Assembly (NCBI GenBank): GCA_029237775.1
Contig: JAQZBR010000003.1
Location: 210,599-274,598, forward strand
Source: Bacteroidota bacterium
Lineage (GTDB): Bacteria; Bacteroidota; Bacteroidia; 2-12-FULL-35-15
Reading direction: 5' to 3'
Length of the DNA: 64,000 nucleotides
Made by a program: the position numbers and the translations under genes. Positions 1 through 64,000 of this stretch are shown in pieces. The notes under the pieces were generated by a model. The model ran no database searches and was not told the origin of the DNA. It saw only the letters and a program-made list of their open reading frames with translations. Position 1 is the first letter of the stretch. The number at the start of each line of letters is the position of its first letter.

Positions 1-13
1 GAGCATTTGAAAT

Positions 14-796
14 TTGGTATTTGTAATCAGAAATAGTATGACTTTACAACAAGCTAAATTTCAATATCTATTACGTTTAGGTGACAGCAGCCTCATCATA
101 GGACATCGTTTGTCAGAATGGTGTGGGTCGGGGCCGATCCTGGAGGAAGATATTGCCCTTATAAATATTGCCCTTGACTTTGTGGGTAATGCAACAGCAT
201 TCCTTGGTTACGCTGCTACTGTTGAAGGAAACGGGCGTACAGAGGATGATCTTGCATATTTACGTAACGAACGTGAATTCAGAAATTTGTTGATCACCGA
301 ACAGCCCAATGGTGATTACGCTTCAACAATTACACGCCAGTTCTTATATGATGTTTATACATATTATTTGTATGATGCGCTGAAATCAAGTAAGGATGAA
401 ACGATTGCCGCTTTAGCAACCAAATCACATAAAGAGATCACCTATCATCTTCGCCACACTACCGAATGGATGTACCGTTTGGGTGATGGAACTGCGGAAA
501 GCCATGAAAGAATGCAGAATGCAATGAATGACTTATGGATGTTTACCGGTGAAATGTTTGATATGGATGAGGTGGATCAAACTCTTATCAAAGAAGGAGT
601 TGCACCGGATCTTAATAAAATAAAAGAGCAATGGGAAGCGCACGTTAAGCCTGTTATTGCAGAAGCTACTTTACAAATCCCTTCATATAATTTCAAACAA
701 AAAGGTAGCCGTGAAGGAAAGCATAGTGAACATTTAGGGTTCCTGCTTGCGGAGATGCAAAGTGTGCATAGGGCTTTTCCGGACGCCAAGTGGTGA
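14..796 (+). CDS. paaC: Phenylacetyl-CoA 1,2-epoxidase subunit C
   Basis: LRLGDSSLIIGHRLSEWCG..P.LEEDIAL.NIALD and KEITYHLRH motifs typical of PaaC; first gene of the paa cluster. Confidence 0.92.
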   Translation: MVFVIRNSMTLQQAKFQYLLRLGDSSLIIGHRLSEWCGSGPILEEDIALINIALDFVGNATAFLGYAATVEGNGRTEDDLAYLRNEREFRNLLITEQPNGDYASTITRQFLYDVYTYYLYDALKSSKDETIAALATKSHKEITYHLRHTTEWMYRLGDGTAESHERMQNAMNDLWMFTGEMFDMDEVDQTLIKEGVAPDLNKIKEQWEAHVKPVIAEATLQIPSYNFKQKGSREGKHSEHLGFLLAEMQSVHRAFPDAKW

Positions 797-911
797 TCTG
801 CGATTAACGAATTTCACGAATTTCGAATCTGTTAATACATTGATTGGTTGACAAAGATGTCATCCGACCGCAGTGGAGGATCTTCCTCCAGTGTTAGTAT
901 TTATCTGAGCA

Positions 912-1406
912 ATGTCAACTACTCCAACAACAGAAAATATATTCAAACTCCTCTCCGAAATTCCGGATCCGGAGATTCCTGTGATCAATATTATTGAGCT
1001 GGGAATACTTCGTGATGTAAAGCAGGAAGGAGATCAGTGTACTGTTGTCATTACTCCAACTTACAGCGGTTGTCCTGCAATGAAGGTCATTGAAGATGAC
1101 ATCAGGATTAAGCTGAAAGAGATCGGGATTGATAATGTGAAGGTGGATCTCGTTTACACACCCGCATGGACGACAGACTGGATCAGTGATGAAGCAAAAG
1201 AAAAACTTAGGGCTTATGGGATAGCTCCCCCCGAGCACAGCAGTATAGATAAAAGTTTGTTAACAGGGAAGCCCCGTCACTTGCGTTGTCCGCAATGCAA
1301 ATCTGAAAACGTGACAATGATCTCCCAATTCGGATCTACCGCCTGCAAAGCCTTATATCGCTGTAACGATTGCAAAGAGCCCTTTGATTATTTCAAATGC
1401 ATCTAG
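912..1406 (+). CDS. paaD: Phenylacetyl-CoA epoxidase subunit D (metal-sulfur cluster assembly, called PaaJ in some schemes)
   Basis: IPDPEIPVINI.ELGILR, TPTYSGCPAM, PAWTTDWI, CPQC..S.FGSTACKALYRC..C.EPFDYFKCI. Confidence 0.9.
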   Translation: MSTTPTTENIFKLLSEIPDPEIPVINIIELGILRDVKQEGDQCTVVITPTYSGCPAMKVIEDDIRIKLKEIGIDNVKVDLVYTPAWTTDWISDEAKEKLRAYGIAPPEHSSIDKSLLTGKPRHLRCPQCKSENVTMISQFGSTACKALYRCNDCKEPFDYFKCI

Positions 1407-1476
1407 TTTGCTTTTCTCCTAAGAACGCGGTCTAAAAACGGTTTTTATTTCCCTTTTTTTATAGATGAATTGCTCC

Positions 1477-1484
1477 TATATTTG
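1477..1484 (+). promoter_or_regulatory. Bacteroidota -7 promoter box (TATATTTG) upstream of paaG
   Basis: Exact TAnnTTTG match 19 nt before the ATG. Confidence 0.6.
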
Positions 1485-1503
1485 ATCTGAAAAAAATCGA
1501 AAT

Positions 1504-2283
1504 ATGTCCTCATTTATAAAATCCGAAACCGAAGGAAGTGTATTAAAGATCACACTAAACCGTCCCGACAAATTCAATAGTTTTAATCGCGAAATGGCGC
1601 TGGAGCTGCAATCAGCGCTTGACAGAGCTCAGATAGACAAAAGCATTCGTGCTGTTTTTTTAACAGGGGAAGGAAAGGCTTTTTGCGCAGGACAGGATCT
1701 GTCGGAAGCGATGGATAAAAGCGGTCCGGGTATAGAACGTATTGTTCGTGAACATTATAATCCAATCATTTTAAAGATCCGCAATGTTGAGAAGCCGGTT
1801 GTATGCGCTGTAAATGGTGTAGCAGCAGGAGCAGGTGCAAATATTGCGCTTGCATGCGATGTGGTGGTTGCAGCAAGTTCTGTTGCATTTATTCAGGCAT
1901 TCAGTAAGATCGGACTTATCCCGGATAGCGGAGGCACATTTTTTTTACCTCGGCTCATAGGCTTTGGAAAAGCATCTGCATTGATGATGCTTGGGGATAA
2001 AGTTTCAGCTACAGATGCGGAAAAAATGGGAATGATCTATAAAGTAGTGAATGATGAGGTGTTACAAACTGAAGCACTGCAGATAGCAAAAACATTGGCG
2101 GACATGCCAACAAAGGGAATCGGGCTGACAAAAAAATTGTTGAATCAATCGATGTCTTCTTCGCTCGAGTCCCAATTAAAATCGGAGGGAGATGAGCAGG
2201 TGACAGCAGCGCAGAGTTATGATTATAACGAAGGCGTCAATGCATTTTTGGAAAAAAGAAAACCGGTATTCAAAGGCGAATAA
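1504..2283 (+). CDS. paaG: 2-(1,2-epoxy-1,2-dihydrophenyl)acetyl-CoA isomerase (crotonase family)
   Basis: AFCAGQDL, VNGVAAGAGANIALACD, IGLIPDSGGT motifs; paa context. Confidence 0.85.
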   Translation: MSSFIKSETEGSVLKITLNRPDKFNSFNREMALELQSALDRAQIDKSIRAVFLTGEGKAFCAGQDLSEAMDKSGPGIERIVREHYNPIILKIRNVEKPVVCAVNGVAAGAGANIALACDVVVAASSVAFIQAFSKIGLIPDSGGTFFLPRLIGFGKASALMMLGDKVSATDAEKMGMIYKVVNDEVLQTEALQIAKTLADMPTKGIGLTKKLLNQSMSSSLESQLKSEGDEQVTAAQSYDYNEGVNAFLEKRKPVFKGE

Positions 2284-2332
2284 GAATTGGCACCAAGGGT
2301 TAGGACACAAAGAAAAATTAAGTCAAAAATTT

Positions 2333-3532
2333 ATGATTGATATAGGAGTAATAGGATCGGGGGCCATGGGTGCGGGAATTGCGCAGGTTGCCGCAAGTGC
2401 CGGACATAATGTTCTTGTTTATGATAATAGTCAGGCGGCATTGGATAAAGCCAAGGCGGGCCTCGAGAGTACCTTGAAAAAACTTGTTGAGAAACAAAAG
2501 ATTACTGAACAGGATTCTAAATCTATTCAGGATCGGACAAAATATGTAAGCAGTCTGAACGAATTCAAATCCTGCGGACTGATCATTGAAGCCATAGTAG
2601 AAAACCTCGAAGTGAAGCAGAAAGTTTTTTCAGAGTTGGAAAATATTGTATCTGCTGATTGTATTATGGCGAGTAATACGTCATCTCTTTCTATAGCATC
2701 TATAGCATCAGCATGTAAAAAAGCGGAAAGAGTTATAGGAATCCACTTTTTTAATCCTGCGCCTTTGATGCCTTTGGTGGAGATTATTCCGGGCATCATG
2801 ACGGATGAGAAAGTTGAAAAAACGTCACGTGAGTTGATTGATAAATGGGGGAAAATCACAGTTCTCACCAAAGACACACCCGGTTTTATTGTCAATAGAG
2901 TTGCACGTTCATTTTATGGTGAATCCATTCGCATTTATGAAGAAGGAATGGCTGATTTTGCTACTATCGACTGGGCAATGCGTACCGTAGGGGGATTTAA
3001 GATGGGGCCTTTCGAGTTAATGGATTTCATTGGAAATGATATCAATTATAAAGTCACTGAAAGTGTTTGGACACAATTCTTTTATGAGCCGCGTTTTAAA
3101 CCATCCTTGACTCAAAAACGTTTGTACGAAGCGAAATTATTTGGAAGGAAATCGGGCCGAGGATATTATAATTATGCTGAAGGAGCAGTAATGCCTAAAC
3201 CTTTGGAGAATGAAGAATTAGGAAAAGCGATTTTTTATCGTGTGATCTCAATGTTGGTGAATGAAGCTGCCGATTCGCTTTACTTACAACTTGCGAGCGC
3301 TGAAGATATCGATCTGGCAATGACAAAAGGTGTGAATTATCCCAAAGGATTGTTACAGTGGGCAGATGAGCTTGGACTAACCAACATTCTCGGGATTTTA
3401 AATAACTTGTATTTGGAGTATGGAGAAGAAAGATATCGCCCGTGCGTACTAATAAAAAGAATGGTGAATGAGAACCGCACTTTTTATCCACGGCCTGATC
3501 TCCCGGAAGGGAAGAAAGTGATCGTGAATTAA
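2333..3532 (+). CDS. paaH: 3-hydroxyacyl(adipyl)-CoA dehydrogenase
   Basis: GSGAMGAGIA Rossmann motif, SNTSSLS, HFFNPAP, PGFIVNR. Start moved to ATG 2333 (MIDIGVIG) because the ORF-track start overlaps paaG. Confidence 0.87.
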   Translation: MIDIGVIGSGAMGAGIAQVAASAGHNVLVYDNSQAALDKAKAGLESTLKKLVEKQKITEQDSKSIQDRTKYVSSLNEFKSCGLIIEAIVENLEVKQKVFSELENIVSADCIMASNTSSLSIASIASACKKAERVIGIHFFNPAPLMPLVEIIPGIMTDEKVEKTSRELIDKWGKITVLTKDTPGFIVNRVARSFYGESIRIYEEGMADFATIDWAMRTVGGFKMGPFELMDFIGNDINYKVTESVWTQFFYEPRFKPSLTQKRLYEAKLFGRKSGRGYYNYAEGAVMPKPLENEELGKAIFYRVISMLVNEAADSLYLQLASAEDIDLAMTKGVNYPKGLLQWADELGLTNILGILNNLYLEYGEERYRPCVLIKRMVNENRTFYPRPDLPEGKKVIVN

Positions 3533-3550
3533 GTTTACTGATTTTTAATG

Positions 3551-3590
3551 AAAGGCTCAGTTCTGAAAGGTTCTGAGCCTTTTTGTTTTG
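3551..3590 (+). terminator. Rho-independent terminator after paaH
   Basis: aaaggctcag...ctgagccttt stem followed by a T-tract. Confidence 0.8.
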
Positions 3591-3658
3591 AAATTTATTT
3601 ACAAAAAAAGCAACAAAAAGAACGTTAAATTGTATTATTAATAGTCAATTAGTTTTGA

Positions 3659-3666
3659 TAACTTTG
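3659..3666 (+). promoter_or_regulatory. -7 promoter box (TAACTTTG) upstream of paaI
   Basis: Exact TAnnTTTG match between the terminator and the ATG. Confidence 0.65.
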
Positions 3667-3683
3667 CTACTACACACAAGCAA

Positions 3684-4109
3684 ATGAGTACTCCCGAAAA
3701 TGCCCGAAAAATAGTAGATAAGATGATGGCTGAAGATAAATTCAGCCAATGGTTAGGAATTAATGTTATTCTTGCAGAAGAAGGGCGTTCTGTTCTTAAA
3801 ATGAAGATCCGGGAAGAAATGGTGAATGGATTCGGAATAGCACATGGAGGGATAGCATTTTCTTTTGCTGACAGTGCCCTTGCTTTCGCTTCAAACGCTT
3901 ATGGAAGATTGAGTGTTGCACTTGAATGTTCCATTTCTTTTGCAATTGCGGTGAACGTCAATGACGAATTAACCTGTGAAGCGAGACAATTATCCCTTAC
4001 AAATAAAACCGGAACTTATCACATGGAGATTTCTAATCAGAAAGGTGAGAAGGTCGCATTCTTTAAAGGAACAGTTTACAGAACATCTAAAGATTGGGTA
4101 ACTGGTTAA
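3684..4109 (+). CDS. paaI: Hydroxyphenylacetyl-CoA thioesterase (hotdog fold)
   Basis: NGFGIAHGGIAFSFADSALAFASN motif; paa context. Confidence 0.85.
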   Translation: MSTPENARKIVDKMMAEDKFSQWLGINVILAEEGRSVLKMKIREEMVNGFGIAHGGIAFSFADSALAFASNAYGRLSVALECSISFAIAVNVNDELTCEARQLSLTNKTGTYHMEISNQKGEKVAFFKGTVYRTSKDWVTG

Positions 4110-4326
4110 ATGGTTAATTAGGCTAATTTAGTCTGGACAGAAATGCAGAATTTTGAAGATTTGGATCATTTAATTTGCGCTTACGACAATTCCTATATAG
4201 ACGACATAGCCCTGAATGATTATCGAAATAGAATTACTCATATTTTGAAAATATTGAACGGATACATCTCTTTTCTGAAGAAGAAAAAAGCAGAATCCAT
4301 ACACAGCCTAACTTAACGATTAACTA
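4103..4326. repeat. Imperfect inverted repeats flanking a four-helix-bundle remnant
   Basis: Left arm tggttaaatggttaattaggct (4103-4124); right arm agcctaacttaacgattaacta (4305-4326), whose reverse complement is tagttaatcgttaagttaggct. Confidence 0.6.
4143..4316 (+). pseudogene. Internally deleted four-helix-bundle (23S rRNA IVP-like, TIGR02436-type) gene, 57 aa; not in the ORF track
   Basis: Hand translation MQNFEDL-DHLICAYDNSYIDDIALNDYRNRITHILKILNGYISFLKKKKAESIHSLT*. It has the family N-terminal xFEDL and C-terminal DHLI.A.D..YI...LNGYI..L segments, but the central QxxRxxxSxxxNIAEG region is absent. Confidence 0.68.
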
Positions 4327-4343
4327 TTTTCCATTTAACTAAT

Positions 4344-5552
4344 ATGAAAGACGCATTTATAATAGACGGTATCCGCACTCCGATCGGAAATTTCGGAGGA
4401 ACATTATCAGCTGTGCGTACAGATGATCTGGCGGCAATTGTTTTAAAAGAATTAATGAAACGCAATCCTTCGATCGATCAGAAGCAAATTGCTGATGTAT
4501 TAATGGGTTGTGCAAACCAATCGGGTGAAGATAACAGGAATGTTGCTCGCATGGCTTTATTGCTTGCGGGCTTGCCGATTGAAGTGCCGGGTGAAACTGT
4601 CAATCGCTTATGTGCATCCGGATTATCAGCAAGCATGGCAGCAGCAAGAGCAATCATGACCGGTGAGGGTGACCTGATGATCGCAGGTGGAGTCGAAAAT
4701 ATGACACGCGGGCCGTGGGTGATGTCTAAGGCCTCTTCTGCTTTCGGACGTGATCAGCAAATGTATGATTCAAGCTTTGGCTGGAGATTCGTTAATCCGA
4801 AGATGAAAGAGCTTTACGGAGTTGATGCAATGGGTGAGACTGCAGAGAATGTTGCTGAAAGAGATAAGGTTAGTCGTGAAGATCAGGACAAATTTGCTTT
4901 ATGGAGTCAGCAGAAAGCTGCGGCTGCTCAGGCAAAAGGAAGATTCGCAAAGGAAATTGTTCCGGTAGAGATCCCACAGAAAAAGGGTGATCCAAAAATA
5001 TTTGACAAGGATGAGTTTATGCGTCCGGAAACTACACTGGAAGGTTTATCAAAATTAAAAGGTGCATTTAAAAAAGAAGGCGGAACTGTTACTGCAGGGA
5101 ATGCGTCCGGTTTGAATGATGGAGCAGCAGCAATTCTGCTTGCTTCAGAGGATGCTGTTAAGAAATATAATTTAAAGCCTAGAGCGAGAATTATCTCAAG
5201 TGGAGTGGTAGGAGTTGAGCCAAGGATCATGGGAATTGGCCCTGTTGAAGCAGCTAACATGGCTTTAAAGCGCGCAGGATTAACTATGAAAGATATTGAC
5301 ATCATTGAGCTGAATGAAGCTTTCGCTGCTCAGGCATTAGCCTGCACCCGCGCATGGGGCTTGGCTGATAATGATTCGCGGATCAATCCGAATGGTGGCG
5401 CTATAGCACTAGGACATCCTCTTGGAATGAGTGGTGCGCGTTTATTGAACTCCGCTTCAATTGAATTGCAGGAGCAGAATAAACGCTACGCATTGGTTAC
5501 CATGTGTATCGGAGTAGGACAGGGATATGCAATGGTTATTGAAAAGGTATAA
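4344..5552 (+). CDS. paaJ: 3-oxoadipyl-CoA / 3-oxo-5,6-didehydrosuberyl-CoA thiolase (PcaF/PaaJ)
   Basis: NRLCASG, NEAFA, GHPLGMSG, CIGVGQG thiolase motifs; GEDNRNVARM typical of PcaF/PaaJ. Confidence 0.88.
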   Translation: MKDAFIIDGIRTPIGNFGGTLSAVRTDDLAAIVLKELMKRNPSIDQKQIADVLMGCANQSGEDNRNVARMALLLAGLPIEVPGETVNRLCASGLSASMAAARAIMTGEGDLMIAGGVENMTRGPWVMSKASSAFGRDQQMYDSSFGWRFVNPKMKELYGVDAMGETAENVAERDKVSREDQDKFALWSQQKAAAAQAKGRFAKEIVPVEIPQKKGDPKIFDKDEFMRPETTLEGLSKLKGAFKKEGGTVTAGNASGLNDGAAAILLASEDAVKKYNLKPRARIISSGVVGVEPRIMGIGPVEAANMALKRAGLTMKDIDIIELNEAFAAQALACTRAWGLADNDSRINPNGGAIALGHPLGMSGARLLNSASIELQEQNKRYALVTMCIGVGQGYAMVIEKV

Positions 5553-5623
5553 TAGTTAAATTGGTAATCGGTTAATTTAGGCTAGCCTGAATTAACCCAA
5601 TTAACCATTTACTTAATTAACTA
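5553..5623. repeat. AT-rich imperfect palindrome (TTAACC/GGTTAA units) centred on AGGCT|AGCCT
   Basis: ggttaatttaggct|agcctgaattaacc core; the arms match those flanking 4143-4316. Confidence 0.65.
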
Positions 5624-5627
5624 CATA

Positions 5628-6224
5628 ATGATCTTCGAATTCAACGGTTACAAACCAGTCATTCACGAAAGTGCTTTTGTTCATCCGAACGCGACAGTTA
5701 CAGGAAACGTAATTATTGGTAAAGATGTGTATATCGGTCCGGGTGCTGCGATCAGAGGTGATTGGGGACAAATAATAATTGAGGACGGTTGTAATGTTCA
5801 GGAGAATTGCACAATTCATATGTTCCCTGGAACTACAGTATTGTTGAAGGAAGCCGCACATATCGGACATGGTGCAATAATTCATGGCGGAACTATCGGG
5901 CGAAATGTGCTTGTGGGTATGAATGCAGTGGTAATGGACAATGCAATAATTGGCGATAATTGCATCATCGGAGCTTTATGTTTTGTTCCTGCGGATACAG
6001 TGATCCCGGAAAAAAAGGTTGTTGTTGGAAATCCGGGTAAGATCGTGAAAGATGTCAGTGATGAAATGATCGGCTGGAAAACGCAAGGTACAAAGCTTTA
6101 TCAGCAATTGCCTGCCGACTGCAGAGACTCATTAAAGCCTTGTGAACCTTTGCGTGAAATTGAAAAGGACAGGCCAAAGCAACAGGATATTTATAAAACC
6201 TGGAAAGAAACTAAAGATAAATAA
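5628..6224 (+). CDS. paaY: PaaY-like hexapeptide-repeat / gamma-carbonic-anhydrase family protein
   Basis: Left-handed beta-helix hexapeptide repeats, IRGDWG, NVQENCTIH, HIGHGAIIHG; paa context. Confidence 0.8.
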   Translation: MIFEFNGYKPVIHESAFVHPNATVTGNVIIGKDVYIGPGAAIRGDWGQIIIEDGCNVQENCTIHMFPGTTVLLKEAAHIGHGAIIHGGTIGRNVLVGMNAVVMDNAIIGDNCIIGALCFVPADTVIPEKKVVVGNPGKIVKDVSDEMIGWKTQGTKLYQQLPADCRDSLKPCEPLREIEKDRPKQQDIYKTWKETKDK

Positions 6225-6225
6225 C

Positions 6226-6624
6226 ATGAAAAGAAAAATCACTCTGTTCATTTCCTTGCTGATTTTGATGACACTGTCAATCAGTGCTCAGGAAAAAAAG
6301 GATAGTCACGAAAAACAGTATGAGATGAAAACCTATTATCTCGTACTCTTAAAAAAGGGCCCAAACAGAAATCAGGATTCTGTGACCGTTTCTAAACTAC
6401 AGGGGCAGCACATGGCTCATCTTAATAAAATGGCAGAGGAAGGGAAAATGGATATCTGCGGCCCTTTAATGGATGATAGTGACATCAGAGGAATTTGTGT
6501 TTACAATGTCGCGACAAAAGAAGAAGCCTTAAAATTAGCGAGTGAAGACCCAATGGTAAAAGTTGGTCGATTAATGGCAGAGATCCATCCGTTCTATTCT
6601 GCAAAAGGCGCAACGTTAAAATAA
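6226..6624 (+). CDS. Secreted YciI-like protein
   Basis: Signal peptide from ATG 6226 (start moved), H.AHL, GPL, A..DP.VK.G..HP pattern of YCII domains. Confidence 0.7.
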   Translation: MKRKITLFISLLILMTLSISAQEKKDSHEKQYEMKTYYLVLLKKGPNRNQDSVTVSKLQGQHMAHLNKMAEEGKMDICGPLMDDSDIRGICVYNVATKEEALKLASEDPMVKVGRLMAEIHPFYSAKGATLK

Positions 6625-6637
6625 TCAGAAACACTAC

Positions 6638-7087
6638 ATGGAGCTTTATTTACATTTTATACAAATCAATTCCGAGTTTAGCCAGGGTTTTGCAGATGAT
6701 CTTAATAACGGTGAAGAATCTGAAGACAACATCAAGCATCTCTGGGAAGATGAATTAAAGGTTTCGGGATCCGTAAAAGATTTTAAGATCAAAAATAACA
6801 GCGTTTATGAACTTGCCGGATATTTTCCGGATAATGAAGAATTCAGTTTCGAGATCCCGGACATGACTGTTTGCGAGTGTTTCATGGATAATGGTGAAAG
6901 AAACATATTTGCTGTTTCAAAAAAGCTTTTGAAAAGAACCGAAAAGATCATCAAAGAAAAAGGTGAAGCGGTACACATGTACTTTTATTTAAAAGATACT
7001 TTGCCTTTGGAGAACCCAATGGATGGAGTATATATTCTTCGTTCGGACTTTCCGAAGGAGTTGAGAAAATCTAAATCAGATAATTAA
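6638..7087 (+). CDS. Hypothetical acidic protein
   Basis: 149-aa ORF in operon spacing; no recognised motif. Confidence 0.6.
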   Translation: MELYLHFIQINSEFSQGFADDLNNGEESEDNIKHLWEDELKVSGSVKDFKIKNNSVYELAGYFPDNEEFSFEIPDMTVCECFMDNGERNIFAVSKKLLKRTEKIIKEKGEAVHMYFYLKDTLPLENPMDGVYILRSDFPKELRKSKSDN

Positions 7088-7096
7088 ACTGTTTTT

Positions 7097-7552
7097 ATGG
7101 ACAAGCTAAATTTTCTTCAAAACGAGTTTCCACAATTATTAAAGAAGCTTGATTCAAATGCAAAAGGCTCCTGGGGAGTAATGAACGCTCAGCAAATGGT
7201 GGAACACATGGCAGAATCGATCAGTTTTGCTACGGGTAAAAACAATCAGCCACTCCACACACCTGAAGAACATGTGGAGAAGTATAAGGAATTTGCGATG
7301 AGCGATAAAGAGTTCAAGCCGAACACTAAAAATGTTTTAATGCCAGAAGTGCCCGTCCCTACAACAAAATCGAATATGGAGGAAGCAATTGCAGATGTTC
7401 AAAAGCAAACAAAAGCTTTCGTAGAGTATTTTGAAAATAATAAAGACGCAACCTTAACAAACTCTTTTTTCGGTGATCTTAATTTTTATCAGTGGGCTCA
7501 CCTTTTACATAAACATGCAGTACATCATTGCAAACAGTTTGGCCTGTTATAG
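7097..7552 (+). CDS. DinB/DUF1569-like protein
   Basis: WGVMNAQQMVEH and C-terminal FFG.L...QW..L.HKH..HH..QFG. Confidence 0.7.
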   Translation: MDKLNFLQNEFPQLLKKLDSNAKGSWGVMNAQQMVEHMAESISFATGKNNQPLHTPEEHVEKYKEFAMSDKEFKPNTKNVLMPEVPVPTTKSNMEEAIADVQKQTKAFVEYFENNKDATLTNSFFGDLNFYQWAHLLHKHAVHHCKQFGLL

Positions 7553-7570
7553 ATAATGACATTAAAGAGT

Positions 7571-7607
7571 AATCCTGACAGGTTTGAGATCTGTCAGGAT
7601 TTTTTTA
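7571..7607. terminator. Terminator hairpin between convergent genes
   Basis: aatcctgacag / ctgtcaggatt stem with a T-tract. Confidence 0.8.
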
Positions 7608-7617
7608 TGAGCTAATA

Positions 7618-7983
7618 TTATTTGTCAGCCGGAATGAATTTAAGAGAAATGGAGTTTACACAATGCCTTGTATTCTTTTGCGTGAATCGCTCCCCAACAA
7701 AAACGTGTCCGAGATGTCCTCCACAGTTCGCGCAGATAATTTCTACTCTGCTGCCATCAGCATCACGAACTCGTTTAACGGCTCCTTTGATCTCATCATC
7801 AAAGCTTGGCCATCCGCAATGCGACTCAAATTTGTCGGTTGAATTATAGAGTGGCGTATTACACCTTCTGCATATGTACGTTCCGGTGATTTTGTTGTCG
7901 GTGTATTCTCCGGTAAAAGGTCTTTCAGTTCCTTTGTGAATTATTACATGTTCTTCTTCGGGTGTAAGCTTATTATATTCCAT
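7618..7983 (-). CDS. msrB: Peptide methionine-R-sulfoxide reductase
   Basis: GTERPFTG, CxxC, GWPSF, GHLGHVF, RHCVNS. Confidence 0.95.
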
Positions 7984-8033
7984 TTTAGAAGTATTAACGG
8001 GTAACTCAAAAGGTTATGAAAATTTAATGCCTG

Positions 8034-8585
8034 TCAGGCGAGAAACAATGTACGCTCGATCGTCCAGTAAATTGCTACAACGGCTATCGCTGCCGAAATT
8101 GGTATCACCACACGCTTCCTGTACCATGGCTTTTCATGTGTCCATTTGCAGATAAGCATCCAGGCGAGGATGATCACCGTGATCTGCCCCAGTTCTACAC
8201 CAATATTGAAAGTTATCAATGAAGTTACGAATTGATTTTCGGGTAAACCGAGACTTGTTAATACGCTTGCGAACCCCATCCCGTGAATCAACCCGAAAAA
8301 GAATACGATTAAAATTCTTGAAGGACGCGGCTTATCAGAAGTAATGTTTTCAACCGCAACAAACATTATCGATAATGCGATTACAGGTTCAACAATGTAA
8401 GTGGGCGGAGAGATGACCTCATACATCGCAAGTCCGAGTGTAATGGAATGTGCAACAGTAAATGCGGTTGCCTGCCAGAAAATTGTTTTCAAATGAGAGT
8501 TAAGAAAAACAAGACTCAGAATAAACAAAATATGGTCATACCCTTTTGGGATGATATGCTCAAATCCGAGTAAAAAATAATTCAA
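8034..8585 (-). CDS. HupE/UreJ family membrane protein
   Basis: GYDHILF, TAFTVAHSITL, FGLIHGMGF, FNIGVELGQ. Confidence 0.85.
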   Translation of the reverse strand: MNYFLLGFEHIIPKGYDHILFILSLVFLNSHLKTIFWQATAFTVAHSITLGLAMYEVISPPTYIVEPVIALSIMFVAVENITSDKPRPSRILIVFFFGLIHGMGFASVLTSLGLPENQFVTSLITFNIGVELGQITVIILAWMLICKWTHEKPWYRKRVVIPISAAIAVVAIYWTIERTLFLA

Positions 8586-8595
8586 GTTTGTTCGT

Positions 8596-9468
8596 CTAAC
8601 CTAATGAACTTAAGAGGTCCTTTAATTCTTCACTCTTATCAGGATATCCAAGCTTTTCATACGAAGAGATCAGATTTCGGAGAAGTCTTTTAATGATCTC
8701 AAGGTTTGAGCAGGGTTCATAAAAGATGGGAAGCGACTCTAGCTTTAATTGTTTCAGGAATGCATCGATCTCTTTTCTTCCGAAAACCGCGCCTTTACTG
8801 AAAGGATTGATGTAGAACAAAACATTGCTGTTGCTGTCATCGATCATTTCGGGAAGCACATCATGGTCAGCATTTGTATAACATAAAATAAAGTGCTCCG
8901 GAAGGTTCACTCCATAAATAGGTATGTCGAGCGATTGCGCCAGGATAGTATAAATTATCGAAAGGAGTAGAGGATTTCCTTTTTTGCTTTCCAGTACATT
9001 ATTGATGTAGGAATTTTGAGGAGCGTGATAGTTTGTGGTATTGCCGCTGAAATTATGTACATCAAAGAGAATGTGATTGATGATCTTTACTTTTTCAAGG
9101 GCTGTCAGCTCATCATTCAATTCAAGCCAGATATCCTGTTTGATCTGGCTGATCTGTTTCTTTACTTTTTCAAAATCTATATCAGGATATTGGTATCGGG
9201 CTACCAACAATGCTCCGTCAAGAAGATTTTGATTATCCGGTGCCGACCATTTCTTCAACTCGTTGGCAATCAAGTCGAACTGGATTTTATGGATGATATT
9301 CTCGATCCTGTTCTGGATGAGAGTATCGAAACAATGTTCCCAGGCAGCTTCCAGCTCAGGAATTACCATGGGCCCCATGGATAAAAGCTTCATACTTATC
9401 TCCTGATATACGGATTCATCCGGATCATCAAGCAAGCTGATAAGTGCATTAAGTTCCTGTTTATTCAT
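8596..9468 (-). CDS. SirB1/transglutaminase-like domain protein
   Basis: NSYINNVLESKKGNPLLLS, GVNLPEHF, YINPF. Start moved to MNKQEL, downstream of a TAnnTTTG box at 9487-9494. Confidence 0.8.
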   Translation of the reverse strand: MNKQELNALISLLDDPDESVYQEISMKLLSMGPMVIPELEAAWEHCFDTLIQNRIENIIHKIQFDLIANELKKWSAPDNQNLLDGALLVARYQYPDIDFEKVKKQISQIKQDIWLELNDELTALEKVKIINHILFDVHNFSGNTTNYHAPQNSYINNVLESKKGNPLLLSIIYTILAQSLDIPIYGVNLPEHFILCYTNADHDVLPEMIDDSNSNVLFYINPFSKGAVFGRKEIDAFLKQLKLESLPIFYEPCSNLEIIKRLLRNLISSYEKLGYPDKSEELKDLLSSLG

Positions 9469-9542
9469 GTTGGGAAACTGTTTCCACAAAAATAGATGCA
9501 GGATTTGGGGTATTTGTCGGGGCCCCCAAGAAGATTTCAACC

Positions 9543-10418
9543 TTACTTTGTTAATCTCTCCAGTACAAGCTGTATTAATTGCTCCACTGCCGCATGGTAA
9601 TTCTTGCTATATTGTTTAGCCACCCTATTGGCTATAATAGCACAAACGGTGCAAGTTTCGTGCCCCAGCAGCCCGCCTAAACCATACAATGCGGAGGTCT
9701 CCATTTCGAAGTTTGTGATGCGGTGATCCTGATGGTAAAAATCAGTCAATTGTTGATTAAAATCCTCCACCCAGGGTGTTAAACGTAACTTTCTTCCCTG
9801 CGGACCATAAAATCCCGGTGCGGTTGCGGTGATTCCTTTTCTGAGATCGAAGCCGATCTTATTGATCAGTTTTTCTGAACCTTTGATCGCGTAAGGAAAA
9901 GGCAGATTCTGATGCCAGTTGGTTTGCTTGATGAAAGCGTCTGAGATAGAGAAGTCGTTTATCTTAGGCAGATCCGCATAATAATTCAATAACCCGTCAA
10001 AACCGAGACCGTGAGAGGAAACAATAAAGCTGTCAACCGGGATATCTTCCTGTAATGCTCCTGATGTGCCTATGCGGACGATATTCAATGCAGTGTGCTC
10101 TTTTTTTACTGTCCTTGTTTTAAGATCAATGTTTACTGCCGCATCAAGCTCATGGATAAGAATATCTATATTGTCGGTTCCAATTCCTGAAGAGAGCACC
10201 ATAACCCGCTTGCCTTTATAAGTCCCGCCATGCGTAATGAATTCACGGTTCTGGATCTTATAATCAATAGAATCAAAATATTTCGAAACAGTTTCAACCC
10301 TTCCCTGATCACCTACAATTATGACATTTTCTGCAATATGTTCCGGCAAGAGCTGTAAATGATAAACACTGCCGTTCGCATTTAAAATAAGTTCTGTTTC
10401 TGCTATGATATTGCTCAT
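9543..10418 (-). CDS. Nucleoside phosphorylase (PNP/UDP family, uridine phosphorylase-like)
   Basis: VGDQGRV, GIGTDNIDI, RIGTSG, GFYGPQGR, NFEMETS. Confidence 0.87.
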   Translation of the reverse strand: MSNIIAETELILNANGSVYHLQLLPEHIAENVIIVGDQGRVETVSKYFDSIDYKIQNREFITHGGTYKGKRVMVLSSGIGTDNIDILIHELDAAVNIDLKTRTVKKEHTALNIVRIGTSGALQEDIPVDSFIVSSHGLGFDGLLNYYADLPKINDFSISDAFIKQTNWHQNLPFPYAIKGSEKLINKIGFDLRKGITATAPGFYGPQGRKLRLTPWVEDFNQQLTDFYHQDHRITNFEMETSALYGLGGLLGHETCTVCAIIANRVAKQYSKNYHAAVEQLIQLVLERLTK

Positions 10419-10512
10419 ATTTAAAAGATTAAAATAAGGTGGATCAGATTTGTTATATAGTAAATAAATAGTTTAATTTGTGTGAACACAGACCACAAAA
10501 GTATTCAATTTT

Positions 10513-11400
10513 ATGACTACATCCAGCAATAAGATTCTTGTGCCTATAGATTTTTCAGAGCAGTCATTGATCGCTTTGGAACAGTCCTATAACCTCGCAC
10601 GGGAGTATCATGCAGAAATAACTTTACTTCATGTGATTGAAGAAGCAGGAGTGCTTTCTAAATTGTTTTCAAAAGAACAACATGATGATCTGAAAAAGAA
10701 CATGAAAGAGCGCTTAGATGAGTTGGCTTCCGCAGAAAGCAAGAAAGCGAAACTCACTATAAGTACATTGGTAGCACGTGGGTCTGTATACGAAAAGATC
10801 AATGAAGTTGCTGAGCTGATCAATGCAGGGATGATCATTATGGGAACCAATGGAGATGAAGGTTTGAAAAAACGCTTTATCGGATCAAATGCGTTGCGGG
10901 TGGTTCGTGAATCAAAAATTCCCGTTATTACAATTAAAGGTAAACATCATCGTAAAGGCTGTAAAAATATTGTCCTGCCGCTCGACCTCTCAAAGGAAAC
11001 CCGTGAAAAAGTAACCAAGGCGATCGAGTTGTCGAAACTTTTTGGCGGAGCTACCATACGTGTTGTATCAGTGTTATTCACTACGGACGAGTTTGTAGTG
11101 AACCGGATCACACGTCAATTGGGACAAGTGAAATCTTTCCTTGAAAAGGAAAATGTTGAATGCAGCGCTGAAATTATCAAAGGAATAAAGGGAGAGGAAA
11201 CACTTGCTCAGAATATTCTTGAGTACGCTCAAAAGGTAGAGGGAGATCTCATCATGATCATGACTCAGCAGGAGGTTGACTTTACGCTATATTTTATCGG
11301 TTCATCAGCTCAGGAGATAATTAATCATTCACCTATCCCGGTTCTCAGTATCCGCCCTGTTTTCAGGAAAGACACTACATCATTTCCTAATCCATACTAA
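10513..11400 (+). CDS. Universal stress protein (two Usp domains)
   Basis: ILVPIDFS, IIMGTNG..G...FIGSNA..VV, second domain GSSAQEIINHS. Confidence 0.9.
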   Translation: MTTSSNKILVPIDFSEQSLIALEQSYNLAREYHAEITLLHVIEEAGVLSKLFSKEQHDDLKKNMKERLDELASAESKKAKLTISTLVARGSVYEKINEVAELINAGMIIMGTNGDEGLKKRFIGSNALRVVRESKIPVITIKGKHHRKGCKNIVLPLDLSKETREKVTKAIELSKLFGGATIRVVSVLFTTDEFVVNRITRQLGQVKSFLEKENVECSAEIIKGIKGEETLAQNILEYAQKVEGDLIMIMTQQEVDFTLYFIGSSAQEIINHSPIPVLSIRPVFRKDTTSFPNPY

Positions 11401-11429
11401 GGTTTTAAAAATATTTTTATCTGAAATTT

Positions 11430-12311
11430 ATGAAAACATTTAATCCAAGAAAGATCCTTATTCCTGTAGATTTTTCGGAAACATCCATGATCGCAATAGA
11501 ACATGCGGCATTTATGGCGCAGCTGTTCAAAGCAGAGCTTGTATTGTTGCATGTTGTTGAAAAGCACTGGGAAAAATTCAGTGTTGTGGCTCCAGAAATG
11601 AGAGTGGAAGCTCCAAGCGACCTGATCAACTCTATTGAAAAAAGACTGGAGGAAACCGCAGGTGATATCAGGGAGAAATACGGTGTGACCTCAGTTTGTA
11701 TGACATCTGATGGCGCTATTTATTCGGAAGTAATTTCTGTTGCAAAAGAGCATAATGTTGATCTTATTGTTATGGGAACTCACGGGACTTCCGGAATTGT
11801 TGAATTTTTTATCGGAAGCAATGCATACAAAGTCGTCACTGAATCCACTTGTCCCGTTTTAACTGTGAGAGCTTATTCAAATAAGTTAGGATTTAAAAAC
11901 ATTGTATTGCCTGTTGACGATTCAATACATTCGCGTCAGAAGGTTAATCACGCAATTGTGCTGGCGAAACAATTTGCCGCTAAAATCCACATCCTCGGAT
12001 TGTCTGATTCAGAAGACGAAGGCGAAATAAAGCATTTCGAAAAGAAGATTGATGGGATTGCTGATTACCTTACGAAGTGCAATATCCAATTTTCACGTAA
12101 AACGATCAATGGCGGCAATCAGGCCAAGGTGTCCTATGATTATGCGAAGACAGTTAATGCAGATCTGATTGTGATCATGACAGATCAGGACGAAAATATT
12201 ACCGGACGTTTACTCGGAACATACGCGCAACAGGTTGTAAATCACTCTAAGATTCCTGTGTTAAGCATTCAGCCGGTGATTGCAAACATACCTTTTGTAC
12301 TGCCATACTAA
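11430..12311 (+). CDS. Universal stress protein (two Usp domains), tandem paralog
   Basis: ILIPVDFS, DLIVMGTHG.SG..EFFIGSNA. Confidence 0.9.
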   Translation: MKTFNPRKILIPVDFSETSMIAIEHAAFMAQLFKAELVLLHVVEKHWEKFSVVAPEMRVEAPSDLINSIEKRLEETAGDIREKYGVTSVCMTSDGAIYSEVISVAKEHNVDLIVMGTHGTSGIVEFFIGSNAYKVVTESTCPVLTVRAYSNKLGFKNIVLPVDDSIHSRQKVNHAIVLAKQFAAKIHILGLSDSEDEGEIKHFEKKIDGIADYLTKCNIQFSRKTINGGNQAKVSYDYAKTVNADLIVIMTDQDENITGRLLGTYAQQVVNHSKIPVLSIQPVIANIPFVLPY

Positions 12312-12328
12312 TTAAGTTTATAAAACAG

Positions 12329-12362
12329 AAAAGCCCGATGTAAAAAACATCAGGCTTTTTTG
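12329..12362. terminator. Bidirectional terminator
   Basis: aaaagcccgatg...catcaggctttt hairpin between convergent genes. Confidence 0.75.
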
Positions 12363-12372
12363 ATTTATCAAT

Positions 12373-15300
12373 TTACTGTTTAGTGAATTTCGAGGTGATG
12401 AGTTTTTGCTCCGATGTTAAAGCCTTGATAATATAAACTCCTTTCGCCATAACATCGAGTGAGATTGGTTTATTGCTGAGCAGGTTTTCCGAATTGTAAA
12501 TTACATCTCCAAGAATGTTATAGATAATTAACGAATTCACGTTCTCGGAAAATGCAATGTTAATTGAGTTTCCTGTGGTTGGATTCGGATAAGCATTTAC
12601 AAATGTTTCAGCCATTTGGTTATTATCAATTGAAATAATTTCAGAATAAGAAAATTCACCGTTATAATCTATTTGTTTTAAGCGGTAGTAATTAATCGTC
12701 CGTTCAGGATATTTGTCCATGTAATTATAATTGAGCATTGAAGTGGAGTTGCCGCTTCCGTCTATGCTTGCAATCTTTTCAAATGAATAAACATTGTTTC
12801 CTCTCTCCAGCTCAAAATGGTCGTTGTTAGTTTCACTCGCTGTTGACCAATTGATCAAATTACCATTGGTGGTAGCTTTTCCATCAAACACAGTAAGCTC
12901 GATCGGAAGAGGGTTTGAAGCCCCCGGAGCCCCGAAAGTAAAATACGGATATGTAGAAGAGAATGTGGTAATAGTTGCATTGCTTTGAATGGAACCTGCA
13001 GTAACCAAAGGGCTTGTTCCCTCAGCATACCATTTTGGACCTGCCGCCCTGTAATGGGCAACACGGAGGTCTGATGAAAGGGCAGAGGAAATCCCGCTGA
13101 ACGTAGCATCTTCCCAATATAATTTTACCTGTCCGTTTGTTACGCCTGCGGTACGGTTAAGATACCAGTATTCTTTATAGCTAAGAACTTTGATGTTTGG
13201 CCTGTTCAGTGTGCTGTCAGCAAACGATGAGGGATCTGCATAAGTGTGCGGATCACGTTTAAAGTATTCAGCAGTGAATGCTAATGCAGTATTTGTTGCT
13301 GAAGGAATAAACCCAATTCTTGCCCATTTAGCTGTATCTCCGGTAGGAAATATGAATTCGGTCCCTAAAGTGAAACCAATTTTGCTGATAGGCCCGTCAA
13401 CAAATGATAGTGCTGAGCCACCTGTCGGTGATATAACAGCTCCTGTATCGATAGTGATCAGATTTGTTGAGGTGGTTATAAGTCTGCCAGCTGTGAGATA
13501 CAAAGATCCCCCGTTGCTGATGCTCATTGATTGTGATAATGAAACTCCGGCAGTTGCCAGTGCAGTTGAGTTATTGATTGTCAGGATTCCGGTGAGGACG
13601 GTCGGAAGGCCGTTCCCGGTTACCTGGGCTGTTCCCGCATTAAAAGTATAATTGGCATCAGAAGGTAAGGTTCTCGTTCCGCTGCTCTGAATCGAACCTG
13701 TTGCCCCACTAGTTGATATTCCATCAGGATGTTTAGTAAGTAAGGTCGCAGAAGAATTCAATATGAAATTACCGCTACCGCTGGCTGCGTCTGTTAACGG
13801 ATTTATGCCCATTGCAAGACTCGCATTGGATAAAACATTTATAGTTCCCGATACCTGAAGGGTACCGTCTACAGTAAAGTCAGTTGATGTACTTGATGTA
13901 TTTTCATTAACATTAAAAATGGTCCCCTGATTAATCACAAAAATTTTTGAGGATGAGATGGATACATTGCCTGCAGAGGAAGTTTGTGTGTTGAATGTTA
14001 TCGCTTTTCCGACAGCAAAGCCAATACTTTCCAATGTTTGAACAGATGTCCCGATTGCGTAAATGGTAGCAGATTGAGTTCCGGTCTTAGTAATGATCCC
14101 GCCCGTATGGGTTAAGTTGCCATTCAAATTAATGGTGCCTGTTCCTCCAGTTCCTGTAGTAAATACAGATTGAGTGAGATCCAGTGTCCCACCTGTGATA
14201 TTAAGGTTTCCGGTTGTTAAAGCGCAGGATGAGCTTCCAAAGTTGGTGGCTCCGGCAGTAAGTGCCAATGAAGCAGTGCCACTGATATTAAGGCTGCCTG
14301 TGACCGCCAGATTATTTCCGGTTGTGTTTTTCAGGATCAGAGAATATCCTCCTGTGTTTTGAACGCTAAAACTTCCTAAACAAGTTTTTAAGACCCCGTT
14401 AAGATTTATATTGCCCGGCTGCGTGGAATTGTTCCATATGATATTTCCAAAAGAAATTGTACTTGGAACGGTAGTCGCAGTTGGTAATACTGTTCCATCA
14501 CCAAATGCCAGTATTTCACAAGTGGATGCAGCATCCCAGGTTGCATAAGGAAGTATGTAGCCTGTAGTAGGTAGTGCAAGTAAACTGCTATAGTTATGTT
14601 GGTACAGACTATTCGCATTAAATTTAAACGCTCCTGAAGATGTGTTAGTTATAGTCCCTGAGTTTCGAAGGGTTGAGGATGCATTATTAACAAAACAGTT
14701 TGCTGTAGTGGCGATATTCTGAATTATTCCGGCATTATTTATTATTCCTGAATTAGTAACCTTTCCCGTGGTTGTGGTAGCTGTATTTACATTTAATGTC
14801 CCCGAGGATAAATTATTGAAGGTTCCATTGTTTGTAAAGGTTTTCGCGGTAGCAATAGTGAAAACTCCTGCGTTATTAATAGTTCCGCCAGCTGCATTTG
14901 AACAAATATTGTTTTGTAAGAATGTTCCGTTTACATTGGTTGTGCCATTATTGGCGAGAGCACCACTATTTGTGAAAGTAATACCGGCAGCGATGTTTAA
15001 TGTGCTGTTATTTGTGATAGTCCCTGTTGCTGAGACTGAGCCCGCGCTATTAATATTCAGGTTCGAATTGTTATTTAACGTGCCGGCAACTGTGATCGTT
15101 GAAGAGTTCGTGATTGTTCCGCTGTTTGAAGTAACACTGCCTGAAATTAAGCTCAGGGTTCCGTTAATATTCAGGTTTCCACTTATGATTGAAAGATCTG
15201 TTGCATTTGTACCGTTAGGAATTGTCAACGTAATTGCAGAAGCAACAGTGAGTGTTCCACCATTAACAGTAATGAAGCCCTCAGAAATATTAGCGCTTAC

Positions 15301-15546
15301 TGTAACATTTGTACCGGATTGAATATAGATCGTTCCCGAGATGTAATTTGTTGGGGGAGCAACATTAGCTCCAGTCGCTGCCCATGTTCCTGCACTGGTG
15401 CATTTCTGCCATGTAGAAGCAGCATTCCAGTTTCCTGTCGCCACCGACTGATAATCACCTACGTTTTGAGAGCTTGCAAAACTAAAGATAAAAGAAACGA
15501 ATAAGAATGTTAAGAATACATTTTTATCTGAAAGGCGATTCTTCAT
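12373..15546 (-). CDS. Large beta-helix-like surface protein with T9SS type A sorting domain
   Basis: Signal peptide from MKNRLSDK (start moved; -7 box at 15589-15596), G/N/T-rich repeats, NPLPIEL motif, C-terminal YPNP...KGVYIIK. Confidence 0.82.
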   Translation of the reverse strand: MKNRLSDKNVFLTFLFVSFIFSFASSQNVGDYQSVATGNWNAASTWQKCTSAGTWAATGANVAPPTNYISGTIYIQSGTNVTVSANISEGFITVNGGTLTVASAITLTIPNGTNATDLSIISGNLNINGTLSLISGSVTSNSGTITNSSTITVAGTLNNNSNLNINSAGSVSATGTITNNSTLNIAAGITFTNSGALANNGTTNVNGTFLQNNICSNAAGGTINNAGVFTIATAKTFTNNGTFNNLSSGTLNVNTATTTTGKVTNSGIINNAGIIQNIATTANCFVNNASSTLRNSGTITNTSSGAFKFNANSLYQHNYSSLLALPTTGYILPYATWDAASTCEILAFGDGTVLPTATTVPSTISFGNIIWNNSTQPGNINLNGVLKTCLGSFSVQNTGGYSLILKNTTGNNLAVTGSLNISGTASLALTAGATNFGSSSCALTTGNLNITGGTLDLTQSVFTTGTGGTGTINLNGNLTHTGGIITKTGTQSATIYAIGTSVQTLESIGFAVGKAITFNTQTSSAGNVSISSSKIFVINQGTIFNVNENTSSTSTDFTVDGTLQVSGTINVLSNASLAMGINPLTDAASGSGNFILNSSATLLTKHPDGISTSGATGSIQSSGTRTLPSDANYTFNAGTAQVTGNGLPTVLTGILTINNSTALATAGVSLSQSMSISNGGSLYLTAGRLITTSTNLITIDTGAVISPTGGSALSFVDGPISKIGFTLGTEFIFPTGDTAKWARIGFIPSATNTALAFTAEYFKRDPHTYADPSSFADSTLNRPNIKVLSYKEYWYLNRTAGVTNGQVKLYWEDATFSGISSALSSDLRVAHYRAAGPKWYAEGTSPLVTAGSIQSNATITTFSSTYPYFTFGAPGASNPLPIELTVFDGKATTNGNLINWSTASETNNDHFELERGNNVYSFEKIASIDGSGNSTSMLNYNYMDKYPERTINYYRLKQIDYNGEFSYSEIISIDNNQMAETFVNAYPNPTTGNSINIAFSENVNSLIIYNILGDVIYNSENLLSNKPISLDVMAKGVYIIKALTSEQKLITSKFTKQ

Positions 15547-15634
15547 GTTATTACTGTAAGTTATTCCTGTATAAGTATTTAGGGGAGTCAAAGATAGTCC
15601 AATAAACTTTAACTATAACACTGGTATTGAGAAT

Positions 15635-15669
15635 AAAAAAAGCCTTAAATGTCTGAAATTTAAGGCTTT
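15635..15669 (-). terminator. Terminator after the DUF4197 gene
   Basis: aaagccttaaat / atttaaggcttt stem with an A-run on + (U-tract on -). Confidence 0.8.
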
Positions 15670-15688
15670 AGTTTAGAAAAGTAAGATT

Positions 15689-16447
15689 TTATGGTTTTAC
15701 GCTTCCGAAAACTTTCTTTAAAAGGTCGGTAACCCTTGCTGCAGGATTTTGTCTGATCTTTAATTCTTCATCTGCCAGGAGTTTAAATAAGCCTTGTAAT
15801 GCGCGATCAGTAACATAGGCAGTTAAATCCGGGTTTTGTTTTTGTACTAATGGCACCTTGTTGTATGTCGTTATAATCGGATTCCAGTATTTTGTAAGCT
15901 CCACCTTATTAATTGCATTTTGAATAATCGGCTTGAATTTTTGCACAAGCTCAGCTGTAGTCTTATCTTTAAGATACTGTGTCGCTGCATTGTTTGCCCC
16001 TTTTAAAATTGCAAATCCATCACCGATAGTCATCGCCTTTACTGCATTGATAAACACAGGTGCAGCATCTTTTGCAGCTTCTTCCGCAGCGCGGTTCAGG
16101 GTCATCTCAAATTTAGTAACCTGAGAACTTAACCCTATTTTATTTGCATAGTCCTTCACCTTTTGAGCTTCAGGTGGAAAAGGAATAAAGAGTGCCGGAT
16201 TTTTATAATACCCATCAAGCTTAGATGCAAGAGCCGTTGAATTTTTTGTACCTACAGTCAGAGCTTCTTTTAAACCGTTAATAACTTCCTGATTAGACAG
16301 TGGCTTGGAACCGGTTCCTGTAGTATTCTGATTGATAATATCGTTTGCAGCATTTGCAGCATCTTTCCCAAGCTTTTTCCAATCCTGTGACTGACAGGAA
16401 TTAAGTGAGGTAAGTGCTATCAGTAATAATAAAAAATGTTTTTTCAT
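15689..16447 (-). CDS. DUF4197 family lipoprotein
   Basis: Lipobox LNSC after start moved to MKKHF; GLKEAL, LNRAAEEAA, AT.YL, E..IR.NPAAR.TDLLKKVFG. Confidence 0.85.
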   Translation of the reverse strand: MKKHFLLLLIALTSLNSCQSQDWKKLGKDAANAANDIINQNTTGTGSKPLSNQEVINGLKEALTVGTKNSTALASKLDGYYKNPALFIPFPPEAQKVKDYANKIGLSSQVTKFEMTLNRAAEEAAKDAAPVFINAVKAMTIGDGFAILKGANNAATQYLKDKTTAELVQKFKPIIQNAINKVELTKYWNPIITTYNKVPLVQKQNPDLTAYVTDRALQGLFKLLADEELKIRQNPAARVTDLLKKVFGSVKP

Positions 16448-16460
16448 GATCTTTGAATAT

Positions 16461-17069
16461 TTATTTAATCTCAAAATTCAGGCAGCTTTTGTTTTCTATA
16501 AAGGCTTCCAACCGATCTCCGATTTTAACAGGGCCAACTCCTTCAGGTGTCCCTGTGAAGATCAGATCTCCGGTCTTTAATGTAAAGAACTTCGAAACAT
16601 AGGCTATAACAAAATCAAAAGAAAAAAGTAAATCTTTTGTGTTGCCTCTCTGAACCTCAGTTCCATTCAGATTTAAATGGAAATTAATTTCACCGTTTTT
16701 TAATTCCTCCTTAGAAATGAAGTTTCCAACAGGAGCTGAGCCGTCAAAGGCTTTTGCTTTTTCCCAGGGTAAACCTTTTTCCTTGCATTTAGCCTGAAGA
16801 TCGCGGGCGGTAAAATCAATTCCTATGCCAATTTCATTGTAATACTTATGTGCAAATTCGGGCTGGATATTTTTTCCCGCTTTGGAGATCTTTAATATCA
16901 GCTCTACTTCGTGATGAATATCCTTCGAAAAATCAGGATAATAGAAAGGTTGGTTATCTTTGATCAAAGCGGTATCAGGCTTCAAAAAGAATACAGGTTC
17001 GGACGGAACAGGCGCATTCATTTCTTTTGCATGTTCAGCATAATTTCTTCCAATACAAATAATTTTCAT
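16461..17069 (-). CDS. Fumarylacetoacetate hydrolase family protein
   Basis: KIICIGRNYAEH, HHEVEL, DFTARDLQ, FTGTPEGVG. Confidence 0.9.
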   Translation of the reverse strand: MKIICIGRNYAEHAKEMNAPVPSEPVFFLKPDTALIKDNQPFYYPDFSKDIHHEVELILKISKAGKNIQPEFAHKYYNEIGIGIDFTARDLQAKCKEKGLPWEKAKAFDGSAPVGNFISKEELKNGEINFHLNLNGTEVQRGNTKDLLFSFDFVIAYVSKFFTLKTGDLIFTGTPEGVGPVKIGDRLEAFIENKSCLNFEIK

Positions 17070-17098
17070 TTTGATCAGGATTAAATTGTCACGGTCAG

Positions 17099-17911
17099 CT
17101 ATCTGTTAAAAGCCATCCTTAGCTTGATATCAGTCAGCACTTTCTTAGTGTATAAAGGAAAATCACCGTTCATCATCCATGCATAGTAAGAAGGTTCATC
17201 TTTCAATACCTGTTCCACAGGTTTTCCTGTATGCTTCCCAAAGTTGAATACCTCAATTCCTTTATCATTGAATATGATCCTGCCGGCAAGATCAGCATTC
17301 TTATTAATATTAGTAAACTCATGAAGGGCTTTGATGTCATTCACTATTGGAATGCTTTTATTGCCTTTCTTGTCTTCATATTCCACCCCTTGATATTTTT
17401 CAAGCTGTGCAAGAAATACTTCGTATGTCGCTTCGATATCTGCCTGGGCGCTATGAGCATTGATGATTTCTTTTCCGCAGTAGAATTTATATGCAGCTTT
17501 TAATGTTCGCTGTTCCATCTGATGGAATATATTTTGAACATCGACAAATCTTCTGTTGGAAATATCAAACTCCACTTCAGCTCTCAGGAATTCTTCAACT
17601 AAAATTGGAATGTCAAACTTGTTGGAGTTGTATCCGGCAAGATCACAGTTCTTTAGGAAATCCGCCAAACTTTTGGCAATTCCCTTGAAGGTAGGCTCAT
17701 CTGCTACATCCTTGTCATAAATTCCGTGGATTTCCGAAGATTGAAGAGGGATGGGAATGGTGGGATTTATTTTTTTGGTTTTTATCTCTTTGGTTCCGTC
17801 AGGTGAAATCTTCAGGAAAGAAAGTTCGACAATACGATCAGAGGCTACATTTACTCCTGTGGTTTCTAAATCAAAAAAGGCAATCGGGCGGGTTAAATTC
17901 AGCTGGATCAT
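17099..17911 (-). CDS. DEDDh 3'-5' exonuclease (DNA polymerase III epsilon-like)
   Basis: FFDLETTG, GYNSNKFD, AHSAQADI. Confidence 0.88.
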   Translation of the reverse strand: MIQLNLTRPIAFFDLETTGVNVASDRIVELSFLKISPDGTKEIKTKKINPTIPIPLQSSEIHGIYDKDVADEPTFKGIAKSLADFLKNCDLAGYNSNKFDIPILVEEFLRAEVEFDISNRRFVDVQNIFHQMEQRTLKAAYKFYCGKEIINAHSAQADIEATYEVFLAQLEKYQGVEYEDKKGNKSIPIVNDIKALHEFTNINKNADLAGRIIFNDKGIEVFNFGKHTGKPVEQVLKDEPSYYAWMMNGDFPLYTKKVLTDIKLRMAFNR

Positions 17912-17939
17912 TCAGATTAATAATAAATAAGGATGGATT

Positions 17940-19508
17940 TTATTTTTGAAGCGTAAAGACCTTTTTGCTTTCATTCTGGGCCACTCCGATATCAAAAATA
18001 AAAAAGACTTCTTTGTACGGTTTATAACCTTCAGCTTCAATATTAATCTCGTATTTGCTTGGAGGCAGGGCCATAAGGAACTTTCCCGTTGCCGGATTTG
18101 GATTATATGTATAATCCTGAAGTTCGCTGTTTTTGAGATCCTTGATAGTCACAAATGTTGTCATTTCTTTTTTTGTGCTGTCTGCAGTGTTGATATAGCC
18201 AAGAACGACAGTCATCTTATCCTCCGTATCATTGAATTTGACACGATAAATATCAAGGTCACCAAAACCTCCATCTCTGGCAGCCGAAAGATAAGCAACG
18301 CGGTTATCCTGAGTGAATGAAATACAACGATCATCCCCCGCTGAATTAACAGGGTAGCCTAAATTTTTGGGAGCGCTCCATGTATTCTCTTCTTCGTTCC
18401 AGGTTGTCTGATAAAGATCATAATCACCCATGCCCTCATGTCCTTGAGAAGAAAAATATAGTGTTTTGCCGTCAGGAGCAATTTGTGGGAAATCTTCTTT
18501 GTATTTTGTGTTAACCACATTGCCAAGATTTTGTGCCATTGCCCAAAGGCCGTTTGGCAGTTTTCTTGACATGTAGATATCCGTTTCGCCAAGACCGCCT
18601 TCCCGTTTACTGGCAAAGAAAATGATATTACCGTCAGGTGTAATCGACCCTGCTGTTTCAAAGTCAGAATTAACATTGCTATTGAGCTTCTTCATCCGCT
18701 GAAAAGTTCCATTCTTACTGGTAGAAGAGTAGATGTTTCCAAGACTATCAATATGATCAATGTACATCAGCATCATTTGTCCGTCCGGTGTAAGTCCGAC
18801 CGCCTGCTCATCGTAGCGGGTATTCACCATGGCTCCCATGTTCTTCGGTTTGGTCCAGACATCAGCCTGAGGTGTGGACATGTATATATCCGAAGAATAA
18901 TATCCGTCAACTTCCACCGTTCCACCGATATTGTCTTTTCTGCGTGATGTAAAAATGATAAATGATTCATTAGGTGTAACAAAAGGATAATAATCAGGAT
19001 ATTCAGAATTTATTTCTTTGCCGAGGTTCTGAAAAGAAACATTAACAGGATGCTTCATGAATTCCTTTCCATTATTACACGTTTCAATCTGATGCTGAAC
19101 TTTTTCAAGATCCTTACTTTTAGGCTCAAGTAAAGATTTAAACTTTGTGAATGCCTTTATCGCATCATCGAAACGGGCTGCATACTGATATCCCATTCCC
19201 AGGTCGAACCATATTTCGTTTGGTGCTTTCTCCTGTTTGCTGGCTGTTTCAAGATAAGGGATTGACAGCGACTTGTTAATGTTAGTGTACAGGTAACACA
19301 ATCCGAGTTTATGGTTGTAATCTATATTGGTCGGTTCAATCTTTAGCAACTGCTTGTAAACAGGGATAGCTGCCAGAAAATTGTAGTGTGAAAAATGTTC
19401 TTTTGCTTCACGCGGATCAACAAATTTACCTGTCTGGCCCGTGGTTGTCCCAATGGAGAAAAAGAATACAAAAAAATATAACAGAATATAATAAGTATGT
19501 TTCTTCAC
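17940..19508 (-). CDS. TPR-PD40 beta-propeller protein without OmpA domain (paralog 4 of 4)
   Basis: Start moved to GTG 19508, because the longer ORF runs through the upstream terminator. Signal peptide, TPR, PD40 repeats (NLG..INS.YPDY.P, FTSRR, YFSS.G). Confidence 0.8.
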   Translation of the reverse strand: MKKHTYYILLYFFVFFFSIGTTTGQTGKFVDPREAKEHFSHYNFLAAIPVYKQLLKIEPTNIDYNHKLGLCYLYTNINKSLSIPYLETASKQEKAPNEIWFDLGMGYQYAARFDDAIKAFTKFKSLLEPKSKDLEKVQHQIETCNNGKEFMKHPVNVSFQNLGKEINSEYPDYYPFVTPNESFIIFTSRRKDNIGGTVEVDGYYSSDIYMSTPQADVWTKPKNMGAMVNTRYDEQAVGLTPDGQMMLMYIDHIDSLGNIYSSTSKNGTFQRMKKLNSNVNSDFETAGSITPDGNIIFFASKREGGLGETDIYMSRKLPNGLWAMAQNLGNVVNTKYKEDFPQIAPDGKTLYFSSQGHEGMGDYDLYQTTWNEEENTWSAPKNLGYPVNSAGDDRCISFTQDNRVAYLSAARDGGFGDLDIYRVKFNDTEDKMTVVLGYINTADSTKKEMTTFVTIKDLKNSELQDYTYNPNPATGKFLMALPPSKYEINIEAEGYKPYKEVFFIFDIGVAQNESKKVFTLQK

Positions 19509-19589
19509 GGGATGCTTTGATTTCTTCAGGAAACTCCAAGTTCGGTACCAAAATACAAAAAAAATGTTTTTGTGTTTTGAAAAAAAATA

Positions 19590-19617
19590 AAAAAGCCCCT
19601 TATTATCGGGGCTTTTC
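19590..19617 (-). terminator. Terminator between PD40 paralogs 3 and 4
   Basis: aaaagcccc / ggggctttt stem plus A-run on +. Confidence 0.75.
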
Positions 19618-19634
19618 AAAACACTCTTTAATCG

Positions 19635-22061
19635 CTAGTAACCGGAGATCTTAATGTATTGATAACGCTCATATTTCTCCCTGTTCTGAAGGTAGTCAAC
19701 ACTATACTGAGGCCCACCCACAAGGCACTTGGTGCTTACTATGTTGATCTTGGATGCATCAACACCTTTTGCTGTTAATGCATCGAGGATCTGTTGTTTA
19801 CCTTTATCAGCTCTTGCTATGGATAATTCTTTATTTGATTTAAACGCACGTGTAGGGACCGTAGATGCGCTGGATTCTACTTTCAGATTGATTGAACCAT
19901 TTTTATTATAAAGTTCCATCAGATTATTAATGAACTCCTGGAATGGCTGATCATTCACGTCAATCTGAGCAATATTATATTTAAAGTTCATTTTGAAGTT
20001 CAGCTTATCAACTTCCGCGAGCTTTTCTTTCGGAGTGTTTGTAACAGGCTGAACACTTGCAACCGGTTTAGCCTTTTCCTTTACTTTAAACTTAACAGTT
20101 GTTGGTCCATTTGACGCTTGATATTTACCGGCTCCAAGGCTTTTGGTCTTAATTAAATTTCCCTTTGAATCTTTAAATTCAGCATAAGACTTTTTGCCAA
20201 TTTCGGTATCTTCCTCATCCAGTCCTACTACATAGTTTTCTTTAGGCGGGAGTTCGGAAAACAGGAACCAGCCCAATGCATCCGTTGTCGTTGTTTTTAT
20301 GATCTGGCCTTCTGAATTCATCAGGTTAACCTTCATGGTATTTAAAGGATTATTCTCTTTGTCAAAAAGCCTTCCGCCAACCGTAATATAGGAAACTTCA
20401 TTATTGGTTACCTTTTTGACACTGTCACTGCTATTAATAGTTACCGGTTGACCGAAATTAACACCTTTCAGCTTAACCTCCCGGTTGATTTCCTGGTAAG
20501 CAGCATCAGCAGGGACTTCCATTAATTCGGAATAAAACTCTTCTCCGTCCTGCTGATAAGAAAGTGTATAATTACTGTTTGGAGGGATAATAATAGTAAA
20601 AGAACCATCTCTGACAAGCGGCTTATAAACACCTGTAACAATACCTGTTTCATTATTTGTCGCAACAATTTCAAGATTTGGAGGAAGGGTGGTTCCAGCT
20701 GCAGGAATGATCACCCCTTTAATTAGAACAAGCGGCTGTTCTTTTCTTTCAGGAATACTGATCATGTAAATATCTTTCTCACCATATCCTTCTGCACGGG
20801 AAGAGGATGAATAATATCCGCGTTTCCCATCAGGGGAAGTTACATAAAATACGTCATCATCAGTAGTATTGATTGGGTATCCGATATTTAGAGGAGCATC
20901 CCATGAGTTCTCATTTCTGGTAGAGAAGAATATATCAAATCCTCCAATGCTCTGGTGACCTTTTGAACTGAAAAAGAGAACGTTACCGCTCGGGTGAATG
21001 AAAGGTGATTCTTCATCGTATACAGTATTAATAGGCGCTCCAAGATTCATTGCACGGCTCCATTTTCCGTTCGGAAGCTTAACGCATTTCCATATATCTC
21101 TTCCACCCATTCCTCCTTCTTTACGATCACTCACAAAATATAATGTATTCCCGTCAGGAGTAAGACAAGCACTCGTTTCCCAGCCGGGGCTATTAATATC
21201 AGACCCCATCTGTTGCGGGAAAGTCCAGTTATTACCTTCCAGTGTACTGAAATAAATATCCCCGCCATTACCATCCTTGTAGATCAAGAGTGTTTGAGCA
21301 TCAGCAGTTAAACCTACCGTTGCTTCGTGGGTAATAGAATTTACATTAGCACTGATCGAAGTTGGGGTAGTCCATGTGCTATCAGCTTTGCGATAAGAAA
21401 TGAATATATCTTCATAAAACTGATCTTCATCTGTTTTATCCCCACCGGTGCTACCAGGTCTGCGTGATGTAAATATCATAGTGTTTTCATCAGCAGACAA
21501 TACCGGGCTGTAATCAGGAAATGAAGTGTTAATGCTATCTCCAAGATTTGTAATTATAACCGGAATAGGTGCATTGACAAGTACTTTAGCGTTGTTACTG
21601 AGCTCAATATGGCGGTCAACATCCTTGATCATGTCTTCCTGCTTCGGTTTTAGGAAGGATTTAAATTTCTCATAATTAGCAATAGCCTCATCGAACTTGT
21701 AGTTCAAGTGAAGAGCTTCACCGTAATAATAATAAGCGTTAATAGGAGCTGCAACTTCGCGGGGCTCAAGATCCGTATACTTTTTTGAAGTGTTCTTAAC
21801 GGCCTTTTCCAGGTATGGTAATGCCTTGTTTTTTTCAGAGACCGTTTTCAAATAACAGAAGCCTAATTTGAAATTGACATTCGCACTGCTGGAATCTATC
21901 CGGTAAGCTTCCTGAAAATTTTTAAGCGCCCTTGCATAATTCCCTTCCAGAATCAGGTAATTCCCTTCGGTAAATTTATCTCTGTAATCCGATTTGTCCT
22001 GAGCTATTGTTAATAAACCGGTTGTTAAGAAAAGAAAAAGTAGAGTATAATATTTTTGCAT
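19635..22061 (-). CDS. TPR-PD40-beta-sandwich protein with atypical OmpA-like C-terminus (paralog 3 of 4)
   Basis: Signal peptide, TPRs, PD40 repeats, C-terminal ESSAS..P....N.ELS.ARA...GPQY. Confidence 0.8.
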   Translation of the reverse strand: MQKYYTLLFLFLTTGLLTIAQDKSDYRDKFTEGNYLILEGNYARALKNFQEAYRIDSSSANVNFKLGFCYLKTVSEKNKALPYLEKAVKNTSKKYTDLEPREVAAPINAYYYYGEALHLNYKFDEAIANYEKFKSFLKPKQEDMIKDVDRHIELSNNAKVLVNAPIPVIITNLGDSINTSFPDYSPVLSADENTMIFTSRRPGSTGGDKTDEDQFYEDIFISYRKADSTWTTPTSISANVNSITHEATVGLTADAQTLLIYKDGNGGDIYFSTLEGNNWTFPQQMGSDINSPGWETSACLTPDGNTLYFVSDRKEGGMGGRDIWKCVKLPNGKWSRAMNLGAPINTVYDEESPFIHPSGNVLFFSSKGHQSIGGFDIFFSTRNENSWDAPLNIGYPINTTDDDVFYVTSPDGKRGYYSSSSRAEGYGEKDIYMISIPERKEQPLVLIKGVIIPAAGTTLPPNLEIVATNNETGIVTGVYKPLVRDGSFTIIIPPNSNYTLSYQQDGEEFYSELMEVPADAAYQEINREVKLKGVNFGQPVTINSSDSVKKVTNNEVSYITVGGRLFDKENNPLNTMKVNLMNSEGQIIKTTTTDALGWFLFSELPPKENYVVGLDEEDTEIGKKSYAEFKDSKGNLIKTKSLGAGKYQASNGPTTVKFKVKEKAKPVASVQPVTNTPKEKLAEVDKLNFKMNFKYNIAQIDVNDQPFQEFINNLMELYNKNGSINLKVESSASTVPTRAFKSNKELSIARADKGKQQILDALTAKGVDASKINIVSTKCLVGGPQYSVDYLQNREKYERYQYIKISGY

Positions 22062-22201
22062 CTGTATCTGTTGAATGTGTTTAAAATCCTAAGAAAAAAG
22101 CCTTTAGGAGGTTTAAAAATCAAACAAAAATATTAAAATATAGGTAGTAAACCCCCCGGGGTATAAAAAGAAATTAACAATTAAAAGGGAATAGAAACCT
22201 G

Positions 22202-24481
22202 TTATTTGGATTCCAGGATTTTAAGCTCAACTCTGCGGTTCATTTGCATCCCTTTGAGATTTGGCTTTCCGTTTGAAAGCAAATTCTCCGCTACAGGCAT
22301 CGTTTCGCCATAACCCTTAGCAACAAGGCGTTTCGCGTCAATACCCTTTTTGGCAAGTGCTGTAACTACAGACTGTGAGCGAAGCTGGGATAATTTCATA
22401 TTTGCAGCATCGTTTCCTTTGCTATCTGTATGCCCGGCAACCTCGATCTTAAGTTCAGGGTAGTCATTCATCAGCTTTATCACCTTTTCTATCTCAAGGT
22501 TCGACTCTTTTCTAAGGGTTGCTTTGTTTGAATCGAAGAAAATATTGTTAAGAACGATCTTGGCTCCCGCCTTTACCTTTTCAAGGAGGATGTTTTTTGT
22601 CAGCGAAGAGAATTCCGGTTGCTTTGGCACATTCACATTTTCTGATTGGAAAAGATAGCCTTCAGCTTCGTAGGAAATATTGTAATTCTGACCCCTGTTA
22701 AGAACAAAGTAATAAGAACCTGAATCAGTAGAGGTGTAATAAGTATCGATGAGCTTACCGCTTGTATTGTCTTTAACAATGATCTTTGCCCCCGGTATTA
22801 TTTTATCATCCTGATTTTTGATAGTTCCGGCAACACTAATGGTACCAAGCACTTTGCTTTCCATATTGATCACCCGCATCAGAAGCTCCTTGTTGATCTC
22901 CTGGTATGTTGAGTTTGCAGGGATAGTTATGGTCTCGTTGACAGGTTGAAAACCTTCTGCTTCAAAACTTAAGTTATATGATTTTCCTTCGGTTCCAGCA
23001 TTTAAGATCATGATGTATTTACCTGTTGCCGAATTAGGTTTAATATCCTGAACCACCAGACCGCTCTCCATATCGGTGGCCATAATCTGGACAGCTCCGG
23101 GAGCTTTTGTTGACCCGTCAAAGGTTAAATACCCTTTCAATAAAGTTAAAGGCTCAACGATGCTTTGCTCATAATTCAGCATGTAAATATCTTTTTCCCC
23201 TTTACCGGTTGATCTCACGGAAGAAAAATATCCTCTTTTCCCATCAACAGATTGAACGTAAAAAATATCGTCATCGGGAGTATTAATAGGTGACTTGAGG
23301 TTTTGGGGGCTTGACCATTTGCCCTCGTCATCTTTAACCGCTTTAAAGACATCAAAGCCTCCCATGTTTTTATGGCCGGTTGAGCTGAAGAACAAAGTAA
23401 CACCATCGGGATGTATGAACGGAGCGTCCTCATCAAAGGCTGTATTTATCTGTGGGCCAAGATTCAGAGCTTTACTCCATTGCCCGTTCGGTAACTTAAC
23501 GCAACGCCAGATATCACGTCCTCCAAAGCCTCCTTCTTTTCGGTCGCTCACAAAGTAGATAGTAGTCCCATCAACCGTTTGTGTTGCATGCGTCTCCCAG
23601 GCGGGCGTATTAATATTTTCATTCATCGCGATCAAAGGACTCCAGGTTTCCCCTTCCAGATTGCTGTAATAGATATCACCACCATTTACTCCCCTGTAAA
23701 CAAATAATTGTTGTCCGTCAGCTGAAAGCCCGATATCCGCTTCGTTATCATTTGTATTGATATTGGTTCCAATTGTTTTTGGTGAACTCCATAATCCATT
23801 TGGAAGCTTAAGGCAGTAATAGATATCCTCGAAAAACTGATCGTTGTCGGTTTTGTCATTTCCTGTGCTACCAGGCCTGCGCGAGGTGAAAATTAGAGTT
23901 GATTCATCTGCCGAAATCACCGGGCTGTATTCCGGAAATTGAGTGTTAACACTATCACCCAGATTCATTATTGTGACTACAGCGGTATCTTTTATTAATT
24001 CAATTCCGGTATAATTGGTTTCAATCTGTTTATCCAGGTCTTTTGTAAGCTCTTTATTTTTGTCACCAACTATTTCCTTGAATTTGTTAAAGTAGGTGTT
24101 CGATTCATTGAAGTTGTACGCCAGACGGTAAGCTTCACCTGTTAAATAATAAACCATTTCAGGCGCATTCTTCTCTCTCGGTTCCATATCATTATAGTTA
24201 TGGCTTACATCGGTTAAAGACTTTTTGAGATAATAGAGTGCCTTGTTTTTTTCGTTTGCAGACTTTAAATAGCAATAACCGACCTTGTAATTGATATTGG
24301 CATTAGTAGAATCGATCTTATAAGCATCAAGGAAATATTTAAGTGCGAGTGGATAATTCTCTTCAAGGATAAGAAGGTTCCCCTGAGTAAAATATTCGCG
24401 ATACTCGGCTTTTGAACCTTGCGAAAAAACAGTATTGAAAATGCAAATAAAAAAAACAGATAAAAATAATTTCGACCTCAT
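22202..24481 (-). CDS. TPR-PD40-carboxypeptidase-regulatory-like-OmpA protein (PorE-like architecture, paralog 2 of 4)
   Basis: Canonical OmpA motifs LNNIFFD, AGHTD, N.KLSQLRS, GYGE..P, NRRVE. Confidence 0.85.
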   Translation of the reverse strand: MRSKLFLSVFFICIFNTVFSQGSKAEYREYFTQGNLLILEENYPLALKYFLDAYKIDSTNANINYKVGYCYLKSANEKNKALYYLKKSLTDVSHNYNDMEPREKNAPEMVYYLTGEAYRLAYNFNESNTYFNKFKEIVGDKNKELTKDLDKQIETNYTGIELIKDTAVVTIMNLGDSVNTQFPEYSPVISADESTLIFTSRRPGSTGNDKTDNDQFFEDIYYCLKLPNGLWSSPKTIGTNINTNDNEADIGLSADGQQLFVYRGVNGGDIYYSNLEGETWSPLIAMNENINTPAWETHATQTVDGTTIYFVSDRKEGGFGGRDIWRCVKLPNGQWSKALNLGPQINTAFDEDAPFIHPDGVTLFFSSTGHKNMGGFDVFKAVKDDEGKWSSPQNLKSPINTPDDDIFYVQSVDGKRGYFSSVRSTGKGEKDIYMLNYEQSIVEPLTLLKGYLTFDGSTKAPGAVQIMATDMESGLVVQDIKPNSATGKYIMILNAGTEGKSYNLSFEAEGFQPVNETITIPANSTYQEINKELLMRVINMESKVLGTISVAGTIKNQDDKIIPGAKIIVKDNTSGKLIDTYYTSTDSGSYYFVLNRGQNYNISYEAEGYLFQSENVNVPKQPEFSSLTKNILLEKVKAGAKIVLNNIFFDSNKATLRKESNLEIEKVIKLMNDYPELKIEVAGHTDSKGNDAANMKLSQLRSQSVVTALAKKGIDAKRLVAKGYGETMPVAENLLSNGKPNLKGMQMNRRVELKILESK

Positions 24482-24645
24482 AAATTTTTAGCAATAAACA
24501 CTATATACAAATATAAGATTTTAGACCAATCTTAGCTGAAATTCAATTTTTTTTCAGACAGCAATTGAACTTAAAAATATGAGCCAGGCGGAACAGGCCC
24601 TGCATGCGAGGCTAGCAGGCTCGCTAGCTTAACTGGCATAAAAAT

Positions 24646-26706
24646 TTACCTGATGCGGATTTTTATATACTGGTATTGTTCGTAGGTGGTTCTGTTTTGA
24701 ATGAAGTCATTATTATACTGTGGCCCCTGCACCTTTGCATCCGGAGTTTTGAAGTTTAATGAAGATTCTGCAAGCCCGGCTTTCTTCAATCCTGCTGTTA
24801 CTTTTTCCTTTGCATCCTGAGCTCTTTTCTGCGCAAGATTTTCATTTGTTGTAAATGTAGTTGTAGGAACATTCGATGCACTCGATTCAATTTCAATATT
24901 CAGTTTTGGGTTCTTTTTCAGGCATTCATTCACAGAAGCAATAAAGTCGATAAACTTTTTCGATTTTACATCTATTGATTTCTTATTATATCCAAAATAA
25001 AGTTCAAAGGAGCTTGTTTTAGGATCACAGACGGTCAGGTTAGCAAGCGAATCTTTGATACGTGAGCTGTCCGCAGAAGCAAGATCTGCACCATAAGGAA
25101 TTTCACGTTTAATAACCTGATATCCTTTTCCTTTCGATACGACTAATTCCTCTGACTTAAGAATCTTACCGTTCACCTCATAAACAATTTTATAAGTTTC
25201 GCCTACGGGTAAATTGGTTCCGAATTTTCCGGTAGAGCCATTGGCATTAAGGATCTGCAGGGTGTCGTTCGTCTTAGTATTTACAATAGATATATTGTTA
25301 TTGCTGATATCTTCTGTAGTGTTGTTGATGATCTTTCCGACAAGAATAGTAATGCTTCGTGGTTCAAACTCAGGATAGGAGATCATGTACACATCCTTTT
25401 CACCAAAACCGCCTTCTTTGTCTGAGGAGAAAAAGGCACGTTGTCCGTCAGCCGTAGTAATGTAAAATACATCATCGTCCGGTGTATTGATCGGATAGCC
25501 GATGTTTATAGGATCCGACCAGTTTCCATTCTCATCGTTAATGACAGATGAAAATATATCGAATCCACCCATTGATTTGTGGCCTTTTGATGAGAAGTAG
25601 ATTTGTTTTCCATCAGGGTGAATAAAAACGCCATCTTCATCATAAGGAGTGTTTATGGTCGCGCCCAGATTTTGAGCAGGGCCCCAATCACCATTTGGTA
25701 ATCTTAAACATTTATAGATGTCACGCCCTCCGGTTCCACCCGGTCTGTCACTTACAAAGTATAGAATTCTGTTGTCGGCACTGAAACAAGCGTGGGATTC
25801 CCAGGATGAAGTGTTGATCGGTGCTCCGATGTATTCAGGAATTGTCCATTCCTTGTTTTTGTATTCGCTGAGAAACAGGTTACCATTACCGTTATTATCA
25901 CGGTAGATCAACAGTTTTAAGCCGTCTGCAGAAAGATTAACTGTTGCTTCATGCCCTCCGGTATTGATATTGTTTCCTAGAGTTTTTGCTTTTCCCCATT
26001 TTTCAGTATTAGTATTCAGCTCTGCTGTAAAGATGTCTTCAAAGTACATCCCGTTCAGTTCCTTCACTTCGCTGTAACCGCCACTTCTACGGGTGGTGAA
26101 AATAAGAGTTTGTTCATCAAGTGACACTACAGGAGAATAATCCGGATATGCTGAGTTTACGCCTTCCCCGAGATTCGTAACGACAACTTTTTTTGGATCT
26201 TTGATCAGCTCTTTACCATTCTGACAGGTTTCAATATCATGATTGATCTCTGCAATATCATTTGCAAGTTTTGGGTCAGTTCCCAGCTCAGTCTTATACC
26301 TCTCATACATTGCAATTGCTTTGTCGAAATCATAATGAAGGTGGTAGGCCTTAGCAAGATAATAGGATGTAGAAAGTGGCGCTTGTTTTTCATTGATCTC
26401 TCCCTCTTCATATTTTTTAGCAATGTCCTTCATTGCTTCCTCCAGGTAGGAAATGGATTTCGTCTTGTAGGTCGCAGCGTTCAGGTAACAAAAGCCGATT
26501 TTGAATTTGAGGTTTGCGTTGCCTTTGATAGAATCAAGAGTGAGATAGAGTGGAAGGGCTGCAGTGTAGTTTTCGTTAGTGAAATAGTTTTCCGCATCAA
26601 TATACATTCGTTTGTAATCACCGTCAGGAACAGGTTGAATTATGGCCGCGAAGATCCTACCTGAGATCAGAATGATCAGGCAAAGCTGAAGGAAAATTTT
26701 TTTCAT
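24646..26706 (-). CDS. TPR-PD40 protein with atypical OmpA-like C-terminus (paralog 1 of 4)
   Basis: Signal peptide, TPR, PD40 repeats, C-terminal ESSASNVP...NENLAQKRA...GPQY. Confidence 0.8.
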   Translation of the reverse strand: MKKIFLQLCLIILISGRIFAAIIQPVPDGDYKRMYIDAENYFTNENYTAALPLYLTLDSIKGNANLKFKIGFCYLNAATYKTKSISYLEEAMKDIAKKYEEGEINEKQAPLSTSYYLAKAYHLHYDFDKAIAMYERYKTELGTDPKLANDIAEINHDIETCQNGKELIKDPKKVVVTNLGEGVNSAYPDYSPVVSLDEQTLIFTTRRSGGYSEVKELNGMYFEDIFTAELNTNTEKWGKAKTLGNNINTGGHEATVNLSADGLKLLIYRDNNGNGNLFLSEYKNKEWTIPEYIGAPINTSSWESHACFSADNRILYFVSDRPGGTGGRDIYKCLRLPNGDWGPAQNLGATINTPYDEDGVFIHPDGKQIYFSSKGHKSMGGFDIFSSVINDENGNWSDPINIGYPINTPDDDVFYITTADGQRAFFSSDKEGGFGEKDVYMISYPEFEPRSITILVGKIINNTTEDISNNNISIVNTKTNDTLQILNANGSTGKFGTNLPVGETYKIVYEVNGKILKSEELVVSKGKGYQVIKREIPYGADLASADSSRIKDSLANLTVCDPKTSSFELYFGYNKKSIDVKSKKFIDFIASVNECLKKNPKLNIEIESSASNVPTTTFTTNENLAQKRAQDAKEKVTAGLKKAGLAESSLNFKTPDAKVQGPQYNNDFIQNRTTYEQYQYIKIRIR

Positions 26707-26718
26707 ATATAGGTTCTG

Positions 26719-28053
26719 TTAAAACTCTCTGTTAATATCCCACTGCTCGAGATAATCTGCTACGCGTCTCACAAACTGTCCACCCAATGAACCGTCAACA
26801 ACCCGGTGATCATAAGAATGGGATAAATACATAAAATGACGGATACCGATAAGATCGCCATGCTCAGTTTCAATTACGGCAGGCTTTTTCTTTATCGCAC
26901 CCACAGCCATGATTGCTACCTGTGGCTGATTGATAATAGGCGTACCCATAACATTTCCGAACGATCCGACATTTGAGATCGTATAAGTTCCTCCGGAAAT
27001 ATCATCAGGGGATAATTTACCGGCTCTGGCACGACTTGCAAGGTCATTCACCTGTTTGGTAATTCCCACAAGATTCAATGTGTCTGCGTTCTTGATAACC
27101 GGAACGATGAGATTGCCTGTTGGAAGTGCTGCTGCCATTCCGATATTGATGTTTTTACGCTTAATGATCTTTGTTCCGTCCAGAGAAATGTTGATCATCG
27201 GAAAGTCCTTTATTGCTTTCACAAGAGCTTCAATAAAGATAGGAGTGAAGGTTAATTTTTCACCTTCGCGTTTTTCAAAATTCTTTTTTACTTTTTCTCT
27301 CCAGAGAACTATATTCGTAACATCAGCTTCAACGAATGAGGTTACGTGCGGTGATGTATGCTTGCTCATCACCATGTGATCAGCTATAAGCTTCCGCATA
27401 CGGTCCATTTCAATCACCTCATCACCTGCACCAACTGTAATCGCGGGTTTTTGATGAGCAGCGCCATTATTGGAAGGCGCAGGAGTTTCTTTAGCCTGAA
27501 CCTGTTGTTGTTGTTGTTGTACAGGAGCTTCTGATTTTTTCTCAGTCTGTTTTCCTTTATTCGGAACATAAGCAAGGATATCATTCTTGGTTACGCGGCC
27601 GTTGGCGCCTGTTCCCTGAATGTTATCCAGTTCAGACATAGAGATTCCTTCTTCTTTGGCAATATTTCTTACAAGCGGGGAATAGAATTTTCCTGAAGAA
27701 GAATTCTTGTCGATAGCAGCAACCTCTTTAACAGGTGATGCAGCAACTTCTTTTACAGAAGTGTTTGAAGCGGGAGTTTTCACTTCAGGAGCAGATTCCA
27801 CAGAAGCGTTTGCATCAGTGCTGATTATCGCGATTGCTTTACCAACCTGAACTACATCACCTTCATTAAATAAACGTTTTATTAATGTACCCTCTGCTGT
27901 AGAAGGGATTTCGGAATCTACCTTGTCTGTGGCAATCTCAAGAACTGTTTCATCAGCCGCAATTTTATCTCCTTCTTTTTTAAGCCATTTTATAATAGTT
28001 GCTTCTGCAACACTCTCTCCCATTTTGGGCATGATCAACTCAACTTGTGCCAT
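26719..28053 (-). CDS. 2-oxoacid dehydrogenase E2 dihydrolipoamide acyltransferase
   Basis: Lipoyl domain ATDKVDSEI, E3-binding GTGANGRVTKNDI, catalytic DHRVVDG; complex specificity not determinable by eye. Confidence 0.9.
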   Translation of the reverse strand: MAQVELIMPKMGESVAEATIIKWLKKEGDKIAADETVLEIATDKVDSEIPSTAEGTLIKRLFNEGDVVQVGKAIAIISTDANASVESAPEVKTPASNTSVKEVAASPVKEVAAIDKNSSSGKFYSPLVRNIAKEEGISMSELDNIQGTGANGRVTKNDILAYVPNKGKQTEKKSEAPVQQQQQQVQAKETPAPSNNGAAHQKPAITVGAGDEVIEMDRMRKLIADHMVMSKHTSPHVTSFVEADVTNIVLWREKVKKNFEKREGEKLTFTPIFIEALVKAIKDFPMINISLDGTKIIKRKNINIGMAAALPTGNLIVPVIKNADTLNLVGITKQVNDLASRARAGKLSPDDISGGTYTISNVGSFGNVMGTPIINQPQVAIMAVGAIKKKPAVIETEHGDLIGIRHFMYLSHSYDHRVVDGSLGGQFVRRVADYLEQWDINREF

Positions 28054-28221
28054 TGTATAATTAAATAATGTTTATTAGATAGTTTAAAGAGGGTACAAAA
28101 ATAAACTAATATTTCACATGTGAAAATTTGTTCGTTTTAGGTCCATGTTATTCGCCATTTTTTCAATCTGATATGTTGATGCCCCAGTCTGTTTATGACT
28201 TGATCAAGGAAAAAAGGCATT

Positions 28222-28259
28222 AAAAAAGCCCTGACGTTTGAATGTCGGGGCTTTTTTTT
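28222..28259 (-). terminator. Terminator after glyA
   Basis: aaaaaagccctgac / gtcggggctttttt hairpin. Confidence 0.8.
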
Positions 28260-29529
28260 AAGCGAAGAGCGGAAGGGTCTTCATCATTTTATTGACCTCT
28301 TTTTTCACTTCTGCGATAACCTTTTCGTTTTCTGCATTGGTGAGAACTTTATCAATGAGATTAACGATCTTCGGGATCTGCTTTTCCTTGATGCCACGAG
28401 TTGTTATAGCCGAAGTACCCACACGGATCCCCGATGTTACAAATGGTGATTTGTCATCAAAAGGCACCATATTCTTATTTACAGTAATATCAGCTTTCAC
28501 TAAAGTGTTTTCAGCAAGCTTTCCGGAGATGTTCTTTGAACGCAAATCAATCAGCATACAGTGATTGTCTGTTCCACCCGAAATAACTTTATAGCCTTTG
28601 TCCACAAAACATTGCGCCATCAATTTCGCGTTTTTCATTACCTGAATACAGTATTTCATATAGCTGTCTTCAAGTGCTTCACCAAATGCAACTGCTTTTG
28701 CAGCGATCACATGCTCAAGCGGCCCGCCTTGTGTTCCCGGGAATACTGCAGCGTCAAGCATCTGTGACATCATTTTGATCTCGCCTTTCAGTGTTTTTTC
28801 ACCCCATGGATTTTGAAAATCTTTTCCGATCATTATCATTCCTCCGCGAGGCCCACGAAGTGTTTTATGTGTTGTAGTTGTTACTATATGGCAATAAGGC
28901 AAAGGATCATTTAAAAGACCACGTGCAATAAGTCCGGACGGGTGTGAGATGTCTGCCATTAATAAAGCACCGACTTTGTCAGCGATCTTTCTGAATGTTT
29001 TGTAATCCCAATCTCTGGAATATGAAGATGCACCACAAATAATAAGTTTTGGTTTTTCTTTCATTGCGATCTCTTCAACCGTTTTCATATTTACTTTCCC
29101 GGTTTTTTCCTCCACTCCGTAAAAACTTGGTGCATATAGTTTCCCTGAAAAATTTACAGGCGACCCGTGGGTAAGGTGGCCTCCGTGAGAAAGATCAAAT
29201 CCAAGGATCTTGTCTCCGGGTTTTAAAACAGCAAGCATAACTGCTGCATTTGCCTGAGCTCCTGAATGAGGCTGTACATTCACCCATTCGGCATTGAATA
29301 ATTTTTTTGCCCTGTCAATTGCAAGCTGCTCAACTTTATCTACAACCTCACAACCGCCATAATATCTTTTGTTTGGAAGGCCTTCTGCATATTTGTTTGT
29401 AAGTACCGAGCCCATTGCTTTCATTACCTGATCGCTAACGTAGTTCTCAGAGGCAATGAGTTCGATGCCAACAGTCTGACGTTTTTTTTCTTCATTTATC
29501 AGGTCAAAAATTGCGGTGTCTTTTTTCAT
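28258..29529 (-). CDS. glyA: Serine hydroxymethyltransferase
   Basis: [45 protein letters not shown]. Confidence 0.97.
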
Positions 29530-29631
29530 ATCTAATAATGTTTTTATGAGGTGATATGTTGTGCCAAAAGATGTTTTATTTGGCAGTTTTTATGAGTTGT
29601 TAATTAAGAAACGCAAAAGTATGATTTCTTT

Positions 29632-30123
29632 CTAATTTACTGTTCTTGTCGGGTCTTTTTCTTTTTCCGCCAGTTTAAATAAAGGAATTAGTATCATCAA
29701 TATTACAGGAGATTGTGCGATGCCCATAAAATATCTGGCAAATTCATACATTTTTGCAGACGTACCGGGAAAAATTACTCCGGTAATGATAAAAAGCGCA
29801 GAGAACAGAGTGATAAAGAGGAAAGCCCAGATGGTGATTTTCTGAAAGAGAGGGGAATTGAAAATTACATTAATAGCATAAAGAGATATCAAAAGGTATA
29901 AGAAGCTAAAGATCATTGTAAATAACCATTTTAGATTCACGATCGTATCATACTCCAGATTTTTAATAAAATCTAGGTAGTATGGCATATCGTAATCCAT
30001 GTCTGCATCCCAGGCTTGCAACAAGGCATTAATGCTTTTAAATGTAGTCTCCCTGAAAAAACCGGTAAAAAGAATCAAAACAAGTATGCAAGAGAAATGA
30101 ATGTATTTGCGGGGAATTCTCAC
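29632..30123 (-). CDS. Exosortase-associated membrane protein (XrtX/XrtF-system type)
   Basis: Multi-TM; FRE..F..IN, KW..T..F, RYFMGIAQSP resemble (from recall) Bacteroidota exosortase-associated proteins. Start moved to GTG 30123 because a TACTTTTG box at 30128-30135 lies inside the longer ORF. Confidence 0.55.
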   Translation of the reverse strand: MRIPRKYIHFSCILVLILFTGFFRETTFKSINALLQAWDADMDYDMPYYLDFIKNLEYDTIVNLKWLFTMIFSFLYLLISLYAINVIFNSPLFQKITIWAFLFITLFSALFIITGVIFPGTSAKMYEFARYFMGIAQSPVILMILIPLFKLAEKEKDPTRTVN

Positions 30124-30287
30124 GTGGCAAAAGTACAAAACCAATGTATTTACGAAACATAAAAACCAATTTTAATTAATCTTACCAAAAGTTTAATTGG
30201 TCGGATTTCACTGGTATATTCTTTAAATTTTTACTATTTTTAACATTTACTAGACGGTGCACAGACCGGTCAAACAATTTTATTCAG

Positions 30288-33200
30288 GTGAACATGATCA
30301 AGAATAGCTACTCACTATTTTTTCTTTTATTTCTTTTTTGCTTCAAAAGCTATTCTGCTACATTCTATTCTCGTTCTAACGGAAGTTGGAATACAGCTTC
30401 CACCTGGTCTACATCTGCATGTGGAAATTCAGCTACCACTTTGATCCCGGGTGCATCTGACGATGTTATTATCTGCGCGGGTTATACAATCACAATGAAC
30501 GGTAATCCAGCCAATTGCAACAAGCTTACATTGAGCGGGACTGCTGACTGGACGTCAGGTTTTGTAATTAATATCGGTGCGGGAGGATTTATAATGAATG
30601 CCGGTTCAAGTATTACTGGTTCCGGTGGACCGAACAGCGGGTCAATTAATGTAGCCGGCAATTTTACAGTTAATACAGGAGGTACTTCAACCCTTCAGAG
30701 AGGAAGTTTGATCGTGAACGGAACCACAAATATTTTCGGGACGTTTTCTATTACTAGTACTTTTGGTACTAAAAGTTTTCAGGACGTTAATATCAACGGG
30801 GGTACCTTTACAAGCGCTGCAACAGAAACCTATACTATTAACGGGAATGTTGTTTTGACAAACGGGACAATCACAGGATCGTCTACCGGGGTTTTCAATA
30901 TTGGCGGAACATTGACTGTTGCTTCCGGTACATCTGTTCTTGGGGCGGGAACAATAAGCGTTACCGGCACAACAACCTTAAATGGAAATTTAAATGAGAA
31001 CAGCGCAAACGGGACGAAAACCTTTTCAAATATTATAATCAATTCAGGGGCGACCTGGAATAATCTTTCTGCAGAAACTTATGCAGTTAGCGGAACCCTT
31101 ACGATGAATGGCGGCACCATTACGGGAACTGCATCCGGCAGATATGATGTCACCGGTGGTTTTGTCGTTGCAAGCGGAACAAATACGTTAGGCAATTCAT
31201 TAATGAATGTTACCGGTCCGACCACCATCAATTCGACTTTGAATATAACAAGTGTTACAGGCACCAAAACTTTTGGAGATGTCACCATATCTTCAACAGG
31301 TAACTGGAACTCCTCTGTCGCTGAAGATTTTACCATCAATGGGAATTTTACTAATAATGGTTCCTTCACTTCCAACACCGGTATCTATACTTTTGCGGGA
31401 ACCGGCAAAACTTTTGGCGGCACAGCATTGTCTTCTTTTGCACGACTCAATAATACGGGTTCATACACGAATGATGGTGTTGTAGAGGTAAATACTATGC
31501 ACTATGGCGCGGGAAGCTTCACTCAGGGAACAACCGGTTCTTATTTTCATAAAATGCTGAGCGCGAATTTCACTGTTACCACATTCAATGCATCTGCTGC
31601 CGGAAATGTAGTTACGTACAATTATGCGGGGGTACAGAATATTCGAAACCCGACCAACCTCCTCGGCTATTATCACCTTACTACAGCGGGTACTGGAATT
31701 AAAACACAGCTAGCAAATACTAGTGTTGGTGGAGATCTAATAATTTCAGCTGCAAGCACCCTGAATCTGGCAACTTTCAGTCTAACTGTCAAAGGAAATT
31801 TTACAAATAATGGCGCATTTACTCCAACAACCGGGGTAAATATAGTTACACTTAGCGGGACTGCTATGCAAACAATCGGGGGGGCTGTGATCACGACATT
31901 CCCAAATCTAACCATCAGCAATGCTACTGGAGTCGGTCTTGCCTTAAATACAGTAATATCTTCTAATCTGAATTTCACTGCCGGTGTTATAACAACAGGA
32001 ACTAATAAGGTTTCTATGACGGCTCTGACTGGAACTGTTACAGGTGCAGGAACATCTAAGTTTGTAAATGGATTTTTTGAAAAAAATATTTCCGCAGGTG
32101 CAGGTGTTATCCGCACTTTCGAAATAGGTAACGGGACCATAAATTATACTCCGGTTACTTTGAATTTTGCGAGTGTTTCAACTGGCGGAACTGTTACAGC
32201 AAGTGTTAGCAATGCGGATCATGCGTCAGTTTCTGCTTCATGCATAGACGAGCTGAAAAGCGTTAATCGTGTATGGACCTTGACCAACTCAGGGACTGTA
32301 TTCTCTACTTATTCTGCTTCATGTACATTTATTGGAGCTACAACTGATGCAGATGCAGGTTCTGTTCCGGCAAATTATTACATGTCTTCTTACAGTGGAG
32401 GTGTCTGGACCTTATTAACAAGAGGGACAGTAAGTTCAACCGTAAATCAGGGAACTGCAATATCAATTTTAGGCGATTTGCAGGTAGGAGAAAGACGAAC
32501 CCCTACTATTCCTGTTCAGCCCGTTGGTGATACCGTATGTAACAATACAAGCGCTGTCTTCTCATTGACTGTGAATGGTGTAGGGCTTAGCTATCAGTGG
32601 CAGCAAAATACCGGAAGCGGCTTTGTCAATCTTGCGAACGGAGGAATTTATTCGGGGGTCACTACAAGTACATTAACGGTCAATCCGGCTGTGAACAGCA
32701 TGAACGGGTATCAGTACCAGTGCGTGATCAGTAATATTTGCGCTACGGCTTTAGTCACTTCGAACGCAGCAACCTTAACCGTAACTCCAAATGTCACCGC
32801 AAGTGTTTCCATCTCAGGAAGTCCGGCCGGGGCAATATGCGCAGGAACGAACGTTACGTTCACAGCGATGCCCGTAAATGGGGGTACAATCCCTGCTTAT
32901 CAATGGCAGGTTAACAATGTAAATACTGGAAGTAATTCTGCTACATTTTCAAGCAGTACGCTCAGTAATGCTGATCAGGTAAAATGCCTGCTAACGTCAA
33001 ACGCGGTTTGTGTGCAGGGAAGTCCGGCAACTTCGAATATTGTAACGATGACAGTGAATCCAAATCTGCCTGTAAGTGTGAACATTATAGCGAGCTCCAC
33101 GGTAATCTGTCCGGGCACCTCAGTTACGTTTACCGCCACACCGGGCAATGGAGGAACAACACCTTCATATCAATGGCTGTTGAACGGTTCAAACGTTGGC

Positions 33201-36200
33201 AGTAATTCACCCAGCTATTCAAATGCAGCACTTGTTAATGGTGATATCGTAACGTGTGTTCTTACTTCTAGTGCGGTTTGTCCTACCGGCTCACCTGCTA
33301 CTTCAAATGCTATAACAATAACAGTAAATCCTTTATTGCCGGTAAGTGTCAGTATTTCAGCAAGTCCTTCGAATATAATCTGTGCAGGAACTAATGTAAC
33401 ATTTACTGCGAGTTCAGTAAATGGTGGAGCGTCACCAACATATCAATGGCAGCTAAATGGCGTAAATACAGGTACTAACAGCTCAACTTACTCAAGTTCA
33501 ACACTTAATACGGGTGATGTTGTGACATGTATTCTTACTTCCGGTGCTACCTGCGCAACAGGCAGTCCGGCCACTTCCAACAGTATAACCATGACTGTGA
33601 ATCCGAATATGCCTTTAAGCGTTTCGATTTCAGCAAGCCCTTCCAATGTTATTTGTTCAGGAGATAACGTATTGTTTACAGCCAATGTAACAAATGGCGG
33701 AGGATACGAATCGTATCAATGGAAACTTAACGGTGTAAATGCCGGGTCGAACTCGCTGACATTCTCTATCAGTTCTCTTGCGAATAATGATGTAGTGACC
33801 TGTGTTGTTTCCACATCAGCACAGTGTGTCACAGGATCGCCTGCAATATCCAACAGTATTGTGATGACTGTGAGTCCGGTCTTACCGGTTAGCGTTTCTG
33901 TTTCAGCTAATCCCTCAAATACAGTTTGTGCTGGGACGAATGTTACTTTCACTGCATCGGGTACTAACGGAGGATCATCACCGGTATACCAATGGTTATT
34001 GAATGGTTCTAACATTGCAACCGGCACAACGTATTCTAATTCTTCACTCGCTAGCGGTGATCAGGTCAGCTGTGTACTGACATCGAATGTTACCTGCTCA
34101 AGTTCCAATCCCGCAACTTCGAATACGATTACAATGACCGTGAATCCTAATATGCCGGTTAGTGTGAGTATTGCTTCCAGTGCTGCCACTTCATGCTCCG
34201 GATCTGCAGTAACATTTACAGCAACACCGGTCAATGGCGGAACAAGCCCATCATACCAATGGCTCCGGAACGGATCGAACACAGGTACAAATTCAGCTAC
34301 GTATATTTCTTCAACTCTCACGAACGGAGATATTATTTCAGTTGTTTTAACCTCGAATGTCGTTTGTCCGACTGGTAATCCGGCAACAAGTAATACAATT
34401 ACTCAGACCGTCACTTCAGGGGGCAGCTGGTTGGGAGCTGTATCAACGGATTGGAATAATACAGGGAACTGGTGCGGAGGAGTTCCTGCTTTGACATCAG
34501 ATGTTACAATCGCAGCGGGATTACCATTCGCGCCTGTTTTAACAGCTACATCGTATTGCAAGAATATTAACATTGCTGCAGGTACAAATCTTACTCTGAA
34601 TGGTAATCTTCTGAATATTTATGGAAGTATTTCAGGAACAGGAATGTTTACGGGAAGCAATTCTTCAGCGATCAACTTGGCGGCAGGAAGCGGCTCCGGA
34701 GGAACGTTGTATATGGATCAATCTGTTGCCGGTACTTCGAATGCACTTGCTGCGATCACTCTGGATCGTTCAGCGGCTTCAATTGTATTAGGAAATACGC
34801 TGGCGGTAACCAACAGTGTGACTGTCACTGCCGGGACACTTTCTTCATCCGGCAATCTTACACTTGTATCAAATGCATCAGGAACCGCAAGAATTTCAAC
34901 ACTTGCAAGCGGTGCCGATGTTTCGGGAAATGTAACTGCCCAGCGATACATTCCGGCAGGGACAGATGGCTGGATGTTCCTTTGTTCTCCTGTTTCAGGC
35001 GCAACACTTCAGCAATGGGATGATGATTTCATCACAGGCGGTTTTCCGGGATCATTCTATCCTCCATCTCCGAACCCATCCATTGTAACTTATGATGAGA
35101 CGGTTTTAGGTTTGTATGATAGCGGTTATGTAGCTCCTTCAGGTATTACCGATGCGATTGCTGCAAGAAAGGGCTATTGGGCGTATATAATGGGAACTCC
35201 TCTGACAATAGACGTTACAGGGCCCATCCTGAAGAATAACCAGACATTCTCTGTTTCTTATACAAACGATGCGACACAAGCCGCAAGTGAGAACGGTTGG
35301 AATCTGGTGGCTAATCCATATCCATCAACCATCGATTGGGATGCAGCAGGCTGGACTAAAACGAATGTGAATGATGCGATCTATATGTATAGCGCAGATC
35401 TGGATCAATATACGAGTTACGTTGGTGGAATAGGAGTGAATGGCGGTACAAACCTGATAGCTTCTTCTCAGGCATTTCTTGTGCAGACAAGTGGAGGGTC
35501 TCCAGTATTAAAATTAAATGAAACGGTGAAGGATGCCACTGACGAGCAATTCATCAGAACACCTGTATCGCCTGATGAATTGATCAGGTTAGGTTTGACC
35601 GGAAATGGATATACAGATGAAACTGTTATTCACTTCAATTCACAAGCGACTGATGGATTTGATCGTTCGTTTGACGCGAGAAAGTTTTTAAGCTTTAATA
35701 CAGATGTTCCAGCCATCGGCTCAATGATAGATAGTGTATTCAGTTCTGTGAACACGTTGCCTTCGATAAGCAATGAACTCGCAATCCCTGTAAAGGTTAA
35801 AGTGGGTGTTACCGGTACATACACTATCCAATTGAATAATACCAGCTGGATGCCTTCAGTAAGCTGTCTGGTCCTGGAAGATCTTAAAACAGGAATACAA
35901 ACCGATCTTCGTTCAACAGCGTCTTATACTTTTAATATTTCTGACACTACGGTATTTCCTCGCTTCGTTATCAGGGTGGGAAAACCAATAGAAACGGTTT
36001 CTAATTCAGCAACCTGCACCGGCAATAACAATGGATCAGCCTGGGCTGTTGGAAATGGGACCGGCCCATGGGATTATACATGGGAAGACCAAAATGGTGT
36101 TCCGGTTCAAACACACAATGGCGTTTCGGGCCCCGATAGCCTGATATCAATGTCACCGGGAAATTATTCGGTTCATATTTCCGGTAATTCAGGTGCCTGC

Positions 36201-36995
36201 AGTGTGCTTGACGCAATGGTTACCATTGGCGCTCATGACACTCTGAATGTGACAGTACAGGTAAGCAATACCGGATGCCTTAATACAGCAGATGGAAGTA
36301 TTGAAGTGATTGATGTAGCAGGAGGAACAGCTCCTTATTCTTATAACTGGTCAAACGGTACCATAACTCCGGTCGATGGTGCTTTAACACCTGGGGTGTA
36401 TGCATTAACAGTCACCGATAGTACCGGCTGTCAATATATAAGTGAATATATTGTCAATTCTGATTCTCACTTATCGGCTGAATATTATGTAAGCAATGAT
36501 ACAGTTAATTTAAGTGATGATGAGGCCGTTGAATTCTCTAATCCGGACAAGGAAATAACTTCCTTCTCCTGGAATTTCGGTGATGGCTCAGCAGTGAATA
36601 ATTCCCCAAATCCAAGCTATTTATATGCTTTGCCGGGCGTATATCAAACTACGCTAATTGTGTCAGATGGGGTTTGTGTAGATACTTCAGCACAGACTGT
36701 AGTTGTGGAGACAGAAGTTTTATCCGTTGGAGTTCAGGAAACTGTAAACGATGAATATCTGAATATTACCATAAATGATGAGGTGGCCGAACTTTATTAT
36801 CAATTTAATGGAGTTTCAGTTGTTGATGTGGAGGTGATGAATGTAACGGGTCAAAAAGTTGTCGCAGATAAGCATCTGGAAAGCGGAAGCGGTAAGCTTT
36901 CCTACAATCTGAAGGGACTTGGTGATGGAATTTACTACTTCCGAATTACCTCCGGAAAAGATAAGGTTATCACAAAACGCGTCATTAAGTTATAG
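30288..36995 (+). CDS. 2235-aa T9SS cargo adhesin-like protein (beta-helix, Ig-like repeats, SprB-like/PKD, type A CTD)
   Basis: Signal peptide, NGSWNTASTW start, T/G/N-rich repeats, six Ig-like repeats, GGTAPYSYNWSNG (SprB-like), WNFGDG (PKD), C-terminal GIYYFRI...KRVIK. Confidence 0.88.
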   Translation: MNMIKNSYSLFFLLFLFCFKSYSATFYSRSNGSWNTASTWSTSACGNSATTLIPGASDDVIICAGYTITMNGNPANCNKLTLSGTADWTSGFVINIGAGGFIMNAGSSITGSGGPNSGSINVAGNFTVNTGGTSTLQRGSLIVNGTTNIFGTFSITSTFGTKSFQDVNINGGTFTSAATETYTINGNVVLTNGTITGSSTGVFNIGGTLTVASGTSVLGAGTISVTGTTTLNGNLNENSANGTKTFSNIIINSGATWNNLSAETYAVSGTLTMNGGTITGTASGRYDVTGGFVVASGTNTLGNSLMNVTGPTTINSTLNITSVTGTKTFGDVTISSTGNWNSSVAEDFTINGNFTNNGSFTSNTGIYTFAGTGKTFGGTALSSFARLNNTGSYTNDGVVEVNTMHYGAGSFTQGTTGSYFHKMLSANFTVTTFNASAAGNVVTYNYAGVQNIRNPTNLLGYYHLTTAGTGIKTQLANTSVGGDLIISAASTLNLATFSLTVKGNFTNNGAFTPTTGVNIVTLSGTAMQTIGGAVITTFPNLTISNATGVGLALNTVISSNLNFTAGVITTGTNKVSMTALTGTVTGAGTSKFVNGFFEKNISAGAGVIRTFEIGNGTINYTPVTLNFASVSTGGTVTASVSNADHASVSASCIDELKSVNRVWTLTNSGTVFSTYSASCTFIGATTDADAGSVPANYYMSSYSGGVWTLLTRGTVSSTVNQGTAISILGDLQVGERRTPTIPVQPVGDTVCNNTSAVFSLTVNGVGLSYQWQQNTGSGFVNLANGGIYSGVTTSTLTVNPAVNSMNGYQYQCVISNICATALVTSNAATLTVTPNVTASVSISGSPAGAICAGTNVTFTAMPVNGGTIPAYQWQVNNVNTGSNSATFSSSTLSNADQVKCLLTSNAVCVQGSPATSNIVTMTVNPNLPVSVNIIASSTVICPGTSVTFTATPGNGGTTPSYQWLLNGSNVGSNSPSYSNAALVNGDIVTCVLTSSAVCPTGSPATSNAITITVNPLLPVSVSISASPSNIICAGTNVTFTASSVNGGASPTYQWQLNGVNTGTNSSTYSSSTLNTGDVVTCILTSGATCATGSPATSNSITMTVNPNMPLSVSISASPSNVICSGDNVLFTANVTNGGGYESYQWKLNGVNAGSNSLTFSISSLANNDVVTCVVSTSAQCVTGSPAISNSIVMTVSPVLPVSVSVSANPSNTVCAGTNVTFTASGTNGGSSPVYQWLLNGSNIATGTTYSNSSLASGDQVSCVLTSNVTCSSSNPATSNTITMTVNPNMPVSVSIASSAATSCSGSAVTFTATPVNGGTSPSYQWLRNGSNTGTNSATYISSTLTNGDIISVVLTSNVVCPTGNPATSNTITQTVTSGGSWLGAVSTDWNNTGNWCGGVPALTSDVTIAAGLPFAPVLTATSYCKNINIAAGTNLTLNGNLLNIYGSISGTGMFTGSNSSAINLAAGSGSGGTLYMDQSVAGTSNALAAITLDRSAASIVLGNTLAVTNSVTVTAGTLSSSGNLTLVSNASGTARISTLASGADVSGNVTAQRYIPAGTDGWMFLCSPVSGATLQQWDDDFITGGFPGSFYPPSPNPSIVTYDETVLGLYDSGYVAPSGITDAIAARKGYWAYIMGTPLTIDVTGPILKNNQTFSVSYTNDATQAASENGWNLVANPYPSTIDWDAAGWTKTNVNDAIYMYSADLDQYTSYVGGIGVNGGTNLIASSQAFLVQTSGGSPVLKLNETVKDATDEQFIRTPVSPDELIRLGLTGNGYTDETVIHFNSQATDGFDRSFDARKFLSFNTDVPAIGSMIDSVFSSVNTLPSISNELAIPVKVKVGVTGTYTIQLNNTSWMPSVSCLVLEDLKTGIQTDLRSTASYTFNISDTTVFPRFVIRVGKPIETVSNSATCTGNNNGSAWAVGNGTGPWDYTWEDQNGVPVQTHNGVSGPDSLISMSPGNYSVHISGNSGACSVLDAMVTIGAHDTLNVTVQVSNTGCLNTADGSIEVIDVAGGTAPYSYNWSNGTITPVDGALTPGVYALTVTDSTGCQYISEYIVNSDSHLSAEYYVSNDTVNLSDDEAVEFSNPDKEITSFSWNFGDGSAVNNSPNPSYLYALPGVYQTTLIVSDGVCVDTSAQTVVVETEVLSVGVQETVNDEYLNITINDEVAELYYQFNGVSVVDVEVMNVTGQKVVADKHLESGSGKLSYNLKGLGDGIYYFRITSGKDKVITKRVIKL
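32790..34415 (+). repeat. Six tandem ~90-aa Ig-like repeats
   Basis: Consensus VSVSISASP...ICxGTNVTFTA..xNGG..PxYQWxLNG.N.G....Y....LxxGDxVxCxLTS...CxxGxPATSNxITxTVNP, counted six times. Confidence 0.9.
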
Positions 36996-37535
36996 CTACT
37001 TGCGGGGAGAAGAGGGAGAAAGTGTTTTGTCACTTATTTTGTTTGTCCAGAGCATCCATAAAAAGAATATAAAGCCATAGATAATTATTGTAAAGGTGTA
37101 AGTATGGTTGAATTCAGTCCAGGTTCTGGAATGCGTATCAAGGATAGCAAGGAAAACCACCCTAAGAATATTCAGTATTTCAATCATTAAGATCCCGAGG
37201 GGAATGAAATACAACTTTTTTTTCCAGTTACCCGGATAAGCAATAATAAAACCCGTAAAAAGGGAAAAAAGTGCTATACCGTTACAGTTATCCCCAATCC
37301 ATAAGCCCCCGGTTCCATCGATACCGATTAGTCTGTCGGATCCCGTGAAAACAGTATATCCTAATCCTTCAAGTATCCATTTGCTTACCGCGACAGTTTT
37401 ATCAATCACAAAAAGATCCATTGTTTTGGCAGGATGTAGCCAGAGATTATATAACAGATACCATCCAAGATAGAAGCCTAGAATAGAAAGAAGAAACCGT
37501 ATGATAGGGTTTTGAAGAAAAGACAGCTTTTGCAT
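36996..37535 (-). CDS. Exosortase family transpeptidase (XrtX/XrtF-like, Bacteroidota type)
   Basis: Multi-TM with the exosortase Cys-Arg-His triad: IGDNCNG, NILRV, FNHTYTF. Confidence 0.85.
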   Translation of the reverse strand: MQKLSFLQNPIIRFLLSILGFYLGWYLLYNLWLHPAKTMDLFVIDKTVAVSKWILEGLGYTVFTGSDRLIGIDGTGGLWIGDNCNGIALFSLFTGFIIAYPGNWKKKLYFIPLGILMIEILNILRVVFLAILDTHSRTWTEFNHTYTFTIIIYGFIFFLWMLWTNKISDKTLSPSSPRK

Positions 37536-37541
37536 AAGGAC

Positions 37542-37573
37542 AAAAAAAATCCCGTTTTAAGCGGGATTTTTTT
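37542..37573 (-). terminator. Terminator between the PID-CTERM-like gene and the exosortase
   Basis: aaaaaaaatcccg / cgggattttttt hairpin overlapping the stop codon at 37557. Confidence 0.75.
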
Positions 37574-37799
37574 TAAGTGAACTGTAGATTTTATATCCTC
37601 CAAAGGCCATTCCGGCAATAAGGAGTAGTATTACACTGCTATCCAATGGTATCGGGCATGGCGGGAATGGTCCACCACAAGGGTTTGGAGGCCCCATACC
37701 CATACCTGTTCCCATACCGAGGGCGGCAGCTTTTGAAACTGTTGCCAGATAAGGAGCAGTAAAAATAAGAACAGTTAAAAATATTTTTTTAAATTTCAT
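37557..37799 (-). CDS. 80-aa PID-CTERM-like exosortase substrate
   Basis: Signal peptide, short Gly/Met/Pro linker, then PIPLD motif + TM helix (SSVILLLIAGMAFGGY) + basic tail (KIYSSLKK); directly upstream of the exosortase. Confidence 0.78.
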   Translation of the reverse strand: MKFKKIFLTVLIFTAPYLATVSKAAALGMGTGMGMGPPNPCGGPFPPCPIPLDSSVILLLIAGMAFGGYKIYSSLKKNPA

Positions 37800-37816
37800 T
37801 TTGTTAAAACTTTGTA

Positions 37817-37824
37817 CAAATTTA
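37817..37824 (-). promoter_or_regulatory. -7 promoter box (TAAATTTG) for the PID-CTERM-like gene
   Basis: Exact TAnnTTTG on - strand, 17 nt before the ATG. Confidence 0.65.
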
Positions 37825-37843
37825 AAATAAAATCGTTGTTAAA

Positions 37844-40243
37844 CTACTTTCTTACGTATTTTTTAGTGATCAAACCTTTTGAAGACTCAATCTTAACAAT
37901 GTACATACCTGAGAAATCCTGAGGCAAGTTGAGGTTTACAGTCTGATTTTCTGCTAAGACAGTGGTGGTTTCAACGATATTCTGTCCCATGATGTTAGTA
38001 ACGTTAATAGTAGCAGGGGTTGCCTCTTCCATGTCGAATGTTACAGTGTTACCATCAACAGTTGGTAGAATGCTCACTTGATTATTTAACTCAGAATTCA
38101 TATCGCTGTTAACAAAAGCTCTGCAGTTACCAGATTTTGTAAGGTGAAGAATAAATCTGTCTGACGCTTCGTTTGTATTCAATTCGAAAGAATAAGCTTC
38201 CCCTTTTGTAAGGTCGATAGTTTTGTTCAACACTTTATCCTCAAGGGTAATGCACGAATATTCACTAACATTCTCCAAGCCGGCAGCTTCAATTTTATAA
38301 AAGCCTTGTTTCGCCACAGACACTGAAACCGGCATTGAGAAATTATCATCAAAAGAATTGAATGAGTTAATAACCGCTTTTCTTCCGTCAATTTTAGTGT
38401 AAATTGAAGGGGCAAGTGGGTTAGGGCTTTTATGGAAAGGATGATCATTCGAATCCCAACCGTCTGATGCTGTATTGTTACCGGCTACTTTTAAAGTGTG
38501 ATAGAAAGAGTTTCCTGCATCATTAGCTGAGAATTTCAGGCTCAGGTAAGGCTCAGCAACTACGGATCTCAAAGAGCTGTTTGAAGAGGTGGATTTTGAG
38601 CTTTCAGGAATAATCAAGGTAGCTGTGGAGGTGGTTGTATACACCCAGAAACCTTGAGTTGAACCGATCTCAGTACCTAAACCAAAGGTTGCATAATTCC
38701 CTGAAGCAGCATCAAATACATCATAAGTGTTTAAAATTCCGCTGGAAGCTGTAAACACATCACTCCATCTGATACTTGATGCAAAAGGGTTTCCGACAAG
38801 ATTAGAACCGGCACTGTTAAAAGAGATCAACCCGCTTAGATCCTGATCAGTCTGATTAGGTACACCAATCGTATTGATTGTGGTGTTTGGGAGATTACTG
38901 TATGAAAAGTCTCCGGTCATATACACTTCAAATCCCTGTCCCGGTGTTAAAGCCGTTGCTGATGAAGTGATTGCGCTGAATGCATCTTCAGTTTCATCAT
39001 AGATCCATTGTGTTGGATATGAAGATGGTGGGCTGAAAGTATAGTAAGTTACCGGCAATTCATTATCCCAGTCATTGAAAGTTGAATTCTGAACAGGAGA
39101 AGAAAGATCCGCCCAGGTGCTGTCGCGGGAAGTGATAAAACGCTCCACGGTAAAGTTTCCTGCAATAGCTCCTGTTCCGGTTATAGGTGCAATGCGGGCA
39201 GTTTGAGTCGCGTCAGAGGTCATCGTAAATGAACGTCCACCGGTGTTAAATGTTCCGTTGCTTACAGTTATAACCTCATCAAGTATATAAGTTCCGGATG
39301 TTAAAGTAACTCCATTAGTATTATTGATTGTCAAACCTTTAAAAGTGGTAGTGCCAAATGTATTCGATACAGACTGGGCAGCAGTACCGTTAAAGGTAAC
39401 TGTCTTGCCTGCTGAAGCGGTAAAAGTGGCCGCGTTGGTCCAGTTTCCAGCTACGGAAAGATCGAAATTATTGGTATTGAGGTGATTCCCGGCATTCATT
39501 GTTAGATTATTCGCAATCACGGTATTCGCAGCGAGTGTTTTAGTGCCTGACGTAGATGCAGTAAGAGATAAGTTATAATATCCTGAAGAGGCAAGAGGAA
39601 CCGCTCCGGCAGCATATCTTAAGTTAACGGTGTTGCCGGTTGCATGAGCGTGAAATGTAGCGCCACTCATAAATCCGGCTTTAAGAAGAGATAATGTAGC
39701 GCCAGCAGAATTAACGAAGACAGATCCGGATTTACCGATAAAGTCGGAGAATGTGCAGATACCAAGGTTCGTTAACGTTTTATTAACAGCCAGGGTTATA
39801 ATTCCTCCCGCTGCTTTTGTTAAAGTGGATCCGGCCTGAACAGTCGCATTGTTAGAAAAAGAATATCTGCTTGTAGGAGATGAAGTACCGGTAATAGTAA
39901 GCGAAATGTTGGTTGCAATGAATAAAATTGTTCCGCTGCCAGTTTCAGTACCTGAAAGATTATAATTGCCACGTACCGACATTGTATTGCTGATCAACTG
40001 TAAGGTTCCGGCAACAGTCAGATTTCTCGCTGCACAGCCTGTTGCGTTAACAAAAACGGTGTGTCCGGCAGAAATTGTTACATCATCCGAGCTGGTCGGC
40101 ACGCCATTAGGTATCCAAGTGGTGCTCGAGAGCCAACTTGATGGTCCCGTACCAGCGGAAGTGTAACTAATGGCAGACACCTGGACTGCAAGACAGGTAA
40201 AAAGTGCAAAAAAACTGAGTTTGATTAAGTTAAAGTGTTTCAT
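37844..40243 (-). CDS. T9SS cargo surface protein, paralogous to part of the 2235-aa protein
   Basis: Signal peptide; TARI...G...GN.T..R.I....W..L.SPV and NLV.NP..S.I.W shared with 30288-36995; CTD-like end SGMYIVKI...ITKK. Confidence 0.82.
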   Translation of the reverse strand: MKHFNLIKLSFFALFTCLAVQVSAISYTSAGTGPSSWLSSTTWIPNGVPTSSDDVTISAGHTVFVNATGCAARNLTVAGTLQLISNTMSVRGNYNLSGTETGSGTILFIATNISLTITGTSSPTSRYSFSNNATVQAGSTLTKAAGGIITLAVNKTLTNLGICTFSDFIGKSGSVFVNSAGATLSLLKAGFMSGATFHAHATGNTVNLRYAAGAVPLASSGYYNLSLTASTSGTKTLAANTVIANNLTMNAGNHLNTNNFDLSVAGNWTNAATFTASAGKTVTFNGTAAQSVSNTFGTTTFKGLTINNTNGVTLTSGTYILDEVITVSNGTFNTGGRSFTMTSDATQTARIAPITGTGAIAGNFTVERFITSRDSTWADLSSPVQNSTFNDWDNELPVTYYTFSPPSSYPTQWIYDETEDAFSAITSSATALTPGQGFEVYMTGDFSYSNLPNTTINTIGVPNQTDQDLSGLISFNSAGSNLVGNPFASSIRWSDVFTASSGILNTYDVFDAASGNYATFGLGTEIGSTQGFWVYTTTSTATLIIPESSKSTSSNSSLRSVVAEPYLSLKFSANDAGNSFYHTLKVAGNNTASDGWDSNDHPFHKSPNPLAPSIYTKIDGRKAVINSFNSFDDNFSMPVSVSVAKQGFYKIEAAGLENVSEYSCITLEDKVLNKTIDLTKGEAYSFELNTNEASDRFILHLTKSGNCRAFVNSDMNSELNNQVSILPTVDGNTVTFDMEEATPATINVTNIMGQNIVETTTVLAENQTVNLNLPQDFSGMYIVKIESSKGLITKKYVRK

Positions 40244-40460
40244 GATATAATTTAAATTTTTCGTAAAGATATCTTCTTTAGAACTTTAAAAAATTACAAA
40301 AGGCGCTAGGAAGTTCCAAATGTAAGGAAAATTCTTTTTTTGTCAAACCTTTATTCCTATTCCTTTACGGAATATTATCTAATTAGTTACATTCTTTAAT
40401 TAAGGACAGATTTTACCTTCAGGATTATTCCTATATTTGGAAGATTTTTTTACCATTTTT

Positions 40461-42842
40461 ATGCCAGACAAAAAGAAAACAAATTTAATTGAACTTGAGG
40501 ATTTTCGTTCCACGTTTAAAATATTTTTAAAAAACTGGTACATTTTGCTGGCTTTCCTTCTGGCAGCTTCCATTCTATCATATTTTTACACGTATAAATT
40601 ACCGAATGTTTATGCGGCAAAAACTCAGATTCTCCTTAAAAATCAGGAAACTTATGATTATCAGAATCAGATCTATAAAGGTATTGGATATTACCAGTCT
40701 TATCAGGACAATGCTAATCAGATCAGGGTTTTAACTTCAAATGACCTGATTTCAGAAGCGCTCACAAAATTAAAATTTGAGGTTTCCTATTTTATAGTAG
40801 GCAGGCTGAAAACTACTGAGGTGTATGAGGGCGTTCCCTTTGATATTGCTGTCACAAGTGTAAATCAGAATCTATATGAGAAAGATATTCATTTCAAAAT
40901 AGTTAATGAAAAGCAATTCGAGCTTTCATATTTAAAGGGCGGGGATAATGTGGTAAAAAAGTATGATTTCAATAAAGAGATTATTAATGAGGATTTTTTC
41001 ATCACTGTTAAAAAAAATCAGATTCTTAATGAAAAAACGGTTACAAGTCTAAAAGAAATAGATTATCAATTAAAAATCCACAAGCTAGACTATTTGATTT
41101 CCAAAATTAAAAATCTTTTACAGGTGGATAATGTTGAAAATACCACCATTTTGGAACTTACTCTTCAGGATGAAATCCCCCTTCGGGCGATCACTTTTTT
41201 AGACACTTTATCCAATTCTTATATTAATTACACCTCCCGGAATCAAATAGCCATTAATAATAATACTTTAGAAAATATTGATAAACAGTTAAAAGAAATT
41301 ACTGAGGTACTCACTTCCATTGAAGATGATATGGAGAACTACAGGGCCAACAAGGCAATTCTCGATATAGATAAACAGCAGGAAGATTATTTTAATAAAT
41401 TAATTGAATTTGACTCTCAGAAGCGCCAGGCAGAATTAACAATTCAATCCCTGGAGGCCCTCCAAAAATATATAATTTCAGTTGGAAACTTAACAGACGA
41501 GAAATTGCTACCTCCGTCATTTTATATCTCTCAGGGCGATGATTATTTAAGAACAGCTTTAGGGAAGTTGTATGAGCTACAAATGGACCGAAATCAAAGG
41601 TTAAATGGTTCGACCATACAGAACCGAAATATTAGCGAATTGGATGAGGAGCTTGGGTTGTTAAAGAATAATATTTTGACCTATATAACCAATTCTAAAA
41701 CAGGTTTACACCAAAGGATTGAAGATTTAAAAGGTCAGATCAATCACTATACAGGTATTATCAAAACAGTTCCCCGAACAGAAAGGGATCTGTTAAACAT
41801 CCAGAGAAAGCTGGATGTTAACCAAAAAATGTATTCTTTTTTGCTTGAAAAAAGAGCTAGTACCATGATCGCGCGCGCGGGGATATTGCCCGAAACAAGT
41901 GTGATCGAATCAGCTCACTCAATAGGTGTAGTTGCTCCGAATAAGCGGAAGATCATGTATTACTTTTTAATTGCAGGCACAATCCTCAGTTTGATTGTTG
42001 TTTTTATAAGGACCAATATGTTTTCAACTATTGAAAATGTTATGGAATTAAAACGAATTTCTACCTTACCTGTATTAGGCGAAATAATTTTTCATTCCAG
42101 TGAAAATGAAAGTTATTTTATTGTAGATAAGGATTCAAAGGCTCCGATCACTGAAAGTTTCAGGGCAATCCGTACTAATCTTGAGTATTTTGCAAGTGAC
42201 CGAAAATCTAAGGTGGTGCTATTGACCTCTTACCTTCCGGGCGAAGGAAAAACTTTTTGTTCAGTTAATCTTGCTACTATTCTCGCAAAAGCCGGTAAAA
42301 AAGTTTTGCTGTTAGAGCTTGATCTCCATAAGCCGAAAGTTCAAAAAGCCTTTAATATGGAATCTCTGGTAGGGGCCAGTAATATACTTATCGGAAAGGC
42401 TGCCATTCCATCAACCATTCAGGAGACAGGTATCGAGAATTTATTTGTAATGTTATCCGGCCCGACCCCGCCTAATGCTTCCGAGCTCATTTTAAGCCCA
42501 CATCTTTCGGAAATTTTCGACTATGGGCGCGACCATTTTGACTATGTTATCGTAGATACGCCACCGATCGGTTTAATTACTGATGCCCTTGTGATGATGA
42601 AAAATGCGGATGTGTCACTCTTTGTACTGAATACGAAATTTGCAAAAAAACAAATCATCGGAATTGTTGAAGAACTCGTAGAGCAGAACAAATTCAAAAA
42701 TTTCGCTATGATTCTCAATGGCGTGAAACGTAAAAAATCAGGGTATTATTACAATTACGGATACGGTTATGGCTACGGTTACGGCTATGGAAACGGTTAC
42801 GGCTATGGATCATATGGCAAGCCCGAACCAAAGAAAAAATAA
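40461..42842 (+). CDS. wzc: Polysaccharide co-polymerase / BY-kinase (Wzc/GumC family)
   Basis: Two TMs around a coiled-coil periplasmic domain, Walker A TSYLPGEGKT, IVDTPP, C-terminal Tyr cluster. Start moved to ATG 40461 (TATATTTG box at 40432-40439). Confidence 0.9.
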   Translation: MPDKKKTNLIELEDFRSTFKIFLKNWYILLAFLLAASILSYFYTYKLPNVYAAKTQILLKNQETYDYQNQIYKGIGYYQSYQDNANQIRVLTSNDLISEALTKLKFEVSYFIVGRLKTTEVYEGVPFDIAVTSVNQNLYEKDIHFKIVNEKQFELSYLKGGDNVVKKYDFNKEIINEDFFITVKKNQILNEKTVTSLKEIDYQLKIHKLDYLISKIKNLLQVDNVENTTILELTLQDEIPLRAITFLDTLSNSYINYTSRNQIAINNNTLENIDKQLKEITEVLTSIEDDMENYRANKAILDIDKQQEDYFNKLIEFDSQKRQAELTIQSLEALQKYIISVGNLTDEKLLPPSFYISQGDDYLRTALGKLYELQMDRNQRLNGSTIQNRNISELDEELGLLKNNILTYITNSKTGLHQRIEDLKGQINHYTGIIKTVPRTERDLLNIQRKLDVNQKMYSFLLEKRASTMIARAGILPETSVIESAHSIGVVAPNKRKIMYYFLIAGTILSLIVVFIRTNMFSTIENVMELKRISTLPVLGEIIFHSSENESYFIVDKDSKAPITESFRAIRTNLEYFASDRKSKVVLLTSYLPGEGKTFCSVNLATILAKAGKKVLLLELDLHKPKVQKAFNMESLVGASNILIGKAAIPSTIQETGIENLFVMLSGPTPPNASELILSPHLSEIFDYGRDHFDYVIVDTPPIGLITDALVMMKNADVSLFVLNTKFAKKQIIGIVEELVEQNKFKNFAMILNGVKRKKSGYYYNYGYGYGYGYGYGNGYGYGSYGKPEPKKK

Positions 42843-42866
42843 TCTTTAAAAAAGTTTAAATTTTTC

Positions 42867-43433
42867 ATGAGAAAAAAATTTAAAGATCTTCTCAACCTGT
42901 TAAAACTTAAATTCAGAAAATCGACTTATTCAGGCAAGGTTTTTTGTATTGGTTATAATAAAACAGGAACAACATCTTGCGGAAGAGCATTCGAGCTTCT
43001 CGGTTATAAGAATGTTTCCTTCGAAGGCAAGAACTGGCGCGGTCTGTATAAGAACAAACAATATTTGCAGCTGCTTAATTATGCAGCGAAGTTTGATTCA
43101 TTTGATGACCTTCCGTGGTTAAAGGAGGACATGATTGTTTTATTGGATAAAGTATTTCCGAACAGCAAATTTGTTTATTTAGAAAGAGACCTGGATTCGT
43201 GGCGGAAATCTTATTATAATTGGACTTATAAAATTACGGGCCAATACCCTGACATGGAAAAAGGCGTTTCTAATTTTCTCGCCCACCGGGAATTTGTAAT
43301 GCAATATTTTAAAGACAGGCAAAATGATCTTCTTATAATGAAGATTTCGGAACCGGGAGGGTTTAAAAAACTTGCTGAATTTCTTGGAAAAAAGACAGAT
43401 CAGACCGAAATGCCGCATGAAAATAAAACGTAA
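42867..43433 (+). CDS. Sulfotransferase family protein (Sulfotransfer_4-like)
   Basis: KVFCIG.NKTGTTS PAPS-binding loop, FDD.PW, FV.LER...SW..S. Confidence 0.75.
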   Translation: MRKKFKDLLNLLKLKFRKSTYSGKVFCIGYNKTGTTSCGRAFELLGYKNVSFEGKNWRGLYKNKQYLQLLNYAAKFDSFDDLPWLKEDMIVLLDKVFPNSKFVYLERDLDSWRKSYYNWTYKITGQYPDMEKGVSNFLAHREFVMQYFKDRQNDLLIMKISEPGGFKKLAEFLGKKTDQTEMPHENKT

Positions 43434-43457
43434 AATATTTAATCTTTTCAATAAAAA

Positions 43458-44309
43458 ATGTCAGATAAAAACGAAGAATGGGACCTTATTGTTAAGCCTA
43501 AAAATTCAATATTTAATGTCGATCTACAATCTTTCTGGCATTACCGGGATCTGTTGCTTTTATTTGTCAAGAGGGACTTTATAGCAGTATACAAACAAAC
43601 TGTTCTGGGACCATTGTGGTATATCATACAGCCACTGCTTACAACTTTTATGTTTACTGTGATTTTTGGCCAGATCGCAAAGATACCCACCGATGGAATA
43701 CCTAAGATCTTATTTTATCTCTCCGGAGTAACAATGTGGACCTATTTTGCTGAATGCTTAAATAAAACATCCAACACATTTATTTCCAACTCCACAATTT
43801 TCGGTAAGGTTTATTTTCCAAGACTAATTGTTCCTGTGTCCATCATCATCAGTAATCTTATTACGTTTGCTGTACAGTTTCTTCTTTTTATTCTGGTTCT
43901 TTTGTACTATTTCAGTACCACAGACCTGATTCACCCTAATATTTATATTCTGCTTCTGCCTCTTCTGATCCTTATAATGGCCGGCACAGGATTGGGGTTA
44001 GGGATAATAATCTCATCTTTAACAACAAAATATCGTGACCTTCGCTTTCTGATAGCTTTTGGGGTTCAGTTGTTTATGTTCGCCACACCGGTTATCTATC
44101 CAATGTCTTTTTTATCCGCTAAACAGAAAGTATTCATGATGGCTAACCCATTGTCGGCCATAATGGAAACCTTCAGATTCGCATTTACAGGTGTAGGAGT
44201 ATTTAACTGGATGCATTTATTATATAGTTTTATCTGCATGTTAATACTTTTATTTATTGGAATAATACTTTTCAATAAAGTGGAAAAAACATTTATGGAT
44301 ACAGTTTAA
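43458..44309 (+). CDS. wzm: ABC-2 polysaccharide exporter permease
   Basis: YRDLL..FVKRD....YKQT.LG..W..IQPL, KVYFPR, YRDL.F, TPVIYP, NPL. Confidence 0.9.
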   Translation: MSDKNEEWDLIVKPKNSIFNVDLQSFWHYRDLLLLFVKRDFIAVYKQTVLGPLWYIIQPLLTTFMFTVIFGQIAKIPTDGIPKILFYLSGVTMWTYFAECLNKTSNTFISNSTIFGKVYFPRLIVPVSIIISNLITFAVQFLLFILVLLYYFSTTDLIHPNIYILLLPLLILIMAGTGLGLGIIISSLTTKYRDLRFLIAFGVQLFMFATPVIYPMSFLSAKQKVFMMANPLSAIMETFRFAFTGVGVFNWMHLLYSFICMLILLFIGIILFNKVEKTFMDTV

Positions 44310-44333
44310 TATTATATCAAAATTTGAGTTGAA

Positions 44334-45593
44334 GTGAAAGTTGTTATAAAAGTTGAAAATATAAGTAAAAGGTATAACCTGGGTGAGGTTGGAACTGGCA
44401 CGCTTTCCCGTGACATAAATGCCTGGTGGGCCAGAATGAAAGGAAAAGAAAACCCCAATCTAAAGGTTACGGAAACTGAGAAGTCAGGTTACGAAAATAC
44501 TTTTCATCAGGCTTTGTCCAACATATCCTTTAATGTGAATGAAGGAGATGTTTTAGGTATAATCGGAAAAAACGGAGCAGGTAAATCAACGTTACTAAAA
44601 ATTCTTTCCCGTGTTACAACGCCATCTTCAGGGCAATTTAAAGTTAAGGGAAGAATAGCCAGTTTGCTTGAAGTGGGAACCGGTTTCCATCCTGATCTTA
44701 CCGGTCGCGAGAATGTTTTCCTCAATGGGGCGATTCTTGGAATGAGAAAATCCGAAATCAGAAGTAAATTCGATGAGATAATTGAGTTTTCTGGTGTGGA
44801 AAAGTTTATTGATACTCCGGTGAAAAGATACTCATCCGGGATGTATGTTCGCCTTGCCTTTGCTGTCGCAGCACATTTGGAGCCCGAAATACTTATTGTT
44901 GATGAAGTGCTTGCAGTGGGTGATCTGGAGTTTCAAAAAAAGTGCCTTGGCAAAATGAAAGATGTTTCAGAACAGGGAAGAACTGTTTTGTTTGTGAGCC
45001 ATAATATGAATGCTATGCAGCAGCTATGCAGCAGAGGAATTCTCATTTCTAAAGGCTCACTGGAGATGGATGCTGACATAAACACCGTGGTAAATCATTA
45101 TATAGGATTAGCAAAGACGGGCGCAGCTAACATCAGTGAATTTGCAAGACGCGGGAATAAAGCAATTTCCTTTACTGATTTTTATATTACCGATTCAGGG
45201 CTGAATAAAGTGGACAGGGTAATGATGAAAGATGATCTTTTTGTTAATTTGTTAATGAAAGCAAAAGAAGAGGTCAGACAATTAGATGTTTCATTTACCA
45301 TCAGAAATGCTTTTGGTGAAGCAATAACGCATGTGCAAAATATGGATAACGATTTTATCATTCCGGTAAATCAGGAAGATTATTTTTTCAGGATCAGGTT
45401 AAAGGATATTCTTTTTGTGCCCGGGACATATTTTATATCTATCTGGGCCGGAAATAGCACAGAGGCTTACGATTGCATCGATAATTGCATGAGTTTCGAA
45501 GTACTTAACAATCCGGATTTAAACCGTTTAATTTACCCGCATAATATCAGGGTATTTCAAAATTCGCAGTGGGAGATCGCAGCCGGTGCTTAA
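44334..45593 (+). CDS. wzt: ABC polysaccharide exporter ATPase with Wzt C-terminal domain
   Basis: GKNGAGKST, YSSGMYVRLAF, VDEVLAVGD, VSH; beta-rich C-terminal extension. Confidence 0.9.
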   Translation: MKVVIKVENISKRYNLGEVGTGTLSRDINAWWARMKGKENPNLKVTETEKSGYENTFHQALSNISFNVNEGDVLGIIGKNGAGKSTLLKILSRVTTPSSGQFKVKGRIASLLEVGTGFHPDLTGRENVFLNGAILGMRKSEIRSKFDEIIEFSGVEKFIDTPVKRYSSGMYVRLAFAVAAHLEPEILIVDEVLAVGDLEFQKKCLGKMKDVSEQGRTVLFVSHNMNAMQQLCSRGILISKGSLEMDADINTVVNHYIGLAKTGAANISEFARRGNKAISFTDFYITDSGLNKVDRVMMKDDLFVNLLMKAKEEVRQLDVSFTIRNAFGEAITHVQNMDNDFIIPVNQEDYFFRIRLKDILFVPGTYFISIWAGNSTEAYDCIDNCMSFEVLNNPDLNRLIYPHNIRVFQNSQWEIAAGA

Positions 45594-45620
45594 TCATTTG
45601 TTTTTTTTTCTGATTTTTTG

Positions 45621-45628
45621 TATATTTG
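45621..45628 (+). promoter_or_regulatory. -7 promoter box (TATATTTG) for the propeller gene
   Basis: Exact TAnnTTTG match 19 nt before the ATG. Confidence 0.6.
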
Positions 45629-45647
45629 AGATAACATACTAAATTAT

Positions 45648-47858
45648 ATGAAATCAACTTTTACTCTTCGGTTATTAACCCCACTTTTCCTTTTTATCAC
45701 TTCATATACTGTTGGTCAAACTTCGGCCTGGACTAACTTTACAAATCCAACCAATATATATTCTGCAGCTTTAGAGAATAATTTCATATGGGTAGCTTCA
45801 AGCGGTGGGATTGTAAAACTGGATACGAATTCAGGGGTAAGTACTTTTTATAATGAATTTAATTCCGGTTTACCTACTCCAAATGTTTTTTCGGTTGCGG
45901 TTGACCTTGCGTCTAACAAGTGGTTTGGTACAGGCGGAGGTCCGACAGGTGGCAATGTTGAAGCAGTTGCCGGAGGAGCAGGATTAGTGAAATTTGATGG
46001 GATTACCTGGACAACCTATAACACATCAAATTCAGGTCTGGCCCATAATACCGTTCGTGCATTATTGATCGATTCGCTCGGCATCCTTTGGGCAGGGACC
46101 TACGGAGGACTTGCCAGATTTAATGGAACAAGTTGGACTACATATAATACCGGTAATTCCGGGTTGCCAAGTGATAGTATCACCTCTCTTACCACCGATA
46201 ATAATGGCAAACTATGGATCGGTACCTTTCATGGGGCTGCGTGTTTTGACGGTAACTCCTGGTTAACTTTTAAACACTCTAACTCAGGGCTCCCGGGAGA
46301 TACCATACGAACTATAGCAGTGGATCAGAATAATGTTAAATGGTTCGGTACTAGCCGTGCTGGTGTGGGTAAATACAATGACACTACATGGGTTACATAT
46401 AATATTTTAAACTCCGGAATACCAAAAAATAATGTAACAGCTATTTTGCCTTCCTCTGACGGAAAAATTTATTTCGGAACCTATGGAAACGCAAACACAT
46501 ATGGAGGGGGATTAACCGCATTTGACGGACTCACATGGTACTCTTATCTTGATTCCAATTCACCTCTCCCGAAGAATAATGTTCCTGTGATTTTAGAGGA
46601 TACTTATGGTAAAAAATGGATCATGAGCGAACGTGGCCAGCGACATGGTGACGGTACAGGAAAGGTTAGCGGATTTAATGGAACAGATTGGAGGAATTAC
46701 AATATCAGCAATTCGGGTATTATTTCTAACTTCTGTTATTATATAACTTTACAGGGTAGTCGCCTATGGTTTGGTGGGGAGAAGTTTGGTTTAACGATGT
46801 TTGATGGTTCGGCATGGACAAATTATAACTCCGAAAACAGCGCAATTATAGATGATGATATTTTAGATCTTAAATTTGACTCGAATGGTGTTTTGTGGGC
46901 AACCCATGATGGCGGTAAACTGTCAAGATTTGATGGAAATAATTTTAATTATGTGACTACTCCGGGAGCAAATTTTCCATATTGTTTATTTATTGACACT
47001 ACGGGTGATAAATGGATCGGTGAAAATGGAACGGGAATTTTTATTTGGGACGATACCACCTGGACAAATATTAACACATCGAATTCAGGACTTCCAAATA
47101 ATTATATTCATTGCATAACAAGGGATCAGGCGGGAAATAAATGGATTGCTACGTATGGCGGAGGTGTTGCAAAATTTGACGGAACTAACTGGACGATATA
47201 CAACACAACGAACACCTCTCTTATTACGAACAATGTTAATTATATTAAGATTGACCAATCGCAAAATAAATGGGTGGCTACTCAGAACGGACTGGCTAAA
47301 TTTGACGGAACAAACTGGACACTATACCGAACGGTAAATTCAGGTTTACCAAGCAATGTCGTTTACTCTGTAGATGTTGATTCTTACGGTGATGTTTGGG
47401 CTACCACATCTAATGGCTTTGCAAGATTTAACGGCTCTGCATGGACAACATATAACTTTACCATTCCGGCACTTATGGTTTTTAGACATGTAAATTTTGA
47501 CAGTTTAGGAAACGTCTGGATCGCTACTCTTGGAAGGGGTATAATAAAAATACCGAGAAGCTCTATTGCGACTGATATAGCTGGCTCCAATTACAAAGGA
47601 GATAAGTTGTTAAATTTTCCAAATCCATTCTCAACTGAAACTTATATCGAACTGGACAACGTGCCTCAGGATGGAAGTGTTTCTATAAATATTTATGATG
47701 TCACAGGTAAAGAGGTAAATTGTCTTTACTCCATTACAGATTCTTCAAACGGAAAGATAGTTACGCTGTATTCGTCTGACCTGAATAGTGGGATTTATTT
47801 CTTCACAGCAGGATATAATTCAACTTTTAAAAATGGAAAAATGATCATTCAAAAGTGA
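45648..47858 (+). CDS. Beta-propeller (two-component-regulator propeller repeats) protein with T9SS type A CTD
   Basis: Repeated FDG..WT.YNT.NSGLP.N.V..I..D..G..W.GT; C-terminal FPNPF...SGIYF. Confidence 0.85.
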   Translation: MKSTFTLRLLTPLFLFITSYTVGQTSAWTNFTNPTNIYSAALENNFIWVASSGGIVKLDTNSGVSTFYNEFNSGLPTPNVFSVAVDLASNKWFGTGGGPTGGNVEAVAGGAGLVKFDGITWTTYNTSNSGLAHNTVRALLIDSLGILWAGTYGGLARFNGTSWTTYNTGNSGLPSDSITSLTTDNNGKLWIGTFHGAACFDGNSWLTFKHSNSGLPGDTIRTIAVDQNNVKWFGTSRAGVGKYNDTTWVTYNILNSGIPKNNVTAILPSSDGKIYFGTYGNANTYGGGLTAFDGLTWYSYLDSNSPLPKNNVPVILEDTYGKKWIMSERGQRHGDGTGKVSGFNGTDWRNYNISNSGIISNFCYYITLQGSRLWFGGEKFGLTMFDGSAWTNYNSENSAIIDDDILDLKFDSNGVLWATHDGGKLSRFDGNNFNYVTTPGANFPYCLFIDTTGDKWIGENGTGIFIWDDTTWTNINTSNSGLPNNYIHCITRDQAGNKWIATYGGGVAKFDGTNWTIYNTTNTSLITNNVNYIKIDQSQNKWVATQNGLAKFDGTNWTLYRTVNSGLPSNVVYSVDVDSYGDVWATTSNGFARFNGSAWTTYNFTIPALMVFRHVNFDSLGNVWIATLGRGIIKIPRSSIATDIAGSNYKGDKLLNFPNPFSTETYIELDNVPQDGSVSINIYDVTGKEVNCLYSITDSSNGKIVTLYSSDLNSGIYFFTAGYNSTFKNGKMIIQK

Positions 47859-48767
47859 TCATCTGCTTAGCCCTTCTTCTTTTAGCTTCTGACCTAATCG
47901 TTTTGAATATTCAACTGATCCTAAATTATTAGTATGAGTATTGTCCTGGAAGTAATCCGGCTTCGAAGCATCTATCAAAGTTTCGAAACTATAATACTTT
48001 AAATTATTTTGTTGAGAGAAAGAATCTATATACTCCAGAAAAAGTTTATGCTCTTCGCGGTCATATTTAAATATAGGAGTTGTGATCAATATCAGAGCAA
48101 TGTTCTTGTTCGCACATAAATCTGCTATTTTTTTAAAGTATTTTGCGTCAAGCCTGTTTATTTCAGGGACCCGCCTTTTATTTAATAGCAGATTTTTATC
48201 TGAACGCTTACCATATAATAACTCAGTTCCCTTTGTTTTATTCAGTTTCCTGTTTGATAGCGTGCTCAATACATATTGATCATTATATTCAATATATTTT
48301 GTACAGGGTACGCTTAGCCATAAATAGTATTTCCAGGAAGGGATGAAATCAAAGAATACCTCTTTATGTTTCCTGAAAACAGGAAGAAACTCATAATCAT
48401 GAAAGGGATAGGAATAACTGTTGGCGGAATTAAAACTAAATTCATCAGTATTTAGAAGTAGCGCTGAAATTTTATTTTTAGAAAGGAATTCTTCCAGAAT
48501 AATATAATTTTCAGCGTAACAGCTTCCGGAAGAACCAATATTAATTCCTTTTTTGTTCATAACGCTATCCAGTGTGTTTATATCTACCATATTAAAGACT
48601 CTCGATGCGCCTAGGACTGCATAATCATATTGCTCCCCGGCTTTTTTTAAGATCCAGTTTTGCTTATTGGGGGTGTTGAATCTTGCCTCAATCAAATATG
48701 CCGTGGGGTAGCTCAACGCTAACAGTATAAGGAGAAAAAAGGAAACGGATTTTAGAAACGAAAGCAT
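47859..48767 (-). CDS. SGNH-like (DltD/AlgJ/PatB-type) acyltransferase partner 1
   Basis: N-terminal TM anchor from MLSFLK (start moved), LGASR block-I Ser, FQDNTH DxxH motif; directly after the MBOAT. Confidence 0.65.
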   Translation of the reverse strand: MLSFLKSVSFFLLILLALSYPTAYLIEARFNTPNKQNWILKKAGEQYDYAVLGASRVFNMVDINTLDSVMNKKGINIGSSGSCYAENYIILEEFLSKNKISALLLNTDEFSFNSANSYSYPFHDYEFLPVFRKHKEVFFDFIPSWKYYLWLSVPCTKYIEYNDQYVLSTLSNRKLNKTKGTELLYGKRSDKNLLLNKRRVPEINRLDAKYFKKIADLCANKNIALILITTPIFKYDREEHKLFLEYIDSFSQQNNLKYYSFETLIDASKPDYFQDNTHTNNLGSVEYSKRLGQKLKEEGLSR

Positions 48768-48771
48768 TTTG

Positions 48772-50211
48772 CTAAAATTGGATGTAAATAAATTCAGAGT
48801 GTTGATGGAACCTATAGCTAAACAAAATACTGTAAGAAAGGATAATATAAACACAAAATCTTAAAGGTTTCGCAACATGGACACGTTCGAAATTAAAACC
48901 ATATTCTTTATCTCTGAAAATCCATTCGACTATAAAAAAAACGAAGACAAGGGAGAACAAGAAAGTCGGTCTCAGTTCCGGCAACTTAAAAAAAGAAGGG
49001 TTTAAAATACATTTATAATAATCAAATGCTTTACCTATGCTTTCACATCTGAAAATTACAAAAGTCAACATAACCAGTGTAAACGTTGAAAGTATGCTTA
49101 CCGATTCTTTCAATGTTGGTAAAAACCTGTCTTTCAATTTCTTTTTCCGTTTATTCATTGTCCCGTTTAAAATAAGTGGAATAAAATAACAACCGTGTAA
49201 GAAACCAAAGAGCACATAGGTCCAATTAGGTCCATGCCAGATCCCGCACAGGGTAAAATTTATTATGATAGCCACAATAAGCCCAAGATTGTCATAATTC
49301 CTCAAAGAGATACTCAAAGGCGTAAAAACGTATTCTGTTAACCAGGACGTGAGCGACATATGCCATTTCCGCCAATATTCAGCAATGTTCTGGGCGAAAA
49401 ACGGAAAATCAAAATTTTTGGTGATATTAAATCCGATTAAGCGTGAGAAGCCGATTGCCATATCCGAATACCCCGAAAAGTCGGTATAGATCTGAACCGA
49501 ATATAAGAAGGCTCCTAAAACTAAAGTGCTGGAATTGTAACTGTGATAATTATTGAAAATCTGGTTGCTGACAATTGCACAGCTGTCAGCGATAACTATT
49601 TTTTTAAACAGCCCCCACAGAACTTGTCTTAACCCAGCTGTGGCCAAAGCATAATCGAATATTCTTGGCTTTTCCAACTGCGGAATAAATGTTTTTGCTT
49701 TATCGATGGGGCCTGAAAGGAGTGTTGGGAAAAATGAGATATACACAAAGAATATTACCCAGTCCTTTGTTGCAATGATCTTTCCTTTATCTATATCAAG
49801 TAAGTAGCTAATCAACCGGAATGTAAAAAAGCTGATTCCCAAGGGAACAATTATGTTTAATAATTGCAGATTCACATTAATATCCGCTTCTGAAAAAATC
49901 CGGTTAACGGAGTCAATGAAAAAATTGAAATATTTAAAAAAGATGAGGCCACCAAGATTCTGAACAAGTCCGATATTTAACAAAAGTCGCCTGTACTTTG
50001 TCGAGCGTTCAATATAGATTCCTAAATAATAATTTATCACGGAGACAACTATCAGATAGGAGAGAAGCCTCCAATCAGCCCAGCAGTAAAAAAAATAACT
50101 TCCAACAAGTAAAAGTAAATTCTGTAATTTAAAATTCTTTTTTAATGCAATCCAGTATAGAAAAAAGAAGGCCGCGAAAAAAAACAGAAATGGAAATGAA
50201 TTAAATATCAT
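48772..50211 (-). CDS. MBOAT O-acyltransferase 1 (AlgI/DltB/PatA family)
   Basis: PLGISFFTF, FFP.LLSGPI, DFSGYSDMAIG, WRKWHMSL, catalytic GIWHG, C-terminal EFIYIQF. Confidence 0.92.
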   Translation of the reverse strand: MIFNSFPFLFFFAAFFFLYWIALKKNFKLQNLLLLVGSYFFYCWADWRLLSYLIVVSVINYYLGIYIERSTKYRRLLLNIGLVQNLGGLIFFKYFNFFIDSVNRIFSEADINVNLQLLNIIVPLGISFFTFRLISYLLDIDKGKIIATKDWVIFFVYISFFPTLLSGPIDKAKTFIPQLEKPRIFDYALATAGLRQVLWGLFKKIVIADSCAIVSNQIFNNYHSYNSSTLVLGAFLYSVQIYTDFSGYSDMAIGFSRLIGFNITKNFDFPFFAQNIAEYWRKWHMSLTSWLTEYVFTPLSISLRNYDNLGLIVAIIINFTLCGIWHGPNWTYVLFGFLHGCYFIPLILNGTMNKRKKKLKDRFLPTLKESVSILSTFTLVMLTFVIFRCESIGKAFDYYKCILNPSFFKLPELRPTFLFSLVFVFFIVEWIFRDKEYGFNFERVHVAKPLRFCVYIILSYSILFSYRFHQHSEFIYIQF

Positions 50212-50216
50212 GACCT

Positions 50217-50939
50217 CTATTTAATATTAGTTCCTGCATTAATAGGGATATCAACTCCATTTAATTGAGGAGAAGCCTTGGAAAGAAACAAAACAGCTTC
50301 TGCAACCTCTTCAAAGCTAAGTAATCTTTTAAGAGGGTGTGAGTCGATCATCTGCTCTATTACCCGTTCGTCTACATCTTTGGTCAGATTCGATAACATA
50401 AATGAAGGCGATATTGAATTTGAAGCGATATTGAACTTAGAGTTTTCTACAGACCATGATTTTACAAGAGAAGCCAGATAAGCTTTGACAGCAACGTACA
50501 CAGATGCACCTGCAGGAGGTGTGTTAAGAAGAAAGGAAGTTAACACCGTTATGATCTTACCACTCTTTTTTTTTCTGAAGCCTGTTAATACTGCCTGGGT
50601 AATTTCCACCGTTGGAATGATGTTGTTCTGAAATTCGGTTGTAAAGTCCTCTACTGGTATCTTATGGAAATGATTTTTAATTGGCTGTCCGCTAAACGCG
50701 TTGTTAATTAAAATGTCGAGATCCAGGGTCGAGATCATATGTCTTAGATTTACGACATCTTCACGATTTTTAAAATCACATTTTATTGGGACCGTATTGT
50801 TAAATTGTTTTTGAATCTCGGTTGCCTTTGTTTCAGAACTGTTAAAAGTAAAATACACAGTGTTGGTGGTTTCTCCGGCTAACGCCCGCGTAATGGCCTC
50901 GCCCAAACCCGATGCACCTCCTGATATTAATATTTTCAT
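50217..50939 (-). CDS. SDR family oxidoreductase (FabG-like)
   Basis: GGASGLG, INNA, YVAVK (YxxxK). Confidence 0.85.
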   Translation of the reverse strand: MKILISGGASGLGEAITRALAGETTNTVYFTFNSSETKATEIQKQFNNTVPIKCDFKNREDVVNLRHMISTLDLDILINNAFSGQPIKNHFHKIPVEDFTTEFQNNIIPTVEITQAVLTGFRKKKSGKIITVLTSFLLNTPPAGASVYVAVKAYLASLVKSWSVENSKFNIASNSISPSFMLSNLTKDVDERVIEQMIDSHPLKRLLSFEEVAEAVLFLSKASPQLNGVDIPINAGTNIK

Positions 50940-51331
50940 TTTAATAGACCAATTTGAATTTTTCCTTTAGCTACAATTTTACTGGAATTCCTGAAGACAA
51001 ATTTAAATTCAACTGCGTTAACTGATTCATACACATCTTCGACAACCGCAGTGAAATTTAAAGCATCATTCATATACACAGGGTTTTTAAACTGAATTTC
51101 CTGAGAGTGAATAATCACATGTTTTGTAGGCAGGCATTCACCGATGAAAAAAGAAAGAAAGCCATTCAATATATTACCATGCATTACTCTTGAAGTAAAG
51201 CCTCTTTCAATTGCGAATTGATTATCTGTGTGAAGCGGATTCCGGTCGTTGAATAATTGAACAAAACTGCTGTGTACTTCAGACGAAATACAAAAAGTTT
51301 CTTCAAACTGTTGCCCCTTATTAAAAATCAT
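50936..51331 (-). CDS. MaoC/PhaJ-like hotdog dehydratase
   Basis: F...D.NPLH.D..FA...GF..RVMHG, F.NPVY.ND. Start moved to ATG 51331, giving ATGA overlaps at both ends. Confidence 0.85.
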
Positions 51332-51570
51332 ATTCCTTTTTGTTGAATGCAAGAGATCATTTCACCAACATCTTTCCAACTTTGTATTTCTTTGGAGGTA
51401 AAGCGAACCTTAAAATGCTTTTCAATTGCAACAACTAATTGGATGTGGGTTAATGAATCCCACTCTTCCACATCGTTTGCGGTCGTTGCTTCCGAGATGC
51501 TGATGTCTTCATTGTCAAGTGTTTCAATGAATATCTCATTGATCTGGGATAAAATTTCGGTACGTTCCAT
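51328..51570 (-). CDS. Acyl carrier protein (80 aa)
   Basis: [13 protein letters not shown] phosphopantetheine Ser motif, acidic; start moved to MERTEIL. Confidence 0.9.
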
Positions 51571-51572
51571 AT

Positions 51573-53297
51573 TTATTTTATTTGAATATAAGTATTCTTT
51601 TTGATGTAAGTGTCCACATCCAGTTCCCACGTTTCTTTTTCTTTCTTAAACCCTAAGTCGGAGTAGTGGTTCTTCACCATTTCATTTTTGGCAGTAGGAA
51701 GGTACTCACCGATCACCTTTTTAAAGCCTTTTCTTTCTGCGAATTTCACTATTGTATTTAGTACAAAATTTTCCATTCCCCGTTTTAAAACACGGCAGCT
51801 CATGAACCACGTATCTATGAAGAGAGAATTCTCATTTACTTTTTTCAGGATAATAACGCAAATCAATCCGTTATCTCCGAATTTATCTTCCAGCGTGAAT
51901 GTAAAAGTGAAATAATCTTCTGACTTGCCGATGGCGTCAATATCCGCCTCCGTGTATCTGACCGTCCTGAGATTAAACTGATTGGAACGCTGGGAAAGCT
52001 GTGCAACTCTCGGAGTATTAAACTTGTCAAATGGTTCAACAACAGATGTCATGTTTAGACTCTTGAGAAAATCTTCCTCATTCGTGAAACTTTTCTGTGT
52101 AATTAATCTTTTTGCTTCTACCTGGTACAGACTTGTTCTTTCCGAATCTTCTTTTGAAAATGAAATTGTTTCGAATAGGTTAAGCGAGGTTAAATATTCA
52201 AGATAATCTGCAGGGTCCTCAGGTAATTCAGGAACTGTAATATCTTTAATGTTCTCTCTTACAATATTTCTTTCAAAAGGATTGTCATCAAGAAAAACCA
52301 TTGAATCAAATCCAATATTTAAGATGGATTGAATATGTCTGATATTATCAACTTTATTATCCCAGTTGGCCATGAAAACTGCGATGTCATCCAATTTTAA
52401 GACCATGTCCGGATGTTTTGCAAAAGGTTCTTTCGCTACCGATTCTGTATTTTTGCTGCAGACAGCTATAATAATACCTCTTTGCTGTAATTTCTTTATC
52501 CAGTGTTGGAATTCAGTGAACGCTTTACCAATTCCCAATGTTCCGATTTGAATATTTTCTATTCCGTCATCACCTATAATTCCACCCCAGGTTGTATTGT
52601 CCAGATCGAGAATGACACATTTTTTTGATCTACCGGAGAAAGCATTAATGATATCAATGATTCTGTTTGCAATCATAGGTAAAGCGTCTATACTAATAAC
52701 CATTTCAGTGTTTATATAGATCGAGGTTGAAAAGAAATTGGTTTTGCCAATCAAATTTTGAACTGTCGATATATCGCAAAGAAAAAAATTAGATGCTTTG
52801 GCAGAGAAAAGCATAAGTTCATAATTCAGCTTTCGAAGCTGAAATAAGAAGGAGGATTCTGTCTTTGACGAAAAGCTCCCGAAAACCGAGTCATCAATTT
52901 CAGTGTAATTCAAATAAATAATTTTAACATTATCTATACGACTATTCAGAGTAGAATACAGGTTTTCAATAATTGCTATTTCATTGGAAGAAAGATCCGC
53001 ATGGCTATGGCCTTTAAGCTTATTGTATTTTCCTAATAATTTATGAGATGATTGGAACAGAATTATAACCTCAGGTTGAAATTGATAAAGTTCGGAGTCA
53101 GGATCCAAAATTTGCCGTTCGATCTGGTTAAAATCAGCTTCTAAAATCTCGATATCCCAATTACTATCGTAGCCTGTACCACGCAAAGCAATGTTTAAGA
53201 ATTGGGTGGCACTGTCACCTAAAAGTGCAACTTTTATTTTTTTAAACTGTGAAAAGTCTTTTTTTAAATTCTTCTTTAAAAGCGAAAAATCTTTCAT
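51573..53297 (-). CDS. FkbH-like HAD-IIIC glyceryl-ACP synthase
   Basis: [47 protein letters not shown]. Start moved to MKDFS (TACCTTTG box at 53334-53341). Confidence 0.92.
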
Positions 53298-53333
53298 AAA
53301 AATTATTATTAACCTTATTGGGCTTGCGGAATG

Positions 53334-53341
53334 CAAAGGTA
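53334..53341 (-). promoter_or_regulatory. -7 promoter box (TACCTTTG) of the FkbH operon
   Basis: Exact TAnnTTTG followed by C on the - strand. Confidence 0.65.
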
Positions 53342-53398
53342 ATTTAAATACAGTAAAAAAAATGACAATAGGCTAAAAATAGGTAGGTGATATCTTTA

Positions 53399-54325
53399 TT
53401 AGTTCAGGGCTTTTTTGAGATCCTCGATAAGAAGAACTGTCCTGATATCAACCCCTTGTTTGGTAAGATGGTAAGGTGAGTTAAACAAGAGGCTGTCAGG
53501 GAAAACATATCTTTCCGGAGAAGAAAGTAAAATAAAGCCGTCCTCACGTAAATTCTGTTCAACCTCTTCTATCTGTTCATGTAAATTCAAATAGGTTTTC
53601 TTTTGGATACAGGGAAATGAAATGAATAATTTCGCATGTTTCGCTTTGGCTATCTCCCGGATCTTACGTAAAGAAGCCATGACATCGTCATTGAAACCTG
53701 TGGTGATCTTTTCATTAGGCCAAACCTTTACTTTCGGTAGTGTCCAGTGTGCGCATGCATCTCCATATTTATTAAACGAATTCCTTTCATAAATAGCATT
53801 TCCGGACTTGTTTCCGGACTTAATAAATATCCCCTCCAGTTTAGATTGCATGTATTTTGGCAGGTATGCACACAACGAAAAATATTGTTTTCCATCTAAA
53901 AGTGCAACAGATGAGCGGTCAACATCAGCAATTAAAGATAATAACTCTAATCTGCCATTTGCGAAATCACCAAAAAAATGCTCGTATTCAGGAGATATTA
54001 TGACAATGTCATTTTCATGCATATCCCTTTGGATGTTGGCCAACATAAATTTTAGTCCCAGAGAAATATGAATAGCAGTGTTTACCGGGTTTAGTTTTAA
54101 AGAGTCGGAAATTATTTGAGAATTCAAACCAAAGCTAAGATTGGATCCTCCCACAAATATGATCCTGGGTGCAGGGGTATTAATTAATAATTCTTTTTTA
54201 TCCAGATGAGAATACAATAAGCTTTTTTTAAATTCTTCACTTGGTGAAATAACCAGAATAAAGATCAGGATTATCAATAATATTGGGATAGACAGTAAAA
54301 GTGAACGAAGAATAAATTTTTTCAT
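53399..54325 (-). CDS. SGNH-like (AlgJ/DltD-type) acyltransferase partner 2
   Basis: N-terminal TM, IIFVGGSN block-I Ser, NSPYHL late His motif; 2 nt after MBOAT 2. Confidence 0.62.
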   Translation of the reverse strand: MKKFILRSLLLSIPILLIILIFILVISPSEEFKKSLLYSHLDKKELLINTPAPRIIFVGGSNLSFGLNSQIISDSLKLNPVNTAIHISLGLKFMLANIQRDMHENDIVIISPEYEHFFGDFANGRLELLSLIADVDRSSVALLDGKQYFSLCAYLPKYMQSKLEGIFIKSGNKSGNAIYERNSFNKYGDACAHWTLPKVKVWPNEKITTGFNDDVMASLRKIREIAKAKHAKLFISFPCIQKKTYLNLHEQIEEVEQNLREDGFILLSSPERYVFPDSLLFNSPYHLTKQGVDIRTVLLIEDLKKALN

Positions 54326-54327
54326 GT

Positions 54328-55788
54328 CTAAAATTGAAAGTAGATAAATTGCCGATCATCAAAAACACCTAAAAATAAAATTGAAAGCACTATTGCAAAA
54401 TATGCTGACCATCTGAGGTAAGGAGGGAACGCTTTGAAAATTTCTGAGATATCTTTTTTTCTTTGATACATATGAACCACTTCCAGTAATACGATTAATA
54501 ATAACGAAATAAAGAGTTGTGCAGGTGTTATGCCGAGATTTTTAATTTGAAATTCGGAAGTCCCTTTTATTATACCGGCAAGTTCGGAAGGTATTTCTGA
54601 AAATAAATGGCGGATAATATAAGTTGCTGACCCAAGATTATTCGCCCTGAAAAAGATCCATGCAAATGCGATTAATAAGAATGTGGTAATAGTTGGGATA
54701 AAAGACGTTCTGGAAATACGTAGAGCGTGATTGATTTTATTCCGAATGTCTTTCGTTATTTCCGCAAATACAAGATAAAATCCGTTCAGAGCTCCCCAGA
54801 TAATGAAGGTCCAATTTGCCCCGTGCCATAAGCCGCTTATGAGAAAAACAAAGAACAGGTTAAAATACCATCTGGGTATTGAAACTCTGTTACCGCCCAA
54901 AGGAATGTATAGATAGTCTTTAAACCACGTGGAAAGTGAGATGTGCCAACGTTTCCAGAACTCAGCGATGCTTTTTGAATGATAAGGCTGATTAAAATTC
55001 GTCATCAATTTGAATCCCATAATTCGCGCGGCACCAATTGCCATATCTGAATAGCCTGAAAAATCGCAAAATATCTGGAATGTAAAAAATACAGTGGCGA
55101 TGAGGAGGTCAATTCCTGAATGCTGCGTGGGATGATTATAAACGTTATCAACCACCATTGCAAGCCGATCGGCTATTACCACTTTTTTAAATAGTCCCCA
55201 GGCCATCAATCTTAGGCCACTTGTCACCCTCTCGTAGTCAAAATCAAATTTTTCCCTGAACTGGTGGAGAAGATTCTGCGGCCTTTCTATGGGGCCGGCA
55301 ACCAGTTGGGGATAAAACATTACATACAACGAATAGATGCCGAAATGTCTTTCGGCCCTCTGATTTCCCCGATAAACTTCAATAGTATAGCTCATCGCCT
55401 GGAAAGTGTGAAAGGATAAACCAATTGGAAGTAATATTTCAAGAAAGGGAATCGGGTTCTCCTTTCCAAATCCATGAAAAAGAAGTGAAAGGTTATGATT
55501 TAGAAAATTATAATATTTGAAAATGGCTAGAACTCCAATATTTGCAAAAAGGCTGATAACAAGAAATAATCTTCTTTTTTTTCCGTGGGCCTCCTCAATG
55601 AATATTCCCGCGAAATAATCGATAACAATAGTGGCACCGAGAATCAGGATATACACCGGCACGAATGCCATATAGAAATAACAGCTGCTGATTAAAAGTA
55701 GCAGCCATCTTCGATTGTAAGGTATTGCAAAATACAAACCGGTTACAATAATGAAGAATATTAGAAAATGAAATGAATTAAAAAGCAT
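54328..55788 (-). CDS. MBOAT O-acyltransferase 2 (AlgI family)
   Basis: LPIGLSFHTFQ, FYPQLVAGPIER, DFSGYSDMAIG, WKRWHISLS, GLWHGANW, C-terminal QFIYFQF. Confidence 0.93.
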   Translation of the reverse strand: MLFNSFHFLIFFIIVTGLYFAIPYNRRWLLLLISSCYFYMAFVPVYILILGATIVIDYFAGIFIEEAHGKKRRLFLVISLFANIGVLAIFKYYNFLNHNLSLLFHGFGKENPIPFLEILLPIGLSFHTFQAMSYTIEVYRGNQRAERHFGIYSLYVMFYPQLVAGPIERPQNLLHQFREKFDFDYERVTSGLRLMAWGLFKKVVIADRLAMVVDNVYNHPTQHSGIDLLIATVFFTFQIFCDFSGYSDMAIGAARIMGFKLMTNFNQPYHSKSIAEFWKRWHISLSTWFKDYLYIPLGGNRVSIPRWYFNLFFVFLISGLWHGANWTFIIWGALNGFYLVFAEITKDIRNKINHALRISRTSFIPTITTFLLIAFAWIFFRANNLGSATYIIRHLFSEIPSELAGIIKGTSEFQIKNLGITPAQLFISLLLIVLLEVVHMYQRKKDISEIFKAFPPYLRWSAYFAIVLSILFLGVFDDRQFIYFQF

Positions 55789-55807
55789 TGATGAAGCGGC
55801 TGAATTA

Positions 55808-55815
55808 CAAATTTA
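55808..55815 (-). promoter_or_regulatory. -7 promoter box (TAAATTTG) for MBOAT 2
   Basis: Exact TAnnTTTG on the - strand, 19 nt before the ATG. Confidence 0.6.
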
Positions 55816-55866
55816 GAAAGAAACTTCTATAAGAACTCTTTTATTTAGCATCTTAGGAGGAAGTGA

Positions 55867-56886
55867 TCAGTTAAGAAGGTCAACAAAGGCATATTCAGTT
55901 AAAATTTCGTGTTCACCGTTGAATATGATCAACCTGATATTTTTATATTCCTTTAGTAAGCAAATATTTCTTCCTGCAATCGTCCCGTAATCAGATATCG
56001 GTCTTCTGAATTCCAATAATTGCAGTGTTTCTTTTTCAGAGACATATTTTGCCGAATCGGTAGTTTTAAGATCAGCTATGAGCTTATTATAAAAACGTAT
56101 AGAATGTGTGAAAGAGGCAGGTCCCTTAATTCCGTCAAAAACTCCTGCATATATTGTGATTTGTGTTTCCGGGAGTTTTTCCAGGGGTGTTTTCCAATAT
56201 AATGGAGAGCGCTGAAGTGCGGCCACGTGATCCAATGTGTCATAATGTGCTCCGGTACAGCTTAAGATTTGTTTTTGAAAGTCTTTTTTATCCATTAATG
56301 CACATTCGTTAAACCATGATTCAAGATCACAGATTGAAGCCCAAATGGAATATTTGCGGATGTGGATCTTGGTTTTCATAAATACCGCTAAAGACGCGTA
56401 ACCGCCACCGCTTCCTCCAATGATCATTATATTGGAAGTATCAACATTAGCGTTCTTAATTGCATAATTTATAGCATCATCAATATCACCTAAGGCAAAA
56501 TCACTGCAGCATGCTTTTATGGAGTTGTTTTTCCCCCTGAAATCAGGGTGTATATAATTTATGTTCTTTTTTTTGCATAAAACAGCCAAAGAATCGAATT
56601 GGGCATAAGTTCCATTCCATGGATGCAGGCTTACGATCAGGGCTGAAGGTTTTGGCGAAGTTGACTTATAGAAATAAGCACTTGATTCCATACCATCAAG
56701 CTTGCTTTTTGTTTTAATTATTTCAAACTCATCGGGCCATGCTGAATGATTTATGGGAGCTTCCTTTTTGAAAAAAGTTGTAATTTCATACCTTATTTTT
56801 CTCCATTCAATGAAATTTCCTAAGAGCAGTCCGGATAAAAAAAGGACCAAACCTGAAAAAAAGTATATCACAGTTTTAATGCGCAT
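55867..56886 (-). CDS. Membrane-anchored alpha/beta hydrolase (peptidase S9/esterase-like)
   Basis: N-terminal TM, LHPWNG, GGSGGGY nucleophile elbow, late GEHE His. Confidence 0.7.
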   Translation of the reverse strand: MRIKTVIYFFSGLVLFLSGLLLGNFIEWRKIRYEITTFFKKEAPINHSAWPDEFEIIKTKSKLDGMESSAYFYKSTSPKPSALIVSLHPWNGTYAQFDSLAVLCKKKNINYIHPDFRGKNNSIKACCSDFALGDIDDAINYAIKNANVDTSNIMIIGGSGGGYASLAVFMKTKIHIRKYSIWASICDLESWFNECALMDKKDFQKQILSCTGAHYDTLDHVAALQRSPLYWKTPLEKLPETQITIYAGVFDGIKGPASFTHSIRFYNKLIADLKTTDSAKYVSEKETLQLLEFRRPISDYGTIAGRNICLLKEYKNIRLIIFNGEHEILTEYAFVDLLN

Positions 56887-56975
56887 GATTCAACTAAGGT
56901 TTGATAAAAGATTCAGTCAAACAAAATAACTTTATCTTGGCGAATATAAATTAAAAGAATTCAATAAACATTCTG

Positions 56976-58202
56976 GTGGCAGATTTAAAACATAACAAAA
57001 AGAATCTTTGTCTTTTTACAAGTGAATTCCCGTTTGGTGAAAGCGAAGCATATATAGAATCTGAAATTCCTTTTATGGCTGCTTATTATGGAAATGTTTA
57101 TATTTTTCCGGCAATCAGGAACCAAACAAAAAAAAGAGAGCTTCCCCCAAACTTTGAAGTCATATTCTTAGCAGACAACCAAGGCTTTCACCCTCATAAA
57201 ATATTGTTCGGAAATTTTAGTCTTATAGTCAGCGTCCTTTTCCGTGAATTATATTTATATCCGAAGCTATCTCTGTTTTTAAAAGATTGGAAAGACCTGA
57301 AGAATATATTTATCAGGAAAATTTTCTTAGCGGGCTTATTGGAGACTGAATTGAAAAAAAGAAGGATCGCTGACTCAATTATGTATTCATATTGGTTTAG
57401 CGATTGGATTCTTGTTCTTGGAATATTGAAATATAAAGGGGTGATAGGTAAATTTTATTCCCGCGCCCATGGATTTGATGTTTATGAGGAAAGACATAAG
57501 AATAAACATATTCCTTTTCGGTACTTTCATTTAAAAATGGTTGAAACTGTTTTTTCAGTGTCAAAAAAAGGCTCTGAACATTTAAAGCAGTTGGGCTTTT
57601 TTTCTGAAAAGGTTCGCTGTAGTTATTTAGGTGTTCCTGATAATGGCTCCAATCCTTTTAATGAAAATGGAATTTTTTCCATTGTTTCCTGTTCTAATAT
57701 TATCCCATTGAAAAGAATTCACCTTATCGTGGAAATTCTGAGCCATTTAAAATTTGCAGTTAAATGGCTGCATTTTGGTGATGGCGAAGCCAGAAAGGGT
57801 ATAGAGAAAGCGATAACTAATTTACCCGCCAATATTGACGTTGAGTTGCGCGGGCAGGTAAGCAATTCTACGGTGCTTAATTTTTACACAGCTCAGACGG
57901 TTAATTTATTTATAAATGTCAGCGAAACAGAAGGCTTGCCTATGACACTGATAGAGGCCTGCAGTTTTGGGATTCCAATGATTGCGACAGACGTAGGAGG
58001 CAATCGGGAAATAGTTTCGAATAAGACCGGGATTCTCATTCCGGCTAATTTCAATCCTGAAATTATTGCAGAAATGATAACCAACTTCAAAAACAGTAAA
58101 ATGAATTCAGCAGCTTTCAGAAAGACCGTTAAATCTTTCTGGGCAGAAAATTTTTACGATAAGGTTAATTATACTGGATTTTATAAGTCGATATCTAAGT
58201 AG
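56976..58202 (+). CDS. Glycosyltransferase family 4
   Basis: SRAHGFD, KRIH, SETEGLP..LIEA...GIP.IATDVGG. Confidence 0.88.
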   Translation: MADLKHNKKNLCLFTSEFPFGESEAYIESEIPFMAAYYGNVYIFPAIRNQTKKRELPPNFEVIFLADNQGFHPHKILFGNFSLIVSVLFRELYLYPKLSLFLKDWKDLKNIFIRKIFLAGLLETELKKRRIADSIMYSYWFSDWILVLGILKYKGVIGKFYSRAHGFDVYEERHKNKHIPFRYFHLKMVETVFSVSKKGSEHLKQLGFFSEKVRCSYLGVPDNGSNPFNENGIFSIVSCSNIIPLKRIHLIVEILSHLKFAVKWLHFGDGEARKGIEKAITNLPANIDVELRGQVSNSTVLNFYTAQTVNLFINVSETEGLPMTLIEACSFGIPMIATDVGGNREIVSNKTGILIPANFNPEIIAEMITNFKNSKMNSAAFRKTVKSFWAENFYDKVNYTGFYKSISK

Positions 58203-58269
58203 AAGCGTCTTTTTTTGTTATGAATTATGTATATTGCATTTATGTTTTGTTAAATTAAAGTAAAAAATT

Positions 58270-58953
58270 ATGAGCAAAAAGAAAAATCGCCTTGATGAAA
58301 CTTTTAACGATTTAATGTCTTTGAATGTTAAAACTTATTGTGATTTAGGACCAGGGAAAGGATATTTAAGTAAAAAATTAAAAAACGCCAATAAAGAAGT
58401 GTTGGCAGTTGATGCTCCATGGGCAAGATTTGGTGCTCATGACTGGGCTAAAGAGATAGATATTAAAATGTATTTTATCGAATTCTTCACAGGCGATTTT
58501 AATCAAATTCAGGAAAAGGTGGATTGTTTTATTTTGGCTCACTCAATTGCGCATTATAGATTTTCGCCTTATTTATTATTTGAAAAGATATATAATAAAT
58601 TGCCGTCAGGGGGATATTTCTATTTATCCACAGTCAATGCTACGGATTATTATAAAGTTTTAAAATTCATGAAAGGAACTCCTATTGTTGAGAAGGTTTC
58701 TAAGAATATGGATGAAGGATTTAAAGATGTGGCGGTCGATTTTAATAAAACCGGGATGCGGCAAATCTGGGACGACTGGATGCATGTAAAAGAGTACACC
58801 AAAAATGAAATAGACGAATTGTTTAAAAACAGTGGATTTGTAATTGAAAAGTCCTTTTACAGAAACAATTTCAGCCATTGGAAAAAAGATCTCATCATAA
58901 AAATGTTTCCGCATTTGTCAGAAGAGATCGTTGTAATTGGTAGAAAACCATAG
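58270..58953 (+). CDS. Class I SAM-dependent methyltransferase
   Basis: CDLGPGKG motif I, HSIAH, L..GGYFYLST. Confidence 0.72.
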   Translation: MSKKKNRLDETFNDLMSLNVKTYCDLGPGKGYLSKKLKNANKEVLAVDAPWARFGAHDWAKEIDIKMYFIEFFTGDFNQIQEKVDCFILAHSIAHYRFSPYLLFEKIYNKLPSGGYFYLSTVNATDYYKVLKFMKGTPIVEKVSKNMDEGFKDVAVDFNKTGMRQIWDDWMHVKEYTKNEIDELFKNSGFVIEKSFYRNNFSHWKKDLIIKMFPHLSEEIVVIGRKP

Positions 58954-58962
58954 TTAAATAAA

Positions 58963-59889
58963 ATGTTAGTTTCGGTTATAATACCCTGTTTTAATGTAGA
59001 GGAGTATATTGAAGAGTGCTTGAATTCGGTATTTAATCAAACATTTGATAATCTTCAGGTTATTTGCGTAGATAATAATTCAACTGATCAGACCTTGAAT
59101 AAGATCCTGAGCATTAGAACGAATAATCCGGGCAAAAACATTGAGGTCTTAACCGAAAGCAGGAAAGGCGCTTCAGCGGCTCGTAACAAGGGATTATCTG
59201 TTTCGAAAGGTGAATGGATTCAGTTTCTTGACGCGGATGACCTTCTCCAACCGGGAAAAATTCAGCATCAGATAAATTTGCTTTCGCAAAATAAGAGTAC
59301 TGCATTTATTGCTGCTGCCTCGTATAAAGACAATCTTGATGGTGAACGCATTGAGGTTCAGGTTAATTTACCTGATGCTTATAAAGCATTATTTGTAACC
59401 AGGCTTGGAAATACGTGCTCCAATTTGTTTAATTCTGCCGTATTAAAGGAAATAAATGGCTGGAATCCGGATCTTGGAAGTTCACAGGAAATGGATCTTA
59501 TGTTGAGGATACTTGAGAAAAACACTTCAGTTGTTTTTGATATTGTTCCTTTGACGGTGATAAGGGAGAGGGCTGCCGGCCAGATAACGAAATCCGATCC
59601 TGCGAAATACTGGAGACAGTATGTAAAATTGCGTTCGCAAATGATAAGTTATTTAAAAATCAGAAGAGCAGAATATTTTAAGAGTGAAGCCGCGTTTTAT
59701 TATCAGAAGTTCTTTCTCCAACTAAGACGATTGGCCAAACTGGATCCCGAATATGCCTTTGAATTGTATTCATTACATTACCAGAAAGACTTTGTCCCTG
59801 AGCAGAGTGTCTTCTACCGTCTTTCTTTCAGATTGTTAGGTTTTGACAAAACTGAAAAGCTTTTAAGTATATTAAAACAGGGACGTTGA
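58963..59889 (+). CDS. Glycosyltransferase family 2
   Basis: SVIIPCFN, VDNNSTD, GASAARNKG, FLDADD. Confidence 0.92.
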   Translation: MLVSVIIPCFNVEEYIEECLNSVFNQTFDNLQVICVDNNSTDQTLNKILSIRTNNPGKNIEVLTESRKGASAARNKGLSVSKGEWIQFLDADDLLQPGKIQHQINLLSQNKSTAFIAAASYKDNLDGERIEVQVNLPDAYKALFVTRLGNTCSNLFNSAVLKEINGWNPDLGSSQEMDLMLRILEKNTSVVFDIVPLTVIRERAAGQITKSDPAKYWRQYVKLRSQMISYLKIRRAEYFKSEAAFYYQKFFLQLRRLAKLDPEYAFELYSLHYQKDFVPEQSVFYRLSFRLLGFDKTEKLLSILKQGR

Positions 59890-59911
59890 ATTTTAAAATA
59901 AATTTTTCAAA

Positions 59912-61009
59912 TTGAGTATTAAAAAGATTCTTTTAGCTGTAGGTGCCCGTCCAAACTTTATTAAGATAACAGAGTTTAGAAGGGTGGTTCGTGAATATCC
60001 TGATATTGAACTTAAGATTGTTCATACAGGACAGCACTTTGATATTAAGATGGCTGATGTTTTTTTTCAGCAATTGAACATTGTCCCTGATTATTTTCTG
60101 CATGTTCCGCCAGCTTCCCCAAACACTCAGATTGCCGAAATAATGCTGAGGCTCGAAAAGTTGGTAGTAGCAGATTTTAAGCCTGATCTGATCCTGGTGG
60201 TCGGAGATGTTAATTCTACGTTGGCCATTGCGCTGACCGCGAATAAGCTCGGGATCAGGCTAGGACATATTGAAAGTGGCCTGAGAAGTAATGATTTCAG
60301 CATGCCCGAAGAAATTAACAGGATTTTGACTGATAATATAACTGATTATTTTTTTATCACTGAACAAAGCGGTTATGATAATCTTTTGAAGGAAGGTAAA
60401 AGGAAAGACTGCCTGTTTATGGTGGGAAATACAATGATAGACGCTTTGGTGGCTAAGGAAAAGGAGATACGGGCGTCAGATGTGCTGGATGTTTACGGTT
60501 TAACCGGAACCGATTTTATTTTAATGACCATGCACAGGCCTGCTACGGTGGATTCAGAAAAAGGGCTCACAAAATTATTAGAACTGGTAAGAGTAGCTAC
60601 AAACAAACTGAAGCTTATTATTCCCATGCATCCCAGGACCTTATCAAATCTTGAAAAGTTTAATTTATTAGGAGATTTTAAAAAGAATAAAAATGTGATA
60701 ATTACTGAGCCGCTGGATTATTTCTCGTTTCAAAAGCTTATTCTTCATTGTAAGTTAATACTAACAGACAGTGGAGGTATCCAGGAAGAGAGCACTTTCA
60801 GGAAAGTTCCATGTTTAACATTCAGGCCAAATACCGAGCGTCCGGTTACTTGTCTGGAGGGAACAAATACGCTGGTTCCCTTTGATGCAGAAGAAGCAGA
60901 AAAATTCATCAACGATATTATCAACGGCAGTTATAAAACCGGAAAGGATATCGAACTTTGGGATGGCTTAGCAACAAAAAGAATTGTTGAAATAATATCA
61001 AAGCTTTAA
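59912..61009 (+). CDS. wecB: Non-hydrolysing UDP-N-acetylglucosamine 2-epimerase
   Basis: GARPNFIK, HTGQH, GDVNST, HIESGLRS, PEEINR, TDSGGIQEE, TERP. Confidence 0.93.
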   Translation: MSIKKILLAVGARPNFIKITEFRRVVREYPDIELKIVHTGQHFDIKMADVFFQQLNIVPDYFLHVPPASPNTQIAEIMLRLEKLVVADFKPDLILVVGDVNSTLAIALTANKLGIRLGHIESGLRSNDFSMPEEINRILTDNITDYFFITEQSGYDNLLKEGKRKDCLFMVGNTMIDALVAKEKEIRASDVLDVYGLTGTDFILMTMHRPATVDSEKGLTKLLELVRVATNKLKLIIPMHPRTLSNLEKFNLLGDFKKNKNVIITEPLDYFSFQKLILHCKLILTDSGGIQEESTFRKVPCLTFRPNTERPVTCLEGTNTLVPFDAEEAEKFINDIINGSYKTGKDIELWDGLATKRIVEIISKL

Positions 61010-61010
61010 G

Positions 61011-62201
61011 ATGTACTTTTATCTGACCACGAATGAGTTTTATTCAGGGATCTATCAGGGTCAGGTTATTGACCTCGTGGATTTTTTAAAAGAAGAATTA
61101 AATTATAATGTCAGGTTAATCGCTTTTCTTCCTTTAAAGGGTTTTTGGCAAAGAAGAAAAGAAATCAGGCGTCACGCTCCCAGTGCGATTGTTTTGCCGA
61201 TGACTCCCCGGCAAAGTTCCGGTTTGAAATGGAGACAGAATCAATACCTTCTTGGTTTTATCTGCAAGTTATACGGCTGTAAAGGAATTATCTGCAGGGG
61301 CCCTTTTGCAGTAAACCTCGCTTCCTTTGCTAAAAACAAGAACGGAAAACCCGGGATATGTTACGATGGGAGAGGTGCTGTTGCAGCCGAAGCCGAAGAG
61401 TATAATGTATTTCCCCTTCCTATAAAAAATGAAATCCGTTCAATTGAAAGAGATGCGCTTACTCTTTCGGATACAAGAATTTGTATAACCGAAAGCTTGC
61501 TCCGGTATTGGCGGAATGAATATAATTATACAGGTGATAACCATTATATAATTCCCGGAACTCTGAATAAAAATTTTCTTGTTTCTTCCATAGATCGAAG
61601 CACTAAAAACGCTCAACGGGAAAAATTAGGTTATGGTCCGGAGGATATATTACTGATATATTCCGGCTCCACAGAAGGATGGCAGTCTTTCAATTTACTC
61701 TATGAATTCTTAAGTGCACAGTTTAGAAAAAATAGATTTATTAAGGTTCTTTTTTTATCTAAAGAAGAAGAAAACATTAAAAAACTCAAACAGGAGTTTC
61801 CCGGCTGTGTAAACAGGTTGTGGCTTTCCCCATCAGATGTCCGCGATGTATTGAGCGCGGCTGATTATGGGCTTATCATACGTGAAAATACAATTACAAA
61901 TAGGGTCGCAATGCCAACCAAATTCCCTGAATACCTTGCTTGCGGCCTTAATGTTCTGGCAAATAGCTCGGTTGATCTTGTTACTTCTTTCATTGAAAAA
62001 CATGAATGTGGATTGCTGATCGATAAGCACTCAGATATCGTTTTGCACGGGACTTCAGGTGCAGACAATTTAAAGAACAGGGAACTTGCTATAAAGTATT
62101 TTAATAAATTTGACCCGGCCTTCAGATCGCAATATGTTTCGCTTATGAACAAACTGAGATATGGTTCCATTAATCCAGATATGAATGAAGATCATAAATA
62201 A
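61011..62201 (+). CDS. GT-B fold glycosyltransferase (GT4-like)
   Basis: YSGS...WQ, NRVAMPTKFPEYLACG. Confidence 0.75.
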   Translation: MYFYLTTNEFYSGIYQGQVIDLVDFLKEELNYNVRLIAFLPLKGFWQRRKEIRRHAPSAIVLPMTPRQSSGLKWRQNQYLLGFICKLYGCKGIICRGPFAVNLASFAKNKNGKPGICYDGRGAVAAEAEEYNVFPLPIKNEIRSIERDALTLSDTRICITESLLRYWRNEYNYTGDNHYIIPGTLNKNFLVSSIDRSTKNAQREKLGYGPEDILLIYSGSTEGWQSFNLLYEFLSAQFRKNRFIKVLFLSKEEENIKKLKQEFPGCVNRLWLSPSDVRDVLSAADYGLIIRENTITNRVAMPTKFPEYLACGLNVLANSSVDLVTSFIEKHECGLLIDKHSDIVLHGTSGADNLKNRELAIKYFNKFDPAFRSQYVSLMNKLRYGSINPDMNEDHK

Positions 62202-63321
62202 TAATCCTGGTGGATATCCTGAAGTAAGGAATATTAATGTGGGGGTGGCAGACGTGATAGAAGTAAATGATGTTTTTAATATTGGAAATAAACTTAAACA
62301 CAAAGTTACCGGCAAAGGCTACAACCCTTTTTTCAAAGGATTTTTTCTCTCATTCAAACATCGTGACATACCTTGCCATCTCTTCAATAACATCAATCTT
62401 GGGAGTAACCCCTGGGTCGTAACATTCGAAACCACCGTTCCCAGATTAGGAGAATCCTCAGGCTTTTGGTATCGATTGGGAATTAGAAAGCTCGCTGCGC
62501 GGAATTGCAAAAAGATTATTGCTTTGTCGGATTGTACCTATAACCGACAGATCATATTCACAGAGAAGAATTATCCGGAGTTTTCAAAACGGGTCCGGGA
62601 GAAAATGATTGTAATGCATCCTCCACAGCGTGCTCTGATAACAACATATGATGATAAACGTCAACAACCTGACAAGCTCTCTTTCACAATTGTGGGGGCT
62701 GATTTTTTCAGAAAAGGTGGGAGGGAGATACTGAATGTGTTTGCGAAATTAATTCCTCGTTTCCCTCAATTACATTTGAATATTGTGAGTTCAATGTCCT
62801 ATGGTGATTATGCTTCAAAAACAGAAAAACAGGATTATTTAAAAGCCCTTGAAATCATTAAAAGCTTTCCATCGAATATTTTTCCTTACAACAAGCTTCA
62901 GAATAACGATGTACTCGAATTGCTGAAGAATACAGATGTTGGATTATTGCCCTCGTGGGGTGATACTTATGGATATTTTGTATTGGAGGCACAAGCAGCG
63001 GGGTGTCCCGTGATAACTACGGATCTGCGTGCCTTTCCGGAAATAAATAATGATAAGATAGGCTGGTTGATCAAGGTTCCGTTAAATGAATTAATGGATG
63101 GAGACATAGACTCGGTTGAAAAGCGAAGCCGATTTCAAAATATCATAGAGCAGCGCCTGGAAGAAATTTTGCTGGAAATAGTGTCTGCTCCGTCTTTGGT
63201 GAAGCAAAAGGGAATGGCGGCTTTGGATAGAATTAAAGAAGAACATTCTCCTCAAAAATACCGCAAAAAGCTTGAGGATTTGTATATTGAATGTTTTGGT
63301 AAAGACAAGCTTGTTCATTAA
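62185..63321 (+). CDS. Glycosyltransferase family 4
   Basis: RKGG, LLPSWGDTYG...LEAQAAGCPVITT. Confidence 0.85.
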   Translation: MKIINNNPGGYPEVRNINVGVADVIEVNDVFNIGNKLKHKVTGKGYNPFFKGFFLSFKHRDIPCHLFNNINLGSNPWVVTFETTVPRLGESSGFWYRLGIRKLAARNCKKIIALSDCTYNRQIIFTEKNYPEFSKRVREKMIVMHPPQRALITTYDDKRQQPDKLSFTIVGADFFRKGGREILNVFAKLIPRFPQLHLNIVSSMSYGDYASKTEKQDYLKALEIIKSFPSNIFPYNKLQNNDVLELLKNTDVGLLPSWGDTYGYFVLEAQAAGCPVITTDLRAFPEINNDKIGWLIKVPLNELMDGDIDSVEKRSRFQNIIEQRLEEILLEIVSAPSLVKQKGMAALDRIKEEHSPQKYRKKLEDLYIECFGKDKLVH

Positions 63322-63345
63322 TATCTATTAAGTGTAGTTTTGAGT

Positions 63346-64000
63346 ATGGGAGCAAAGAAAAATAAAACATTGGTTTTTAGTATCGGGATGAATTGGTTCT
63401 ATCTCATTTTTAAAGATTGTATCCGGTCGCATGAGGAATATTGTAAAAGAAATGGGTATGAGTACCGTCTTATTAAAAATTCATATAAGGATCTCAGCGG
63501 AGATGAATCAGCATGGTTGAAAATAGTACTGTTGATCAATGCTCTGGAGGCAGGCTATGAAAATGTGTTTTTTATAGATGCTGATTGTTTGATAAGGGAA
63601 CATGCCCCGCCCTTGGATGAACTGATCCATGAAGGAAAAGATATTTATCTCGCTTCAGGATTTTCCGGCAGGATAAATTCCGGAGTTATCATTGTGAAAA
63701 ACACAAAACCCGCACTTGAGTTCTTCTATAAAGTGCTGAATGATTGTGAAGTGCCGGTGCCGAAGGAAGATGCTGCTCCATTCGAGAACGGACACATGAT
63801 CCACCATGGGAAAAATAATTCTTTGATTCAGATAATTCCGCATGATCTCTGGAATAATAATTCCAGAATAGATCCTCAAAGTTATATTCAGCATTACAGT
63901 AATGGGAAGCTGAGGGATGAATATCTGGCATCAGCTAAAACCAGGCTCCTTTTCGTGCGAATAGTCAATCTGCTTTTTACTATTAATAAAAGGTTTGCAA
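63346..64000 (+). CDS. Partial GT-A fold glycosyltransferase (GMA12/MNN10, GT34-like); runs off the window end and is not in the ORF track
   Basis: Hand translation MGAKKNKTLVFSIG...YCKRNGYEY...AWLKI...FFIDADCLI...INSGVIIVKN with a DxD motif; no stop before 64000. Confidence 0.65.
   Translation, partial: MGAKKNKTLVFSIGMNWFYLIFKDCIRSHEEYCKRNGYEYRLIKNSYKDLSGDESAWLKIVLLINALEAGYENVFFIDADCLIREHAPPLDELIHEGKDIYLASGFSGRINSGVIIVKNTKPALEFFYKVLNDCEVPVPKEDAAPFENGHMIHHGKNNSLIQIIPHDLWNNNSRIDPQSYIQHYSNGKLRDEYLASAKTRLLFVRIVNLLFTINKRFA

Follow-up and report, generated by a model that had tools for sequence, protein, structure and literature searches.

Several described sorting systems resemble the locus analyzed here, and the closest is the XrtX / PID-CTERM / NF046082 system. 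The same three components occur, each as a single copy in a genome-wide search (xrtX, the associated membrane protein and the PID-CTERM protein), with the substrate gene directly 5′ of the enzyme gene and the Cys, Arg and His residues of the enzyme retained. The locus departs from that system in that the gene for the membrane protein, hereafter the partner, is set apart by 6.9 kb, with an opposite-strand gene in between and a predicted promoter of its own, in that partner and substrate score slightly under their curated cut-offs in hmmscan, and in that the substrate motif is P-L-D, not P-I-D. The XrtF system of Bacteroidota likewise combines a small exosortase (~175 aa) with a small multi-pass membrane protein; TIGR04127 is the model for this “exosortase F system-associated” protein. 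XrtX reaches 84 bits against the XrtF model (TIGR04128, cut-off 90), however, and is described far better by the XrtX model. To our knowledge, XrtF has no recognized dedicated substrate, whereas the XrtX system described here has one. As in ArtA/PGF-CTERM and XrtA/PEP-CTERM, the substrate carries a three-part signal (short motif, membrane helix and basic tail), the enzyme matches TIGR04178 and the module borders on a Wzc-type polysaccharide gene, but a single tiny dedicated substrate stands in place of many large ones and the enzyme is much shorter. Finally, both proteins flanking the substrate and enzyme genes end in TIGR04183, as does T9SS type A cargo anchored by the PorU sortase, and two PorU genes are present in the genome. 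XrtX is represented by database models only; a search of the literature on it and on PID-CTERM returned no relevant paper and no biochemical work.

We analyzed a 64,000-nt stretch of DNA (the window) from an uncultured soil Bacteroidota bacterium, and found that the locus is a real, complete XrtX exosortase module, of a system already known to databases. The gene order and strands given by a preceding sequence-only reading, namely substrate (−), exosortase (−), T9SS cargo (+) and membrane protein gene (−), were borne out, and profile models upheld all four identities, with the membrane protein scoring below its own cut-off. The split between enzyme and partner is an ordinary rearrangement, a gene-order variant and no new kind of system, and the accepted view of exosortase action is unchanged by it. 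The reading that we prefer as a whole, with a probability of roughly 0.75, is that of an XrtX module divided long ago by an inverted paralog, whose partner is expressed from a leaderless message beginning with GUG. The features concerned are as follows:

28258–29529, minus strand: glyA (serine hydroxymethyltransferase), the conserved downstream neighbor of the partner gene
29632–30123, minus strand: XrtX-associated membrane protein (the partner), 163 aa from GTG, NF046082
30128–30135, minus strand: candidate Bacteroidota −7 promoter box TACTTTTG, followed by CCAC (4 nt) and then GTG at 30123–30121
30288–36995, plus strand: interleaved T9SS cargo (the adhesin), 2235 aa, TIGR04183
36996–37535, minus strand: exosortase XrtX, 179 aa, NF046081
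37541–37575, minus strand: hairpin with A-tract and T-tract in the gap between the substrate gene and xrtX, identified by folding energy
37557–37799, minus strand: PID-CTERM mini-substrate, 80 aa, NF046080
37817–37824, minus strand: candidate −7 box TAAATTTG, 17 nt 5′ of the substrate ATG
37844–40243, minus strand: conserved T9SS cargo of 799 aa, encoded 5′ of the substrate gene, TIGR04183
40437–42842, plus strand: Wzc-type polysaccharide co-polymerase / tyrosine autokinase, in divergent orientation to the module

The XrtX enzyme and its substrate

XrtX exceeded the cut-off of its own family model (NF046081, cut-off 170), with 193.1 bits in hmmscan and 192.7 bits in a six-frame genome search, as well as that of the exosortase/archaeosortase signature TIGR04178 (57.4 bits, cut-off 23). 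Its residues Cys84, Arg125 and His144 are invariant across 14 homologs and correspond to the Cys, Arg and His that are conserved, as catalytic residues, in the core of exosortases and archaeosortases. The xrtX stop codon directly abuts that of the adhesin gene. Immediately 5′ of xrtX lies the gene for its cognate substrate, the sole NF046080 match in the 4.08-Mb genome, which scored 25.0 bits when the protein was searched with hmmscan and 26.8 bits in the six-frame search (cut-off 26). This protein consists of an N-terminal signal peptide, GMG repeats, PCGGPFPPCPIPLD, a membrane helix and KKNPA, and its C-terminus reads PIPLD-SSVILLLIAGMAFGGY-KIYSSLKKNPA. The PID-CTERM layout of motif, helix and basic cluster is likewise present in nearly every related locus examined, and a small substrate-like ORF was located upstream of xrtX in nearly all of them.

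The hairpin in the gap between the two genes has a folding energy of −15 kcal/mol (z −4.2), with the codons of the KKNPA tail supplying its 5′ arm. It resembles a terminator or attenuator and recurs in nearly all related loci, with differing stem sequences in the outgroups; a sigma-70 promoter/terminator scan, which is unsuited to Bacteroidota promoters, missed it. On the other side of the substrate gene, the TAAATTTG box is likely the promoter of the substrate–xrtX unit, with a predicted leader of ~12–13 nt. The divergent gene further upstream was assigned to the Wzc type by profile search (TIGR01007, 175 bits; Wzz, GNVR and AAA_31 domains) and is retained alongside the module in most related loci.

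From these sequence features we infer a scheme in which the 80-aa precursor would be exported by its signal peptide and retained in the inner membrane by P-L-D, helix and KK tail. XrtX, as a small polytopic cysteine transpeptidase, would cleave it at the P-L-D motif, and the resulting ~25-residue Gly/Met/Pro/Cys peptide would be transferred, probably to a lipid or to the polysaccharide made with the adjacent Wzc. The four-helix partner would serve as an XrtX accessory, and the conserved hairpin would probably hold precursor transcripts in excess of xrtX transcripts. The locus and its relatives show the members of the system to include the single dedicated mini-substrate, the attenuator-like hairpin, the partner and a T9SS cargo family that is gained and lost with XrtX.

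Separation of xrtX and its partner across relatives

The sequence-only reading had stated that such exosortases usually lie next to their associated membrane protein. This was the case in all 14 genomes outside the genus with a detectable partner, each representing another genus (G040, G042, G043, G045, G050, G053, G054, G055, G057, G059, G160, G164, G335 and G391), in which the partner abuts xrtX, so that the gene interleaved here represents a derived insertion. Within the genus-level clade, 13 species carry a homologous opposite-strand gene of 3.8–9.8 kb between the pair, three species keep xrtX and the partner side by side, at distances of −3, 6 and 105 nt, and in several others xrtX has moved elsewhere, with unrelated genes 3′ of it. 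The split is old and inherited, being shared by two subclades with no fewer than 13 species-level genomes between them, and is no peculiarity of the source genome. Gene-order comparison thus sustains the proposed insertion of an adhesin gene between the pair; the inserted gene is a local inverted paralog of the T9SS gene at the locus and no unrelated adhesin. On its downstream side, the partner always adjoins glyA in those genus-level loci that retain glyA (87–96% identity, tblastn), and in L077 the Pfam family SHMT is annotated on the neighboring gene. The XrtX model also exceeds its cut-off in many genomes of another class of the phylum, but no partner, T9SS neighbor or Wzc was detectable in 14 XrtX genomes sampled there, and the conserved neighborhood is therefore limited to the class of the source genome.

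Under the preferred reading, the ancestral layout, which is kept in other families, would have had the partner 0–100 nt 3′ of xrtX and co-transcribed with it. An inverted paralog of the T9SS beta-helix cargo gene already present at the locus would then have come between xrtX and the partner in this clade and later been enlarged by expansion of its Ig repeats, the partner remaining next to glyA. One genome of an early-branching subclade, G026, counts against this history, in that its partner already lies beside an adhesin-like gene. A somewhat unlikely alternative is that the opposite-strand gene arose repeatedly, by separate inverted duplications in the short-insert and long-insert subclades, with no single insertion followed by losses. 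One short-insert species points in this direction, as the C-terminal 575 aa of its insert are 56% identical to its own upstream gene (25% for the corresponding pair in the window), although gene conversion between inverted paralogs would also explain such identity, and the N-terminal parts of short inserts are 35–45% identical to the N-terminus of the window adhesin, which argues for common descent. Repeated origin would also fit the tree, which groups L011, a species with the pair adjacent, with the short-insert clade, but the node concerned is without support.

Start, promoter and conservation of the partner gene

A profile search of 29632–30123, which had been suggested as a check on its identity, returned NF046082, the XrtX-associated membrane protein (E 8.5e-17; model positions 5–146 of 147), at 61.2 bits, below the cut-off of 75. 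Because this cut-off is not reached, and is reached by just 8 of the 36 relatives matching the model, its filing as a divergent ortholog rests on position together with sequence; at 6.9 kb from xrtX, the gene is not adjacent to it, unlike its orthologs in the 14 other genera. Four membrane helices were predicted by reading the sequence. Homologs are mostly 160–166 aa long, and one at 53% identity is called XrtX-associated membrane protein by NCBI. The closest relatives use the same GTG start. Two other starts were rejected: TTG at 30144 (ORF 29632–30144), since L023 has a stop codon there, and the start of the source gene call (148 aa, from a TTG within the first helix), since the homologs of 160–166 aa keep a basic N-terminus.

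As claimed, TACTTTTG lies exactly 4 nt 5′ of the GTG. The −7 element of Bacteroidota spans −12 to −5, 4–5 nt ahead of the transcription start (PMC6847099, PMC9723704), and the observed spacing of 4 nt to the GTG agrees with the published 4–5 nt (PMC6847099). The motif TAHHTTTG was found 46 times in the window against 50.8 expected by chance, so that a single box is non-significant alone, and the TACTTTTG box is meaningful because its position is conserved in relatives and because boxes peak genome-wide at such a spacing. With at most one mismatch, a box occurs 4–10 nt before the conserved start in 14 of 15 loci in which the pair is separated or gapped, compared with 1 of 9 adjacent-pair loci; the four closest sequences all read TACTTTTG-NNNN-GTG, and L023 has a stop codon one codon 5′ of the GTG. 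Across the genome, ATG ORFs preceded by the box number 32 at spacer 4 and 24 at spacer 5, against 2–4 at spacers 0–3. The idea that the partner has a promoter separate from that of xrtX is thereby strengthened, a start-proximal −7 box being present and its position kept in relatives.

According to the preferred reading, the partner would be read from this box into an mRNA beginning at the start codon. A leaderless partner transcript, with its predicted start at the G of that codon, is supported but unproven; the sequence was found in one soil DNA metagenome run and in none of the RNA runs. In those bacteria where this has been tested, GUG initiates translation poorly on messages that lack a leader. 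The partner is a natural, conserved candidate for leaderless initiation at GUG, in a phylum whose rules of translation initiation are still being worked out.

We consider it unlikely that the partner mRNA is instead leadered, with transcription from a weaker box upstream in the 164-nt divergent intergenic region and TACTTTTG conserved for some other reason. Boxes with one mismatch do occur further 5′, for example AACTTTTG at ~55 nt before the GTG, and could be the source of such a transcript. At spacer 4, the partner also stands alone in the genome in starting with GTG, a codon almost absent from the other leaderless candidates, and in model Bacteroidota only a minority of leaders are short or missing (3.7–13%; sources including PMC9723704 and PMC6847099). 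A leader would nevertheless leave unexplained why the box holds its place in separated or gapped loci (14/15) and rarely occurs at adjacent pairs (1/9) while its flanks are unconserved, why it is found outside the reading frame in L023, and why its spacing coincides exactly with the genome-wide peak.

It is very unlikely that the partner has become uncoupled from XrtX after their separation and is drifting or serving another role. Such uncoupling would explain the score of 61.2 bits against a cut-off of 75, but scores below the cut-off are also seen in most members of the genus and in several outgroups with adjacent pairs. A frame-shifted copy in MAG G028, and several species with the two genes far apart or on different contigs, would fit it as well; yet a full-length intact frame is retained at 43–60% identity in more than 25 species, and the gene is found almost solely in xrtX genomes, the three exceptions being incomplete MAGs. 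The partner thus stays conserved even where it has moved away from xrtX.

T9SS cargo genes beside the module

Both flanking genes encode T9SS type A cargo, with C-terminal domains (CTDs) above the TIGR04183 cut-off of 23 (30.9 bits for the adhesin and 41.3 bits for the 799-aa protein) and the machinery encoded in the genome, including two PorU above cut-off (NF033707, 1344 and 1258 bits against 420). The adhesin comprises a signal peptide, beta-helix-type repeats, seven Ig-like repeats of ~90 aa each, a domain shared with the 799-aa protein, PKD and the CTD, and matched PKD and Ig_3 domains; Tandem Repeats Finder detected no DNA-level repeats in its gene, the Ig repeats having diverged. It is paralogous to 37844–40243 over N-terminus, repeats, central domain and CTD (25% identical), and is the sole paralog of that gene in the genome. 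The shared central domain of ~400–420 aa distinguishes the two from described type A cargo: it has no match in Pfam or among PDB sequences, and it was found only twice genome-wide, in these two XrtX-flanking genes. In a sequence search of PDB, the 799-aa protein had no match and the adhesin matched only PKD and Ig. A recent foreign or mobile insertion of the adhesin gene in this genome alone, to which its GC content of 0.43–0.46 against ~0.34–0.39 in the flanks might point, is refuted by synteny, as at least 13 species share the arrangement, among them L023 with a 74%-identical full-length ortholog, and is further opposed by the adhesin being the only paralog of the neighboring gene, by similar GC in other long coding regions nearby and by the lack of visible repeats or mobility genes at the gene ends.

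The 799-aa gene is syntenic within the genus and in 9 of the 12 first outgroup loci, and its T9SS domain family is present in all 34 related genomes with XrtX. A T9SS cargo gene beside XrtX is the conserved ancestral state. The sequence-only reading had noted that two unrelated C-terminal sorting routes, T9SS and exosortase, meet here, possibly to build one surface layer. Both routes are indeed present, but since the 799-aa gene accompanies XrtX ancestrally, their co-location is independent of the insertion. Given the co-occurrence in 34 of 34 genomes, the two routes are probably functionally linked, and the vague idea of a shared surface becomes a testable pairing. It is possible, and we suggest it tentatively, that the mini-peptide system of XrtX makes up one conserved functional unit with the family of beta-helix T9SS cargo carrying the 400-aa domain. 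The exosortase product, a Cys/Pro-rich peptide attached to a lipid or polysaccharide, would then be required for assembly or anchoring of the cargo, or as something that the cargo binds. If true, this would be the first example in which two independent pathways of C-terminal sorting work together on a single surface structure.

The 799-aa protein was assigned beta-helix and beta-sandwich domains and the CTD, and its AlphaFold2 model (pLDDT 83.6) matched tailspike beta-helices and the T9SS CTD structures 8gl8_D and 3sd2. The top fold match, an S-layer protein, had a TM-score of 0.08 and was set aside; the remaining matches were generic, to beta-helix, beta-sandwich and CTD folds.

Gene content of the XrtX locus

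The ORF map and NCBIfam profiles bore out the gene identities and order proposed for this exosortase module in an earlier, sequence-only reading, and the locus is a genuine XrtX system whose derived gene order is shared by a genus. XrtX is already known as a database family, and our literature search found no published work on it.

Features of the locus (window coordinates; genes from the ORF map, families from NCBIfam)
28258-29529, minus strand: glyA
29632-30144, minus strand: partner of xrtX, a small membrane-protein gene (longest frame); XrtX-associated membrane protein family
30288-36995, plus strand: insert, a 2235-aa T9SS type A cargo gene
36996-37535, minus strand: xrtX, 179 aa; exosortase X family
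37541-37575, minus strand: hairpin with an A-tract and a T-tract, between the substrate gene and xrtX; -15 kcal/mol, z -4.2
37557-37799, minus strand: substrate, an 80-aa PID-CTERM gene
37844-40243, minus strand: 799-aa T9SS type A cargo gene
40437-42842, plus strand: wzc

The 179-aa protein scored 193.1 bits against the exosortase X profile (cut-off 170), and its Cys84, Arg125 and His144 were invariant in the homologue comparison. The PID-CTERM sorting domain scored 25.0 bits on the 80-aa protein (cut-off 26) and 26.8 bits in a six-frame search of the 4.08-Mb genome, where this gene was the sole match. The partner was assigned to the XrtX-associated membrane proteins, as the sequence-only reading had supposed, with E 8.5e-17 and near-full model coverage, though its 61.2 bits lie below the cut-off of 75. 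T9SS type A scores were 30.9 bits for the 2235-aa protein and 41.3 bits for the 799-aa protein (cut-off 23). Profile searches found one xrtX and one partner in the genome, which also carries two full-length PorU T9SS sortase genes in tandem (G000, the whole genome, C5:160057-167384), both far above the family cut-off.

The TAG stop codons of the adhesin (plus strand) and xrtX (minus strand) abut at 36993-36998, with zero intergenic bases and no terminator, and the convergent transcripts must overlap there; the corresponding gap in relatives is 50-250 nt. At wzc, a -7 box (TATATTTG, 40432-40439, plus strand) overlaps TTG 40437, the first codon of the longest frame; translation probably starts instead at ATG 40461 (MPDKKK...), 21 nt past the box.

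Gene order in relatives and origin of the insert

We ran the XrtX and partner profiles against 60 related genomes. Ten genomes representing ten other families have xrtX and the partner on the same strand, 6-250 nt apart, and four further genera from a phylum-wide sample likewise have them adjacent. Outside the genus, the partner thus adjoins the exosortase, with no adhesin between them, in 14/14 cases with a detectable partner, as the sequence-only reading had assumed to be usual. Within the genus, the distance is 3.8-7.8 kb in the window's own genome and in G003, G004, G005, G017, G019, G027, G028 and G033. A tblastn comparison covered the regions of the split genomes and 34 named loci, all belonging to uncultured Bacteroidota MAGs of soil or freshwater origin. 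Gene order is conserved as wzc, the 799-aa T9SS gene, the PID-CTERM gene, xrtX, the opposite-strand T9SS gene, the partner and glyA. An insert of 3.8-9.8 kb is present in 13 distinct loci; in L023, the closest relative, the 2235-aa gene has a full-length orthologue with 74% identity. The pair is adjacent in three loci of the genus (gaps of 6 nt in L011/L042, 105 nt in L028 and -3 nt in L034), while in L029, L033, L043, L041/G026, L050 and G006 unrelated genes follow xrtX and the partner lies elsewhere, still beside glyA. In a concatenated tree, the insert-bearing loci fall into two subclades; two adjacent-pair species lie within the earliest-branching subclade, and the third has a position without support. 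Given the 14/14 adjacency outside the genus, the interleaved arrangement is a derived state when set beside the rest of the class, and an inherited one for this genome. The proposed insertion of the adhesin between the pair is therefore upheld, but it is an old event, common to the 13 loci. In one MAG, G028, the partner is broken across two frames (L010 8289-8704), owing to a frameshift or to an error in assembly.

The sequence-only reading is also refined as to the adhesin, which is of local origin. The 2235-aa and 799-aa proteins align over four parts, namely the signal peptide with an N-terminal motif, beta-helix-type repeats, a central domain and the CTD. The central domain (~480 aa; 25% identity, E 4e-30) has exactly two copies in the whole genome by tblastn, one in each of the genes flanking xrtX, and its restriction to these genes marks the insert, on sequence comparison, as an inverted paralogue of the 799-aa T9SS gene of the locus itself. 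The insert is enlarged relative to the 799-aa gene by extra beta-helix repeats, seven Ig-like repeats of ~90 aa and a PKD domain. In a short-insert species (L045; genes at 7302-9674, plus strand, and 10538-12262, minus strand), the C-terminal half of the insert shares 56% identity with the upstream T9SS gene of that species, compared with 25% for the window pair, which suggests either gene conversion between the inverted paralogues flanking xrtX or a separate, later duplication of the upstream gene. As modelled with AlphaFold2 (pLDDT 83.6), the 799-aa protein comprises an N-terminal right-handed beta-helix, beta-sandwich domains and the CTD; a fold search with the model returned generic matches only.

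Association of T9SS cargo with XrtX

The main points of interest are the co-occurrence of T9SS cargo with XrtX and a conserved leaderless GUG candidate. A 799-aa-type gene lies directly upstream of the substrate gene and xrtX throughout the genus and in 9/12 of the first outgroup loci. Among 61 related genomes, the central domain occurs in 34/34 whose XrtX match reaches 150 bits or more and in 5/27 others (Fisher p 4e-12, without correction for phylogeny). Together, this synteny and co-occurrence identify T9SS cargo beside XrtX as the conserved state, independent of the insertion, and the co-location points to a shared function. The earlier observation that two sorting routes are co-located thus holds, but the link predates the insertion. 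Many genomes from a second Bacteroidota class likewise matched the exosortase X model above cut-off, but the association does not extend to that class: among 14 of them that were sampled (L057-L070), none had a detectable partner, 799-aa-type T9SS neighbour or Wzc beside XrtX.

In nearly every locus of the clade, xrtX is preceded by a small ORF encoding a signal peptide, GMG repeats, the motif PxPCGGPFPPCP[IV]P[LI]D, a membrane helix and KKNPA; outgroup substrates have PPCWPPPC[IM]P[IV]D in place of this motif. The hairpin before xrtX was found in nearly all loci, with pairing kept in outgroup stems of different sequence. In the genus, the KKNPA-tail codons make up its 5′ arm; in the window, the substrate stop codon falls within the loop. 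The hairpin probably acts as a leaky terminator, which would set a high ratio of substrate to enzyme.

Predicted leaderless start of the partner gene

On the minus strand, the partner is preceded by TACTTTTG-CCAC-GTG, with the box at 30128-30135. In transcription-start maps, the Bacteroidota -7 element lies at -12 to -5, 4-5 nt from the start site (PMC6847099; PMC9723704), and by this spacing partner transcription should begin at the G of the GTG. The window holds 46 such boxes against 50.8 expected, and a single box is not significant alone. In 14/15 separated or gapped loci, the conserved start codon nevertheless has a box with at most one mismatch 4-10 nt ahead of it, compared with only 1/9 adjacent-pair loci (Fisher p 1e-4, without correction for relatedness), in agreement with the suggestion that the partner has its own start-proximal promoter. 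The sequence around the box is not conserved among relatives, and the window and the three sequences nearest to it, L023 and two metagenome contigs, all have TACTTTTG-NNNN-GTG. Partner starts upstream of the GTG were ruled out by a stop codon one codon before it in L023. The source collection's call (29632-30078, minus strand; 148 aa), which takes as its start a TTG within the first membrane helix, is too short, because homologues have 160-166 aa and the GTG is conserved.

Genome-wide, we counted exact -7 boxes followed by an ATG opening an ORF of at least 120 aa, by spacer length. Spacers 4 and 5 had 32 and 24 boxes (56 genes), spacers 0-3 had only 2-4 each, and a second, broad peak lay 17-22 nt before the ATG. 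The sharp peak at 4-5 nt indicates that leaderless genes are a real, sizeable predicted class in this soil Bacteroidota genome, and the partner, whose box and GTG span 30121-30135, is its only GTG-started member at spacer 4. Box positions predict ordinary leaders for the substrate gene (~12-13 nt), the 799-aa gene (~69 nt) and glyA (~80 nt).

Within 30124-30162 (minus strand), the partner promoter box lies between the two copies of a 12-nt direct repeat (CGTAAATACATT / CGCAAATACATT), and ~16 nt of this interval are missing from L023, L077 and L078; the extra bases look like a small local duplication. At 30160 (minus strand), an ATG in another frame opens 'MFRKYIGFVLL', which resembles the true partner N-terminus, 'PRKYIHFSCIL'.

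Follow-up and report, generated by a model that had tools for sequence, protein, structure and literature searches.

Why a dedicated sorting enzyme should be kept for a peptide stub is a question raised by a family of cargo-less mini-proteins, one of which is encoded in the stretch of 64,000 nucleotides from a Bacteroidota bacterium analysed here (contig JAQZBR010000003.1; hereafter the window). Exosortases are widespread, and almost nothing is known biochemically of what they join to what. An earlier note on this DNA had described the mini-protein as a minimal PID-CTERM substrate of the Bacteroidota exosortase XrtX. This description was supported by an HMM match, by the tripartite architecture of the protein, by its adjacency to an XrtX carrying the Cys/Arg/His residues, and by co-variation of sorting motif and enzyme. 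The mini-gene probably encodes a genuine 'headless' sorted protein, to which the XrtX next door is dedicated in a one-to-one relation of enzyme and substrate. Its role is most likely that of an over-expressed donor substrate of this enzyme.

The mini-gene (37557..37799, minus strand) is an ORF with an ATG start codon that specifies 80 aa plus a stop, and its product, predicted to be a PID-CTERM protein and dedicated XrtX substrate, is composed of a signal peptide (MKFKKIFLTVLIFTAPYLATVSKA), a middle part (AALGMGTGMGMGPPNPCGGPFPPCP) and a sorting signal (IPLDSSVILLLIAGMAFGGYKIYSSLKKNPA). ORF and translation are identical to those described before. The assignment draws on the ORF and its translation, on orthologs, and on the comparison with the PID-CTERM HMM that the earlier note had proposed. 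Residues 51-72 matched the NCBIfam model PID_CTERM (NF046080) with 25.0 bits (E 1.2e-5), 1 bit short of the curated cutoff of 26, and two close orthologs cleared this cutoff with 30.8 and 31.2 bits. Orthologs of the mini-gene were present in 34 out of 34 and in 16 out of 16 loci. In their alignment P40, C41, G42, G43, P46, P47, C48, P51, L52, and D53 were invariant or nearly so, while the codons at conserved residues showed free synonymous variation. This combination indicates purifying selection at the protein level, and a chance ORF was rejected on account of the conservation. The mini-gene is real and conserved, far beyond chance. Metatranscriptome contigs from two freshwater relatives (L025 and L009) covered the orthologous mini-ORF and not xrtX; these were assembled contigs of low depth, in which DNA carry-over is possible. 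The contig of L025 was 100% identical and stopped at the hairpin described below, at a depth too low to prove termination. Among sequencing runs, the window sequence itself was found in one soil DNA run and in no RNA run.

A Sec-type signal peptide was assigned to residues 1-24 (37728..37799, minus strand) by the -3/-1 rule (S, A). It shows the layout MKFKK, hydrophobic core, VSKA, and by the same rule signal peptidase I is predicted to cut after A24, a residue conserved at 90% or more within the ortholog pattern [ST]x[AG] followed by [AV]GMG. The predicted mature peptide comprises residues 25-49 (37653..37727, minus strand), as derived from the ortholog alignment and an AlphaFold2 model, and would be 29 aa long if IPLD is kept. 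It consists of a Gly/Met spacer, the repeat length of which differs among orthologs, and an invariant P-C-G-G-P-F-P-P-C. AlphaFold2 predicted helices at residues 3-25 and 54-77 and an unstructured middle of low confidence; pLDDT values fell under 50 for residues 24-36, and residues 26-53 were free of secondary structure. The loop Cys41-x6-Cys48 (CGGPFPPC; 37656..37679, minus strand) is a probable periplasmic disulfide, as suggested by Cys counts and by the pattern C-x(4-9)-C-x(0-1)-[IV]P[ILV][DN], which was found in 113 out of 113 unique homologs of the window clade. The PID-CTERM sorting signal, assigned to residues 50-80 (37560..37652, minus strand) from the NF046080 match and the AlphaFold2 helix, is formed by the motif I-P-L-D (50-53), the transmembrane (TM) helix SSVILLLIAGMAFGGYKIY, and the basic tail SLKKNPA with KK at 76-77. 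Thus, the protein begins with a signal peptide, the cut of which was judged by rule, and ends with a tripartite signal. A lipoprotein was rejected because the mini-protein has no lipobox Cys.

The candidate processing enzyme, exosortase X (XrtX) of 179 aa, is encoded 21 nt downstream of the mini-gene on the same strand (36996..37535, minus strand). With 193.1 bits against a cutoff of 170, NF046081 was its best exosortase model. XrtF (TIGR04128), the second-best, reached 84.2 bits against a cutoff of 90, a score on which an identity as XrtF was rejected, and XrtY with 80 bits also remained under its own cutoff. The residues W-I-G-D-N-C84-N-G, R125, and N143-H144 were invariant, with at most one exception, across 30 orthologs down to 39% identity; a Cys/Arg/His triad has been proposed as catalytic for exosortases and archaeosortases (10.1101/2023.06.07.544157). 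A PDB sequence search with XrtX returned no homolog. Only XrtX-type enzymes, and no true XrtF enzymes, were found among the 120 matches listed in a homolog search from XrtX. JGI annotates XrtX homologs as XrtF, which is explained by its older model set.

Enzyme and mini-protein are closely paired. Starting from XrtX, an ortholog of 71-83 aa was located immediately upstream of xrtX in all 34 loci fetched, and starting from the mini-protein, XrtX followed directly downstream in 15 out of 15 metagenome loci with room for it. Sorting motif and enzyme co-vary: CP[IV]PLD occurs with XrtX proteins at least 61% identical to that of the window, and C[IV]PIDGG with the clade of 39-49% identity. Weakly PID-like mini-proteins with the motif PPG[LMF]PID[DEN] also exist away from any exosortase. 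Each locus held one PID-CTERM ORF over the 399 kb examined; in the count of further PID-CTERM proteins that had been suggested earlier, no second one turned up within these 399 kb, the next best match having E = 0.16. A 'dedicated' sorting system has been defined by a single target beside the sorting enzyme, as opposed to many unrelated targets per genome (Haft 2023). As far as these 399 kb reach, a single PID-CTERM ORF at each locus would agree with this definition.

The link between PID-CTERM and XrtX, which the earlier note had given from recall, exists in NCBIfam (NF046080, NF046081) and Pfam (PF28310). The curated system comprises PID_CTERM (NF046080; PF28310), exosort_XrtX (NF046081), and assoc_w_XrtX (NF046082), and the window contains matches to all three, with the same signal architecture, gene adjacency, and Bacteroidota hosts. 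The window clade differs from it in the motif, C-P-[IV]-P-L-D instead of P-I-D-G-G, and is set apart by Gly-Met repeats and the invariant CGGPFPPC loop. Its members scored 25-31 bits against PID_CTERM, whereas Cys-less Pro-rich members reached 40-45. According to precomputed annotations many homologs carry PF28310, and some are named 'PID-CTERM protein-sorting domain-containing protein' and 'exosortase X' at NCBI. Judged from sequence, the window clade is a divergent, sub-threshold PID-CTERM subtype of this already curated family.

The arrangement of expression signals suggests a different dosage of the two genes. A Bacteroidota sigma-A -7 box (TAAATTTG; 37817..37824, minus strand) matching the consensus TAnnTTTG (PMC9723704) begins 25 nt 5' of the ATG, within the 44-nt gap behind the upstream gene. 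In 25 out of 35 loci such a motif was found no more than 45 nt ahead of the start codon, where shuffled sequences lead to an expectation of 1.1 (maximum 6 in 2000). At the other end, a hairpin resembling an intrinsic terminator (37541..37575, minus strand) was supported by folding against shuffles and by covariation. The predicted fold has a 14-bp stem, a 7-nt loop, and a U-run within the 3' arm, with -15 kcal/mol and z = -4.0; none of 200 shuffles was equally stable. A consensus terminator scan called nothing at this hairpin because the U-run pairs with the upstream A-run. Over or directly behind the stop codon, a hairpin was predicted in nearly all loci, and its pairing was kept in 28 out of 28 scored loci (12 A-U, 9 G-C, and 7 G-U), in addition to one CCT/AGG swap. 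Two distant loci (L036 and L037) have a stop-overlapping hairpin of the same design and unrelated sequence. In the window the hairpin spans codons K76-A80 (KKNPA) and the stop codon, and in its 5' arm synonymous changes are held back at K76, N78, P79, and A80. Since these five codons and the stop make up the terminator, the tail KKNPA is under constraint both as protein and as RNA. The hairpin ends about 5 nt ahead of the xrtX ATG, which leaves no room behind the terminator for a promoter of xrtX, so that xrtX would be expressed only when transcripts pass the hairpin or start at a promoter within the mini-ORF.

The wider family was surveyed by a profile search over 1.84 billion representatives, which yielded 269 clusters. 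Of the best 150 of these, 147 had a length of 50-117 aa, and no large protein with a PID-CTERM tail was among them, a tail of 25 residues alone falling under the significance threshold of this search. The three long matches were rejected as PID-CTERM proteins, none of them being a C-terminal signal: two were of low complexity, and the third was an N-terminal fusion or a mis-call. The view expressed in the earlier note that the product is too small for an enzyme or a folded adhesin is supported by the family, which consists of mini-proteins throughout the best 150 of 269 clusters. The mature part comprises about 15-30 residues with 30% Pro and 17.5% Gly. Hydrophobic region and motif are separated by a median of 22 aa among family representatives, and the stretch from the motif to the C-terminal end has a median length of 31 aa in 227 members. 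In both close and distant relatives the Met repeats are replaced by GGG, TGG, or PPP spacers, and distant members carry QPP/GGPPP spacers, the GMG repeat and the Cys loop being clade-specific. By sequence, the sorting signal is the sole conserved part across the family, with little more than a generic stub of Pro and Gly as 'cargo'. A conserved signal with a generic stub suggests that the point is probably a small anchored peptide or a transfer reaction rather than the delivery of a functional domain.

The disulfide suggested by the earlier note gained indirect support from the Cys counts in the mature part of 133 representatives, which were 0 in 53, 2 in 67, and even in 125 cases. Such even counts fit a disulfide rather than free thiols. 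On the other hand, the Cys pair is invariant in the window clade while about 40% of the wider family have no Cys. The alignment of orthologs proposed in that note led to a similarly divided result, as the Cys pair proved invariant within the clade and the GM repeat variable. A family-wide role of the GMG repeat or the Cys loop fails because both are clade-specific.

The conserved neighbourhood of the pair consists of genes for T9SS cargo, Wzc, a sulfotransferase, Wzm/Wzt, the XrtX-associated membrane protein, and glyA. A candidate for the XrtX-associated membrane protein, the third component of the curated system, is a protein of 170 aa (29632..30144, minus strand) with a match to NF046082 (E 8.5e-17, 61 bits; cutoff 75). 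Its gene follows directly after xrtX in six loci; in the window it lies 6.8 kb from xrtX, parted from it by an inserted 6.7-kb gene (2235 aa). Upstream of the mini-gene, a secreted protein of 799 aa with a T9SS type A C-terminal sorting domain is encoded (37844..40243, minus strand; TIGR04183, E 1.1e-10). Homologs of this cargo gene occupy the same position in most loci, and in two distant ones (L036 and L042) T9SS cargo is likewise encoded upstream. A role of the mini-peptide as acceptor amine for T9SS/PorU cargo attachment, to which the upstream T9SS gene lends some appeal, was rejected, since the mature part of many family members begins with Gln; N-terminal Gln is known to be cyclised by Bacteroidota. 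Divergently transcribed is a polysaccharide export block (40437..45593, plus strand), assigned from domain matches and synteny, which encodes a Wzc-type tyrosine autokinase (40437-42842), a sulfotransferase (42867-43433), Wzm (43458-44309), and Wzt with a Wzt_C domain (44334-45593), all on the plus strand. The synteny of Wzc, Wzm, and Wzt is kept across loci, and in two of them Wzc lies directly beside the mini-gene/xrtX pair.

As to the mechanism, a literature search for PID-CTERM proteins and XrtX found nothing relevant, and we propose the following path. The mini-gene would be transcribed from its own sigma-A promoter, with most transcripts ending at the hairpin. From the observed layout and covariation we infer that the substrate would be present in excess over the enzyme. 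The precursor would then be exported by Sec and, judging from its sequence, cut by signal peptidase I after Ala24. The C-terminal helix would tether it in the inner membrane with the KK tail inside, and a Cys41-Cys48 disulfide, to which the Cys parity points, may form across the Pro-rich loop. XrtX, by means of its conserved Cys84/Arg125/His144, would cleave at or beside I-P-L-D. By analogy to archaeosortase A, the new C-terminus of the Gly/Met/Pro peptide of about 25-29 residues may be passed to an envelope acceptor, possibly a membrane lipid or the glycan of the neighbouring Wzm/Wzt/Wzc locus.

A more far-reaching version, which we put forward tentatively, is that XrtX may be less a usual protein-sorting enzyme than a peptide-transfer system, in which the abundant mini-protein serves solely to donate a short peptide, rich in Pro/Gly and in some cases looped by a disulfide, to an acceptor other than a protein. 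This acceptor would be a membrane lipid or a polysaccharide from the adjacent Wzm/Wzt/Wzc machinery. If true, Bacteroidota would possess a class of envelope peptidolipid or peptide-capped glycan that has not been described before, and the same logic might also explain the substrate-less XrtF. The mini-protein itself had also been considered as a glycan attachment scaffold, an option that fails because the mature part is almost free of Ser, Thr, or Asn sequons.

The same pairing could be read as that of an enzyme with an uncleaved small integral-membrane subunit or regulator, e.g. a pseudo-substrate that gates XrtX or positions it for another target. This would account for the strict position next to XrtX or the XrtX-associated membrane protein, for the near absence of cargo, and for a family conservation that sits in motif and TM helix (LL.AAG.AYGGKK.Y) instead of the exported part, and the related XrtF, for which no substrate is known, acts together with a membrane protein (PMC10936215, PMC12188702). 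However, the mini-protein has the usual architecture of a sorting signal, tripartite and at the very C-terminus, with a cleavable signal peptide ahead of it, and an own promoter together with a terminator before xrtX suggests a large excess, unlike a 1:1 subunit. Moreover, the role of a partner is already filled by the separate XrtX-associated membrane protein, and no other candidate PID-CTERM target was found within 399 kb. We consider a subunit unlikely.

Still less probable is that the mini-protein gives rise to a free peptide of RiPP-like or signalling type, with XrtX acting as a hydrolase only and freeing the disulfide-looped peptide of about 25 residues to the periplasm or medium. The small gene and the order of precursor, terminator, and enzyme are found in many peptide operons, the Cys pair is invariant in the window clade, and exosortase-type enzymes, even archaeosortase A, may be either transpeptidases or proteases only. 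The mature part, however, is of low-complexity Pro/Gly type, variable in length and sequence, and without Cys in about 40% of family representatives, unlike a specific bioactive core. The conserved neighbourhood contained neither a peptide exporter nor a tailoring enzyme such as radical-SAM, YcaO, or LanB/C/M, and for this reason the RiPP-like option of the earlier note was abandoned. Met-rich motifs occur in periplasmic copper proteins, and GMGMGMG runs with two thiols within a peptide of 25 residues could enable the clade-specific repeats and Cys pair to bind Cu(I) or another soft metal at the surface, but this is highly improbable given that the Met repeats are limited to the window clade, that no metal-handling genes were found among about 35 window ORFs scanned (15.7 to 58.2 kb), and that the even Cys parity indicates a disulfide.

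An over-expressed donor substrate of a dedicated enzyme has partial counterparts in known systems. The PEP-CTERM/exosortase A system (EpsH; Proteobacteria and others) has an enzyme family homologous to XrtX (PF09721; TIGR04178, 57 bits) and shares the order of motif, TM helix, and basic tail as well as polysaccharide export loci with a Wzc-type kinase. In contrast to XrtA with its many diverse, often large targets per genome, XrtX has one target per locus with virtually no cargo; the enzyme is compact (about 175 aa) and its motif is P-[IL]-D instead of P-E-P. Like XrtX, XrtF of Flavobacterium johnsoniae with its 'exosortase F system-associated protein' (Fjoh_1448/1449) is a compact Bacteroidota enzyme accompanied by a small membrane protein. 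Biofilm formation and the colonisation of surfaces depend on XrtF, the closest relative studied so far, and its substrates are not known (PMC10936215, PMC12188702), whereas XrtX has an obvious candidate substrate next to it. The sole superfamily member with biochemical data is archaeosortase A of the PGF-CTERM system (ArtA; Haloferax volcanii S-layer glycoprotein), without which the C-terminal helix is not removed and no lipid is attached. It shares the conserved Cys/Arg/His with XrtX and was the mechanistic template for our proposal, although it is archaeal, acts on a large glycoprotein, and is only distantly related in sequence (33 bits).

Lantibiotic and pilin operons have a comparable order, in which a leaky terminator stands between a small, strongly expressed precursor gene and the gene of a processing enzyme. 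The layout of mini-gene, hairpin, and xrtX resembles these operons without homology, and differs from them in that the coding end of the mini-gene, its final five codons with the stop, itself forms the terminator. The XrtX pair represents the simplest possible test system for exosortase chemistry. With one compact enzyme and a product of about 25 residues suited to top-down mass spectrometry, cleavage site, acceptor, and the distinction between transpeptidase and hydrolase are directly testable. On the practical side, the window clade lies just below the curated HMM cutoff, and most of its members, the window protein included, are annotated as 'hypothetical protein'.

The mini-protein gene (37557..37799, minus strand) starts with ATG and encodes 80 residues, all identical to the translation given in the earlier note. 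Read from the sequence, its N-terminus is a signal peptide (MKFKK, a hydrophobic core and VSKA/A), followed by a 25-residue middle part, AALGMGTGMGMGPPNPCGGPFPPCP, and a C-terminal part in which I-P-L-D leads into a hydrophobic helix and a tail containing KK. The NCBIfam model PID_CTERM (NF046080) recognized the proposed sorting signal at residues 51-72 (E = 1.2e-5), but with 25.0 bits the match stayed one bit below the cutoff of 26. An AlphaFold2 model from a 51-sequence alignment places helices at residues 3-25 and 54-77; the part between them has no predicted regular structure, with pLDDT values under 50 at residues 24-36. The gene of exosortase X (XrtX; 36996..37535, minus strand; 179 aa; NF046081, 193 bits at a cutoff of 170) follows 21 nt further downstream, in the same orientation. 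The link between PID-CTERM and Bacteroidota XrtX, drawn in the earlier note, is correct, since NF046080 and NF046081 match adjacent ORFs. Tripartite design, near-cutoff PID_CTERM match and XrtX adjacency support the interpretation as a minimal PID-CTERM exosortase substrate, and the mini-protein is quite likely a substrate of XrtX. The public XrtX gene call (P0249) comprises just 141 aa from an internal Met start; the HMM match (residues 9-170) and ortholog lengths of 170-180 aa speak for the 179-aa form.

When one genome per species was scanned, 34 XrtX loci came up; all belong to Bacteroidota MAGs, and their enzymes are 39-78% identical to that of the window. In 34 out of 34 loci xrtX is preceded by a mini-ORF of the same design (71-83 aa), whose end is 18-94 nt (median about 30) away; in one case (L030) its start codon is TTG. 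The reverse search with the mini-protein against metagenome contigs added 16 loci, and XrtX followed directly in all 15 with downstream sequence. W-I-G-D-N-C84-N-G, R125 and N143-H144 are invariant among XrtX orthologs down to 39% identity; Cys, Arg and His constitute the proposed catalytic triad of exosortases and archaeosortases (Haft 2023, 10.1101/2023.06.07.544157). An HMM of the C-terminal parts of 114 mini-proteins, run against all six-frame ORFs of the window and the 34 loci (399 kb), found exactly one PID-CTERM ORF per locus, with a runner-up at E = 0.16. Moreover, the sorting motif co-varies with the enzyme: CP[IV]PLD goes with XrtX at least 61% identical to that of the window, and C[IV]PIDGG with a Flavobacteriales XrtX clade of 39-49% identity. 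Within the 399 kb searched, the pairing matches the 'dedicated' system, a one-to-one relation of consecutive genes (Haft 2023, 10.1101/2023.06.07.544157).

A candidate for the third component, the XrtX-associated membrane protein, was located at 29632..30144 (NF046082, E 8.5e-17, 61 bits at a cutoff of 75). Its gene lies directly 3' of xrtX in several loci (L006, L012, L020, L029, L030, L058); in the window and its nearest relatives an opposite-strand gene for a 2235-aa protein (30288-36995, plus strand) separates the two. This protein is presumably T9SS-sorted itself, given its kinship with the T9SS-sorted 799-aa neighbour (26-28% identity by tblastn), of which its N-terminal part is a paralog. 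Its stop meets that of xrtX with zero gap.

Codon counts told two kinds of constraint in the mini-gene apart. Among 30 close orthologs P40, C41, G42, P46, P47, C48, P51 and L52 are invariant, and G43 and D53 deviate in one locus each. Conserved residues use most synonymous codons, Leu52 all six, which indicates that selection acts on the amino acids and that the mini-gene is under protein-level selection. In contrast, the last codons show almost no nucleotide change: AAA for K76, AAT for N78 and CCC for P79 in 29 out of 30 each, and GCT for A80 in 24 out of 25. At the remaining Pro columns, unlike at P79, CCC ranks last or second to last in frequency among the Pro codons. This constancy can be explained by a 14-bp hairpin at the RNA level, whose 5' arm is formed by codons K76-K77-N78-P79-A80 plus the stop (AAA AAA AAT CCC GCT TAA) and whose 3' arm is CGGGAUUUUUUUU (-15 kcal/mol, z = -4.0; 0 out of 200 shuffles equally stable). 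A comparable hairpin occurs at the mini-gene end in nearly all loci, and all 28 loci scored keep the pairing. At the third base of K77, the pair is A-U in 12, G-C in 9 and G-U in 7 loci and never A-C, and the lone CCT Pro codon in the 5' arm is matched by AGG. The KKNPA tail is thus doubly constrained, as basic tail and as RNA stem. In the distant loci L036 and L037, an unrelated hairpin, AAGACCGAUUAAUCGGUCUUUUUUUU, overlaps the stop at the corresponding place. The hairpin at the mini-gene end escaped the built-in terminator scan, because the U-run itself is base-paired with the A-run.

A predicted -7 promoter box, TAAATTTG, starts 25 nt before the ATG of the mini-gene in the 44-nt gap after the upstream gene and fits the Bacteroidota sigma-A consensus TAnnTTTG (PMC9723704). 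This motif occurs at most 45 nt from the mini-gene start in 25 out of 35 loci, compared to 1.1 expected from shuffles. Since the ATG of xrtX is only about 5 nt past the hairpin, no promoter fits between terminator and xrtX, whose transcripts would have to stem from read-through or from a promoter within the mini-ORF. By inference, far more mini-protein than XrtX is produced, as expected of a substrate. The window sequence was present in just one public run, a soil DNA metagenome. In two freshwater relatives (L009, L025), low-depth, assembled metatranscriptome contigs span the mini-ORF, and no xrtX was seen in them; in L025, 100%-identical contigs extend to position 5929, just at the hairpin, with the mini-ORF ending at 5922. 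These contigs are suggestive of expression rather than proof.

Judged by its features, the mini-protein would be exported by Sec and cut by signal peptidase I behind Ala24; the C-terminal helix would then tether it, and a Cys41-Cys48 disulfide would form. By analogy, Cys84 of XrtX may attack at or beside I-P-L-D, release the TM helix and tail, and hand a peptide of roughly 25-29 residues to an acceptor. The template is archaeosortase A, which is needed both to remove the C-terminal helix and to attach a lipid, although one-step transpeptidation is not settled (10.1101/2023.06.07.544157). The chances that the product is finally covalently anchored seem even. An uncleaved pseudo-substrate or subunit of an XrtX complex would be consistent with the conservation pattern as well, but is improbable, as it poorly fits both the signal-peptide-plus-tripartite design and the excess-expression layout, and a separate partner protein already exists.

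The mini-protein belongs to a family virtually without cargo. A word-indexed search returned 89 homologs, all of 48-89 aa, and a HMMER profile search of 1.84 billion representatives resulted in 269 clusters at E ≤ 1e-3; among the best 150 of these, 147 had 50-117 aa. The other three of these 150 are long hits but were rejected as PID-CTERM proteins, P0096 and P0117 as low-complexity matches and P0209, matched at its N-terminus, as a fusion or mis-called gene. Median lengths are 31 aa from the motif to the end and 22 aa from the hydrophobic core of the signal peptide to the motif, the latter stretch consisting of 30% Pro and 17.5% Gly. Hence, family-wide conservation concerns the sorting signal and not the exported part. 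Because the cargo is a mere generic Pro/Gly stub, we think that the purpose of the XrtX system lies in the small anchored peptide itself or in the transfer reaction. A released, RiPP-like peptide is very unlikely, given the absence of tailoring or export genes from the conserved neighbourhood and a core that is low-complexity and variable.

Cys-free members, e.g. QGPPPPPPPPPAVPLDGG, are common and score highest with PID_CTERM (40-45 bits, versus 25-31 in the window's clade). Within the clade, C-x(4-9)-C stands immediately before the motif in 113 out of 113 unique sequences. Both features highlighted in the earlier note, GMG repeat and CGGPFPPC loop, are confined to this clade. Family-wide, the mature part contains no Cys in 53 representatives and two in 67, and the number is even in 125 out of 133. 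In exported proteins, an even Cys number usually points to disulfide pairs, so this parity favours the suggested disulfide, if indirectly. Clade-specific metal binding by the Met and Cys residues has no supporting context and, with Cys parity speaking for a disulfide, can hardly be upheld.

The system is not a new kind, since models exist in NCBIfam (NF046080, NF046081, NF046082) and Pfam (PF28310, 'PID_CTERM'), and NCBI names some homologs after PID-CTERM or exosortase X. Our literature search found no paper mentioning PID-CTERM or XrtX. The window protein represents a divergent clade at or under the model cutoff, mostly annotated as 'hypothetical protein'. So far as found, the new aspects are a family made solely of mini-proteins, its even-Cys pattern, the promoter and the stop-overlapping, covarying terminator of the mini-gene, and the conserved T9SS/Wzc/glyA synteny. 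The pair is mainly of value because it offers exosortase chemistry the simplest test bed at hand.

The loci show strong synteny: one strand carries Wzt, Wzm, (sulfotransferase) and Wzc, and divergent from these run the T9SS-sorted 799-aa protein, mini-gene, xrtX, (associated membrane protein) and glyA. Wzc directly adjoins the mini-gene/xrtX pair in L031 and L032. Like classical PEP-CTERM/exosortase systems, the locus is associated with polysaccharide export (10.1101/2023.06.07.544157). The T9SS type A cargo gene (37844-40243, minus strand) is directly upstream of the mini-gene in almost all loci of the clade; a different T9SS cargo protein is upstream in the distant L036 (1-3961; DUF8202-type) and L042 (2-610). 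T9SS surface attachment and the XrtX product are possibly linked in function. The serine hydroxymethyltransferase gene glyA (28258-29529, minus strand; 4708-5982 in L036) shows synteny with the XrtX system in both Bacteroidia and Flavobacteriales; in L036 and L037 it stands, in the same orientation, between xrtX and the gene of the associated membrane protein.

The Wzc-like tyrosine autokinase (40437-42842) ends in an unusually regular Tyr-Gly repeat (42738-42818, plus strand), SGYYYNYGYGYGYGYGYGNGYGYGSYG, presumably its C-terminal autophosphorylation cluster. A minus-strand cluster downstream of Wzm/Wzt (48772-55788) encodes two DltB-like MBOAT acyltransferases (48772-50211, 54328-55788), an FkbH-domain protein (51573-53336), an SDR (50217-50939) and a MaoC dehydratase (50936-51352), which points to an exported polymer decorated with acyl or glyceryl groups. 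Four tandem genes at 17940-26706 (minus strand) encode PD40 (TolB-like beta-propeller) proteins, some with additional TPR, CarboxypepD_reg or OmpA-like domains.

JGI applies 'XrtF' to the whole XrtX clade of the window, NCBI 'exosortase X'; among the exosortase models, XrtF scored second best on the window enzyme. Separate mini-proteins of about 75-80 aa (L039:4707-4949, L040:1578-1820, L044:10001-10234, L045:10001-10231) combine signal peptide, Pro-rich spacer, PPG[LMF]-P-I-D-[DEN], TM helix and basic tail and reach only 15-22 bits with PID_CTERM. Their genes are convergent with riboflavin synthase (ribE), a housekeeping context, and no exosortase was found within the 0.5-10 kb flank per locus. 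These orphan mini-proteins could be candidate XrtF substrates.
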